Of a stretch of DNA of 64,000 bases, positions 1 to 64,000 are shown piece by piece. The DNA comes from Guillardia theta CCMP2712 (lineage: Eukaryota > Protista > Cryptophyta): positions 482,098 through 546,097 of the forward strand of contig NW_005434625.1 in assembly GCF_000315625.1 (NCBI RefSeq). Direction: 5' to 3'. How positions within the stretch are numbered: the first letter of the stretch is position 1; every line of letters starts with the position of its first letter. Below the pieces are notes generated by a model. That model searched no databases. It was not told the origin of the DNA and was given only the letters and a program-made list of their open reading frames with translations. Both the position numbers and the translations under genes were made by a program.

Positions 1-757
1 CCCAGTGAGACTCGCTTTGCAAATACAACATCGTTTCCAAACTAGTCGACGTTTTAGCGAACGTTTCACACAGCTGAGCTTTTGCCAAGCTCCATCGGGA
101 TCGACCTGGTTTCTGTCGCCGATGATGCTTCCTTCGCCGATCACGGAATGAGCGCCAATGGTCTCATCATTTCCCAGCGTCGTGCCCGATTGAAACCTCT
201 GGTTCTTAGCAAAGTTGCTGCAGAATGTCAACGAGACAGTCAAGGGAATGGATACTCAACATACTTCTTATCACCAAACTTGGACCCAGCGCCGAAGATG
301 CTCCCCTTCCCAAACACGTTCTTATCACCTGACAAGAACTTTAAGAACAAAAGCAAGTGATTGACACCAGAACTTTCCCACCAAATGTATCCCCTGCTCC
401 AAATACAGAGTTCTTCCCAAACACGTTGCCGTCTCCAAACTTGTATCTTCAGGAGTGGGAGTCAAGAGACCACCGGCATGGAAGCACATCCATACCCGGC
501 AGGAAATGTCGCTCCCGAAGGATACATTCCATCCTCCCATCCCTTCATTGTCTAACCCGCCGGTATCAGTGAACCACATAGTGACTTTCAACTACCTCGT
601 CGCTTCCGATAGAGAGACTGACAGGACGTCCTGAGTACAGGACGAGGATGGTGCATGCAACGAGGAGGAAAGAAGCTGCAGCTGCAGCTACTGCTGCTCG
701 CCCTCCTCTTCTCTCCGCGCGTCGATCCTGCACAGCATGGAAGAGCGCTGGCTGCAT
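1..757 (-). CDS. Type II membrane protein with hexapeptide (left-handed beta-helix-like) repeats; multi-exon, 3' end probably beyond window start
   Basis: ATG at 757 (MQPALF), TM helix AVAAAAASFLLVACTILVLY. Spliced exons give KFGDGNVFGKNSVFGAGDTFG, DKNVFGKGSIFGAGSKFGDK and TIGAHSVIGEGSIIGDRNQV, a 6-residue [FI]G periodicity. Short GT-AG introns. Confidence 0.55.
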
Positions 758-1356
758 AGCGCCCAAAATAGCTTGCGGTCAGGGCAAATTCCTTTTAAAG
801 GTGGGGTAGGGTTCATATGGCCAAGATTCTCCCTCCCCAACTTAGGGGATGGGGGTAGGTGGGGTCCTCGTTGAATCGACCAGGTATAGAGGGGGTCATC
901 ATTTTGACAAGCAGAGGCTCATAAACTGATGAGTGTAGAATTTGATCTTTTATTTTCCCAACAGGCTGGCCGCAAGGCACGCCTATTGGTACCGCCGTGC
1001 GCCGGCAGTCAGCCTGAGGTAACCGGGTCACTGAATCGAACTCAACTTGGCAACTGCCGGTGGCAGCCTGAGCCTCCGGGACTCGGAGCAGGTCATGGCA
1101 GTGAACCAGTGTATCCGATCACGCCGGTGACCATCTCAAAAAGATCTCAGACAGGCTCAGGCTCCACAGTCCGTTCAACGGCGACAGTCAGTGACTCCGG
1201 CGGCACTGCCGTACAAAAAAAAAAACTTGAAAGTTAAATCCTAGTACCCTCGGACTCCGAGTCCCCGGGCCCGCCGGCGCGTCGAGGCCGCCGCCCGGCA
1301 GTACAACGTGACGGACTAAGCCTCCGGGCAAGTCACGGCCGGTAGAACTCAACGGT

Positions 1357-4300
1357 CTATCTCTTGTTGGTATTGAACTTGACTCGCAGCAGATACTTGT
1401 TCTTGATCTATCAAACAGAGTCAATGAGTTGGAGCCCTGGTTCACCATCTTGAATCATCTCATCATGAACTCACCTGACTCACGTTGTACACGATGTACT
1501 CGTTGTACAGCAGAGAGCTTTTCAGCCCGTACATCTGTGTCCCCTTCCCACAAGGAACCTCAACCTGCACCCTCTACGGTCAGGGACGTGACCTCGGAGC
1601 TCGAACCCTCACCCCATCCTCGTCGATGAAGGACGCTTTCGGATCCGGCGCAGTCTTCCCGCAGCCCTTGACGGAGATGCAGTCCTTAGGAAGCCCCTTA
1701 GGAAGAGTCTCCTTGGCCGCCATCAGCTCGTGGGACTTCCCGAGCGCAACTTCGCTGAGCATGAGGAGGCCTTCGTTGTTGGACAGCTCGGCTTTGCAGT
1801 AGTTGGCCGACTTGGAGCTCATGTCGGCGAAATAAACTCCCTTGCCTGGGTCGGGGGACGTGAGGAGAAGGAGGGAGAGGAATGAAAGGATACCAAACAT
1901 GTAGCCGGTCACTGGAGCCTCGGGGGGAGCAATACGGAGACCCTGCGACAAGCCTTACCCTCCAGCTTCAGGATGACAACTCGCCTTGCCTGTGAGAGAA
2001 TTCCGACCCAGTTCGTTATGCGGGAACCGTGCCAGAGCAGCTTGCGGTTTGAATCTTTGGCGAAAGGAGCAAATCTGAAGAGGGAACAGGCACGGAAGAG
2101 GATGGTCAGGGGAGGAGGAATCCATCAGGTCAGTGGATGTCAATGATCAACCTTGATCTTACCTGTCCTTTTCGCCTTCTCGTTCGATCTCGAACAAGTC
2201 CATCAATTCGGTGGTGTAGGTAGAGTGAGTAGCCGCGTGAGTGTTCCTCAGGTACTGGTCGATCATCTTCCAACGCTCATCGTCCTTGGCTATCTGCAAC
2301 ACAAAGATGTCACCATGGAACAAGAAAGGGGGCGGAGCAAGGCGGACGGACCGGCTTGATGTCCGTCTTGAGCCGCTTGTAGTTGGCATCTATTGGGGAT
2401 TCGTCACCCCCTCCTTCCTTCTGAAGGCTGACAGCAATCTCCATCTCCAGCAAAGACTCTACAAGCTCCAGTTTCTCTTTCAGCTTGTCATGGGAGTCAA
2501 TCCGATGGACAGCCGTCATCCCACCAAGGCCGAAATTCTGAGGAACGATGGTGTAGAACTGGTTAGTACAGGAGAGAATCTTCTGGTTCCTGTCGAACTC
2601 ATCCAGGTTGGGATCATCGAGCACGTTCTGGATCTCCGTGAGGACTGAGTATCCTCGCTGAATCTGCTTCCTGGATAAAGCACCCAGCGGCATCTTGTCG
2701 AGATCGATCTCCATCTCGAGCATGGATTTCCTCATCATGTCAATGTCGAAGATCAGCTGGATGAGACTGGCGACGGTAGGTGGGAGTTTCGAGGAGGTGT
2801 CCTTCTGGAGCTGCGATCCGTGCTCGTCGGCCGCTGCAATACCGATCTCCATGATAGCAAACCGGCCGGGCTGCTGGGTGAAGCGATCTGGGGTGCGATC
2901 TTGCCAGGGGTTGCCGGTCTTCTCCTGGAAGAGCTTCTCGAACTCATGGATGCAGGAGTCCTTGTGCATCTTCTCCAGCTTCGTCCCCTTGGATTCCACT
3001 CCGATCCTGCCCCACTTGCGGAACAGATGAGTCGTCTTGCTGTCGTCTGACTCGATGATCTGCAGCACGTAGTAGCTGTTGAGGCCCTCGGATATGTCGG
3101 TTCGGTTCAGGGTGGCCGAGTAGACGTTGTCCCTCACTTCCAGAATGTGCGAATTGTCGGCAAGGCCGGACTCCACGTCGACAGCACCTTTCCCCTTCAC
3201 CATGATCTTGACAGTCTTGGACTGGGAGCTCTTCTTCTTCTTCTCGGGGTCCTCTGTCGCTTCCCCAGACAGGAGGTAGGGCTGCTCAGTCAGTCTCTTC
3301 CCGCTTGAGATGCATGCTTCCACGAACTCCAACTTCACCACCGGGAGCTTCCTCTTCACCGCCTGCAGGGTTTCAGCATAATATCAGACCCGATCAAGGT
3401 GGCAAAGTGCAACGAGACCTCCTTGATCGCGCTGCCACCCGCCGTATGCGCGCCGCTAGTGGTCAGAACGTGAGTGACGGACTTAGTCATCGACTTGACG
3501 ATGCTTCCTGCGGGTCTTGTCATGGTTCGCAGAAGGGGAAACCAAGAGCTCGCCTCCAGCAGACTTGATCTTGCCGGACCACTCGTCGAAGTCGATGCGA
3601 TAGTTCTTGGTGGAATGCAGCATGAAGACCATGTCCTTCAAGCACGTGCTGGGGTCCGAAGCTTCCTCTTGCCTCCTCTTCGCGTTGATCACCGCGAGCT
3701 CCTCCTCAGCCTTCATCAGCCGCTGCTTCTCTCTCTCCTGAACTGACTCCCTGACTTCTTCTTGCTCGCGGATCACAGCCTTGGGGATCGCGACCTTAAC
3801 GAATTTGAAGTTGTCGAGGTAGTCGTGGCCCATATCCTTCGGCATCTTGAATGCCTTCCTCTCTCCAGTGATACTGGAATATTGACATTTGGCAAATCCA
3901 TCCTCAGTCCAGGTCGTGCACTTGTACATTCCATCGCTGTACTGCAGCCTACCCTGACATTTCGGGCAGTCCCCAGGTACTCCGTGCAACATGATGTCTG
4001 CGCACCGACTTTGCAGGACAACCTCGCCTCCTCTGCTGTCCACGTCGTTATGCTCAAGGATTTCTTTGAGAAGGTTCCTTGACACGTCTTTCAGGGCATT
4101 GCGGATAGCAAACAGCTTGTCACTGTGTGCTTTGATTGCCTTCTCGTTCTTGTCCAGCTCGCTCGAGGCTGTGTTCTCCTTCTTGACAGTCTCACGGGGA
4201 GCTGCCTTCTCCTTCTTCATCTTCGACAATGGCACATCGTCGTCCTCAACAGCGTCCTCCTCTTTCGCCCTCTTCTTCTTCTTACCTGCTTCTTCTTTGA

Positions 4301-5187
4301 CATTCGCCTTCTGTTGGATGAGGGGCGTGTCGTCGTCCTCGTCAAGGTCTACCTTCTCCTCCTTCTTGGCTTTCTTCGACCCTTTCGCCGACTTGTTGTC
4401 TTCCCCAGCGGATCTCTTCCCGGATGCCTTTGCTCCTCCCTTCTCTCCCATCTTCTCTCTAACCATCGCCTGGTGGTCCGAATCCAGCAAGGAGAACCCG
4501 ATAACGTCCTCCGAGGACTTCAAGTCTTCGGGTTTCCCGTCCTTGAAGAGACAGTCCAGGTGATGCCACTTGGGCGTGGGAATGAAGGGTCTGCGATCCA
4601 TGGCCTCGATCCTCCCCATGCGCAGATTTCCTGCCTCAATCTTCGATTCGCACCCCCTGCATTCTGATCTGCTGCTCTTCGCGATCTCCACCTACAACCC
4701 AGTGTCATTGGAATGCTATCCAGTCAGTCAGCGTCTTTCATGGTGGTCACCTTGTAGTCACCGATGTTGCCTTCATCGTCTGCATCCGCCGGTTTGGACC
4801 CTCCTTTGCCTTTCTTGGAAGGCTGGGAGGGAGCTACAGAAAGATTTTCGTGAGGTTGCGAATTGCGCAAGGGGCGAATGCAGAAGTAAGAGAGGGATCA
4901 CCTGATGCGACTGCGTTTCCAGCAACCAAGTCTTTGATCTTCTTCTGGTCTTCGAAAGAGAGCTCTGACATTCCTGCTATGTCCGACACCTCTGGCTTTG
5001 CTCCCTTACCCCCAAAGAAGCAGTCCACATGGAACCACATAGGGACCCAGCCATCGAAAGAAGGTGACTGAACATACTTGCCCATGCGCAAGACATCCTT
5101 GCCTATGTTGTTCTTGCACTTCCTGCATGAAGCTCGCCCGCTCTTCGCATACTCCGCCACGTGCTCCTTGTCCGGGCGTCCCACCAT
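1357..5187 (-). CDS. PARP1: Poly(ADP-ribose) polymerase 1 (Zn1-Zn2-PADR1-BRCT-WGR-regulatory-catalytic), multi-exon
   Basis: [14 protein letters not shown]...WFHVDC and [13 protein letters not shown]...WHHLDC zinc fingers; [12 protein letters not shown]1; [12 protein letters not shown]; KMPLGALS regulatory domain; LLWHGSR, GYMFG|[16 protein letters not shown] and LLYNEYIVY give an intact H-Y-E triad. Last exon [16 protein letters not shown], stop at 1357-1359. Confidence 0.97.
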
Positions 5188-6254
5188 CTTGGTAGGATGC
5201 GCTAGAAGGAGCCTGGTAGCTAAGAGAGGTGGGGGTGGCGGTACAATGTACCCCTGAATATCATCGTTGACCAAACAGCTCATGCCATAGGGTCCATGCC
5301 CTTTGATTTTATATTTGAGATAGTATATAAAGTTCAGCTAGATCATACTTGATGAGGTTGTACAGATGGGGAAAGTCATCGTGTTCATGACGGGTAGGGG
5401 TGATACAGAGACTAAAGGGGGTAGGACTTACACAGAGGAAGAAGGCTCCGATTGAAGCCTGCCTCAGCGGGCGGCAGGGCCTCGCCGGGTCACCAGGCCC
5501 GCCGGGGTGCATAGTTGATAGTTCATTTACTCAAAGTTAAGTTAAAATCAGTACGATAGTAGGCTTTCAACTTCGAGTGAAACCCCGGCCAGTCTCTAGT
5601 AAAAGTTAAACCAGTCGGATTGGGAAGAAGGTCACCGCTGCGAAGTTGTGCGAGAGCGAGGAGGTCCACTGGCTGAGGAAGGCGTCCCAGCGGCGCTCGA
5701 GGGCCAACTGGCAAGATCATCGGCCAAGATGGTGGCCGACGAGTTCGCCAAGGCTGGAGATCCCCACGGTCACGCGGAGCTCCGACACTGCCGACATGCA
5801 CGGCGGGGAGCACTCGAGCGCTGAGGGTCTCGCCCACCACCGTCACGGAGACCCTCTTCCAATTGCGTCGCGATGTCCGTCACCCTGCTGCGGTCGCTGA
5901 TCGGCAGCATCAAAGGGCGTAGACCGCACCCGCACCAGCTTCGCCATACCGGCGCCCGTGGATTTTCTGATGGACTCCTTCGTGGTGGGCAAGACGACGG
6001 AGCAGATCAACGAGAGCATGCAGAAGCTGACCTCGCTACCGATAGAATCGCATGAATCATAGATTGTATTGATGTATTTAAAAGCATATTAGACGGCACT
6101 TCTCCTTGATGGCTTGACGAGAACGGCGTCTTCCTTATCGTGCTTGGTCTGTCTTGGCTTTGCCATGATGGTAAGTGCCGGTGGGGACCCAAGCCGATTT
6201 ATATCTTGGATCAAACCGGCACGCCGGGCAGCCCGATCAACTCCTCCTCCGCCA

Positions 6255-7940
6255 CCGGCTCCTCTGGCCTCCTCGTCACGTTGATCTCCGCGAGCTCCTC
6301 CTCAGCCTTCATCAGCCGCTGCTTCTCCCTCTCCTGTACTGACTCCCTGACTTCTTCTTGCTCGCGCATCATAGCCTTCGGGATCGCGACCTTCACGAAT
6401 TTGAAGTTGTCGAGGTAGTCGTGGCCCATATCCTTCGGCATCTTGAATGCCTTCCTCTCTCCAGTGATACTCGAATATTGACATTTGGCAAATCCATCCT
6501 CAGTCCAGGTCGTGCACTTGTACATTCCATCGCTGTACTGCAGCCTACCCTGACATTTCGGGCAGTCCCCAGGTACTCCGTGCAACATGATGTCTGCGCA
6601 CCGACTTTGCAGGACAACCTCGCCTCCTCTGCTGTCCACGTCGTTATGCTCAAGGATTTCTTTCCTTGAGAAGGTTCCTTGACACGTCTTTCAGGGCATT
6701 GCGGATAGCAAACAGCTTGTCACTGTGTGCTTTGATTGCCTTCACGTTCTTGTCCAGCTCGCTCGAGGCTGTGTTCTCCTTCTTGACAGTCTCACGGGGA
6801 GCTGCCTTCTCCTTCTTCATCTTCGACAATGGCACATCGTCGTCCTCAACAGCGTCCTCCTCTTTCGCCCTCTTCTTCTTCTTACCTGCTTCTTCTTTGA
6901 CATTCGCCTTCTGTTGGATGAGGGGCGTGTCGTCGTTGTCGATGTCGAAGATCAGCTGGATGAGACTGGCGACGGTAGGTGGGAGTTTCGAGGAGGTGTC
7001 CTTCTGGAGCTGGGATCCGTGTTCGTCGGCCGCTGCAATACCGATCTCCATGATGGCGAACCGGCCGGGCTGCTGGGTGAAGCGATCTGGGGTGCGATCT
7101 CGCCAGGGGTTGCCGGTCTTCTCCTGGAAGAGCTTCTCGAACTCATGGATGCAGGAGTCCTTGGGCATCTTCTCCAGCTTCGTCCCCTTGGATTCCACTC
7201 CGATCCTCCCCCACTTGCGGAACAGATGAGTCGTCTTGCTGTCGTCCGACTCGATGATCTGCAGCACGTAGTAGCTGTTGAGGCCCTCTGAGATGTCCGT
7301 TCGATTCAGGGTGGCGGAGTAGATGTTGTCCCTAACTTCTAGAATGTGCGAATCGTCGGCAAGGCCGGACTCCACGTCGACGGCACCTTTCCCCTTCACC
7401 ATGATCTTGACAGTCTTGGACTGAGAGCTCTTCTTCTTCTTCTCGGGGTCCTCTGTCGCTTCCCCGGACAGGAGGTAGGGCTGCTCAGTCAGTCTTTTCC
7501 CGCTTGAGATGCATGCTTCCACGAACTCCAACTTCACCACCGGGAGCTTCCTCTTCACCGCCTGCAGAGTTTCAGCACAAGATCAGACCCGATCAAGGTG
7601 GCAAAGTGCAACAAGACCTCCTTGATCGCGCTGCCACCCGCCGTATGCGCGCCGCTGGTGGTCAGAACGTGAGTGACGGACTTAGTCATCGACTTGACGA
7701 TGCTTCCTGCAGGTCTTGTCATGGTTCGCACAAGGGGAGACCTAGAGCTCGCCTCCAGCAGACTTGATCTTGCCGGACCACTCGTCGAAGTCGATGCGAT
7801 AGTTCTTGGTGGAATGCAGCATGAAGACCATGTCCTTTAAGCACGTGCTGGGGTCCGAAGCTTCCGCTTGCTTCCTCCCGGGAGTCGCGTTGATCACCGC
7901 GAGCTCCTCCTCAGCCTTCAACAGCCGCTGCTTCTTGGCT
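6255..7940 (-). pseudogene. Partial, order-permuted duplicate of PARP1 (BRCT-WGR placed before linker-PADR1)
   Basis: 6937-7936 matches ~2738-3730 and 6290-6936 matches ~3693-4336. Introns are retained. There is a 4-nt insertion near 6660 (frameshift) and a TAG at 7742-7744 next to the donor site. No Zn1/Zn2 or catalytic domain. Confidence 0.9.
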
Positions 7941-8299
7941 GCCCGCAGCATCCTCCCCCACCCTAGCTAGTACGGTATCAAAAATACCCCCCTCCCCCGG
8001 GGAGGGAAAAACTTTCAAGCCCGTCGAGTACCCCTCATGCATGGTGGGGGCCTGAGGCAGGATGAAGATCTCATATCACACCTGTAGGAGATGATCGAGC
8101 TTCTTTCTCAACTCTGCAGGTTGGGCTAAGGTTTGAATCATCCATCCAGTAATGGAATATGTGCCCTTGGTTCATACAATCCGCGGGTGTACTTGCAAAT
8201 ATGCTTCGAAGACATGATAAAATCTTTATGATCAGGTAAGGAACTAATAATGGATACACCATTGAACAGAATCAACTCTGATCGACCCTTCGTTCAAAT

Positions 8300-9960
8300 T
8301 GCCGTGGGTTGCACGTTGCGCTTAAATGCATGATTTGTGAGAAATTTGTATCCAGCTGTACCTTGAGCGACTTTTCTGTCTAGCAATATGTTCTCGTGTC
8401 ATCACTCACTTTCAATTCTTCTAGTTTTACATCTCACTGCATGGAAGAACATGCAAAACTGAAGGAAAAGCTCAACGGACAGTTCTAAATGAACAGATAC
8501 AACGCATTTTAGCAGTCACGGTCGGAGCAGCTCGATGCTTGAACACAAAGATGATCCTCAGTACTGTCGAAAGATGACAAGCAAGTCCCGTGGTTCGTGA
8601 AGGATTCTTCATCCAATTCTCAAGGATATGTTGGAACGATGAAACATTTTGCAAATCACCAATTTCATCACACTAACTAATGCATCATGTAAATATTACT
8701 GGTGTGAACTTGCATCAGATTCTGTTCATCGGATTAGCCGCTATCAGGCAGTTGATGTCACACCAAACAAGAGAGCGATTTTGAAGACGCTGATATTCCT
8801 GGCCGTAGAGCATTTATGATGTGGCCACATGTCACATGCTTCTTGGTTAACGCAGATACAACCTCGCCAGGCAAAAGATGGAACGCCTTCAGGATTACAG
8901 GGAGGTCGGTTGAGCTTGTACCCTGATTGTAACTCTTCTAATAAAGATGTGATAACCTGAATGTGCAATTCTGTTAATTGATTCACAGTGTTTACGACTC
9001 GATTGCAATCATCGAGTGCTTGTTCTGTTGAACAAGGCACTACTCTGTAGAGCACTGCGACAAGAACTCTACAGTTGCACGGTAGCATTGCGAACCGGGC
9101 CAGTGACAAAACAAGACAGGATTGATCCGATGAACATCTCATTTATTGATACGCAAAGGCATCATCTGCACATTTTTTCATTTCTGACTAGGTTTTTGTG
9201 CAATCGAAAGCGTTGTGGAAATATCATGACAAAGGAAAGATTTGAAGCGAAACGGAAAAATCATCCAAATATGCCATTCGGAGCATGGATATAGTGATTC
9301 ATGATCAACAACAATTCGTTACAGTCATCTATGCGGGCAGGTACAGTCATCCTTTGTGCAAACGTCTCTTCATGAATCGATGAACGGTTAAGTGCATGTA
9401 AGCCTTGCCTCCATAGAGGCAAAGTGAAGTGCATGAATCCTGACCAACCATGTCAATATTTTGCCTAGACTTGATCGACTCCCGAGTCCTGAACTTATCT
9501 TTGTTTGTGCCCATTTCATGTCACAACCTTTTCACATCGGGACAGTTCTGCGATGTGTCGAAAACCCCTTAGTATGCAGCCAGTGTCTCGAGAGTTTTGT
9601 ATGCTGGGCGGCTTACTGGTACGTCTACGTACTCCTGGATACCGGTTTGTAATATTGGTTGGGCACTTGCCAAAGTCTTCACCCGTTCATCAATCTCATA
9701 CAAGTTGCCAAAGGCTGCGAATCATTCGAACCTGCATCAGGAACACGTCATTTGGATCTCTTCCCGTGATAAATTCGATGAAAAAAAAAGAGATAAATGC
9801 TCACCTGACTTGTCTTGCTCTGTCAAACGCTGCACATCCTCATATTTGTACGGCTTCGCAGAGTTCACAGTGGCGGGAAACGTTTCGATCAGGGTTTCCC
9901 GTTCCTCATCCGTTTGCAGCAGTGCCCCAAGTCGGATCATCGGATCACCTGAGACATCTT
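8300..9960 (-). CDS. Hypothetical multi-exon protein, boundaries uncertain
   Basis: Coding-like segments (MIRLGALLQTDEERETLIETFP..., EQALDDCNRVVNTVNQLTELHIQVITSLLEELQSG) bounded by plausible GT-AG short introns; no recognisable domain. Confidence 0.35.
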
Positions 9961-10385
9961 GCGAAGCCGAGAGACCCACTGGGATCAGAGTAACGGATTG
10001 CCTCCCCAAGTTCCTCAGTAAAGTAGTCACAGGGACCCCTACCCCGTCGTGCTCTGTAAAACGCACCCCTACGGATAGGGAAGACTACCCACCCATCCTT
10101 TGCTCCGGTTTGCCCTTCCTTTTTTAGTCAATAGAAAAATCCAATGAGTTTTAACGCTTCCGACTCAGCCATGAAAGCGGAACGCAGGAAGTTGAGAAAG
10201 AAACGAGAGGAGGATGGCGAGGACGAGGACAATGGCGAGGACGAGGAGCAGCTGTAATGGTTACTGTGCGGATAGAATTGAAGGGCCGGGATGGGTCAAG
10301 ATGTGTTTCTTCATGTTTGACGGCTGTTGAGCTGTGTTATCATCCGAAGTTAATTTTCCTGACTTTCGCAAGAATTTGCAGGGGA

Positions 10386-13058
10386 ATGGAAGAAAACATG
10401 GAGGAAGTGAAAGAGGTAAAGGAGAATGGAATTCGGTCCAACGCAGTGCTTGTTGAACAAGGTAAGCATCATTGCCGTGCGTGTTGTGGTGACTCCTTGG
10501 AAGGGAATCGGCCGAATTCCACAGCAGCACAGTATGAAGCCGAGCTACAAGAAATCAAAGCAAGAACGATGTACAATCTTATTGAGGAGGTGACAGTGGG
10601 TGCGGTGAAGAAGAGGTTGTTGCTATTGACGAACAGACAAGCTTCACTCTTCAACAAGAAGTCAGTGCAGAAACTGCTGGATGCCTTTGAGATCCCGCAC
10701 AAGCCAAAGCTGGTGATCAAACTTGTGCATTCGGAGCTCGGCATCAATCAGTTGAAGAGATATCGCACGGAGCATGAGGTAGTGATGAAAGGGAATCACG
10801 ATATCCGTGACGACTTCATGTATGATAATTATTTGTGGAGTCCACCCGGTCCTACTTACACGGAAGACGAGATTGAGCAGGGAGAGAACCGGCTGTGCCA
10901 GTTCTTCAGGGATGTGCTCGTTCCCCTGTGTGCTCAGACAAACGCGATCGTGTTAGCAGGATGTTCGGACTGGGACGTGATGTCTGCGGCGTTCTCGCGT
11001 GCGGTGAACCTGCAGAAGGCTTCGTGGGGGAGCGAGAAACCGTTCACTACGATAGGGTTCGGCTATCATTTCTGCTTCCACCTCAGCACCGAGACAGAAG
11101 GGACGATGGCCAATGACCTCTCCAATGCGTCGAATTTCTGGGCGAAGAAGCAGGACGTCATCGAGCGGTTCCTCCAATCGCGATGGGGAGACAAGAGCAA
11201 CTGGCTCAAGCAGGACATCGTGTCAGATTTCGACGACTACATCCTGTTTGATGCCATCAAGATCGATAACAAGGGGAATATCGAGGATGTTGAAGACACC
11301 ACTCCGTCGTCTACTCTGGAGAACATGATACTTGGTCACTTCACAGAGTCTTTGCCATGCATCTGCTTCCGAACAACAAGGAGCAACGCGGTTGTCACAA
11401 ACCAGGTTTGCACTGACATCCTTAACTCTGGGACGCCGATGGTGTTTCTTGATCTCAGAGAACGACCGTTGGTGGCGGAGGCAACCAGAGGTGAGAGGCT
11501 GCACAGGGCAATGGAGCACATCGTGCAGTATCGAACAGGTCTGATGGAGATGAATCAGAATGACCCTTACGACAACTGCAACCTTGCTTGGCTGCAGAGC
11601 ATAGTCTCTGGCTATGATGGGGCAGATGTCAAAGATGCGGTCTCGATTGATAGGACGTCGGAATGCATTCATGAGGCCATCACAAGGAGAGTGACGGAAG
11701 GGAAGAAGGGAAAGGTCGGGGATGGCGACCGTCTTCACGACATTCTGTCCATCGCTGACTTTCTTACCGACGAGCTGTGTCAAAACTTCTGGCAAAGAGA
11801 GCAGATCATGCAGAAGTTGGGCTACAAGCCTCACTTCGACGACTACGGTAAACTCAAGGTGTTCTACCGGGAGATGAGAACAACCTATCATTCCATCATC
11901 CGCGAGATGCTTGTCAACGGGAACTTCTACGGTCGCAATGTCTCAGACTTTTCGGGCCTTAGGCTGCTGATTCAAAAGCTGATCCGGATGGAGAGGATTC
12001 CTCTAGAGAACAGCATGGAAGGTCTCATGATCCTCAGACAGGCGTGGGACACCATCGACATCTGCACCTACATCTCCATCAAGTACAAGTGGGTTGCCAA
12101 GGTCGGGTACTTCCTCTTGCTCATCATCGCCGTTGCGTCGACAGCCGTGACGGTCATGAAGGAAAAAGTGGATCAGTGCATCGGGTACAGCGAGTGCCAG
12201 CACGAGGGGAGGACCAAGGTTGCCATCTTCCTGCTATCCTTGAGTGCTTCGGTGATCGGCTCCTTCATGGCCTACCTCAACCCGGTGACCCGCTGGCGCT
12301 CCCTCCGCAACATCGCGTCGAGGATCGAGAGCACGATCTGGATGTACAGGGCGAGGGTCGGGCCGTTTGCCATGACGCCTGGGGTAGTCGATGCTGCTGA
12401 GATGGCGCTGCGCGCCCGGCTCCTGTCCTTGAGGAACGAAATCTTAACTTCTGCTGACGTGACAGAGACGGCCTTCATGCGGGAGTACAGCCCTGGCATC
12501 TTCATGCACGGGCAGAGGGAAGCAACGAGGAGGAGGAAGAAGCGCCCGTCCAACGTGCTGATGCCGGAGGGGAACAGCCAAGACAACCACCAGAGCCCTG
12601 TTACCCCCCAGCTGTTCATCGACCTCAGAGTCCAGGAGATGATAGCGTTCTACCGCAAGAGGCTGCCTTCCTACAGGAACCAGTATAACATCTACCAGCT
12701 CCTCATCATCCTCAGCTCGGCGTGCGCAGCCATCCTCGCCTCCTTCGACATGCCGCAAGTGGCCGCCATCATAGTTTCCTTCTCTGCTTGCGTGGTGTCC
12801 TGGATGGAGTTTCATGGAACGAGGCAGAAGCTGGAGAGATACAACAAGTCCCTGATGAACCTAGTGAACATCGTCACGTGGTACGAGAGCATGACGGCGG
12901 TGGAGAAAGCGTCTCTGGAGAACATCACCACTTTGGTCATGCAGGTTGAAACAGCCATTATCGGGGAGAACAACTCGTGGTTGTCAGTGCCTTCCGCACA
13001 GAAGGACGAATCGAAGAGAGAGGAGGAGAAGGACCAGGAGGAAACCAGCTCTAAGTAG
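10386..13058 (+). CDS. SLOG (LSDAT/TRPM N-terminal-like) domain fused to two SLATT (DUF4231/SLATT_1-like) transmembrane domains
   Basis: Long, essentially intronless ORF. SLOG-like: PKLVIKL, FFRDVLVPLCAQTNAIVLAG, FTTIGFG, DYILFD, GTPMVFL. SLATT1: two TM helices then NPVTRWRSLRNIASRIESTIWMYRARVGPF. SLATT2: FIDLRVQEMIAFY, two TM helices, KLERYN, LVMQVETAIIGENNSW. Confidence 0.75.
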   Translation: MEENMEEVKEVKENGIRSNAVLVEQGKHHCRACCGDSLEGNRPNSTAAQYEAELQEIKARTMYNLIEEVTVGAVKKRLLLLTNRQASLFNKKSVQKLLDAFEIPHKPKLVIKLVHSELGINQLKRYRTEHEVVMKGNHDIRDDFMYDNYLWSPPGPTYTEDEIEQGENRLCQFFRDVLVPLCAQTNAIVLAGCSDWDVMSAAFSRAVNLQKASWGSEKPFTTIGFGYHFCFHLSTETEGTMANDLSNASNFWAKKQDVIERFLQSRWGDKSNWLKQDIVSDFDDYILFDAIKIDNKGNIEDVEDTTPSSTLENMILGHFTESLPCICFRTTRSNAVVTNQVCTDILNSGTPMVFLDLRERPLVAEATRGERLHRAMEHIVQYRTGLMEMNQNDPYDNCNLAWLQSIVSGYDGADVKDAVSIDRTSECIHEAITRRVTEGKKGKVGDGDRLHDILSIADFLTDELCQNFWQREQIMQKLGYKPHFDDYGKLKVFYREMRTTYHSIIREMLVNGNFYGRNVSDFSGLRLLIQKLIRMERIPLENSMEGLMILRQAWDTIDICTYISIKYKWVAKVGYFLLLIIAVASTAVTVMKEKVDQCIGYSECQHEGRTKVAIFLLSLSASVIGSFMAYLNPVTRWRSLRNIASRIESTIWMYRARVGPFAMTPGVVDAAEMALRARLLSLRNEILTSADVTETAFMREYSPGIFMHGQREATRRRKKRPSNVLMPEGNSQDNHQSPVTPQLFIDLRVQEMIAFYRKRLPSYRNQYNIYQLLIILSSACAAILASFDMPQVAAIIVSFSACVVSWMEFHGTRQKLERYNKSLMNLVNIVTWYESMTAVEKASLENITTLVMQVETAIIGENNSWLSVPSAQKDESKREEEKDQEETSSK

Positions 13059-13355
13059 AAAAGAGGCGTTGCCGCTGTCTCATGTGATAGTAAATGTTTT
13101 TCATCATTCCTTTAGCAATAAGTGTCGAAATGCACAAAGCCATGTCTGTGTTCTTTACTCAAAGTTAAGTTAAAGATCAGTGGGCCGGGCCCGGCGACTG
13201 TGAGAGGGCGGGCCCGTCCGATCACGCCACAGACCGTGTGCAGCCGCAGGGCGGCGGCCGCGCACTCACTGCGGCCGACCGACCGCTTGGGTTGTGGTGG
13301 GGATGTGGGACGGAGCTTGGCCCTCTCTCCAATGCTGGGGACACGAAGACCGGCG

Positions 13356-14618
13356 ATGGCGGGGCTGCTCCTGCTGTGCATGGCACCGGCATGCTGGAGC
13401 TTCCTGCTCCCTCCTCCCGCCTTGATGTCTGCAAAAGTTGGACGTCGTCTCGCAGAGTTTCGACAGCCATTGCTGGTGCGACCAGCGGTGGCAAGGAGTG
13501 AAGCCGGTGCGATGGTGAGCGAAGTACTGCAGCTGATCAATGGGACGGACCGTGGAGCAGACGCAGAGGCCCTTCCCCTGCCGAAGCGAAGATCTCTTTA
13601 TGAGAAACTGGATTTCCTCGAAAGGAACTCTAGAAATGAAGACTACGTCAAGACGGACCTTGCTTTGGGAAACTACGAAGTAGGATTCGTGGGGGAGAAA
13701 CGAGCTACAAATGAAGTGAATCAGACGGTGTCAAGTCAAGCAGGGGGGTACTGGAGGGGGAAACTGGGAAGATCTATCTTTGAGACGACTGGTTTGTATC
13801 AGAACCTCGTGAGAATGCCAAGGGATGAAATCCCTCGTTACGTTCAGAATGGGCTGAAGCAGTCGGTGACAAGGAAGCAAAATGAGCGCAATCCTAACAT
13901 AAACAGCGGCATAGGAATACGGGCCAGCTCCGATATGCAAGACACTGAGATCGTTGCTGTCAACCTCGTCTGTGCCAAATTTCTACAAATCCTTTCAATC
14001 TCAGTGGTGTTGGTGGGTATTGTGACAGAGCTGAACGAGGAGCAGCGTGTTGCGATTAGGAAGAGAGCGGTTGAGACAGGGCGAGCTCAGAGACTGGGGA
14101 GTGACTGGCAAGGAGAAGACGACCATCCTCAACCAACGCAGAACACAGTCCGCGTCGACTTCTCCTCTCCCCTCATCGCGTTTGGCCCTGCCCCACTGCA
14201 AAGGTTTCTCAAGCTGAGCGTCGGGCCTTCGACTGATGTCTTCCTCGACACGACATACGTTGACGACAAGATTCGTCTGGGGAGAGGAGCAACTAGCGGG
14301 AGTCGATTCGTCTTCCAGCGAGTAGGGGACGAATCAAGTCAAGCAACTCTATGGCGGTCCCTAGTGGCTGCCCCGGCTCCTGTCCCAGGCAAGAAGATCG
14401 GTCTTGCCATCTTCGTCGTCGTAGCTGCAAAGCTTCTGGCAACCATCGCGATGCTCTTCATGCAGGCAGCGCCTGCCACCGCGCTCATGAGTGTTCTTAC
14501 CTACCTCGCCATCCCCCTCAAGATCTCTGCATGGCTCAAGGTGGGGGTCTTGTGCCTGCTCGCCTTCCTTTTCAACCAATCAGGAGGAGTTGTGGAGGGA
14601 GAGGAAACGAGTAGCTAG
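13356..14618 (+). CDS. Plastid-targeted PAP/fibrillin-family protein with hydrophobic C-terminal extension
   Basis: Signal peptide MAGLLLLCMAPACWS followed by F (complex-plastid bipartite leader), LINGTDRG, and C-terminal fibrillin motif FLDTTYVDDKIRLGRGATSGSRFVFQR. Confidence 0.75.
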   Translation: MAGLLLLCMAPACWSFLLPPPALMSAKVGRRLAEFRQPLLVRPAVARSEAGAMVSEVLQLINGTDRGADAEALPLPKRRSLYEKLDFLERNSRNEDYVKTDLALGNYEVGFVGEKRATNEVNQTVSSQAGGYWRGKLGRSIFETTGLYQNLVRMPRDEIPRYVQNGLKQSVTRKQNERNPNINSGIGIRASSDMQDTEIVAVNLVCAKFLQILSISVVLVGIVTELNEEQRVAIRKRAVETGRAQRLGSDWQGEDDHPQPTQNTVRVDFSSPLIAFGPAPLQRFLKLSVGPSTDVFLDTTYVDDKIRLGRGATSGSRFVFQRVGDESSQATLWRSLVAAPAPVPGKKIGLAIFVVVAAKLLATIAMLFMQAAPATALMSVLTYLAIPLKISAWLKVGVLCLLAFLFNQSGGVVEGEETSS

Positions 14619-15254
14619 ACGCTACCAACCGTCCTTCTTCCTTCTCCCGCCTACCCTCTCCTCGCCCGACCCATGCTCCCCTCCGTCATTGCACTTGGGA
14701 CACAATTTTTCTGCTATATCTGGGTGGGATTTTATTGAAATTGATTTTGCCATGCTCTTCAAGTTTATTGATACCAATAAATATTTTGAAGCTTATATTC
14801 CGGATTCTTCCCCTTTTATTGTTGATTCGCCCAACGGAAATCACTTGCGGTTGAACAGGAGGGGTAGTGAAACAGGAGGGGGCGAGCGAGGAGGGAGAGG
14901 AGACGAGCAGCAAGTCAGGCCTAGCAAGAGCCTTGGAGTCAGAGCACAAGAACAGAGTCAAGGCATCCTGCTCGCAGTTAGGACTGCCGGACAGCCTAGA
15001 GGGTAGAGCAGAGTGACTTGTCTGGCTTCGAGCTGGCGGGGGGAAAGTCGGAGCAGGCACGGCGGCGAGCATGCATTCTAGGTGGAGACTGGGCACTGCG
15101 AGGAGCGGCGGGTGAGGATCTACCAGCAACCTTGGGTCGAAGAGCTCTGCCTTGCAGCATGAGTGTGGTGGTCCGATAGAAGCACGCAGGGGTGGAGTCC
15201 GAAGAGACGGGAACGGGAGGGTGCATCGGGTGTGTTGTAGGAGACGACTTTTGA

Positions 15255-18200
15255 TTGACGGGCAAGGGGCAAGATGCCGCCGAGAGCGAACACGAAGACG
15301 CCGCTCGACAAGCGACTGTCTGCCAACGCTGGCAAGGAGGAGATGTCGAACTGGAACATAGCCGAGCTGAAGCAGAATCTGCAGGTCTGACCTTTTACGA
15401 CGTTATGGCTGGTTGCGCTGACATGTCCTCTGATCTTGTCTTGGACTCACAGGAGGACAGTGCCATCCTCGAACAGACCCTCCGAGAGGCGAACAGGCTG
15501 CTGGGCGACTCAACAGGGTCGCCGCTGATCGACGTCGGGGGGATAGTGAACAAGTAACTCTCTTGTGATCTATTGGCTGGCTCGACTGATGGATGTCGCC
15601 ATCGCCAGGGATGTTGCGGCAAGGAAGCTGAGGAACGCTTCTGACTGGGGTGACGATCATGCTCACCATAGAGAAGATTTCAGCTCCGGTGAGCTCAACT
15701 GAGGAAGAGAGGTTCTCGCGTGCTGAGCAGGGACGAAAATCTGCAGGTACCTTCATGACTGAGCTGGACACCAGCTCGGTAGCAAGCGCCCCAACGGTCG
15801 TGGGCGGTGCCAAGGTGACGATGTCGGAGGAGCTCGCGCTGAGACTCTCGGTACTCCCTCCCCCTGCTGAGCTGGGAGGTGTGAGGAATGTTGGCAGGTG
15901 CTGGAGCAGGCGATAGGGAAGGAGGCAGTGAAGGTGCTGCAGAGCTGTGTGCAGTCGGACCTGGACCAGGTAGCGAAGACGGTGAAGCAGCAGAGCTCGA
16001 GCAAGGATGGGGGGCGGCAGACGTCGGAAGTGAGCGAGACGATCGCGGAACTGGAAGGCAGGATCGTGGAGGAAGAGGCCTTGAAGCTGTCAGCCCTAGA
16101 GCAAGTGAACGCGCTCAAGGAGAACCTGAGGATGCAGAACACGAGGGTGCTGGAGCTACAGGACAAGCTCGCGCTGCTCGACTCGACGAGCCAGGAGGGG
16201 GGGGAACTGCTCAAGAAGAAGGAGACGGAGATCAAGAGTCTTAAAGAGGAGCTGCTGGCCGTGCAGGTGAGAGGGAGGAGGAGGGGAAGGAGGAGGAGGA
16301 GAGGCTGTTTCTGTTTGCTGAGAAATGTTGCACAGCACAAGACAAGGATGGAAGAGAACGAGAGGTTGAAGCTGGTTGACAGGTGACTCGCTGCAGTGAG
16401 GGGGGGCGGGAGCTCAGACGTGCGCGTCCTGTGCAGGCTGAGGAAGAAGGACGTGGAGATGGCAAAGACGAAGGAGTCGATGGACAAGATGACGATGCAG
16501 CTGCAGAGGTTGGCGGAGGAGAGGGACAGCATGCATGCCCAGTTCGACGAGCTGCAGAGGCGCTACCAGGACGCGCAGCTCCGTTGCTCGAACCTTCAGC
16601 AGGACCTCGACAAGCATCAGAGCGCAGAGAGAGTGCTCAAGAGGAATTTACAGCTCCAGGTGCTTGCTCCCTTCCCTCCTCCCCTCTTCCTCCCTCTTCT
16701 CCCTCGCTCCCCTCTTCCCTTCTCCCTGCTCCCATCCAGTCCTGCTCCACTCTCCTTTCGTTACTTCACTCCGCTTCCCTTTCCTGTTCAGTTCCTTTAT
16801 CTACGTCAACCCCCCATTCTTAGCGTGTGCCCTTGCCCACTGTCCAAAATTGTCGCTCCTCCGATTGGCAGCTGACTTGCCCTCCCTTCCTCTCCTTGGC
16901 CTTCAGATGCCTGAGGAGGTGAAGAGAGTCGTCAAGAGGGTCGAGGAGCTGGACAAGCAGAACAGGGAGCTGCAGGAGAAGCTGAAGCAGAGCAAGGACC
17001 ACGAGAACCATGCGGACATGCTGCGGAAGAACAGGATCGAGATCACCGAGTTGAGAGTGTCCAACAAGACTCTGTCCGCCAAGGTTGATGAGCTGAAGAA
17101 GGAGAAGGAGCTGCTGGAGAAGAAGTCGGAGAGCGAGCGGAGGCTGCTGGAAAACAGGACCCGCAACTTGTTCGACCTCAATGTCAAGAGCACGCAGAAG
17201 CTGCAGGGAGAGCTGGACCTGAGGATAGCGGAGAGGCTGCATAACCGATCGGCCGACAATGAGGTGGAGGAGGGCAGAGGGAAGGGGGGACAGAGGGGGT
17301 GGTGGGATAGATGAGAGGAAGAGGGAAGCAGAGAGGATGGGGTTGGCATGGAGAGCGTGGTGGTTTCCGGGCGGGGGAGGAAAGAGCAGGAGGACGTAGG
17401 AAGAGCGGGAGGAGCTGAATGAACGAGCAGGTCGCGTCGTTGAGGAGGAGAAACCTGGAGTTGCTGGGGCAGATCAACGCCCTTGACGAGCAGAAGATGG
17501 CGGCTGAGAACAAGCTCAGGGATGCAGAGAGGAAGAGCAGGGTAAGAGAGGGATCGAGGAAGAGGAGAGGATGAGGACGGTGGGACTGAGGCCGGAGGGC
17601 GGGGAGGGGAGGAGGAAGGGAATCTTTCCCAGCTAAGAGACACTCCTTGATGTGCAGGAACTCAAGGACAAGCTCGAGCTGTACGCCACGATCCACCGGA
17701 TCGACTTGGGGAAGTTGCAGTTCTCCTCTGATCTCAACACTGAGGAGGAGCTTTCTGCGTTCCTCGGCGACTCCTCCGCGTCCTCCCAGGGCAGGAAGAA
17801 GAAGATCCGCACGCAGAGCAGGAGCGTCACGCCCGGCCTGTTTTCTCGCCCTCCTCCCTCCGCCGAAGACCAGAAGCGCTCTCAGAGCGCACAGCCGGGA
17901 GGAGGAAACTGGAGCGGAGCCGCGGCTGAGATGTCGACGACAACTGGGGAGCAAGTGTGTGCAAGAAATCACACCTTCCCTCCTCTACCACCACCTCCAC
18001 CTCCTCATCAACCTCCTCCTCCTCCTTTCTTTCTCCTCTTCCTCCTCTTCGTTCGGTGACTTGCAGGAGCAGGTGAGGGCTTCGGCGAGGATGGAGGCGG
18101 AGGAGGAGAGCTTGGAGGGGCTGAAGGCGAAGGTGGCACAGCTGCAGGCGAAGCTGACGGGAGAGGAGAAGACGAAGACGAACGCGCAGGAGAAGGTCAT

Positions 18201-19253
18201 TGCGCTAGCTGAGCAGCTGGTGGAGAAGGATCGGCAGATCACTGCTTTACAGGTCTCCTCCTCCTCCTCCTCCTCCTCCTCCTCCCTCCGCCTTCTCCTC
18301 CTCTTCCCCCCATCTCCTCCGCCTTCCCTGCCTCCTCCTCCTCCTATCTCCTCCGTTCCCTCCTTCTTCTCTGCCCTTCCCTCCCTCCCTCCCTCTCCTC
18401 CCCTTCGGTCTCCTCCTGCAGTTGACTGAGAAAGTGGCAGAGCTCGCTTGATGCTGAGAAGGAGACAAAGAAAAAGAAGAAGAAGAGCGAGAGGCTGAGA
18501 GACCTTGAGGGGCAGGTGAGGAGGGGGAGGGAGGCGGCGAAGAGAAGGGAGGAGCAAGGGGAGGAGGGAGAAGAGGAGGGGGAGGAGGGAGGAGGAAGTG
18601 AAGAACGGGGGAAGAGGAGGAGGAGGAAGTGGAGGAGGGGAGAAGAGGAGGGGGAGGAGAGAGGAGCGCTGAAGAGAGGATGTCAGGTTCTGTCCCTCAT
18701 TACTAAGGTGAGGGAGACGGAGATGGATAAGGACCAGGTGGAGATCAAACTCAACGAGAAGGAGGAAGAGACCAAGGTCAAGGCCCGTAAGATCGGCGAG
18801 CTGATCTTCAAAGTCAGCCAGCTGGAGGAGGAGAAAGCGAGGATCATTGAAGAGCTCGCGGAAGTCCGTATACAGGCAAGCCCCTTCGTCTTGCCTTCTC
18901 CCTCCTCTTTCTCCTCCCTCTTCCTTCTCCTCCCTCCTCCTTCTCCCTCATTCATCACAACTTGTACTCCCTTGTGCTGCTCCGCCCACTGCTACCTCCC
19001 TCCTCCCTCCTCTGTCCGTTCCCCTCCCTCCTGCTCTTTCCCTCATCCGCATCATCTGACCCGAGCGTAGGCTGCACGACAAACGAAACCTGAGGCGGAC
19101 CCCAAGAGCTCGACGATGCCGCCCCGGGTCATACGGGAGGAGAGCCTGGGGGCGGGGAGAATGAAGATAAGCTCTTCGTTGAACCGACCGCTCAAGGAGG
19201 AAACCTTCTCCGCCACCATGGACAGGGATAGGAGCGAAGATATCAAGACATGA
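15255..19253 (+). CDS. Long coiled-coil protein, multi-exon; 5' start uncertain
   Basis: Successive heptad-rich exons (IAELEGRIVEEEALKLSALEQVNALKENL, VEELDKQNRELQEKLKQ, LEGLKAKVAQLQAKL). Last exon AARQTKPEADP...EDIKT, stop at 19251-19253. Confidence 0.65.
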
Positions 19254-19370
19254 GCTACTGTACATTACCACAACAACCGACTCGCACTACCTCTGCCCTC
19301 CTCCTTGCCCCTCCTCCTCCCTTGCCCACTCCTGCCAGCCTCCTCCTGCTCCTCCTGCTCTTCCTTCATC

Positions 19371-22300
19371 TCATCCGTTCCTCGGCGTCGGCTCTCGAGT
19401 GTCCTCCCATGCGATGCTTCCTCCACTCACTCTCCTGCCCTCGTCCAAGGCCCCGAAGCTGACGCGAGGGACCAGGAGGTTCCTGCCGGCGAGCGGAGAG
19501 GAGCGATGAAGGGAAAGTGAGGGAGAAAGCTCGCGGGAGAAGAGGACCCGGACCCTGTTGGAGGTGTCGGAGGTGAGGACGAAGATCCGCCAGAGAGCGA
19601 AGCCGAGCTCGAGGAGGAGGCGGTGGAACATGCCCCCTGCAGGCACGAGTGAGGGAAGGGGGAGAAGAGGAGGGAGGGAGGAACGCGAGGGAGAGGAGGG
19701 AGGGAGGAAGAGGAGGGAGGGAGGAACGCGAGGGAGAGGAGGGAGGGAGGAAGAGAAGGGAGGGAGGAACGCGAGGAAGAGGAGGGAGGGAGGAACGCGA
19801 GGGGGGGAGGGAGGGAGGGAGGAAGAGGAGGGAGGGAGGAACGCGAGGGGAGGAGGGAGGGAGGGAGGGAGGAACGCGAGGGAGAGGAGGGAGGGAGGAA
19901 GAGGAGGGAGGAAGGTTGGCATGTTGGCGGGGGAGGGGGACAGGAAGAAGTAGAGAGGAGCAGAAGCATGCGAGTTACCCTGCCGAGAGAGGAAGGAGTC
20001 GATGCGGGAGCATGCGACTTCACGCATGAAGAAAGCTTTGGAGGAGGAGGAAGCTATCGGGAGGACGAGAGTGAAGAGTTCCTTGGAGAGGCTGCGGAGC
20101 TCGACCTCGAGTGCTTGAACCTCCTGCACCACTGCCTCCTCCAGCTTCCCCCCTACACCACCTTCTCCTCCTCTCTCCCCTCCACAGACACCACCTGCTC
20201 CACCATGTTCTCCCTGCTCTGCTCGTCCTGCCCTGGCCAAAGACGACCTCCCACCTTCTGACGCCTCCTTCGCTTCCTCGGCCACTTCCGTCAGCCTCGA
20301 GCCCTTCTTGTCGCTCAGCATCGCCGTTCTCCTGTGTGCTGCGATCTCTTCCTCGATCGCGAGCTCCCATGCTGGCGATTTTGACTGCCTCGAGGCCCCG
20401 GGGGGAGGAGAAACTTCGTTGGCGATCCTCACCAGACGAGAGAGCCGCTGATCCTCTCCTCCTCGCGGCGTCGAGATGACCTGCTCCACCTCTGTGTCCC
20501 TCAGCCTCCCATCTTGAGCACCAGGAGGAGAAGGAGGAGGAGAAGGCATCGTAGCAGGAGGAGGAGGAGGAGGAGCGGGAGCAGGCAGCTCTTCAGTCGT
20601 CCTCGTCCTGCTGGGCACGGCTGGCTCAGAAGATAGCATCTTCTGCAGCTTCGAGCAGTCGCTCTCGAGCTCCAGGAGCTCCTTGTCCAACAGGACCTCG
20701 CCACCCCTCGCCTCCTCCGCCTGCCCCCGGGCTGACTGCGGGACCATGTCGTAGGAGAGGTCAAGAGGAGCCTCGCGGAGCAGGGAGAACCCCCGGTCAG
20801 GAGGGGACCAGACAGAGGCCACAGAGCGCATGCTGGAGTCCTGCAGGAACGAGCGGAAAGCGGTCCTCATCGTCTTCTCCCTGTCCGCGAAGTTGCCGCG
20901 GCAGAAGGACAGGAGCATCTGCGCCTGCCGGTGAACGCGGAGGAAGGAGATGTCCGCCCAGCGGGTGAAGGAGCCAATGAGGAGAGACTTGAGGATAGCG
21001 CGCTCCTGTCTCTTGCCTCCTCCTCCTCCTCCTCCTTCCCTGCTAGCCTCTGCCTCCTCTCCTCCTGCTCGGGAGAGCTTCCCCTGCTGTGCCCTCATGG
21101 ACTTGATCCACTTGCCTGCCGTTGTGTTGCCGGACAGGATCGTGCTCTCTCCCTCCTCCTTCTCTCCCTCCCTGGCGCTCTTCTCCGGCAGCAGCTTGTG
21201 CTCAGCCCACCAAGTCTGCAGCCGGAGGAGAGCCTTGAGGTGGAAGAGGAGCTGGGAGGACCAGAGGAGGAAGCAGCGGGAGCAGAGGAGCCTTCGGTGA
21301 ACTGAGGATGCGAACAGCAGCGACGAGGCCTTCCACGACGCCTCCTCCACCTGCTTCCTCCATGCACACAGTACGAGGTGCTGCGTGCTGATGTCTCTGC
21401 TGCTGGCTAGGAAGACTCTCCTCCTCCTCAGCTTCTTCATCACCGTCTTGTACCTCGTCCACCTCGCCATCCTAACTCGGAGGGAGCGGCGGGTACGAAA
21501 CGAAGTATAAGATCTGAAGGTTCGTGAGAAGAGAAAACAAAAAGAGCATGGGGAGAGAAGGAGGGGGAAGGAAGCGAACTGAACTGATCGGGGGTCAAGA
21601 AAGCAGGAAGGCAGGAAAGAATGAGGGAAGGGGGAGGGGGAAGGAGGGAGGAGGGAGGAGGGAGGAGGGAGGATTGGTTGAAAGCATACAAAGAGGAAGA
21701 GCGAAGCGTCTACCTCGCCGACTTGCTCTTTGTCACCCAGGCGCTCCATGCAAGCACATGCTCTGCTGCCATGGCTCGCAGATTTCTCGCCAGCATCTTG
21801 GAAGCCGCACGGGAGATCATAGACAGTTCAAACCACCTGCGGACAGTCTCCTGCCCAGTCCTCCTCCTCCTCGTCTCCTGCATCCTCGTCGCCTCCTCTT
21901 CCCACTCAGCGAGCATGAAGGACTGACGGGACCAGCGAGCCCAGCTCTGCAGGACGAGGAGGAGGAGGACGCCGTTCCTTCGGAAGGAGCGGGAGGAGAG
22001 GAGCCACAACTCATCCATCTGCCTCTGCGCCGCATGCAGCTGAGTGACGAAACTCCAGGAGCTCACGACGGCGGCCTGACAGCCTCGGACGTCAAAACTT
22101 CAAGAAGGAGGTCAAGGAAACGAGAAAGCAACCTTGGCTCTCGCAATCTTCTCCTCCTCTTCTCTCGTGACTCTCCCCCTGCTCCTCGCCATCACGTTGG
22201 CGACTTTCCTCCATCGGCCGAACACGATCATGATCGCTTGCCCCGCCCGCACCTGCTCCGCCCTCCTCCCAACCTGCTCCACCACCATCATCCTCAGACA

Positions 22301-24412
22301 GATAGCTGCAAGCATGACCTGCTTCCTGCTGACAGTTGCCAGCCACTTGTCGAAGCAGAACTTGGACTTGTTGAGCTGCAACTTGGACAGCATCTCATTC
22401 TCAGTCCTCAATAGCCGATAATATAGGCGAGTCTGCACGCAAGTCTTGCGGTGATGGAGGATGGAGACTTGCTTGCTCAGCAGCATCCAGACCCACCGGA
22501 GGGGAGAGCTTGCCCGCGCCTCTTCCCAGCATCGCCAGCCGGTGAAGGCTCTCTGCAAGTCAACAGACGAGAAGACGGCCTGGCGCTCCTTGACGAGATC
22601 GACCGACGTCTGCCACCTGACGGCAACCGGCTGAGGGTGCGAGGGCGGAGAGAGCATGTTCACCTGGAGAAGTAGAGCCGGCAAGGCTTGCAGGTCAGCC
22701 TCATCTCAAGTCTTTCTGCAGAGAGCCGAAGGGAAGACTTGAAGTCTCTCCACGCAAAGAAGACGCGAGCCTGCTGGTAGACGTGAGGAGAGGAGAGCGA
22801 AGGGCGATTATCGTCTGCAACGACCTTGTGGATCTTGGACTGATGGTGTACCACGCTTCGTCCCTGCAGGGAATTTCTGCTGAGCATGTCTCGGAAGATT
22901 TCTTGAGATGCAGGAGTCAGGGTGTTGTTGTTGGCAGGATGAAGGAACAACCATCGTGTCTTGTTGAGAGGTAAGCGATGGAATCTGAGAGGGCTGAGAT
23001 AAACACTGGTACTTGTTCTGATGGGGCTGTTGATTTGCCAGTCCTCGCAACCACCATTTGATTGAGACTGCAAGGACAGTGTTATAAGGTTTCATGTCAA
23101 CTGACTGATCAAAGAAGTGGCATCACTAACAAGCAAGTCATCATCATTCAATCACGAGCACTAGTATCATCGTTACCCTTTCTCATGATTCTCGGGGGTT
23201 GGACGAGTCAAAGAGTCTTCAACGGCATGAACAGCATTGCAGACTTCATCCAAACTCCCCCCAATCGCGTCACAAAGGGCAGCAAACGAGGATTTGACGT
23301 GCTCAAAATCCCCAGCCCTGTCCATCGCTCCCTCCACCCTCTCCCCCTTGAATTCCTTCAAGTCAACAAGATCGAGCAGGAGAACGAGTGGAACAACCTG
23401 TATCAGGTGGCTCTTTCCTCGGAACGCGTCTACCCACAGCCTGAGGTCCGACATCATCTGCCGGCACGCCGACAGGGCAGTCTGATTCTTCTGAAAGAGC
23501 TCAAGCTCTCGATCTCTCGACTCTCTCAAGACTCGCTTCAACTTGGCCACATGCTGCAGGCTCTTGCCTCCTCCTCCCTCCTCCTCTTCCTTCCCTTCGC
23601 TCTCATCAGTTTCATGGCCTTCCTCCACAATCGTCGGTAAAACTTCGCTGCTGCTCGCACGCACAGGCGGGGGGTCCTTCATCCGTTGTGCACTATCAAG
23701 CTCCCCCTTTCCCGCTGAAACCTCGATCGGAAAGTTTTTCTCAGTCTCCTTCAATGCAGTGAACATCTCATCGTTGGCCTGCGCAGGGCACTCATGAGCA
23801 AGTTTACATCCTAGCAATGCTGACACCTTCTCCAACTTCAGCATATAGGCGTGCATGGTTGTAAGCTTTCGTTGAGCCTCGTTGTTCTGCTCTTGCAGCT
23901 TCTCTGCCCTGGACTGAGCATCCATGAGATCATTCCTGCACTTGTTCAGATCTGCCAACAGCTTGTTCTTGATCTTGGTTGTAGTAGCCAGATTCTTCTT
24001 ACAATCCTCCAGCTGATCTAACGCGACCGACAGATACCTGTAACAAGCAGGTCATAGGATCGTCAGGACATATCCCATGTAGACATGTCATCAGGACATA
24101 TCCCATGTAGACATGTCGTCTGACTTCCGACAGATCTGTTGTGCATGACAAACATCATGCACAAACGCAGCCATGCCAGGACCAAAATTTGAATCAATGG
24201 TGGGGTAACAGGATTGGTAGTCGACGTGAGGTCTGTTATGAACTCTGAATGTCTCTCTTGAGCATGCTTTATCTCTTCCTCTTCTTCTTCCTCCTCCTCC
24301 TCCTCCTCCATCCACATACACTCTCTCGTCCTCCCCGTTACCTCCGAAGCTCGTCATTCGCTTCTTTAGCAGCGTCCTTCCCCACCATGCCTGGAGGCCC
24401 CAATTTTGACAT
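19371..24412 (-). CDS. Coiled-coil plus Sfi1-like Trp-repeat (putative centrin-binding) protein, multi-exon
   Basis: Probable ATG at 24412 (MSKLGPPGMVGKD), N-terminal coiled coil, then helical repeats ending in W: VFFAWRD, RAFTGWR, CFDKWL, VFGRWRK, VLQSWARW, TVRRWF, AWSAWV, MARWTR, LCAWRK, CFLLWS, FTRWAD. Could be two genes. Confidence 0.55.
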
Positions 24413-24653
24413 GCTGGTTTCAAGATTTGAATCAATTTTCAAATATGTTTATAAATATTTCAAATCTGAGAGCTTCAAAGTCTCAACACGCCATATCGTT
24501 CAAGTTGATTTTTCAGTTTTCTAACGGTTACATCTGACCGCTACCAGACTGGCTACCAAAGTCCGGGGGGCCGGGGGGCCGGGGGGCCGGGCCCATGTTT
24601 CGAGTCACTGAGTCAAGTTTACTGAGTTCGTCACGTGAGCTTACATGTTGTCT

Positions 24654-25261
24654 TTACTGTACATTGCTACTTGAGTCGGACTTAAGTCTCTTGGCTCCCT
24701 CAGCCTTGCTCGCTCCCTCTCCGTTGCTCAGGCTGCTCTTCCTTTTCGCTTGACGTCGACTCTTCCTCGTCTCCTGGTCGTTCCCTTCTTTCTCGCTATC
24801 GCTTCCCTCCTCCCGATCGCTCCCTTTCTCTGGACTGTCGTTACTGGCCATCTCTTCCTTGTCCTGCTTCACTTCTTGCTCTTGATTTTGATCGTACAGC
24901 TCCAACCCCTCAAGGATCTGCAGGAAAGGCGTCAAGAAATGCGAGGCTAGGGCAACCCATACCTCGTGCTCCTCCAAGTCTGCACACCCGAGCTCCTGGA
25001 ATCGCACTCTCCACAGGGCCGCAGGCTTGGTGACGTCATCGTCGCTGAGGGATCAGGTCAGGTCCTACTGGCAGGTCTTGTCTGCTGTCTCACATGAAGA
25101 AGTTTGACTCGCTCGCCGGAAGCCATGCGATGACCTCTGCGTTGCACTCCATGGGGTTGTTGCCCTCGGAGTCCGTCACCGACCGGCGAATCATCTTCCC
25201 GATATAGCTGATGACCATCTCTGTCAGTGGAGGGAGGAGGAGGAGGAGGAGGAGGAGGAGG

Positions 25262-25331
<70 letters not shown>

Positions 25332-28300
25332 AGAGGGAAGGGAAGGCCAAGAGTGATGAAGAAGGAAGAAACCTGCTCCCTGTTGTATACCACTCGTGCG
25401 TATCGCTATCTTCAGCTACAATCATCATCAGTCCTGATTAACTCCTGTCTCCCACCACCTGCTTCCTGCTTTTCTGCATCCTCTGCATTCTCTTCAACCT
25501 TTGCAGTTGCATCCTTCTGGTTGAAAAGCTCAACAGCCTTCAGCACCTGCATTGCGATCAGAAACTGGCAGAGCGATCGGCTTCGTGACTTTGACCTGTG
25601 ACTCCTCGAGGTGTTCTGTTCCGAACCCGTCCTCGTACTTGACCGTCCACAAGGGAGACTTGCTCCTTCCCTCCCCCCCGAAGTCCGTCGGCTTCGCTTC
25701 CTTCCTTACCGGTCCAGCGACGATCCCATCCACCGATTGCTCTCCGTGCGAGGTAGCGAAGAACTTCCTCACTCTCTGACCAGTCAGATCTGCGCGCTCC
25801 TCCTCTTTCTCTTGGCCGTTGGGCTTCACGATGGTGTCGGTATGGTACACCTCGATCGCTTCCTCCAGCTCGGACAGCTCGAGGTCTTCCTCCCCGATAT
25901 CCTGCAGCTCTCAAAGTGACGAGCAGCAAAGGTCAGCGCTGCCCGACTTACCTCGTCGTCGTACTTTACCCTCCACAGCGCTCGGGGGTCGCTCGGGTCG
26001 TCGTTGCGGAAGTAGTTTGAGACTGTGGCAGGCAGCCAGCCTCGTACAGTCCCGTCGACCTTGCGAGCCTTCTCCTTTCCCTCGAGCACCACTATCCTCC
26101 GCACCCTCTTCCCGATGTGCTTGCATCCAAACGTGAACCAGTCCTCCGTCCCGTCCTCCGGCCGCTTCCCCTCCGCCAGCTCGTGGATCATGATGGCCTC
26201 CTTCACCTGGAACTCGTTGAGGTAGTCAAACTCCAGCTCTTTCCGGTCGTAAACGACTTTCCACAAGCATGAAGAGCATTTCTTCCGCTTCCCAAGACGA
26301 CAGAAGTCGCTCTGCAGCCACTCAGCCACGTAGCCGTCAGCCTGCCCCTGATCCACTCCGAGCTTGACAAACCCTTTCCTTCTGATCCTTCGACCCACAT
26401 ACAGGTCACCGTTGTGAGCAAAACTATCCGCCCTCGCGTCAGGCAACTTCAGAAAAGCTTCGATCGCCTGCTTCGCCTCTTCCTCCTTCAAATCTTCGCA
26501 CCCGATCTCAGGAATGTCGTAAACGACTCGGAACATCCTGGCGCCCTGACTGTCTGCGGAAGTGTCGGAGTACGAGATGCATTGCTTGATGGTACCGTCC
26601 GCAAAACCCAGCGGCTTCTCATTCTCATCCAACACAGCCCGCCGCACCCTCATACCAACCCACTCGTGCTTTTCGGAGTCATCCGCATCACTGAGAATCT
26701 TCTTGTCGATGAACTCCTTCACAGACGAAGGCGACGACGCTAATCTATACGCCATGATCCCTTCCAAGACCTCCCGGAACTCGAGGTCTTCCGCCAGCTC
26801 CCCCTCATCGTATCGAATCCTCCATAGAGCTGCTGGCTTTCCCGTGTGGGAATCACGAAATCCGGAGAGTTTCGATGGCAGAACTCCGACGATCTTTCCC
26901 TCGATCGTCTTGTAGGAGGAGGAAGCCTCGTGGAAGACCCTCCTTCGGATCCGATCCCCCAAGGATTCTGCTGGGAGGGGAAAGAAGTCAGAGTCATCCG
27001 CAACGGCTCCATCGCCACCCCCGGGCGAATTGACAGCATCCAGCATTTCTGTGGCCCTGTCATCATCGCTGGACTTGTCTTTCGGGACGAGTCGCTTCTT
27101 CAACTTGGGGTATTCGCTGCCTTTCATCTCCCCCTTGGGCTCCTGTGACCTGGTCGTTTGCTTGAATTTGTCAACATTAACATCTATCGCTGTCCTGCCG
27201 TTGAGTATGTGCTGTCTCAATGTGACCAGTCGATCTCTGCTCGTCTCTGCCCGCAACGGGGAATGATACACCTTGACGGTTCTTCCATCACTCAGCGTCT
27301 TGAGATGATACTCGGGCTGCTTCATCTTGCACGATTCTCCTATCTGCTTCTCTTGAAAGACGAACTTCGTGCGAGGAAGCGACATGCTTTCCTTGAGCTG
27401 CCTGTTCCTGCACAGGAGCTCACCGTGCAGACTCTGCGCGTCTCTGCAGGATTCCTCCAGGGAGGTCTTCCTAGCCTTCAGCTGCTGGATTATGTCAACA
27501 AGGGAATCCAAAGTGTCCCTCCCGCTCTCCTCCTCCCCCTCGCAGCGCCGCGTGAGAGTTTCAAAGAGCGATCGGACCCCGGGCTGGCTCCCATCATACA
27601 GCTCCGTGGTAGCCATGCTCATCTGGACCCTTAGGAATGGGGCGACGAGCTGGCTGACCTGCTGCTTGTGGGCTCCCTGCTCGGCACTCTTGTGGAACTT
27701 CCGCATTAGAGCAGTGAGGGAGTCAAAGCTCTCTCCCTCGGGGGAGTTGAAGGACGTGGCAGGCAAGGGGCCACCTGGGCTGAAGATGGGGTTGTCAACC
27801 CTGAGATCCCAGCCGGGCGGCAGCTGGTCCATTGCCTTCTTGTCAACCGTAAGCGCGAATCTCTGGGCGTCGAACGAAGCCACCAGCTCAAGGCACCGAC
27901 TGTCCACCTGCGAGTCATGAGACTCCAAGGTCGGGGGCCGGCGAGAGGTGGAGGAGAGTCGTTGAGGTCTAGTGACCTTGGGCGGCTCCCTCCTGGCTCC
28001 TTTCCTCTCCAGCATGGCGTTCCACATCTGCCTCATGGTCTCGTGCCAGGCGTCGAAGTCAGTGCACATGGAAGGCTCAGAGGACTCCAGAGCCTTCCAC
28101 CTTTCCTGCACCTTAGGTTTGGGTTGAGGAGTGTGCCCAGAGGGGACCGAGTCAAAGACGCAGCCCGCGGGCGGGCAGCGCGATGTTTTCTTGTCCACGA
28201 AGGCGGCCTCATCCTCCGAGGAGAAGCAACAGTCATCCAGCTCGTCCTCCATGGCCATGGCCTTGGCGATCGCTCTCACCTCAACCCTGCGGTACTTGCG

Positions 28301-30659
28301 GTGTTGAACACATTCCAGCACGCGCTCGCTGACTTGGGCCCCGGCCTCCTTCAGCCATTCATCCTTCACCTCAGAATTGGAGTGCAGGTAGCGCATCGAG
28401 CTGCTCATCGTGTCCGCCTCGCCCGTCTCGTCGTGCCCAAAGATGGAGGAGAAGGAGGAGGTGAGGGGGTAGGGGTAGGGGCTGAAAACCAGCTCCTCGT
28501 CTATCGCTGTCCGCATGCTCTCCTTGAAATCGTTCTCGCTGAAGTGGAAGACGTGCTCCTCCGACGGGTCCCAGACGGCTCGGCAGTAGTACTCCCCCGA
28601 CCGCAGGTACTTGTGCGGGTCGATCGGGTTCCCCTCGGTGAAGTACACGGTGACCAGCCCGAGAACGGTGTTGCGGTGAACGTCCTTATCCATGTGCAAA
28701 GAGAAGAAAACTTCGTGCTCTGCATTCCAAGCTGGTTTGGTGTAGGCTACATCATGGTCGGGAACGTGCCGTCTGCACAAAATCAACATCACCGACAACG
28801 TGAGGGGGAGGAAAGGAGCTTACTTTCGGTAGTGGTAGAGGGCACTCCTGTTTGTCTTCTGCACCTCCTCGCACTTGTAGAGCCACCTGACATGAAGGAA
28901 GTCGCTCTTCCTGTCGTACGCGAGGAGCTGTGCTATGAACGGAGTATCTGAACCCTCCGAATTGAGGATCACACAGTCCCCTTCACAGTACAAGTTCGGC
29001 CCATCTCTGAACAGAGGGATCATCTCGCGCTTGTTGGACCCTTCGCTCTCTTGGCTCCGTCCCGACGACCCTGGAGCTGACGCCTGACATCTTTTCTCAC
29101 CCCCCTTCTGGAACTCCTGGACTTCTTTCTCTACCTTCTTCTTCAACTGACTTGTCTTCCGTCCCAACACGTTGGAGAATTCCTCAAACTCATGGAATTT
29201 TGCCAGGAAAGAAGCTGAAGTCTGGCCGACATTGCTCTGATCCACCACATTCAAATCCCTTGAGTACATCTCCACTAACGTGTCGGAGTATGAGAAATCA
29301 TTTTGAGGAAGCGACTCGATCAAACACAAGATTTTGTCCACCTGCTCCTCTAAAGATTTCCCGTCCTTTGTGAGCTTCCGAGACTTGTTCACACATGACT
29401 GAAGGAGGAAGTTCGTATCGGGCATACCATCGTTCCAGCTCTCATCCTCTAGCACAGACTCGTCCAGTACTGCGTCAGTCTCGTTGTCAGCCTCATGGAC
29501 GGCGCCATGGAAGCGAAACAGAAGACGGAAATAGTGGAACTTCAGCGTCCCGCTGGCGCTCTCCGGAAGGTTCATAATCCTGCACACCTCTCGCCACCTT
29601 CGGTTCTTCGTCACTTCGTCCATCCCCCCCATGTTCGTCACGATCCCATGAAGCTGGAAGATGTCCAGTTTCCTGCCAGCCATGTAGGGGACGACGCTGC
29701 TTTGTCCGGACACCTTCATGTGATCTCTCCACTGCTGCAACCATTCTTGGCGCTCTGGGGTCAACTCTGTTTCCGCATCCTCTTGGGGCTGGATCCTTGT
29801 GCATCGCTTGACCTTGTGCTCAGCAGCATTCGAATCTTGATCCATGCTGCTGCTGCCATGGTTCTCGTCCTTCAACTTCTGCGGGCTAAATCCCGGCCCT
29901 TCGTCGCCATCCTCCTTTTCGTTCTTGCAGTTCTACGAGTTGAAGTGACTCCAACGACCTTTCGATCAAAACAATCGCGCATACCCGGTGTTTCAATTCT
30001 AAGTCATACAAGTATCGCCAATAAAATCGTTTCATTCTATGAACTGTGGATCTAGAGAGAGCTTTCAGCACGTCGTCATCGTCCAACAGTGCTCACCTGA
30101 AATTCTCGTTGTTCGTACCAGTCTGAATGGAACTCACAACCTATTATCCATCCGCAAACAGATCAGAACAAAACATTCTCTGGACCACCGCAACAAAGGA
30201 GCACAAGACTTACTTGCTTCATCACCTTTTTTTTCAGGCACTGGAAAGCCAGGCATCAAGTCAGGGAACGAAATGATTCCTGAGAAGATGACTCACCATC
30301 TTAATCCCACCATGTTTCAGAACTTCCTGGAAGAGGAGAATGGGCCTTACAGGTTTCCCACACAACCCCGGTATCTTCAGCGGGTGGGGGATCCCCTTCT
30401 TGTCGAGGAAGTCTAGCCAATTTTTCTCCCATTCCTGATCCTCTTGAACGATCTCTCGATGAGCAGCAAGCACCTCATCGTGATGATCTTCCTCCTCGTT
30501 CTCGTTGTTGTCGATCCCTCCCACCCCAGCGACCATCGTTATAGGCTGATCCACTTGGTGCAGCGTGCTTGCCTCTCCCACTTTGGCACCTGGGGAACAT
30601 GTTACTGGCAGGACTTGCAAGAGCCTTGTGACAAGGCGTCTGCTCTGCGGAGGATGCAT
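24654..30659 (-). CDS. Chromatin reader: ARID-ARID-BAH-MBD-like plus six Tudor-like repeats, multi-exon; start uncertain
   Basis: ARID: GKPVRPILLFQEVLKHGG...FYWRYLYDLE and GRKLDIFQLHGIVTNMGGMDEVTKNRRWREVC...HYFRLLFRF. BAH: YCEGDCVIL...FIAQL...VRWLY...HEVFFS. MBD-like: LPPGWD...FNSPEGESFDSL. Six G-x-R-[VI]-R-R...[LF]W-x-V-x-Y...EDL repeats. Confidence 0.8.
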
Positions 30660-30996
30660 GCTATTTACCGGAGTCTTGTGGACTACTCGAGCCTTTCAGC
30701 TCCGCTTCTTCTCCCCGCACCCCAGGATCTCTCGCACTTGACCCGTCCCCGCTCATTGCGTCGCAGGAGGATCAATCCAACTCTGCGCAAGCCTTCATGG
30801 TTGCTGCCCTCTAGCTCATCTAGGTGCCCTCCTTCACCATAGTCAGCTCGATGAGACCGCAGCAATCTAACATCAGCAAGCTTCATCGATGAACCAATTC
30901 ACACGAACACAGTCAAAGCTCATATTAGCCCCATTCAACGTGCGGAATGGAGACAGCAGACTTGACCACCCAGGCAAGCCAATCATCTCCTCCTCA

Positions 30997-31109
30997 TTTC
31001 CATTCCATGATCATTCTATTTCTATTCCCATTCCATGATCATTCTATCTCTATTCCCATTCCATGATCATTCTATCTCTATTCCCATTCCATGATCATTC
31101 TATCTCTAT
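30997..31109. repeat. 28-bp tandem repeat (TTCCCATTCCATGATCATTCTATCTCTA) x4
   Basis: Four adjacent near-identical units visible, with no spacers. Confidence 0.9.
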
Positions 31110-32352
31110 CATCTTCTGCGGCCTTACTCTACACCCCCGCATCCCTTCACCCTGTTTGCCCTGCTGTGATGCAGATGACTACTTCCTCCCTTCTCAACCC
31201 TGCAAACCTTAACGTGTAGACCTGTCTCTGCCTACACGCCTTCCTGCCTGTTTCTGTCTTCTCTTCCTTGACTCCTTAACTTCTCCTGATGTTTCTCTCA
31301 TCAACCCCCTCGATCCTTGTCCTTCCTCATCCTCTGACAAGAATCGTCTTCGTGACCTGCCTCGTTCTCGCACTTCCTCCATCCACGACTCCTCCCTGCT
31401 CGCCCCGAACTGTGGCAAGTCATCCTGCTCATTCTCCCGCCTATCACTTCCAACACCGTTCTCCTCCTTCCTTGCCCCATCTGCCATCTCCCGGCATCGC
31501 CATTCCTCCCCCTACTGCCCATGGTAGGATCTGCATAGAGGGCAAGGGTTCAGAGGTTTTGCTGCCTAGTTCAGGAGGGGTGGGGGCATAAAAACTTGGG
31601 AAAACTACCCCTACTTTTGAAGGTAATACTACCCCTATTTGAGATGTAGATATGGGGTAGTAATACCACAAAATCCACCAAGTCTGCCTCAGAGAATTTG
31701 ATGATGACAGGCAGGGTAGGGTTAGGTGGTGAGAAACTCTGGGGTGGTGGCAGTGAATTTATCGAAACATTCACGGAGAATAGGGGTAACGATGTGGTAT
31801 TAAACGGGGTGGGGGTACAGATCACAAAAGAGGAATGGGGGGTGGGGTATAATTTTCCGGGGTGGTACATCGGAGGGTGGTAGGAGCAAAATAGTTTCAG
31901 CGCCGGTTCAGGATATGGGCAGGCGGAACAAGATCAGGCGGAGGAGGAGGAGGAGGAGGAAGCGGGGAAGAAGATAGATGATGGGGAGATAGATGAACGG
32001 AAGTCGAGAGAAGGAGAAAGAGATGGAGAGAAAGAAGGAGAGTACAAGGATGCCGAAGCAGTGAATGAACATTAGATGTTGGAAATGCAATTTTAATGGG
32101 TTGTAGCTATGATAGCCACAAGACATACATGTGTGCATGATGGAACGTACAAGACATACATGTGTGCATGATGGAACTTATGTACATCACTTGGTTCTTG
32201 TTGGATTTGAACCGTTCTCTTCGTTTTCTCACTCTGATTCATTTCAGCCGTTCGGCAGCAAGTGGTCAACCAGAGATGGTCATAATTTCACGATGATGGA
32301 CTATCAATTGTTCCCTTCCACCGATTAGTCCTCGCAAACGCTGCTTCCAGGC

Positions 32353-34670
32353 ATGACAGTGAAAGCGCTACTTGCGATCGCCAGCATTGCGGTAACATGG
32401 ATACCCGCTCCATCGACAGCGCAGGGGTCTCCTGGACTTTGCTGCAAAGACGCTACTGATTGTTTCCGCCCTGGAGACTGGCGGCAGATTTTTCAATGCC
32501 CTGCATCCCATTGGAACAAGCACATGCCCCATCCCCCCTGGGAGTGGTACAAGCTTACGAATGCTTCGGGTGCTCAAAAGATCTGCTCAGGAGGCTCGAA
32601 GGAGTGGCACGCGTGTGTTGCAGACTCCGAGTGTCCGGGAGGGACATGCTCCATCGTCCCCCTCCCGGCCGACAAGTACGTGCACGAGTATATGTCCTGC
32701 TGCATGCAATGCGTGTGGAACTTGCAATATCCGATCGGAGATCCGATCCAAGTGACGTCAGGGCCCCTCCTGAATGAAACCAGCGAGCTCGGCGTCATCC
32801 CCAAGTACCTCAACTGCTCAGTCTTCCCGGACGAGTTCCGCCAGCTGGACTCCAGCAGCGCCGGGCACCCGGCTGGCTACCTGTCGATGAGCGAGTTGGA
32901 GCAGGGCTTCTTTTCTCAGATCCCGAACAAGCAGATGATTGACGCCAACTTCCTCAACGCGTCCGTGATGTTTGCGATCGCAGATCTCAACAAGGACGGG
33001 CTGTTGAGCTACGAGGAGTATGTCATCCTCAGGCACTTCTGGACTCCATTCCTCCTCTCCAGCACGGCTCCAGCACCCATCGACAACGAGAACACCCTCG
33101 CCATGGGCCCCCTCGGAGGAGTCTTCGTTGACAACAGCACGGTCAGTGTGTGGGTTGTGACAGCCAACAACCTTCTCCTTCGCCTGTACATCGCCAACGG
33201 CTGGTCGTCTGCAAGGACCAGACAACCGCAACCAGGCGAGGAGCTGTTTTATCAGCAGAACGCTGACCTGGATGGCTCCACCCGAATCTCTTTGGAGGAG
33301 CACTACTTCAGGGTGTTTGCAGACATCAACGGAAATGGAGTGTTGGAGCGCTGGGAGTACAACCTATCGCTCTATGACAAGAGCACGTCGGCTGGGGGCA
33401 ACTTTCAAGGATGGGCGTCGTGGGCGGATCACGACCTCAACGACGATGGAGTGGTCACCTTCATCGAGAGGAAGCGGATCTTTGCAGACAGGAATGCGGA
33501 CAACTTCATCAATCTCACGGAGTGGAAGCTCGCGGACTTTCCCACCGCATACGGTCCTTATCAAGGTCACAAAGGGAGCAACGGGATGATTGGAAAGGAG
33601 CAGTACGCGTTTTACTCGCTCTATCACTACTGCACGTTGCGCTCCTCCACAGCCTACGCTTCCTACTCCAGCAGCTACCCCTGGAGCTCGCAGTGTCCTC
33701 TGGTGTTTGCCATCCTGAACGACACCTCCTTCTTCCGCGACGCGTTAGAGAAGCAGCAGTTTGATCTGGGAACGCTTCAGGTTGATCCCAACCTTGCAGG
33801 CTTCGTGTATAGAGTGCTGAACAACGTTACTCGTCGCCTGGGCTGGCAGGGAACTCTAAAGGTCTTGCCCAACCCCCATAGAGAGCTGCAAGGAGCAGCA
33901 ACGGACCTCTCGTCCTACAACATCACTCCTCCGAACATCTACTCTCGGTCTTTCAACCTTGCCGTCATCACGGAGTACACGAATGTGCCCAGCGAGTGGT
34001 TGTGCACCTCCTCGCTCTGGCCAGATGACGGTCTCAGTGTCGTGGTGAGGTCCGAGGACCAGTCCATCTCTCTCTACACCGTCCTCGCAGAGATGATAGT
34101 TTCTCCTCAGTTCGTCAATTTCTTCTGCTCCTTGTTCTTCACCGTCCTCATCGTTGGACACGTGATTTGGATCATCGAGAGGTGGACCAACGAGACGATT
34201 TTCCGTCCCTTCTACGCGGAAGGAGTCATTGATGGCCTTTGGTGGGCGATGGTGACGATGACGACTGTCGGGTCAGTTCAACTCTCCCACAGGCCTCTTC
34301 ATCTGGCGTCTTTCCTCCTCCTCCTCCTCCTGATCCTGATCCTCCTCCTCCTCCTCCTCCTGATCCTGATCCTGATCCTCCTCCTCCTCCTCCTCCTGAT
34401 CCTGATCCTCCTCTTCCTCCTCCTCCGCCGCCGCCGCGTGTTACTTTTCTGATGGTTTGTCATAGATACGGAGACAAAGCCCCGGTCAGTGAGATCGGCA
34501 AACTCTTCGGCATCTTCTGGTTGATTTTTGGTCTGATTGTCTTCGGGACCTTCTCAAGTCAAGTCACTTCCTTCATCGGTGACCAACTTGCTGTCAACAA
34601 CATCGCTGATGCCGATTCTCTCGCTGGTTTCGTTGTGAGTCAGCCTCCTTGTCTTCCTCCCTCCCTCCCT

Positions 34671-34707
<37 letters not shown>

Positions 34708-35819
34708 TAGACAGACAGACAGACAGACAGACATCGTCCTTCTATCCTCTTGATTATCCTCTCTCCGGCCTCTACCTCTGTCTCACAGGTTTGCAGGTGG
34801 GTGTGCTCAACCGAACCTCCTCCCTCAATCTCGACCTTCAGTATGGGTTCACCAGCACCGTCTGCGACTCGGTCAAGACATGCGTCGACAAGCTGGCCAA
34901 CAACCAGCTTGACGCGCTCCTTCTCCCTCGCGCCGACGTCGTCAACTACTTCCGCTCCAGCCAGCTCGCCTTCACGCTCTGCGGCAACCAGCTCAAGTTT
35001 GTCGGGGGGAGCGTCACGAGCAGCGTCGTCATCCTCCTTCAGCCCGCCATCAGGGTCTGCACGTACGGGCAGAGCGTGTATGCTGCCACGTACTTGATGA
35101 ACGCCATCGACTCGACGGTGCAGGCGATGACGCAGGATGGCACAATGAGCAGCATCGTGGCCGAGGAGCGAGATTTCATCTACCCTCCTGCGGTCACCGA
35201 CGCCTCTTGCGGCTCTTCGAGCTTGTGGAACGTCCCACTCATCATAGCAGCCCTGGTCCTCCTCTTTGTGTACGGGTGCCTGGTGAACATACAGGATGGC
35301 GGGGTCCTAAGGAGCGTGCTTAGCGCCTTACTCCCTCGACTGTTCCCTCCTGTGATCGAGGAGGAGGAGGGAGTGATGGCGGTTCTACGGCAGCCTTCGT
35401 TCAAGAAGCGCAAGCTAGATGCTTTCTCCGTGGAGTTCCCGCAGCCCCTAAGGAAGAAGGAGGTGGAGCCTCTGGTGCATGCTAGCAAGCTGCTAGGAGT
35501 TTTCAGCGCTATGCAGGTGAGCAGGGAGGAAGGTTGGGAGAGGTGGGAGGGGAGAGAGAGAGGAGACAAGAATGGAGAGGGGAGGAAGGAGGGGTATAAC
35601 GTGAGCACGAGAAAGGTGGTATTCTGATCTTTGCTCTGTCTTTTACAGTCCAGCGACATTCGTAGCATCAACCAAGAGGTCTCGGACTACTCCCACGTGC
35701 TGAAGCAGATAGCTCGTCTGTTCGTCTTCTGCTTCGTCCTCCTCCTCGTCATCTACGGCATCCTCCTCGGCGTCATTGCAGCTGCCTGGGGCAGCAAGCT
35801 GCAGGTCAGGAAGCCATGA
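32353..35819 (+). CDS. Ionotropic-glutamate-receptor-like channel with K+ selectivity filter and N-terminal EF-hands
   Basis: Signal peptide, Cys-rich motif, five EF loops (DLNKDGLLSYEE, DLDGSTRISLEE, DINGNGVLERWE, DLNDDGVVTFIE, DRNADNFINLTE), S1-like region, M1 (IVGHVIWIIER), pore GLWWAMVTMTTVG|YGDKAP split by an intron, M2, S2-like region (VGVL...LDALL), and additional TM helices. Confidence 0.85.
34671..34732. repeat. (ACAG)n microsatellite inside an intron
   Basis: About 15 tetranucleotide units with one variant. Confidence 0.9.
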
Positions 35820-35934
35820 AAGAACAGATGAAATTTCGATGTGCATGTTAGTGATAGAGTTGTGCTCTCCTTGTACAGTTATGTAAACAGAAAGACAATC
35901 ATCATGTCCTTCCTCCCTCCTCCCCCGTGGCTTG

Positions 35935-36824
35935 TCAGTGTCCTCCAACCCTCGTCCTTTCCTCAGGATCCGCACGCTCCTGCTCCTCCTCTACAGCGCC
36001 TCCTCTACCGCCCTCCTCCTTGGGGTTTCTCTCCTCCAGGTAGAACTCGATGAGCTCATCATCCCCGACGTCGAAGGTGCACATGGCGTTGAAGTCATTC
36101 ATCATCTGCCTCTCTCATCAGTCTGGCATGCAGGCAGCCGAGCGAGGGGAGCAAGGGGAGGAGGAGCAACTGCTAGCAGGAGCAAGGGGAGGAGGAGGAG
36201 CACCTGAATAAACGCCTCATACTCTGTGGACGCGATTATGTAGTCCAGGCAGTAGCTGCTGGCGTTGCCCTCCAGCTTCTCTGCTCCACCATCGCATCAG
36301 CTCCTCCTCCCACCTCCCGCGCACCTCACCTTCCATGCAGATGTTTATGATGTCCTCGTGCGTGACTTGGTTCTTGGCAAGGAAGTCTTCCAGCAGGTCC
36401 TCGATCCTCTTGGTGTACTTGAGGTAGAGATCGTAGTTCCTGCGCAACGATGCCGACGAGGATCAGTCGGGCACCGCCTGGGCAGGGCAGGGCAGGGCAG
36501 GGCACTCACGAGATTGGCTGCTCCATCCCTACGTCGACGAACTGAAACTTTTCTTGATTCTCCTCGAAGAAACTTCGCAGCGCGTCCGTGAACTCCGGGT
36601 CAGAGAAGAAGTACTCGAGCCTTACTGGAGCGGTCAAGGAAGGGAAGTGAAGGAGATAGTTCTCACTTCTCCAGCAACTCCACAGCGCTGATCTTGCCGC
36701 CGTCGTCGACATCCTCAGGTCCAGGATGAGAAACATCCCGCCCATCTCCTGCTTGTAGAGCAATGTTTGATACGTCCGCCGCTATCTCCTCCACAGCGCT
36801 CTCCTCCTTGTCTGCTCCTTCCAT
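35935..36824 (-). CDS. BART (ARL2/ARL3-binding) domain protein, multi-exon
   Basis: EFTDALRSFFEENQEKF...EQP|..NYDLYLKYTKRIEDLLEDFL...YIIASTEYEAF fits the BART/CFAP36 pattern. ATG at 36824, stop at 35935-35937. Confidence 0.75.
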
Positions 36825-38566
36825 CGCAGCCGCTGCTCCCCTCTCCTCCCTCCTCGTTATCTTTCCTGGGCTGACTCGATCACACTCGCACGAGCTCGCG
36901 CCTGCAGCATGTGTATGTCTTCTCCTGGTGAAAGGATGAGGCCAGTCAGAAAGAGCGGTGGAGGAAACAATCGCACAATCATCCTCATCCAGACACCAAT
37001 ATAACCCCACGCCAACCCTCACGTGCTCGGCGACCATGTTGTCACATTCATGAGGACGAGCAGCGATCGTGTCGTTTCGCTCGTCCTGCTACTCAGCAAT
37101 GCTTGCGAGAAACTCAGGGTGAAAAACGACCCTCTATCATGCGTCACTCCGGCACTCCTACCTCCTACCTCTTCCCTTACACCGCATCCTTCCTCATGAA
37201 CGCATTCCGATGCCACTGGCCTTCCAACTCTGCTGCTGAGTTCATGCAGTACTAAAAGTAGTCCAATTTACCGCGCGTGTCCTTCAGAAACCTTCCTAAC
37301 CACCAACGGCATCGGAAGCCGTCCTTCAAAGCAAGGTAGCCCACGATACCGCTGTCTGGTTTCATGGCAAAGGGTGCCGAATCTGCCACATGTTCCTCCT
37401 GCCTACTTGCTACTACATTTCCATCCTATCCCTTTTCATCCTGCCACCACTTCTGCGTCCCCTGACCATTCAGTCCCATGCTCCTCTTTACCCCATGCCC
37501 TGGCCCTTCCCACGGCTTTCGTCCTATCCTTGCGTCAACTTCCCTAACACAGACACGTCCTTTCCTTGCTCCTGCCCCTGTCCTTGCTCCTTCTGACCTT
37601 GTCACTGATCTTCCTCCTCCACCTCCCGCTCGTCCTCGTCCTTCTGCCCCGCTCCCCCTCCCTCTCCCTCCCCTCCCATCTACCATCGTGCCTCGGGAAT
37701 CAGTCGAACAATAACACCACCCCACCCCCTTTGGACCAAACTGAATCAGGGTTGATGTGGGGTACTTGGCCCATTTAGACCAGTCACAAGAGGTGCTGTT
37801 GCAAGAGATGCAAGGGCTGTGGGAGGGAGCGAGGGAGAGAGGGGGCGAGGGAGCGAGGGAGCGAGGGGGAGAGGGGGAGAGGGGGAGAGGGAGAGAGGGA
37901 GCGAGCGAGCGAGGGGGAGAGGGAGGGAGCGAGCGAGGGGGAGAGGGAGGGAGGGAGGGAGGGAGGGAGGGGTGGACGAGGGAGGGGTGAGCGAGGGAGA
38001 GAAGATTGGCAGTGAGGAAGGATGAAGAGAGTTCAGGGCAAGAGGAATTACGTCCGATTGAAGACGTTGAGTTGCACTGAGACTGGATGATTGAAATGCA
38101 AGATCGTGAAGAAGTTGAAAATGCGGCATGTCCCAGCAAGACATAACTTTATGGAGGAATAGGCATCAGACCTCCTTAACAACAGCTCAAACACCTATCA
38201 GAGATCCATGTTGCCTACCTACACTGGCGTAGGACTTGACTCTATTTATGCATGTATCTACACCTCATTAAGACGGATATCAGATTTTCATAAGGCAATC
38301 TCAGCTCGCAGCTGTGAAAATGCAGGGTTGAGGATAAAGTGAGAGTGTGTAACCGACGTGTCTTACTCAAGGCATGGCAAATATCTAGCATGGTCAAATA
38401 TGATGATAATCTGCACAGATCAGCGATCGAAAATACTTGTGGCGTCATTTCAACTTGCCAACCTGACATGAAACAGCTCAGCAAGTCACCACATGGTCAA
38501 ATTGATCTATTAGTATCGAAATATGCGAATCACTCGAACAAAAACAAAAAAAATCTAAGAAAGACT

Positions 38567-39692
38567 TTAAATTTGCTGCAACCTGTCCACAACCTGCAGT
38601 ATTGAATCAGCTCGCAGATTCTTTCACTTATAACCAGACTCACAGTTTCCAAAGCAACGTCTCCCGCATCCGAACCCTGAACCTCGCATGCAATGCCCAC
38701 AAGTCGCTTCTTCAGCTCGTCCTTTGATGACGCGAAGATCATCTTCGTGCGAACCTTGGCGGTGTCAGGGCACCTGGAGAAAGCACAGTTGTCAACACGC
38801 TCCTCTTGCAAGCACTCCAACACCTACCAGATGAAAAACGCTATCTTATTGCGGCTTGCCTTGGTCTTAGGATCAGTGTACTCTACGTCGAACACGCCAT
38901 ATCTGCAGTCGTTCTCGGGCAGTTCCTTCAAGAACTCCTCGTAGGTCGCCTCCTTGCCTCCAGTCTTCATAACTTGGATCTCCGTCATCTTATCATTCAT
39001 GTTGTACACGATGTATTTCATGCTATGCTTAAGCTTCAAGTCGTTGAAGACGCTGACGCAGTCATCTGCTACACCAACACCAGAGGCCTAAAGCATGGAA
39101 TACTTAGTGTTGTCAAAAATTCTTACAGCACTACAAAATAATTCAGAAACAAGTCTAGAATTCACAAAGAATCCACCAAATGTTCAGTCTGGTCCCACGA
39201 TCCCACAATGCATCACAAGGATCAGTGTTTGGACAACAGAATGCAGTATGCTTCAACTGCAGTGTGAAAGCAAGAAGACAAATGCACATGGGGTAATTCA
39301 TATTCCCATCTCAACAATCGATCATTCGTTACGAAACTGTGGCTCAGTTGAACAACCGCGTTAAGCTAGCCAAACAAACATTGATAGAAGGTGCCAAGGT
39401 TTTATCCATCAAATCAAAAATAAGACAGCACTGGATCTTTAGAATCAGGCAGTAGCAGGGTGCAGCTGAAAGCTGCAAGGAAAGCATCGAGATCACAATC
39501 TACACGACCGATTGTGTCATCGATAACGAAACGCACTTTCAACATGCATGCAACGAACACAGGTACATCCAATGGATTGCACGAGATTGCATATTATATC
39601 TCTGTCTGTGTCACATCGATTTCATCGCTCACAGCCGCGTCCTCCTCCTTCCCACTGCTCATGTTTCGCTATCCAGCCCGAGTTCTCACCAT
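38567..39692 (-). CDS. ADF: Actin-depolymerizing factor / cofilin
   Basis: M|ASGVGVADDCVSVFNDLKLKHSMKYIVY...ELPENDCRYGVFD...KIAFFIW|CPDTAKVRTKMIFASSKDELKKRL...|VVDRLQQI*. Probable ATG-only first coding exon at 39690-39692. Confidence 0.95.
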
Positions 39693-40334
39693 GTTGTCGT
39701 CGTCCCTCTTCGGCCACGTGGCCTGACGGATTCAAGAAAGAAAATTTGAATCTACCCACCCCAACCATTTCCAGCGATTAAAGTACCCTACGGTAGGACC
39801 CTCAAACGCCCAATTTATGCCGACTTCATCATATAACCCCCTTTCGTACGATCAGACCCACACAAACCCAACCATAGGGAACCTTTATTTCAAAAGGGGG
39901 GTCATGTACCCCACATTTCTCGATAGAAAAGTGGGGCAGGAATTGAACATTTGATCACCCCACCCCTTGAAATTAACCCTTTGTGAGGGACTACCCACCC
40001 AAATGTTTCAGAACCCATGGAGTTCATTTGGCACTACACCATCCTCAGGGTACCTTACATGGCTGTGATAGTTTGATACCCCCCTTTTGACTACCAAATA
40101 CCCTACCTTATCAGTGCTTACCCCAGTAAGAACTGGTGGGTGTGCAGAAGTAGCCAATCCGTACTCTAAATTTTTTTCCTTGTCCAGACTCACACCTCCG
40201 TTCAAAAAAACCCGTTCAAAATTGGTGCCATCCAAATCTATTCAAAACTTTCAAGATATTTTCAAATTATGAAAAAAGACTGTGACATTTAAAGATAAGG
40301 TTGCCATTCTTCAAAATTGCTCAGTATATTTCAA

Positions 40335-40700
40335 AATAGAAGGCAGCTTTTGAAAGATTTCTTCTCGGTCGGTGCCATCCGGGGGCCGGGCGGCTCAGGC
40401 TGAGCGGCCCGGCCCGGCCGGCGGGGGCCGCCGCCCGCCGGGCGAGTCCGGAGTCCGCCCGGAGCCGGGGCCCGGGCCGCCGTGACGGGCGGTACTGCGG
40501 CCCGTCCCACGGTGCTGATTTCAGCAGTACTGTTGAACATTGACAGTGAGTAATCAGAACTGACTCCGCTAAGGGCCTGCCAGAGGCTGCCGCGTGCGCT
40601 GCCGCGTGCGCGGCGGCTGCGGCCGCGGGGGCCCGGGCCGGGCGCCGCTCAGTGACGGCCCGGCGGCGTGGCAATAGAGTCGGGTAATGAAAAAAAAAGT
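40335..40700. repeat. GC-rich dispersed intergenic element (GGCCGGGCCCGG-type strings with AT-rich ends)
   Basis: Low-complexity CCGG/GGGCCC-rich block. Similar blocks at ~1000-1350, 5460-5640, 13154-13270, 24560-24630, 52400-52510 and 53130-53250. Confidence 0.55.
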
Positions 40701-41005
40701 CAATCTTTAACTCCTCACTCCACCGCAAAGATCACCCGTATTCTCACGGTACAAGGAAGGGGTACTCATTGAGGCCTGCACTACCCTGACCCCCCCTACT
40801 AAAAAAATGATGCGACTGAGATGTCGCTGAAGATGAGCAAATTTGTACCCACGGGGGGTTATTATTTTCATTACATGTTCAATTAGTTTATGAATATTTC
40901 ACATTAAGACGAAAAATTGAAACTATCTGAGCTCAAGACATTGTTGAATAACAACCCAGCAGGGATTACCCTGAATGTACTGCAAGTAGTGCTGTATCCG
41001 GAGCA

Positions 41006-42752
41006 ATGAGCGAGCTGCAGCTGCTGCTCACGCGCACAAGGCTGCTGGAGAACGAGGTGAGGAGGAGGAGGAGAAGGAGGAGGAGGAGGAAGAGGAAGAT
41101 GCCATAACCAAAACTCCGACGATTTGACTGTTCTAGACGATGGAGCTGAAGGTGATTCGACTCGCTGACTTCTGCTGGTTCAAAGGACGTCAGGGAACAT
41201 GTCCGGAAGTTTGATGAGCTGTTGTTGGAGGCTGAGGAGCTTGTAGACTACATCAAGCAATGCCCCAACGAGAATCACATCAAAGAAGATATGGAGGTGA
41301 TTGAAACAAATGCTCCAATCGATACTTTGATTTCTTGTCAATCTCACCCTATTACATCATATCCAAGGTGAAATTTTATCTTTCTGAGCATCTTTGAGCA
41401 GGAGAGCGAAAGCGCAATCACCCAATGTCTGGAGAGTTACAATGCCTTGTCAAAGCTATTATCGCCAGAAGAAAAAGAAATATTCGAACACAATCTCGGT
41501 CATGAAATCAAAGAGCTCATCGCAGAGATGCAAACGTTGCAGCAGAAGTTCCAAGGGAAGTATAAGCCCCGAAGACGGAGCTCTATCTCAATTATGCAGC
41601 TACAAAACTTCGCACTTCTGAACAAGGAGGGGGGTGACTTTGCGGCCGTTGACGTTTCTGGAGTGAGAACTTGCGACCCCTCTAAATTTGATTTCGCGAG
41701 TTTGACAACCATGTAAAGGTGTCTGAAGTTTGCAAGAAGACCTTACTGGGGCTGCCATCCACACGGAGGGTGTCTAACGCCACAATTGTAAGCTTCGTAC
41801 TTTGTTCTCTTTCTCCCATGGTGTTGACGGTTTTTTTGCAGACATTTATTCCTTCCGAGGCAGGACAACTGATATTGACCTACTTTCTTCATGCTGAGAT
41901 CTTGTTGCAGCTCTCTCCTCGCTCAAGAATTTCTTTTGCAAGGATGCCACTGAGCCTTCTCAAACGAGTAGACGCGAAGGAGCTTGTAAGTAGTCTGCTC
42001 AATAATTTGCCGCGGTGAATAGCGCGCAGGTATCGAAGAAGATTAATTATTTCAAAGAGCAGTCAAAAGATACTTTAAACTACGCACACAAGTGAAATCA
42101 ATGCTCCCTCTTAGTGATGTAGCTCTTTAATCGCTTCCAAACAGAGTGCTAGTGGAAACAAGTCTGACGCTACGGAATTTCTTCTCAACATCGAGCGAAG
42201 CAGAACTTTCAGAGCGGATCGCAGTGACTTTCAACACTCATGATGCAAACAAATCGGGAACACTAGAAGTCTCTGAGCTCCTTACGGCATTTGCGGAGAT
42301 GGGTGCACCAAAGACAGCGGATGAAGTTCGAGTTCTCATTGAACAATTCGATGCGGACGACAACGGGGAGTTTGACATCGTGCGCATAATTTTGTCGCAT
42401 GCATGCAGGATACTGACGAGCAAACGAGCAGGAAGAGTTCGAACACATGGTTCGACACCTGCTGGAGATCAAATGCAAGGTCACCATCTTTCTTGTACGG
42501 TTGTTGACCACTCACCTGCTGTTGGTAGTCTGGATGTACTGTCTGCAAAAAGATCAAGGTGTTTCTGCTGAACCGTACGTGGGCGCGTGCTGGGCATCTG
42601 ATACCGTGCTCTCATAGGAAATTCTGGAGAAGATGGAGCTGGAAAAAATGTCGGTGGAGAGCACAGGTGGGTAATGTAATGTGGGGACAGGAAGGATGGA
42701 CAAGGAAACCGAGCAGAGGATTGGAATGTTATCAGAGATGAAAAAAGGGGAA

Positions 42753-42793
<41 letters not shown>

Positions 42794-42930
42794 GGGGTTC
42801 GGAAAGGTGACGGAAACGATGTGCTAATGTCTTGTCGCAGAGGACGATGGAAAGCCAAAGAAGATCTACTGGCGCCCATAAGCTCTGTCAACGAAGGAGG
42901 GCAGGAAGGAGAGAGGAGGGGAGCAAGTAT
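41006..42930 (+). CDS. EF-hand protein, multi-exon; 3' end uncertain
   Basis: ATG at 41006 (MSELQLLL); EF pair FNTHDANKSGTLEVSEL and FDADDNGEFDI|EEF; many ~50-nt GT-AG introns. Confidence 0.65.
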
Positions 42931-43064
42931 CGGTAGTCGCGGAGTTCTCACGCCCGTGATAAGATCAAGTCTATTCAATGTTTGTGAAGCCATTGCCAGT
43001 TCAACCCCAGGAAGAAATTGTGTTTCCTCGCCTTCTCTAATGCCTTCATCTGCGGTGCTCGAGC

Positions 43065-44590
43065 TCAGACTGCTGCATTTCCATCCTCCTCGTCTCTTAC
43101 CTTGGTCGCGTTCCCTTCAAACTCCTTCCAGTAGTGATCATCCTTTTGCGCCAACTGGCGGCATGTCACCTCGTGCCACGTAACAGGAGAAGCAGTCACC
43201 TCCTTGTTTCTCTCCTCTAGCCACTTCAGCAGATCTTCGTCGGACTTGAGGCCATTCTCATCGATCACACCAGCCTGCGCCCCTCCCCCCCGTCATCCTC
43301 CTGCGACCAACAGCAAGCCAACCCGACCTGATGCAGCTCATCGCGCAGCCTGTCGATGTTCATGTGAGGGATGCGACAGTTCTGACTCTCCTTGAACATC
43401 TCGGGGTTCCTGCAAGAGGCTCGTTAGGCTCCACCAGTCATCTTCGACTCTGTCCCGACATCTTCTGCAGCCTCTCGGCTGCACCGGACAGGATGGCTTG
43501 ATGCGTGGCAGATGCGCCGACGTCGGCTATTGGAATGTCGACGTGAAGGATCTGAGCAAGAATCGATCAGTTGCCCAACTTACAGCCCAGCTGCAGGCCT
43601 AGCTGATCATGTACTTACAGGCTCTGCCTTGTTGATCTCGACGAAGAGATCTGTGGTGTTCTGGTCCTGCATGTCCGGGTAGACCTGCAGGATACTTGTC
43701 ACTCGCTCACATCAGTGAGGATCCATGGCAGACCTCTACGATGACCTTGTCCGCTCCCTCCGGCGCATTCTCCTTGGAGGACAGGAGCATGCATGCCGCC
43801 AGCCTGTGCTGCCCATCGACTATGAAGCATTCCTTCTCCGAGTTCTCAGGATCCTTGATCTCCGCGATCGATATCGTTCCCGGCCAGCCTTTCACGCTGC
43901 TCTTCATCTTGCTCTGCCCAAGAACGAGAGTACGTCAGCAAATGCCTGTGACGAGACTATCAAGCACGTTTGCAATGCTCTCAGCCCGATGCTGCCGAAA
44001 GGCTCGTTGCTTCTTCCATATCTTGGCTTGTGCCAACAGGGTCACAGGGTTAGCGCAGTAAATCTTCTTGTAGCCGAGATCGACCATGAGCTGGCCATAG
44101 ATCTCATGTTCTTTGCCTCCCAGGATCTGAAGAAACCACGCCATGAGCGCACGTCAAACAAGAGAAGCAAGCATCTACGTGTCCGGCAGCCTTCAGCAGC
44201 TCCGTGTTTGATCTCTCGACTTCGTTCATCTGTTGGTTCTGCGTGGTATCCTTCACCGAGCTCTTCTCATACTTGCGCTTCGCCAGCTTGAGCTCAGCTG
44301 AGAGGATCTCCAACTGGTTCTTCGACATCTTTAGCTCGTCCTGCAGTCGAGAAGTCTCTCGTTGGTAGGTGTCGGCTAGCGAGGATTTGTTGCGGTTCTG
44401 CTCTGCGACCGACATGGCGTTCTGAGAGAAGATAAGTATGGAAGCATCTTAGCATCAGGGTCCTGGTCTTGCCTGCAAGTCTGCCGTGAGCTTGCGAACT
44501 TGCGCTTGAGCTGCTGACAGCTCTGTTAGCGCCTTGGAGGATGAACCTCCCATCCTGCTGGGACATGTTAGAGGACGATGAAGCCATCAT
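43065..44590 (-). CDS. DGQHR-motif (ParB/Srx-like fold) protein with N-terminal coiled coil, multi-exon
   Basis: IWKKQRAFRQHRAESIA, GWPGTISI, FIVDGQHRLAA, DLFVEINKAEP, MFKESQNCRIPHMNIDRLRDELH. Confidence 0.7.
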
Positions 44591-45392
44591 TCCCTCTGTG
44601 ATGAGTTGTCAGGTCTAAAATTTTGCCTTGGGGGGTGGTCCCGGCCAGAGCAAATGAGAAGAATCTCGTGCCATGCACTCGCTCGCCCTGGTTTCCATGC
44701 TCTCACAAGGTTGCTTCTTCCTGTTCATCTCTAGCTCTCTGACGATTCTCACTTGTCTTTGTTCCTGACCTCGTCTACATCGCTGGAGCTTTCGCTGGCT
44801 CCTTCCCTCCCCTCCCTCCCTCGCCCTCCCCCCCGCCCGTCGTCATGCCACAGTTGGGTCTCATCGTGTCTGGACGGGAGGGGCGAATAGATGTAGCAAG
44901 GAGGGGGTGGTCGAAAACAAGGGGTCAGTCCAAGGGGGTACTCAAGCAAGAATATCTTCAGATACCGGTACTTCAAAGTGTCAATAGTGGGGTATATATT
45001 TGGGAATGGTGGGTGTGACCAAACTTGCTAGGCCAGCAGGGTCGGGTAGGGGTTTTAGGGGTCGAGCATGCCTGAAGAAAGCATGGGGGCCTGCTTGGAG
45101 CATGAAGGAGGAAGGGGAGAGGAGGAGGAGGAGGAGGGCGAAGAGGATGAGCAGTGAATGTATCAGTCTGAGTGGATGATGTAATAGCAGTTGAAGGACT
45201 AAAGAAGAGTTTTCCACATGAAGATGAGGCAGGGAGGAGGCATCGGGAGGAGGTAGCGCAGCATTGAGGGAAGGCAAGGATCAAGGGCAGAAACGGTGAC
45301 AAGAAGGACACATTCACCTGTTATGCCATACAACTGAATGATTGTCCTTGTATGAGTTTGTTCGAGCTGGTTCTGAGCATTGGTCTTGCAGG

Positions 45393-46185
45393 ATGTCGAT
45401 CGGGGGTTTTCACTTCGTCACGGGAGAGTTCAAAAGCCATCGCACTTTCTTGCCCGATGACGAGGTTGGCGTCATAAACTTGCTGGGCATGTGTGTCTAA
45501 CTATGAGAGCAGTACGGCAAGGCACTCGACAACTTCGTGAAGGGATGCTCAGATATGCTGATCACTGATCCCAAGGGAAACATTTTCCTCGGGAAGAGAA
45601 TAGTCCACCCTCAACCTGACTGGTGGTACGTCGGAGGGAGGATGATGCCCGGAGAGAGCCCCTCCTCAAGCTGCTCTCGGCTGCTCAAGAGAGAGCTGTC
45701 GCTAGACATCGCCCCAGAGCGCTTCCGGTCCATCTGCTACAACTCCATGGCCTGGGGCATGCGGGAACAGCAACCCAAATCCAACGGTGAGCGATGCTTG
45801 TAATGATTCAGCCTGATGAGCCTTGGTTGTGCCAGGTACCTGCGATGTGAACATCGTCCTGACTGTAGAGCTGACACAAGAAGAGATATCAAACATCGTG
45901 CTCGATCCAAACGAGTACAACGACTGCACGTGGGTGACAGCACAGGCCCTTCTGGCTGGCGACTACCATCCTGCATTGCAGTACTCCGCACGGGCGCTCC
46001 TTGCAGCCAACAAGCTCGCTGAGATTCGCGAGCTCGAGAAGCAGGGGAACGCGGACGGCAAGGTGCTGGAGGCCCTTCGGGAGTACCTAAAGCTGACTGA
46101 GGACCCTGCCTGCGGTGTGAGCCCTTATGTCTTGAGGAACCAAGGGCTCAACTACGAGGGGCAAGTCCACGTGACGAAATATTGA
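45393..46185 (+). CDS. Nudix hydrolase, GDP-mannose mannosyl hydrolase (Gmm/NudD)-like
   Basis: FLPDDE|YGKALDNFVKGCSDMLITDPKGNIFLGKRIVHPQPDWWYVGGRMMPGESPSSSCSRLLKREL is the modified Nudix box typical of the Gmm group. Two introns. Confidence 0.8.
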
Positions 46186-46364
46186 TTATGTGTATTGATA
46201 GAAGGGCCAGCCTGAGACGAGAAGCGCAAGGCTGGACAAAAATAAAGATCGGGGTAGAGCATTTCCTGTGCCCGTAAAATCGTGCAAGGGGATCGGGGGA
46301 GGGAGGGGCGGGGAAGGGGGTGAGAGAGGATATGGGGGGAGATGAGAAAGAATAAGGCGGGGGA

Positions 46365-46864
46365 TCATATGTCCTCGAAGGGCTGTCGCTCCAAAACAAA
46401 ATCTAGGGTGCCAAACGGTCGGTGAGGGAATGGGGAGCACAAACTTGGCATACCGTAAAATGTCTTCTTCCCATTGGGTTCAGGTCGCAGAACCTTGACC
46501 TTGACCTTGGTCCCCTGGGGCCCCTTCAAGAGGTTCACAACCTCCATCCTGCTCCTCCCTAGAACATTCTCTCCATCCACTGCGTGCAGGACGTCCCCGA
46601 GCTGGAACAACGGACACCGTCACAGTTGGGCGCAGGCCGCTGGAGCAATCGCACGTCTTGGTTGCTCACCTTGATGAGATTCGACTTTTCTGCTGGTCCA
46701 CCTTTCACGAGCCGTTTAACCTCCAGGTGCCCCTGCTTGTCTGGCTTGAAGGCAATGCCAAGGCCGACATCCTGCGAAGAGCCACCAGCTCGCTCGTTGT
46801 CGTCGTTGAAGTCGCGCGTTGGCCTTTCTTGTATCCTGCTGGTGCAGCATGCAAAGAATTGCAT
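46365..46864 (-). CDS. Small single-PDZ-domain protein
   Basis: GLGIAF...VKRLVKGGPAEKSNLIK|LGDVLHAVDGENV...EVVNLLKGPQGTKVKVKVLR. N-terminal MQFFACC may be a palmitoylation site. Confidence 0.8.
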
Positions 46865-47472
46865 TCCCTGGTCGATCAAGGGTTGGTCAAAGAAACGATA
46901 AAAAAATGTTCAAAACAAGCGTGGAAGCAGAATTGTCTAATGAAATGGTAGCATTCAGATGAAATTTTTCAATCAGATTGTACATAAATCGAGATAAGTG
47001 TTGAATGCTCAGTAAATGTGGGAGAAGCAAGAAAGTCAGTTGATCAGCAACAAGGTGGAGAAAGAGTGAGAGATGTCAGGTAGAAAGAAAGAGTGAGAGA
47101 TATATCAGGTAGAAAGATTGGTGGAAGGGAATTACGTCAGGGAGCAACGACGTGGATTATAGCCATAAGGAAGGAATTGAGCAGCGACAAGAATATCAAT
47201 GAAAGATGGAAGAGGACGAAGAGGCCGGGGGACTAGGTGGCCAGTGGATGGTGCGCAAAAGAAGCATGGTCAATCTCTGCCATGATGTCCTGGTTGATGC
47301 CTTGCATGTCGCCCGGCTTTGGCGTCAGACATGGCGTCCGGCATCAGCTGGTCCGGCATAGCGTCATCGACCAGGTCATCGACTCTGCATGGTACGAGTG
47401 GGGATGAGGTCCAATGTGAGATGCTCTTCCGAAGTTCAAGTGGCAAGTCACTCAGGATTCATCTCTTAAATC

Positions 47473-47556
47473 TAGTACCGTAGTAGTACCGTAGTAGTAC
47501 CGTAGTAGTACCGTAGTAGTACCGTAGTAGTACCGTAGTAGTACCGTAGTAGTACC
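47473..47556. repeat. 11-bp perfect tandem repeat (GTAGTAGTACC) x7 plus a partial unit
   Basis: Directly visible. Confidence 0.95.
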
Positions 47557-47929
47557 GGCTTTCGTTGAGCGTTTCGAAAGAAATGCTCAGAGCCTCGGAA
47601 CTTTTAGTAGCCGGTTCTTTGACAAGGCGTTCGTCAAGACTTGTATGCGAACACCTATAAGACTCATCCCTCATCGAACAACCCTGAAACTGCCCACTCC
47701 TCCCTCCCTCCCTCCCTCCCTCCCTCCCTGCCTAATCTGGTCGATGGTCCCGGCAGCCTCTGTGGAAGCTGCATCTTCGGTAACCGCGGACCCCACGGTG
47801 TCGAGGTGCACGTCTGCTTGTTATGCAGGTCCCCGGATCTCCAATGGGATCTCCTTCGAGTGTGTGGACTCTCGCGACTCGCTCGCCCCGCTTGTGCCTC
47901 GCAGTCAATCAGTTTAAGAGTGAGGGTTA

Positions 47930-48030
47930 NNNNNNNNNNNNNNNNNNNNNNNNNNNNNNNNNNNNNNNNNNNNNNNNNNNNNNNNNNNNNNNNNNNNNNN
48001 NNNNNNNNNNNNNNNNNNNNNNNNNNNNNT
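47930..48030. other. Assembly gap (run of about 100 N)
   Basis: N run, flanked by (CCCT)n-rich sequence. Confidence 0.99.
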
Positions 48031-48355
48031 ATGTAATCCCTCCCACACTCCCTCGCTTCCTCCCTCTTCCTCCCCGCCCCTCCATCTCTCCCTCCCTCCC
48101 AACCGTGCTTGAACGAGGAGACGAGGAGGAGGGGGGGCATGGCGACGTGGCGATCAATTTGTCTCAGCTCAAGATCACCGTGAAGGGCATTGGCTGTAAT
48201 TTCGAGCCATGTTTCTGCCTTTAACTTTGAGATAAGCCCAAGGGCGTTTCCAGGATGGCAGGAGATCATCTGTAAACATCAATCGACTTTATTGAACTGA
48301 CATCTTCAATCACTCTATATACAATGAACATCAACATGTCTGACCACCTCCTTGC

Positions 48356-51300
48356 CTACTCCCCGATACTGTTTCGAAATCTCACGTACCTCTTGTGCCC
48401 ATCCATCGACTTGAGCGCATGAAACTCCTTCAGGATCAGCCTGAGCTCGCACACGTGCCCCTCTACCCCCTTCCTCCTCGTCTCCTCGTTCACCACCCGC
48501 ACGTTGATCGCCACGTCCCGATACCCCCCCGACAGCCTCGAGTCGTACGCCTCGTCCAGCCTGTTCTTGATCCTCACCACCTCCAGCTCCGGATCCTCCA
48601 GCACTGCCCTCACGCCCTCCGTCAGCTCCTCTACCCCCGTGAACACAAGGCTCTGCCGCACCACGTCCGTGAGGCAGTAGACCTGGTAGCTGTACGACCG
48701 CACGACCTTCTCGATGGCCCTCGACGCGCTCTTGATGCTCGCCCACCTCACCCGCCTCTCCATCGATCTATCCGCTACCGCCTCCCGCCAGCGCACGTAC
48801 GAGGGCCCCTCTCTACCCTCCCATGCTGGCAAGTAGCCGTCGACGGTCTCGGCGAGCGACTGGACCTTGAGGAGGAAGGTGGGGTCGAGGAGGACCGCCT
48901 GCGCGTAGAGCTGGTCCAGGGACTCGACCCTCATGACAGGGTTGGCCTTGCCCGGTCCAGTCCATGAGGGCACGCACAGGAGGGAAAGGTCGAAGATGCT
49001 GGGCTTGCTGTTCTCGCAGTCGACGTCTCGAGAGCTCCACTGCTCGGCTCTTCCAGCAGGATGGAGGCTGCAGATGTCGGCGAGCCTGGTCAGCTGCGGC
49101 TTACTGTCATCCTGCTCGAGCAGCAGGGCCCAGCACTGGTCGTACTTGACCTGCTCCTCCTTGACGTAGCTCATGGCCCTGCGAAACTGAAGCTTCCGTG
49201 ATACCTGGAAGTAGAGCCACACGGAGAGCAGCACATATGCTGTAAAGGGAATGTAGTCCATGCTGAAGGACTTGGAGCTGCGGAACCAGTCCATGTCAAC
49301 GGCTGTTGCTCCAATGCTTATGAAAATAATGTAAACGGGCAGCACGTGCAGTGTGTACTTCTCCCGGAACTGCAGGATGAGGCCGTAACTGAGGTCTGCG
49401 ATGCCAAACAAGAAGTCATGGGCGCTCAAGGGGTCTCGCAAGCTCAGAGGCATCGACGTGGCCAGCTCCATCAAGCCGACAACATGAAAGCAGGAAGCAG
49501 CGAAAGTCTTTGCGACGAATGAGTTGCGCATAAGAGCAAAAAATACCGCCAGGAAGCAGAAAGAACTTGGCAAGACGTAGTTTACGTATCGCAAGGTACT
49601 CCGCCATGTCTGCCTCAGCTCGAAACGGATGCTCGTGCCCCTGGCCAGCTCTGGAGAGGCGTCGCAAAGCTGCAGCCCCGGCCAGTCGCTGCATGAGAAG
49701 GAGGAGACTTCCACCCATGACGCGTTCCCTGCCTTGGTCGCTTGCTCCCATCGCTCCAGCACGAGCTCCTGAGGGTCGTACTGCGCCTGCTCCGGATCTG
49801 CAGCGATCTCTAGCTGCCAGCCGTTGACCACGACGGACTCATTGAAGGTGAAGTAGAGGGAAGCATTGTCCACGGACACTGATGAGGGATGGAAGCGCGA
49901 GCAGGCGTCTCTGACCAGCGCGAAAGAGCTCTTGTACAGCTCTGCTCGCGCACCCACTGATCGGTCTCGAACCCGCCTCAGCTCCAGGCGATACAGGGTC
50001 GAGCTCATGGCGCCGTTTGTGAAGGTGGCGTGCGCTTTCGCCCCAGCAAACACGAAGTAGCCGTAGGCGACACCTACCATGAAGAGAATGGCCTGGAAGA
50101 AATGCTTGTTCACAGCGTTGGTGAGAGGGGTGGACGAGAACATGATGGTGGAAGTCGCTACTTCGTCAAGGCCGTGCGCTGCTCTCTCAAGGTGCTCGTC
50201 AAGCACGTTTCCTCGATGATGGCTTCTGACTCTCGCGAGCGTGACTTCAGACCTGTCTCCCTCCTCGTCCTTGCACGAGGATAGGGAGGAGGTAAAGTCG
50301 CTCGGCGACATCGAAGCTCCGCCGCTGCGCAGGCTAGCAGGAACAAGCAAGCCCAGGCTCAGCTGTCTTGCAAGCATCCCCAGCACTTGCCAAGGCTTGA
50401 AGCAGTCCCTGCGGAATGAAAGAATCTGCTTATAGCTCTGGTACCTCAATGATGAGGTCGAATACACCAGCTGGTGCATGGGCATGACTGCAAGCCTGAG
50501 CTCGCACACGTGCCCCTCTACCCCCTTCCTCCTCGTCTCCTCGTTCACCACCCGCACGTTGATCGCCACGTCCCGATACCCCCCCGACAGCCTCGAGTCG
50601 TACGCCTCGTCCAGCCTGTTCTTGATCCTCACCACCTCCAGCTCCGGGTCCTCCAGCACTGCCCTCACGCCCTCCGTCAGCTCCTCTACCCCCGTGAACA
50701 CAAGGCTCTGCCGCACCACGTCCGTGAGGTCTGAGAGTCTGCCGTGGCATAGCAGCTGGACCTTCTCGATGGCCCTCGACGCGCTCTTGATGCTCGCCCA
50801 CCTCACCCGCCTCTCCATCGATCTATCTGCTACCGCCTCCCGCCAGCGCACGTACGAGGGCCCCTCTCTACCCTCCCATGCTGGCAAGTAGCCGTCGACG
50901 GTCTCGGCGAGCGACTGGACCTTGAGGAGGAAGATGGGGTCGAGGAGGACCGCCTGCGCGTAGAGCTGGTCCAGGGACGCCGCACATGCCTGGTGTGTCT
51001 GCCGCCCTGTAGCAGAGCGCGGCTCCTCCGCCTCTATCTCCTCTGGGCTCTGGCTTGAGTCCTCGGTGCTTACGACCACTATCGGCTCCCGGCACCTGCC
51101 ATCCAGCTCTGCATACGCCGTAGCTCGCTTCACCACGCGGCTCAAGGTTTCTATCGCCGAGCTTGTCCGCATCTCCTCCCATCGCTCCTCCAACCCGCAA
51201 GCAGCCTCCTTCCGGGCCTCCTGCAGTGCCTGCAGCCGCAGCCGCTCTCGCATCAAGAGGAAAGCCGCCCCGGCCCCAAGCATCCCAACACTCGGGTACC

Positions 51301-52126
51301 GCCACCCTCCCGCGGCGAGCCCCGTCCCAGTTCTGATGGCGCCCGACAGCGCGACGAGCTCGACGGCGTAAGGCTCGATGTAGGCTACCGGCACAGGGAA
51401 GACAAGGAGGTCCTGCACTGAGCTCTCAGCCCGCCCGCCCTCCCATGCGTCCCCCCGCCCACTGACCGTCAGGACGAAGACGATGAAGCTGTAGCTCGGG
51501 GTGTTGAGCCCGGTCCGGCCGGCGCCTTGACTCATCATCCTCACGAAGATGAGGAGGTTGAGGATCGCGTCGAGTACACCGTAGGCTATGACCACCTGCT
51601 TGCATCTTTCACGTCTCTCACTCATGCAACATGAGCATCATCATACCAGCTTGGCAACTTCAATCTGACGCCTCGACGCAAGCAAAACCACGACTACACA
51701 GATCACCCCGGATATGAAGTTGGTGGCGATCTCGAGAGGCATCTCCCATGAGCAAGCAAGAAACTGGCTCCTGGCATACGCCTCGGTGGAGTACTCCCGC
51801 ACCCGCTTCCCTCCTATCACAAGCGAGAAGTAGCCTGCCTCCTGCACCCAGCGCATCTTGACCGCGCAAAGCGCTATCCATGCTCCGCTCAAGAGTGCGA
51901 GTGCCACCTGCGCTGGAGGCCAGGCAAGAAGAGCAGACAGAGGCTCGTAGGAGAAGAAGATGACGCTGGGCTTTGACCTGTAGATGACTCGTTGCTCCAC
52001 ACAACGTTGAAGACGGTCTCCCTGGGAGTGGGAGTAGAAGCGAGCGAACTCTAAGGAGGAGTCATGCATGTCACGAGCAAGCGGCCTGAAGGTGGAGGGA
52101 GAGAGACATGGCTCATTTTCGTTCAT
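48356..52126 (-). CDS. Polytopic membrane protein with two RelA/SpoT-like nucleotidyltransferase domains and a discoidin-like extracellular loop
   Basis: Each domain reads IKSASRAIEKV...LTDVVRQSLVF...RIKNRL...GGYRDVAINVRV...HVCELRL, with TM clusters before each. The loop VVVNGWQL...DPQELVLE...SWVEV is discoidin-like. Probable introns at ~51596-51646 and ~51413-51466 join the 161-aa and 1089-aa ORFs. Confidence 0.75.
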
Positions 52127-53480
52127 TTCCCTCCCTTGTCGCTACGTGGCAGCAGCTGCTCATCGCCGTCTTGAAGCCGCTGCATTTTCTTTCCCCATAG
52201 ATCCAATGGATTTTTTGTACACCTCGGAGATCCTTTTGTTTGGGGTTCACGATGAAAATCTTCCGGTAAATTTGGTTACTTTCATTCACCATTTGCAAGT
52301 TGTATTGGATTTTGTTGAATTTGAAATTTGCAGGCTTCGGAACTCGGCGATTTTCGGACTCCTAAAAGGGCCACAGGCTGCGAATGCTTTCAGCTACTGG
52401 CATCGGCGACCCGGCGGCCCGGAGCCGGGGCCCGGCGATCATGCCGAATCTCTGAGGCCTCAGGCTACAGGGACCTAAACGGTCACGTCACTGGTCCCCG
52501 CCGGTTACTATGAACCTGCGAAATGACACAAAGAAGCTTGAGACGGCGATGAGCGGCTGATGTCAGAGGAATAACCCGAAAATCGGAGCGGCTCCTCGAA
52601 CAGTGGGAGGGAGGGCGGACTGAGAGCTTGCAGGACGAGCCTTACGACGTCGAGCTCAGGCGCCATCAGAAACCCGAGTGTTGGGATGCTTGGGGCCGGG
52701 GCGGCTTTCCTCTTGATGCGAGAGCGGCTGCGGCTGCAGGCACTGCAGAAGCGAGCGAACTCTAAGGAGGAGTCATGCATGTCACGAGCAAGCAGCCTGA
52801 AGGTGGAGGGAGAGAGACACGGCTCATTTTCGTTCATTTCCCTCCCTTGTCGCTACGTGGCAGCAGCTGCTCATCGCCGTCTTGAAGCCGGTGGGTCCGA
52901 GTCGCTGCATTTTCTTTCCCCATAGATCCAATGGATTTTTTGTACACCTCGGAGATCCTTTTGTTTGGGGTTCACGATGAAAATCTTCCGGTAAATTTGG
53001 TCACTTTCATTCACCATTTGCAAGTTGTATTGGATTTTGTTGAATTTGAAATTTGCAGGCTTCGGAACTCGGCGATTTTCGGAACCTAAAAGGGCCACAG
53101 GCTGTTGTCAACTTCGAATGCTTTCAGGCTACTGGCATCGGCGACCCGGCGGCCCGGAGCCGGGGCCCGGCGATCATGCCGAATCTCTGAGGCCTCAGGC
53201 TACAGGGACCTAACTTGAACGGTCACGTCACTGGTCCCCGCCGGTTACTATGAACCTGCGAAATGACACAGAGAAGCTTGAGACGGCGATGAGCGGCTGA
53301 TGTCAGAGGAATAACCCGAAAATCGGAGGCTCCTCGAATGGGAGGGAGGGCGGACTGAAAGCTTGCAGGACGAGCCTTACGACGTCGAGCTCAGGCGCCA
53401 TCAGAAACCCGAGTGTTGGGATGTTTGGGGCCGGGGCGGCTTTCCTCTTGATGCGAGAGCGGCTGCGGCTGCAGGCACTG
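52037..53480. repeat. Direct tandem duplication, unit about 710-730 bp (52037-52748 and 52749-53480)
   Basis: AGAAGCGAGCGAACTCTAAGG begins both units; near-identical sequence with small indels. Confidence 0.9.
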
Positions 53481-54125
53481 CAGGAGGCCCGGAAGGAGGC
53501 TGCTTGCGGGTTGGAGGAGCGATGGGAGGAGATGCGGACAAGCTCGGCGATAGAAACCTTGAGCCGCGTGGTGAAGCGAGCTACGGCGTACGCAGAGCTG
53601 GATGGCAGGTGCCGGGGGCCGATAGTGGTCGTAAGCACCGAGGACTCAAGCCAGAGCCCAGAGGAGATAGAGCCGGAGGAGCCGCGCTCTGCTACAGGGC
53701 GGCAGACACACCAGGCATGTGCGGCGTCCCTGGACCAGCTCTACGCGCAGGCGGTCCTCCTCGACCCCATCTTCCTCCTCAAGGTCCAGTCGCTCGCCGA
53801 GACCGTCGACGGCTACTTGCCAGCATGGGAGGGTAGAGAGGGGCCCTCGTACGTGCGCTGGCGGGAGGCGGTAGCGGATAGATCGATGGAGAGGCGGGTG
53901 AGGTGGGCGAGCATCAAGAGCGCGTCGAGGGCCATCGAGAAGGTCCAGCTGCTATGCCACGGCAGACTCTCAGACCTCACGGACGTGGTGCGGCAGAGCC
54001 TTGTGTTCACGGGGGTAGAGGAGCTGACGGAGTCGGGACGTGGCGATCAACGTGCGGGTGGTGAACGAGGAGACGAGGAGGAGGGGGGTAGAGGGGCACG
54101 TGTGCGAGCTCAGGCTGATCCTGAA
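53340..54125 (+). pseudogene. Inverted, internally deleted third copy of the nucleotidyltransferase domain
   Basis: 53407-54031 is the reverse complement of ~50672-51296. A deletion at ~54032 removes RIKNRL...GGY and shifts the frame. Ends in ELRLIL. Confidence 0.85.
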
Positions 54126-54352
54126 CCGCGGGCAACGGCTGACAGGGATGGCTGTTGGGATGGGGCGACTAGCGACTTGTGATATGCAGTGGATGGGGCG
54201 ACTGTTGGAGGTTCAAGAGTGAGGGGTCTCGATGGCGTCCAGCCCTAGCTGGCACAAGAGTTTGAGAGGAGGAGATTCGGTCGAGGGGATCAAGGCTATA
54301 TTACACAAGAGCTGTACAGGGAGGACGTCAGGACTTCAAGTCGTTGTGCACG

Positions 54353-57300
54353 TCACGCGTTGGCGAGGTCCTCGTGCGATTCACTGGCAGGATGGCCGAA
54401 GACAGACTCGTAGCTAGGAGCTGACGGCACACAGTCAGCCGGCGGCAGAGCTGACGTTGCCCCCCGCCGTGAGGAAGGAGTGTCCGATCGATGCCAGCAT
54501 CTCTTGCGAGCTGCGACGAAGCAGCAGAACAGCAAGCTCGATCCTGCCAGCGTAGGCACCAGTACGACGACGAGGAAGTTGGAGGGGCCGGACGGTTCGA
54601 GGGCCTGCGGAGCCGCGAACGTCTTTATGAGTTGAAAGGACAAAGTGCCCATGGAGATCAGAGATACTCCCATGGAATGAAGCGTCGGGTTGTGAGCGAT
54701 CTTGTCCGCCAGTGACGCGCTTGTCGTCGCCATCGCTTTCTCCTTGTTTGACACTGACGTCACGACTGTCGAGAGGATGTCGACTTGAGCGGCTGCACGT
54801 CTTGACTGAGAGCTGCTTGCAGTGCTTGTGATGGAGGTGGAGGAGTCTTGTTGCAGGCCCATGGACGTCAGCACGGCTTCTTGGAACGCTTCTTTCACCG
54901 GCCCCTGGTACTCCGACACTGCCAGTCCGGATACCTTGCAGTGAAACCACACCTTCAAGCGCTCGCCGCTGAACAGGACGGGGAGCGGCGTGGTTAGAGG
55001 GGCCCAAGTCGTGGGAGGCGGAGGCGAGGAGGCGACAGTGGAGGTAACAAGGCCGGAGGTTGGAGGAGCCTGAAGAGTAAACTGATTTGACTCGTCAATG
55101 ATGTTGCACTCAAAGTTCAGTCCGAGCGGTTTGCTCTGATACCGCAGGGTGCCAGGGGAAGCGAGCACGGAGATACAAGGCTCTATCTCCAACGCTAGGA
55201 CCTCGTCCGATGCTGACGTCACGTACACGGTCCAACCGTCTGGACTCAGCACGGGGAGCATGTGCGCGGATGTCTTGCCGCTGCTCCAATGCCACACGCC
55301 CTCACCAGAGGACGCGAGAAGAGCAGAAACAGAGCCGTCAGAGGACCAGACGAAGAGAAATTGCCCGCGAGGACCCACAACCGGCCGGGTGAGAAGAAAA
55401 GCGCCAAAGTCCTGCGACCAGATGGTTGCGCCAGAGGAGGCGTTGAGGGTCAGGATACGCTTGTCACTGCATGCTGCATGCAGCAAGTCTTGCTGAGGGT
55501 TCGCCGTAAGTGCAGAACAGAAGCTTGTTCCCGTAGAGACCGTCCAGACTTGTGCCCCTCCAGACGTCTGCTGGGCGTGGAGGCTCTTGTCCGTTGCAAA
55601 GAAGACGAGCTGAGCGTTGGAGCTCACACAGGGAGGAGAGAGAGCTTGCTGGCCTCTCTGGACCGACCATGACAGAGAGGCTGAAGAAGCATTGTAGTTG
55701 TAGACGAGCAACCTCGATGCGCTCGTGATGTAGAGCTTGTCGCCAGATTCTAAAAAGCTTGCGGAGGAAGTGACATCAAAATGAACACTCCACTTCAACC
55801 TGCCACTGTTTGCGTCCAGCGCCAGCAGGCTCGGAGAGCCATCTGTCAGCACGTAAACGCTGCTGCCATCGTAACTCACGTATGGGGCTGAGGACCAGGA
55901 GGTCCCAGGAGAGTAAGACCACAGCTCTTGTCCGGTCACGCTGTCTCTCGCACGAATGCTCGTTTCATCCTGTTGTTCCGACGAGGAGGAGGGGGTCCCA
56001 AGGCCCACGACCATGACTCGTCCGTCTGGAGTGAGAGCAGGAGCCGTCAGAGTCTCGCTGTCAAAATCGAAAGTTCGAAGCAAGCTCCCCGTCTGAGTGC
56101 TGAACACCTTCACCTCCGACCCCGACGACGAGTAGCCTAAGTTGCCGTCATTGCTGATCACGACAGGGAAGACTGACGCCGACTGGAATGACCACAGCTG
56201 CATCATGTGGAGAGAAGAACAGGAGGGCTGTGAAAACGCGTTGAGGTACCAGTCAACCAGGCGGAATCGAGTCTCGAGAGCCAAGACAGAAGAGCCTTGC
56301 GCCACGAACAGGTAGGAGCTGCTGGGGTCGAGAGCGAGGCTGATGGGACCGAGAGCTTTCTCAGCTGTGGTATACTTCCATACCGATGCTCCGTTGAGAG
56401 CTGAGAAGGAGTGGATTTCGTTGCTTGCAGTGCCCACAAACACAAGCGAAGCATCAGCACTCACAGCCAGGCTTGACATCGCAGAGAGCAACTGCCTTGA
56501 GCCCCATGCTTCCGATCCGTCAGAGGAGTCCAGTGCCAACAACATGCCGCTCTCGATCCCCACGTACAGCCGCCCTGCTCCAGGATCGTCAGCCAACAAG
56601 AAGGAGGTTGCTGCGTGCTTCCATTGCCATAGCAGATATCCCGTAAGTGTGTTGATCGCCATGACCCCCTCACTCTGAGAGCACATGAAAACTCGACTGC
56701 CATCTGCACTCACAGCAGGCCAGGAAGCGAATGTTCCTTGCATCTTAAAGCGCCACAAGACGGAGCCTGTGCTCGCGTTCAAAGCTCTCAAAGTCGAGTC
56801 GCTGTAGCCCACAAACAGTCTGCTGCCATCTGTACTTAATGCAAGCAAGAACGGTACTGGATCTTCACGTGCAGCTGCTGCTGACCATAGCGTCACACCA
56901 TTCGAGGGGTTGAGAGCGAGGACGACACCGTCTGACGTGCCCACGAAAACACTTCGACCGCTGGTGCTCACGACGACTCTCGATGAGACTGGCGTCTGCA
57001 AGGAGCGAACCCAAACCTGAGCCCCTGTGATGGCATCGAGAGCGTGAAGACTTTGACCAGATGCGACATAAACTTTGTTGTCTGCTCGACTTGTAGCTGG
57101 AGAGGTGGAAAACTGCTGTTGGGATTGGTAGGACCAGCCCTTAATCCCCGTCGCTGCATCGAGAGAGTACACCTGTCGGTCATCGGACACTACGTAGACC
57201 CTCGTCCCGTCGGCACTCACAGCCGGGGCATGCTCTATGTTCCCTCCCGTCGTATTTCTCCACACCTCCGATCCCACTTTCGGGTCCAGCTGTACCCTCG

Positions 57301-57496
57301 AGGACGCGTCAGCGAGCCATGCTGCGAGCTGGCCACACGGCGCATGAGAGACGAAGTTGGTCGGGCAGCAGCTGCTGCAGCCGTCGGTCTTGTTGTCCAG
57401 GAATCTCCCAGGAGGGCACGAGGAGCCCTCACTGTCTGCTCCTGACATGCGCGCGCATGCCACCAGCACCAGTGCCGCCAGTATCCTGGCCGCCAT
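54353..57496 (-). CDS. Type I membrane protein with PQQ/BamB-like beta-propeller repeats (probably two propellers), intronless
   Basis: Signal peptide MAARILAALVLVACARMSGA, Cys motif CPPGRF...CSSCCP...C, many repeats of P-x-VS-x-DG...VYV...ALDA-x-TG...W, a Ser/Thr/Pro stalk, and TM FLVVVLVPTLAGSSLLFCCFV. Confidence 0.85.
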   Translation of the reverse strand: MAARILAALVLVACARMSGADSEGSSCPPGRFLDNKTDGCSSCCPTNFVSHAPCGQLAAWLADASSRVQLDPKVGSEVWRNTTGGNIEHAPAVSADGTRVYVVSDDRQVYSLDAATGIKGWSYQSQQQFSTSPATSRADNKVYVASGQSLHALDAITGAQVWVRSLQTPVSSRVVVSTSGRSVFVGTSDGVVLALNPSNGVTLWSAAAAREDPVPFLLALSTDGSRLFVGYSDSTLRALNASTGSVLWRFKMQGTFASWPAVSADGSRVFMCSQSEGVMAINTLTGYLLWQWKHAATSFLLADDPGAGRLYVGIESGMLLALDSSDGSEAWGSRQLLSAMSSLAVSADASLVFVGTASNEIHSFSALNGASVWKYTTAEKALGPISLALDPSSSYLFVAQGSSVLALETRFRLVDWYLNAFSQPSCSSLHMMQLWSFQSASVFPVVISNDGNLGYSSSGSEVKVFSTQTGSLLRTFDFDSETLTAPALTPDGRVMVVGLGTPSSSSEQQDETSIRARDSVTGQELWSYSPGTSWSSAPYVSYDGSSVYVLTDGSPSLLALDANSGRLKWSVHFDVTSSASFLESGDKLYITSASRLLVYNYNASSASLSWSVQRGQQALSPPCVSSNAQLVFFATDKSLHAQQTSGGAQVWTVSTGTSFCSALTANPQQDLLHAACSDKRILTLNASSGATIWSQDFGAFLLTRPVVGPRGQFLFVWSSDGSVSALLASSGEGVWHWSSGKTSAHMLPVLSPDGWTVYVTSASDEVLALEIEPCISVLASPGTLRYQSKPLGLNFECNIIDESNQFTLQAPPTSGLVTSTVASSPPPPTTWAPLTTPLPVLFSGERLKVWFHCKVSGLAVSEYQGPVKEAFQEAVLTSMGLQQDSSTSITSTASSSQSRRAAAQVDILSTVVTSVSNKEKAMATTSASLADKIAHNPTLHSMGVSLISMGTLSFQLIKTFAAPQALEPSGPSNFLVVVLVPTLAGSSLLFCCFVAARKRCWHRSDTPSSRRGATSALPPADCVPSAPSYESVFGHPASESHEDLANA

Positions 57497-57767
57497 TGCC
57501 AGCTGCCAAGGGTGAACAGATTTACTCAAGTGGGAGCAAAGACCAGTAGGAGAGTGATAGACCAAACAAACTCGCCCCAGAGTATTATTTGGTCAAGACG
57601 AGAGACAGCGCTATCCTCCTGCAAGTTTCGATGATTTCAACGGTATGAACCCAAATGCATTTATTAGTTTAGCTAGGGACTTCGTTGATTTTACTGAAAT
57701 ATGAGCATGGAGGCTGAGCAGAGGGTCAAGAATGTGTTAGGGAGGTAGCAACTTGCAACAGTGAAGG

Positions 57768-58919
57768 ATGAGGAGAGGATTGACTCTGATGAAGAGGGTG
57801 GATGTTCGACTTTTCTACTTGTTGTCAGTTGTTGCTTTTGTTTATCAAGTCATCTTCTTCGCTCGAAGCTCTCAGACAGTCTCTTTCTCTGGCTCTGCTG
57901 CTCGAGGACACAGTTCAGGAGGCAAGGCTGCAGTGAAGGATGCTTGCGGGCCCGATGGTGAGCTCGCTACCTGCAGCTCCTCTGCAGAGCTGAGCATCTG
58001 CGTTCCCCGAGGAAAAGACAAGTCGAGCGAGGATGCCCGAAACAGAGATTGCATGACTGCATGTTACGACGTAGAACAAGTCACGGCTGAGGTGCGTCGA
58101 GGAAGAGGGCAGGTGCTTGAGATCGGGTACGGTCTTGGAGGATGCTCTCTTCTTTCAGGGCTTGCAGGCCATCGGATCTTGGCTGTGAAGCCTGACGTGC
58201 AGGAGTATCACTTGATGAAGAAGTCAGTCGCGCTCAACAACATCACTTCTCTCGTGCACGTTGTGCATGCAGAGATGGCTGTCTTTGGTGACGCAGGAGG
58301 AGGACGAGAAGAGACGGGAAACATGGACGTTGCTAGTCTGTTCGAGGAGCATTCCGATGAGGTGCGATTAGTCAGCTTCTTTGAACCCCTCCCTCCTCCT
58401 TCTCCACATCCCTGACCATGTTTTCCTTATTTTCAGCATCGTCACAGTCAGGAGCAGGCGAAGCTAGTCGGGATGAGGCCGCTGCTGTCTTGGTTCCATG
58501 AGCACGGGGGGCTCCAGCTCCTGCAGCTCTCCTACCGAGGTTTGGAGGTTGGCCTCTTGCGATCAGCTGCGCTGCAGATTCAGCCGCATCGCATCCCATA
58601 CATCCTCTTCGAGTTCGACCCAACCAAGCTTCTGCAGAGGCAGCACGACCCTGAGGAGCTGCTAGAGTTTCTTCACGCCAAGGGATACAGGCTCTTGTCC
58701 CTAGCGGAGGATACAGACGTTGAGCCGGAGGATTTCAATCAGTTCTCGAGAGAGGTCGGCAATTCCTCCACGTTTCTCCTTGCACACAAGTCGGAGATCA
58801 AGAGGCCTCGTCAGCGCACGGATCTAGAGGCATATTCTCATCTGATGTACATCCTGTCTTGTACAGTGGCGATCGTCTTCGGACTGATGGGGTTTGTCTT
58901 GTCAATGTTGCATATTTGA
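57768..58919 (+). CDS. FkbM-like (Methyltransf_21) SAM-dependent methyltransferase-fold protein with terminal TM helices, one intron
   Basis: VLEIGYGLGGCSL...ILAVKP...MKKSVALNN, then IPYILFEFDP...ELLEFLHAKGY. Confidence 0.65.
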
Positions 58920-58987
58920 ATAAGAGATCTACAGTTTTTGTACTGCGATACATCAGAACTTTATTTGCGTATATACTGTCGCCTCAA

Positions 58988-60310
58988 CTAGCAGATGCTT
59001 TCTTTACAGATCGGGCACATTTTGTTCGAGAGCAACCACCGGTCAACGCACACACTGTGAAACCTGCACAGAAAATTTCATATTAGGTTGAGACAAGCAG
59101 TCCAAAATCAACCTGTGGAGGCAAGGCAGCTTCCGGAGCTTTTCTCCGACGTCGTATTCACAAAGACAAATACAGCACTTCACAAAAATGTTCAGGCAGT
59201 GCCACAACAACTAACAAACCGATCACCTCCGTTGCTTCTTCCCCTGAGCCCTTTCCTGTAGCCGGCTCGAACCTCTCGAACGGCAACCTGGATATCTGAC
59301 CTTCCGAGGCTCCACGAGAGACCGACCCGAGAGCTTCTTGGAGGGCGAGCATGTCCTCGTACGTCATCTCGTCGTTGACTAGGCGATGAAGGATCGATCG
59401 GTCCAGCAAAGGCGCCTGAGATTCCGGAGCTGCTTCAGTTCGCGCACGACCAGGATGGCTGACACGAGATGCTTCCGCAAGCCTTTCACGCGCAGAGGCC
59501 CTCGAGATGTACACGGGTGTGTCCCCATCAGGTGATATCGCCGCCCGCCGCGAGCACCTGTCCCTCTGCTGCAGGAACGCCAACTCTTGCTCCTGCAAGC
59601 TGTGAGCCAGAGCTTCGTCTGGAGTTCTCGCACGCGAGCGGGTGAGATTGGCATGTAGACCTTCACCATCAAACTCGTTGAAGTCGTCCAGCGGATACAT
59701 GCGGAGATTGCGGAGAATCATCGAGGGCAAGCCTAACATCCACTCGGCCCCATCCCTTATGGCCCTTCTGACATGCCCCAGGGCGGCGTCTGGCGTACTT
59801 CGAGAGGCAGGGTCATCAGCCAGCGTGTTGGGTTTCAGTTTCGATGGAGCACGAGTGTACACTCTGTTTCTAGACATGCTGTTCCTCAGGAGAAGCCCCC
59901 GATAATTCTCCTCCATCTGAAGCCTTCGCGCGAGCTCCTCGTCGCCGCTGCAATCGTTCGACATCAATCCATCTGGATTCAAGGCTTCAGGTAATGGAGA
60001 AGAAAGAAGACACAAATCCAACATGTCAGCACACAAACTTACCACTGAAACCTGAAATACAATTGAGCTCGAATCGTGTATGCCGCAAGTCAATTCTCTG
60101 TTGCCTTTGCGAAACAACTTGTTGCTCGGGGCAAGAGGTACTCGAAAGGGTGTTGCCGCCTGAGAGCACAACAAACAAGAGACCAACATGGAAGTTCTTC
60201 ACTCTGAAAACAGACTGATACCACATCCTTGCCTCCGTGCAAGCCCACTAAACCATCACTGCTGTGCCCTTGTTCACCAGCATGGTCGACGTTTTGTATC
60301 CCTCGTCTCA
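58988..60310 (-). CDS. RING-H2 E3 ubiquitin ligase, multi-exon; start uncertain
   Basis: EMTYEDMLALQEALGSVSRG...ISRLP, and spliced CCICLCEYDVGEKLRKLPCLHR|FHSVCVDRWLLSNKMCPICKESIC*. Confidence 0.9.
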
Positions 60311-60845
60311 CAGGTCTTACTCTTGTCTTCCCTCCTCCTGTCTTAACTAGTTCTCACTAACACACTGTTGTCCCCCCCCTACCACTTCTCTCTCCCTCTC
60401 CTCTCCTATCTCTCCCTCACTTTTTACGCTCCGCCATGCAGCATCTGCCCGCCCGCCATTCGAAACTTTGCAAGGGCTATGAGGGGATGAGGCCCCAATG
60501 GAGTTCCTGCTTGAGTGGGCTGAGGGGGGATGTGGGAACCAGGTTCCTGCAAACTTTGCAGCATGCCGGGACCAGGAAGCGGGAAGGAAATGAAGCAGTA
60601 GAGGCCGAGAAGGTGGCAAACGGGGAGAGTGAGAGGTCTGAGACGAGAGGGACTGGTGAAGTTAGGCCAAGAGGAGAGGAGAGGAGAGGAGAGGGGAGGG
60701 GAGGGGAGGGGAGGGGAGGGGAGGAGAGGAGAGAAGATTTCAGCGTTTGGAAACGCGTAGCGATGTTCACAGCACTTGCTTGATTTCCAACATCACAAGT
60801 ACTCACCACTTCTTCCGTCTTACTCGCATAACTTGAAGGGTCGCC

Positions 60846-63800
60846 ATGGCAAGCATGGGCAAGCAGGGCGTCTGGACAGAGTTCTGGAGCAAGAGGAAGA
60901 ACAGACCATTTTACGTAAACGAGGTCACGGGTGAGAAGTGCTGGTCAATACCCGATGAAGACGAGGCGCCAGGGGCTGCCACGGATGCTCGACCGGAGGC
61001 TCCGAGAGAGAATGAGAGCCAGCAGGCATCTCCTGACCTAGAGAGATCGTCCGAGACCTCCAACGCAGACCATGACGCTCCTCATGCAGCTAGCGCTCCG
61101 GATGGAGGAGCAGGGAGCCAGCAGAATTCTGCATTTGAGATGGACGATGAGCATGCGCCGGCAGAAGACGAAGTGCTGGAAGAGCTGGGAATTCTTGCAA
61201 AAAGCCACGATGAGCTGGAGAAAAAGGTCATAAAGAAGCTGGAGGATGTCGTCAAACAAAAGGAAGCAGCGGAAAATCAGAAGCAAGTTGAGATGCAAAC
61301 TCAAGTCATAGAGATGCTACAAGGCAACATCAAAAGACTTGAAGAAAAACTGGCAAACCCAGCGTATTCCTCAGAATTCCAGCAATCTGTGCTGAAGGAG
61401 CAGCTGGACGAAGTTCGAGAAAAGCTGAGAAAACAGACCCTTGCAGCCAAACAGGGCGAACAAGATGAAAGAGAGAAGAAGCAAGACAAAGCAAAAACAA
61501 TGTTTGTCAAGGCTATCGAAAATGCAGAGACCGAAAGAGATAGGATGATTCGAACGGGAAAGCTGACTCCCTTTGCTGGGAAGGAGGGGGCGGAGAAAGT
61601 ACGGCTGCAGCACTCGCAGGTAGAGCATGCTTCTTTCACTTGCATCTTGCTCACTGTCTCTCACAGATCAGCGACAACAAGAGCAGGGACAACATGAGGT
61701 TGAGCAACTCTGCACGAGTGGAAGAGAAAGGCAGCAAGAAACCCCGCCCTCAAGACGGATCCCGAGAGAGCAGGGGGAGAGGGGAGGACAGGGGAAGCAA
61801 AGTTCCACCCAAGGTGATGGCTTGTCGATCTCTCTGATCCGCTGATCACGTGGCAGCTGGAGAAGGAGGTGGAAAAGAAGAAGAAGAAGAAGGAGAGGAC
61901 GAAGGCGGTGCGAGCCGTCTCGTCTTCCAGTGGAAGTAAGGAATTTTACTTTGCACTGCACGTGCGGTGACATGTCCGACAGCTGTGGACGATGGCAGTA
62001 TCGAAGCATTTCACAGCCGGATCAGCGCTCTTCGAGAATCCTCGAGGTAGAGAATTTTGACGGTCGAGGGTGAGCTGCTGATAAGGTGGAGAAGCTCCAG
62101 GAAGCGGAAGAGGAGGAGCTCTGCAGAGGACTCGGACGAGGATTGGAACCCAGAAAGCAGTTCTGAAGAGTCAGACGAAGATGGAGAGTTGCCAGACTCT
62201 GATGTCGATGACTTTGGTGATTGGTCCGGGGAGCAGGAGGTTGGCATGCCGTCTTTGCTTCCCTCCCGCTAGTTTCTGCATTCTCCTTGATGCTCTTGTT
62301 GCCTCCCCCTTCTTCGTTCTATCGGTGATCTTCTGCTCCTGCTCTTCTACAGTTCGAGAGCTTTGAAGGAGGATACAAGATCCCGACACGCATCTACTCG
62401 AGGTGCTTACGACTTCTCCTAGACTTCTTCCAAGGCTTCTCAGCCCTTACAGTTGCCGATCAGATTGTTCGGCTACCAGCAGACAGGAGTGAAATGGCTG
62501 TGGGAACTTCACTGTCAAGAAGCAGGAGGAATCATCGGTCAATGTTCTCCTCCTCTCGTTCCCCTCCCCCTGCCTTCCATACTTCCCTACGATTCCCTCC
62601 TCCCTACCTTGTTTTATCAATGATGCTGATAGAGAAACAGGTGATGAGATGGGGTTGGGAAAGACCATCCAGATCATCGCCTTCTTAGCTGGTCAGAGAA
62701 TTTTATTCCTGTTCCCCTTCTCACAACCTTCCTCTCGATCTCATCCTCTTAGTCTCTTCTTCCTCTGCCTAGAATAATCCAGCGTTCCTCTGCTCCTCTG
62801 CTCCTCTGCTCCTCTGCTCCTCTGCTCCTCTGCTCCTCTGCTCCTCTGCCTTCTGAGACCTCCTCGCCGCTTCTCTGATTTCCTCGTGCTCCAGGTCTGC
62901 ATTTCAGTGGGGAACTAGGGGCAACGCTTCTGTTGGTTCCTGCAACCATCATGTCTCAGTGGGTGAGAGAATTCCACAAGGTAATGATCATGTTTTGTGC
63001 AAGGAACTGCCTGTATGAAGCTTGTGGTAGAGATACAACTGAATGGGTGTGAGATATGATGTGTGAAATGTGAGGTGTGAACGAGCATTTGACATCTGAT
63101 AAAACGGTGTGGAGAACTAGATGTTGTTGACGATGACATCTCAACAATTTATGATCTCTTGCAATGAGGGCTGATCAAATCGTTTGCGATCAGTGGTATC
63201 CCCTTCTCCGAGTCGTATTGCTTCATGAGAGCGGGAGCAACAAACGCAAGGTGAGGACTCGGCATGCTCTTTGCTCCTCTCACGCGCTATCTGCAGCCTT
63301 CATTGCTGCTCAAGGAAGTGGTCGAAGATGGGGGCGTGTTGATTACAACCTACGATCAGATGAGAAAGCAGGCGGAGGTGAATGGATGGAGAAGGTCAAG
63401 TTTGAGATGGTCTGACGCGCCTGGCAGATGTTGCTTGCCCCCCAGTGGTCTTATGTTGTCTTGGACGAGGCAAGTGGAGATGACTGTTGGGCACGGAGGG
63501 GATGATAAAGCATGTGGAGATATAAGCCAAGGGGTGATGCCCATGTTGGCGGTAGTGCAGCAGGAAGAGGTGGTGGTGGTGATATTGAGGAGGAGAGAGA
63601 GGAGGAGGAGAAGGAGAAGGAGAGGGAAAACGAGAAGGAGAAGGAGAAGGAGGAGGAGAAGGAGAGTTGAGAATGGATTATAGGATGTTGATTATCGCAA
63701 TGTGCTTATTTCTGATTTATCGACCATGACGTTGAAGTGCCTTAGGGGCATAAGATCAGAAATCCTGACGCTGAGGTCACGCAAGCTGTAAAATCTCTCA

Positions 63801-64000
63801 ACACACCTCACAGGTTCGATTCATGTCATGATTCTTGTTTGTAGCGATATGTGCAATGGAGGATCATAACAAGTCTTTGATGCTGATGTTTGTTATGATG
63901 ATGGAGATGATGATAATGATGATGATGATGATGATAATGATGATGATGATGATGAGATGGAGATGTTGACGGATGATGATGATGATGATGATGGAGATAG
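60846..64000 (+). CDS. ERCC6: CSB/Rad26 SNF2-family ATPase with N-terminal WW domain; continues beyond window
   Basis: [16 protein letters not shown] (CSB hallmark), [24 protein letters not shown]|[31 protein letters not shown]|[16 protein letters not shown]|[14 protein letters not shown] domain: [27 protein letters not shown]. Confidence 0.9.
62787..62850. repeat. (CCTCTGCT)n octamer repeat in a CSB intron
   Basis: About 8 units visible. Confidence 0.9.
63895..64000. repeat. (GAT)n imperfect microsatellite, intronic
   Basis: Directly visible. Confidence 0.85.

Follow-up and report, generated by a model that had tools for sequence, protein, structure and literature searches.

A duplicated twelve-helix membrane protein of Guillardia theta with Tas1-like synthetase domains, a candidate cryptophyte receptor-enzyme

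GUITHDRAFT_111103 is an expressed, spliced gene of Guillardia theta with a product of 1221 aa, in which two modules of six transmembrane (TM) helices, 12 in total, each carry a domain of the RelA/SpoT type. It lies in the window, a stretch of 64,000 nucleotides of contig NW_005434625.1. With a probability of roughly 0.58, we read the protein as a ligand-regulated pseudoenzyme/enzyme receptor that would make a 3'-pyrophosphorylated nucleotide, and as a member of a cryptophyte receptor-enzyme family. An initial annotation made from the sequence alone had proposed an undescribed class of receptor at this place, and no description of such a family was found in the literature. The features are collected in Table 1.

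The minus-strand ORFs 51641-52126 (161 aa) and 48356-51625 (1089 aa) together hold every motif quoted in that annotation, each where it had been placed, and are exons of one mRNA because a cDNA contig skips both GT-AG introns (51646-51596 and 51466-51413). The length of the product is the arithmetic sum of the exon codons (160 + 43 + 1018), and the public model XP_005830037.1 wrongly keeps intron 2. An in-frame stop precedes the start Met inside the transcribed 5' region. The cDNA contig shows transcription in ordinary culture material, the stretch 48356-48893 being without separate cover by cDNA contigs, and in the one raw-read run expression was low (3 reads in 6% of the run). Misassembly of the locus, suspected from its 99% internal repeat and a scrambled neighbour, was rejected because about 30 paralogs have the same layout, with some 2.1 kb between the two enzyme domains of a single open frame, and because DNA contigs from two studies agree with the locus.

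Table 1. Features of GUITHDRAFT_111103 and its satellite, in positions of the window
Feature	Position	Strand	Description
Exon 1	51647..52126	-	160 codons: start Met, cytosolic N-terminus, module-1 TM1, short outer loop, TM2
Intron 1	51596..51646	-	51 nt, GT-AG, stops inside; cDNA contig joint
Exon 2	51467..51595	-	43 codons: module-1 TM3 and first half of TM4
Intron 2	51413..51466	-	54 nt, GT-AG, in frame; cDNA contig joint
Exon 3	48356..51412	-	1018 codons and stop: remaining module 1, domain 1, all of module 2, domain 2
Module-1 motif SVIFFSYEPL	51938-51967	-	in ORF 51641-52126
Module-1 TM1	51860-51916	-	within exon 1
Module-1 TM2	51674-51730	-	within exon 1
Module-1 TM4 (second half), TM5, TM6, then cytosolic helix	51251..51412	-	hydropathy and paralog alignment
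Domain 1	50399..50998	-	Tas1/SAS-like synthetase fold, degenerate
Module-2 N-terminal conserved motif TIMFSSTPL and TM1	50045..50149	-	motif itself 50123-50149
Ectodomain	49610..50038	-	~143 aa, discoidin-like (F5/8 type C / CBM32) beta-sandwich bearing three N-glycosylation sequons
Module-2 TM2-TM6	49115..49609	-	AF2 pLDDT 93; positive-inside pattern
Domain 2	48359..48955	-	small-alarmone-synthetase fold; K, R, K, RSY, D, R, KNR, GYRD, E, GHKRY..R kept
K-x-x-x-R-x-x-EK	50762-50788 (domain 1); 48707-48733 (domain 2)	-	
L-x-DVVR	50711-50728 (domain 1); 48656-48673 (domain 2)	-	
RIKNR	50615-50629 (domain 1); 48560-48574 (domain 2)	-	
GGYRD	50570-50584 (domain 1); 48515-48529 (domain 2)	-	
HVCELR	50495-50512 (domain 1); 48440-48457 (domain 2)	-	
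29-nt unconverted box, domain-1 version	50730..50758	-	QLLCHGRLSD
29-nt unconverted box, domain-2 version	48675..48703	-	VRSYSYQVYC
AGG (Arg) codon in place of domain-2 ExQ glutamine	48440..48442	-	identical to domain-1 codon
Rearranged satellite of GUITHDRAFT_111103	52036..54125	+	tandem duplication and inverted partial copy

Model-based comparisons confirm for both domains the RelA/SpoT-type, Pol-beta-like SYNTH fold that had been claimed from motifs. The AF2 model of the enzyme domain (pLDDT 94) gave 33 Foldseek matches at E <= 1e-3, RSH/SAS throughout among the matches listed, and the best 26 rows of a VIA structure search were likewise all RSH/SAS (Z 14.2 for RelQ, 13.5 for RelP and 12.0 for both CapRel and Tas1). 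FaRel2 scored Z 6.4. Tas1 aligned with an rmsd of 2.6 and the highest identity of the rows (20%), and structure scores of Z 12-14 fail to separate it from the ppGpp-making RelQ and RelP or the tRNA-modifying CapRel. Sequence profiles point to Tas1: against the PDB the family profile places it first (E 2.5e-4) and the SAS YwaC next (4.5e-3). A jumbo-phage family (L051) aligned to the family of GUITHDRAFT_111103 with hhalign at 99.6% (E 5e-24), and its own profile reaches Tas1 at E 9.6e-12 and ppGpp synthetases only at E >= 0.02. By sequence, the closest characterised relative is thus Tas1, in the Tas1/Apk (p)ppApp synthetase branch, by way of the jumbo-phage family; the supposed kinship with RelA/SpoT holds for the superfamily fold but not for RelA/SpoT proper. 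The best viral structural matches are RelA/SpoT domains of phage polyvalent proteins and of this jumbo-phage family (E 6e-8 to 6e-7). Pfam RelA_SpoT does not match the protein, which UniRef nevertheless auto-names RelA/SpoT domain-containing, and matches 2 of 16 paralog domains below its curated cut-off (best E 2.8e-4). Single-sequence Pfam and PDB searches and tblastn against phage records gave no match, NCBIfam and PHROGs only noise, and a GTDB scan with a narrow pattern no bacterial relatives, a weak negative.

The two domains had been taken as equals, but domain 1 is degenerate, having LLC for the RSY box and ELR for ELQ and lacking the C-terminal GHxRYxxxR, and domain 2 is canonical with ELQ except in this copy. 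About 35 two-domain proteins, taken from several sources, show the same pairing of a degenerate first and a canonical second domain, and in none of them was an LLC box found in domain 2. Domain 1 is probably a pseudoenzyme, and domain 2 is the putative catalytic domain of the family. As expected, the catalytic D and E are conserved among paralogs: in 122 sequences, K75, R79, K83, D97, R100, R146, E170, H187 and R194 are invariant and Y145 is kept in at least 90%. The Syn1 basic residues, Syn2 Asp, Syn3 Tyr and Syn4 Glu occur in both domains of GUITHDRAFT_111103. All family motifs map onto Tas1, E-x-Q and GHxxY..R included, and from the alignment we take the Glu of the family ELQ to be the catalytic Glu of Tas1. 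The Syn4 consensus of RSH synthetases is ExQIRT (PMC5566576); in this family the IRT is missing and the Syn2 DxxG is DxxR. Relative to the nearest paralog, the TM, ectodomain and enzyme regions are under purifying selection (dN/dS 0.15-0.38).

Within the gene, the DNA of the two domains is near identical (236/237 and 220 nt at 99%) save for a 29-nt box and the C-termini. Over 19 loci, forming about 13 independent groups, domain cores of G. theta share 96-100% identity within a gene against 58-73% between genes, and they are homogenised by intragenic gene conversion whose tracts end at the RSY box and the ExQ glutamine. GUITHDRAFT_111103 is the only locus of the 19 whose identical tract passes the domain-2 glutamine, and contigs from two studies match its AGG codon with zero mismatch and join it to unique 3' DNA. 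In this copy, conversion from domain 1 removed the ExQ glutamine of domain 2; the last conserved Arg is likewise missing. The observation of ELR in both copies is therefore right for this gene but describes no family trait, because tracts normally stop at that glutamine; ELR as a new catalytic motif was rejected, Q being present in domain 2 at 18 of the 19 loci and in 114 of the 122 sequences. From columns conserved in at least 70% the copy departs by Q-to-R, D-to-Q, S-to-Y and R-to-I. Because the tract overran the glutamine, this copy may be weakened, with a partial loss of function, and from its sequence we rather doubt that its activity equals that of its paralogs. The conversion pattern amounts to a natural mutational scan: it identifies the RSY box, ExQ and the C-terminal helix as indispensable to the active domain, and it favours assays on a canonical paralog rather than on this copy alone. 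The neighbouring satellite consists of a tandem duplication (~720 nt) of the 5'/promoter region of the gene and an inverted copy running from TM6 to the 5' part of domain 1, with a 95-nt deletion and frameshift, and on to the 3' end of domain 2. It leaves a truncated ORF (53421-54182, 253 aa), and DNA contigs of independent origin contain its junctions (a joint at 50576-50672 and loose ends at 48429).

Six helices were found in each module, where the initial annotation had counted "several" and "about five". The N-terminus and TM1 of module 1 are homologous to module 2 (hhalign 75%, E 2.6e-5), but its ectodomain is lost, with a short outer loop between TM1 and TM2 in its place. The protein is hydrophilic for its first 70 residues, TM1 is the first hydrophobic stretch, and the N-terminus holds no signal or transit peptide. 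Module-2 TM6 continues, in the AF2 model, as a single long cytosolic helix with the motif R..D...YD..W. From the AF2 model, the positive-inside pattern and the ectodomain profile match, the ectodomain is predicted to lie outside or in a lumen and both enzyme domains in the cytosol, the arrangement that had been proposed. The putative F5/8C signature of the ectodomain comes from three agreeing but weak lines: a profile match to the GH92 mannosidase 7nsn (E 9e-6), a weak match to Pfam F5_F8_type_C in 2 of 87 sequences, and an Atlas search whose top matches were all F5/8C, at 0.90; a combined TM and ectodomain model gave no F5/8C match. Its strands are predicted by AF2, N-glycosylation sequons are at twice the expected number, and dN/dS against the nearest paralog is 0.29, which indicates purifying selection.

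Mammalian TM adenylyl cyclases have the order 6TM-C1-6TM-C2, with unequal cytosolic domains and a helix between membrane and enzyme. The likeness to them noted earlier is upheld by the six helices per module, by the two unequal cytosolic domains and by the joining helix. However, the catalytic fold is the unrelated SYNTH fold, so class III cyclase membership was rejected, and a structure search of the TM and ectodomain model found no adenylyl or guanylyl cyclase matching the bundle. In the cyclases C1 and C2 jointly form the active site; here domain 2 holds all motifs by itself. With Tas1/Apk1, a T6SS effector of P. aeruginosa (PDB 6ox6), the family shares K..R..K..Y.GD, D-x-x-R, GY, E-x-Q and GHxxY..R (E 2.5e-4 directly, 1e-11 through the phage relatives). 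Unlike Tas1/Apk1 and the MuF-fused Apk2, GUITHDRAFT_111103 is a eukaryotic nuclear gene with introns for a multi-pass membrane protein with an ectodomain; it has an N-terminal 6-TM module in place of a PAAR or MuF delivery domain, no adjacent immunity gene, and a tandem pseudoenzyme/enzyme pair. RelP/RelQ (SasA/SasB) and RelA/SpoT/Rel share the SYNTH fold, at Z 13-14 for the SAS and Z 9-11 for the long RSH, and the D and E positions, but identity is 10-14% and their DxxGxR and ExQIRT are unmatched; this protein is moreover membrane-bound and lacks HD hydrolase, TGS and ACT domains. The plant and algal RSH1, RSH2/3 and RSH4/CRSH are also nuclear-encoded eukaryotic proteins with RSH-superfamily synthetase domains. 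They are soluble, most with a chloroplast transit peptide (PMC10107265), and membership was rejected for a 12-TM protein that has neither an HD domain nor a targeting peptide. The canonical plastid-type RSH genes of G. theta sit elsewhere (C47 and C24), and only there does the genome have an HD_4 hydrolase domain. The phage polyvalent RelA/SpoT domains, described as conflict domains (PMC5512222), and family L051 are the best sequence bridge, but are soluble, without TM helices or ectodomain.

The unit of the family would comprise TM1, a discoidin-like ectodomain, five further TMs, a long cytosolic helix and a Tas1/SAS-type pyrophosphokinase domain; in GUITHDRAFT_111103 it is duplicated within one chain, giving 12 TMs. 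Module 1 is without an ectodomain and has a degenerate enzyme domain, and module 2 would sense and catalyse. Binding of a glycan or other ligand may move TM2-TM6 and the helix running on from TM6. Domain 2 would thereby be switched on against its regulatory partner, the probable pseudoenzyme domain 1, and would then move pyrophosphate from ATP onto a ribose 3'-OH, yielding a cytosolic second messenger or growth-arrest signal. Acceptor choice differs within the RSH superfamily (10.1101/2021.04.30.441581; PMC12691689). Given activity, adenosine nucleotides ((p)ppApp) would be the first candidate at a little under even odds, guanosine or mixed acceptors a weaker one, and an RNA 3' end or other acceptor the weakest.

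The count of paralogs was carried through genome-wide and gave about 30 with two domains in G. theta, within a family of about 50 receptor-like genes. Relatives occur across cryptophytes, single-module members are common, and public data hold 451 clusters at E <= 1e-30. P0177 was rejected as a virus; its contig belongs to a compact marine eukaryote and carries a tandem module. Gene conversion, duplicates that are nearly identical and partial copies that are rearranged mark a birth-and-death family. This, and the fact that the closest relatives are toxins and phage conflict proteins (PMC5512222, PMC10083569), would suit an immune suicide or dormancy receptor, in which a pathogen glycan makes domain 2 drain ATP/ADP into (p)ppApp for arrest or death, with no graded messenger. 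We consider this unlikely, given the purifying selection on the ectodomain, transcription in ordinary culture, and a locus where no linked hydrolase or immunity gene was seen.

Still less probable is a catalytic family that acts on a macromolecule (tRNA CCA or another RNA 3' end) or yields some other nucleotide product. FaRel2, PhRel and CapRel pyrophosphorylate tRNA (10.1101/2021.04.30.441581), CapRel equals Tas1 structurally, and RNA could be bound by basic residues peculiar to the family (RSY, KNR and the terminal RxE); but the sequence profiles pick Tas1 over CapRel and FaRel2, and FaRel2 scores low in structure. Fainter again is the prospect that the domains bind nucleotide without turnover and either gate the 6-TM bundle, which would then be a channel or transporter, or serve as scaffolds. 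The ubiquitous degeneration of domain 1, the altered Syn2 and Syn4 and the missing glutamine of this copy speak for it, but active Tas1 shows the same departures (D-L-A-R, E-I-Q-V), and the metal-ligand D and base E are invariant. Furthermore, a structure search with the TM and ectodomain model found generic helical bundles only, and no channel or transporter stood out from background: the best Z was 8.8, and the rhodopsin-like rows (Z 6-7.7) were dismissed as background. Decay of this copy, or an artefact of assembly, as its four departures, scrambled neighbour and near-identical repeat might suggest, is very improbable given an intact, correctly spliced 1221-codon frame under purifying selection, and the artefact is excluded by the contigs of two studies and the shared paralog layout.

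Returning to the ligand-regulated receptor, a wider reading, tentative and one that we would sooner doubt than adopt, is that cryptophytes and perhaps other protists built a phage/toxin-type (p)ppApp synthetase into ligand-gated surface receptors, that these independently reached the 12-TM cyclase-like enzyme/pseudoenzyme layout, and that (p)ppApp or a related nucleotide is a eukaryotic second messenger. According to a 2022 review (PMC10107265), (p)ppApp had yet to be detected in any plant or alga, and animals showed no obvious synthetase. Most of the eukaryotic alarmone synthetases characterised are enzymes of the plastid, whereas this family may use for signalling nucleotides hitherto found chiefly in bacteria and chloroplasts. 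Its soluble 200-residue domains make the question of alarmones as eukaryotic cytosolic messengers directly testable.

The repeating unit of the GUITHDRAFT_111103 family comprises, in order, a conserved cytosolic motif, TM1, an ectodomain of ~143 aa, five further helices (TM2-TM6), the last of which runs on as a long helix, a variable linker and an enzyme domain (AF2 pLDDT 93). Many members have one unit and others (P0011, P0007, P0023) have two complete ones; in the subfamily of GUITHDRAFT_111103, module 1 has lost its ectodomain. K/R content is 0.19, 0.12 and 0.18 in loops 2-3, loops 4-5 and the post-TM6 helix, and 0.03 and 0.06 in loops 3-4 and 5-6. N-glycosylation sequons occur at 1.19 per 100 aa in the ectodomain, twice the 0.60 expected, and at 0.28 in the enzyme domain, where 0.36 would be expected. 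From these two patterns we infer that both enzyme domains face the cytosol, and the ectodomain the outside or a lumen. Three weak tests agree that the ectodomain resembles F5/8 type C/CBM32-like domains; structure searches returned no convincing structural relative of the TM bundle. In the reading that we favour, at a probability of roughly 0.58, a ligand would bind the discoidin-like domain, domain 2 would receive the signal by way of the TM bundle and TM6 helix, and domain 2 would then use ATP to pyrophosphorylate a nucleotide 3'-OH, with domain 1 serving as its pseudoenzyme partner. Receptor cyclases have this layout in common with GUITHDRAFT_111103, although the cyclase fold is absent from it, as are a hydrolase and a plastid peptide; the canonical RSH genes of G. 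theta lie on contigs C47 and C24.

The enzyme domain as modelled by AF2 (pLDDT 94) resembles small alarmone synthetases (RelQ, Z 14.2; RelP, 13.5; CapRel, 12.0; Tas1, 12.0), with polymerase-beta relatives ranking lower (Z 7.5 or less). Tas1 (rmsd 2.6) has the highest identity among the structure matches, 20%, and is also the first match of the family sequence profile (E 2.5e-4). It likewise carries the apparent oddities of the algal domain, D-x-x-R where DxxGxR is expected and a terminal GHxRY..R. A jumbo-phage protein (locus L051) and its 81 relatives match the algal family with an hhalign probability of 99.6%, and this phage family bridges to Tas1 at E 9.6e-12, against E of at least 0.02 for ppGpp synthetases. 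The phage protein itself is Tas1-like, 538 aa long and encoded on a 363-kb contig (L051:2443-4059); its relatives are mostly 330-500 aa long and make up a jumbo-phage family, apparently without a name, whose members are candidate (p)ppApp synthetases. Phage polyvalent proteins are known to carry such domains (PMC5512222). As (p)ppApp is the product of Tas1/Apk1 and Apk2 (PMC10083569), ppApp is the leading guess for the algal product, and only that, because acceptor choice is labile within the superfamily (PMC12691689; 10.1101/2021.04.30.441581). In its predicted chemistry GUITHDRAFT_111103 can be likened to Tas1/SAS, but PAAR/MuF and an immunity gene are absent from it, and it belongs neither with these enzymes nor with the receptor cyclases. 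A Tas1-like role in suicide or dormancy defence seems unlikely. That domain 2 acts on RNA or some other substrate appears somewhat less probable still.

Among ~35 two-domain proteins, domain 2 retains RSY, KNR, GYRD, ExQ and GHxRY..R and domain 1 is variably degenerate, the two cores being mostly 28-49% identical outside the G. theta expansion. Within G. theta, 15 of 19 loci (10 of ~13 independent groups) show within-gene core DNA identity of 96-100%, third positions included, vs a between-gene median of 58-73%, and the domain cores pair by gene in a tree, a pattern of concerted evolution. Two segments, the C-terminal helix and the 29-nt RSY box, are only 30-57% alike in most homogenised loci, and in four genes tracts of at least 96% identity flank the box on both sides. 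At 18 of the 19 loci the homogenised tract stops before or inside the Q codon of ExQ. Domain 1 has sometimes gained the RSY box (L042, P0155); its domain-1 version, the LLC box, was never seen in domain 2 among the two-domain loci compared. From the conversion boundaries and this one-way exchange we read domain 2 as a working enzyme under selection and domain 1 as a tolerant, probably regulatory partner, although the tracts may simply stop at the end of homology. Non-catalytic gating by the enzyme domains might be compatible with a degenerate domain 1, and is improbable.

Of 122 sequences, 114 retain the ExQ glutamine, so that the ELR in both copies reported by the initial annotation holds for GUITHDRAFT_111103 and is local to it. 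Only here among the 19 loci does the conversion tract extend 8 nt beyond the Glu codon, domain 2 thereby carrying the domain-1 AGG, which was confirmed in independent DNA. Since the AGG is also present in a neighbouring scrambled copy, the Q-to-R conversion predates the scrambling event. GUITHDRAFT_111103 deviates at three more well-conserved columns and may be a weakened family member; its frame is intact and dN/dS against the nearest paralog is 0.15-0.38, and outright decay or artefact is very improbable. Misassembly, first suspected because of the near-identical enzyme-domain DNA and the head-to-head scrambled copy, was excluded by paralogs with the same layout and by agreement with independent DNA contigs. 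The window is C49:482098-546097 of a genome of 87.1 Mb in 669 contigs, whose paralogous proteins carry the name Guillardia theta CCMP2712. In this genome, ~30 loci have two enzyme domains ~2.1 kb apart in a single open frame and 15-20 more have a single domain. Two studies yielded DNA contigs that agree with the locus in its unique parts and contain the scrambled-copy junctions; contig depth over the enzyme-domain repeat is ~2.5-fold.

Outside this genome, the enzyme domain matches 5140 clusters at E <= 1e-3 and 451 at 1e-30, the named sources being cryptophytes (Hanusia, Rhodomonas, Hemiselmis, Chroomonas); Atlas look-alikes in diatoms, ciliates and TPR fusions are leads only. A far more divergent domain version occupies ~20 further G. 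theta loci with 800-1100-aa frames (C4, C31, C32, C37, C53, C71, C100, C117, C229, C339). A compact marine eukaryote metagenome contig carries a tandem-module member (L053:5492-10885) adjoining a cNMP-binding protein gene.

The scrambled copy, publicly annotated as a 253-aa protein (P0192), fuses a tandem duplication of the 5'/promoter region to an inverted domain-1/domain-2 chimera that lacks 95 nt internally; it looks like a template-switch rearrangement. The canonical C13 paralog is adjoined by a pop-out chimera resembling it; homogenised cores evidently promote rearrangement. At L031:1-1737 (C13:132000-133736), the pop-out derived from the nearest paralog is frameshifted and joins module 1 to the domain-2 3' end, with the crossover in the homogenised core, and L033:1515-2469 is a similar fragment.

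GUITHDRAFT_111103 (XP_005830037.1; UniRef L1J3Z8; auto-named 'RelA/SpoT domain-containing protein') has its coding sequence split over two ORFs and totals 160+43+1018 = 1221 codons. The public model begins at Met20 and retains intron 2 in error; both introns are skipped in a cDNA-type contig (run X3), which extends to at least 52208. cDNA contigs cover 48894-52208, with no separate coverage of domain 2, probably because of repeat collapse. The gene appears weakly expressed, with 3 reads in 6% of a single raw RNA run.

Exons, introns and neighbouring features of GUITHDRAFT_111103 in the window
Feature	Position	Strand	Remarks
Exon 1	52126-51647	-	160 codons
Intron 1	51646-51596	-	GT-AG
Exon 2	51595-51467	-	43 codons
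Intron 2	51466-51413	-	GT-AG
Exon 3	51412-48356	-	1018 codons
Scrambled partial copy	52036-54125		head-to-head to GUITHDRAFT_111103; junctions in independent DNA
Inverted enzyme coding piece	48110-48136		27 nt, 220 nt beyond stop codon; adjoins assembly gap 47930-48029; junction in run X2
Tandem repeat	47462-47568		11-nt unit, ~8 copies
PARP1-like gene	2310-4691		zf-PARP, PADR1, WGR, PARP_reg
933-aa ORF	10257-13058		SLATT_1, DUF4231, SLATT_3; candidate nucleotide-gated membrane effector
699-aa ORF	32353-34452		weak EF-hand matches
1070-aa ORF	54353-57565		signal-like N-terminus, PQQ-type beta-propellers, C-terminal TM segment; surface receptor-like

The SLATT protein might conceivably read nucleotides of the kind proposed for the family. 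No publication on the family was found in a literature of incomplete coverage. New here are the Tas1-phage bridge, the proposed enzyme/pseudoenzyme asymmetry, the measurement of the conversion tracts, a corrected exon structure and the explanation of the ELR of GUITHDRAFT_111103 as conversion overrun. If ligand-gated nucleotide synthesis is true of these proteins, the family would be categorically new.
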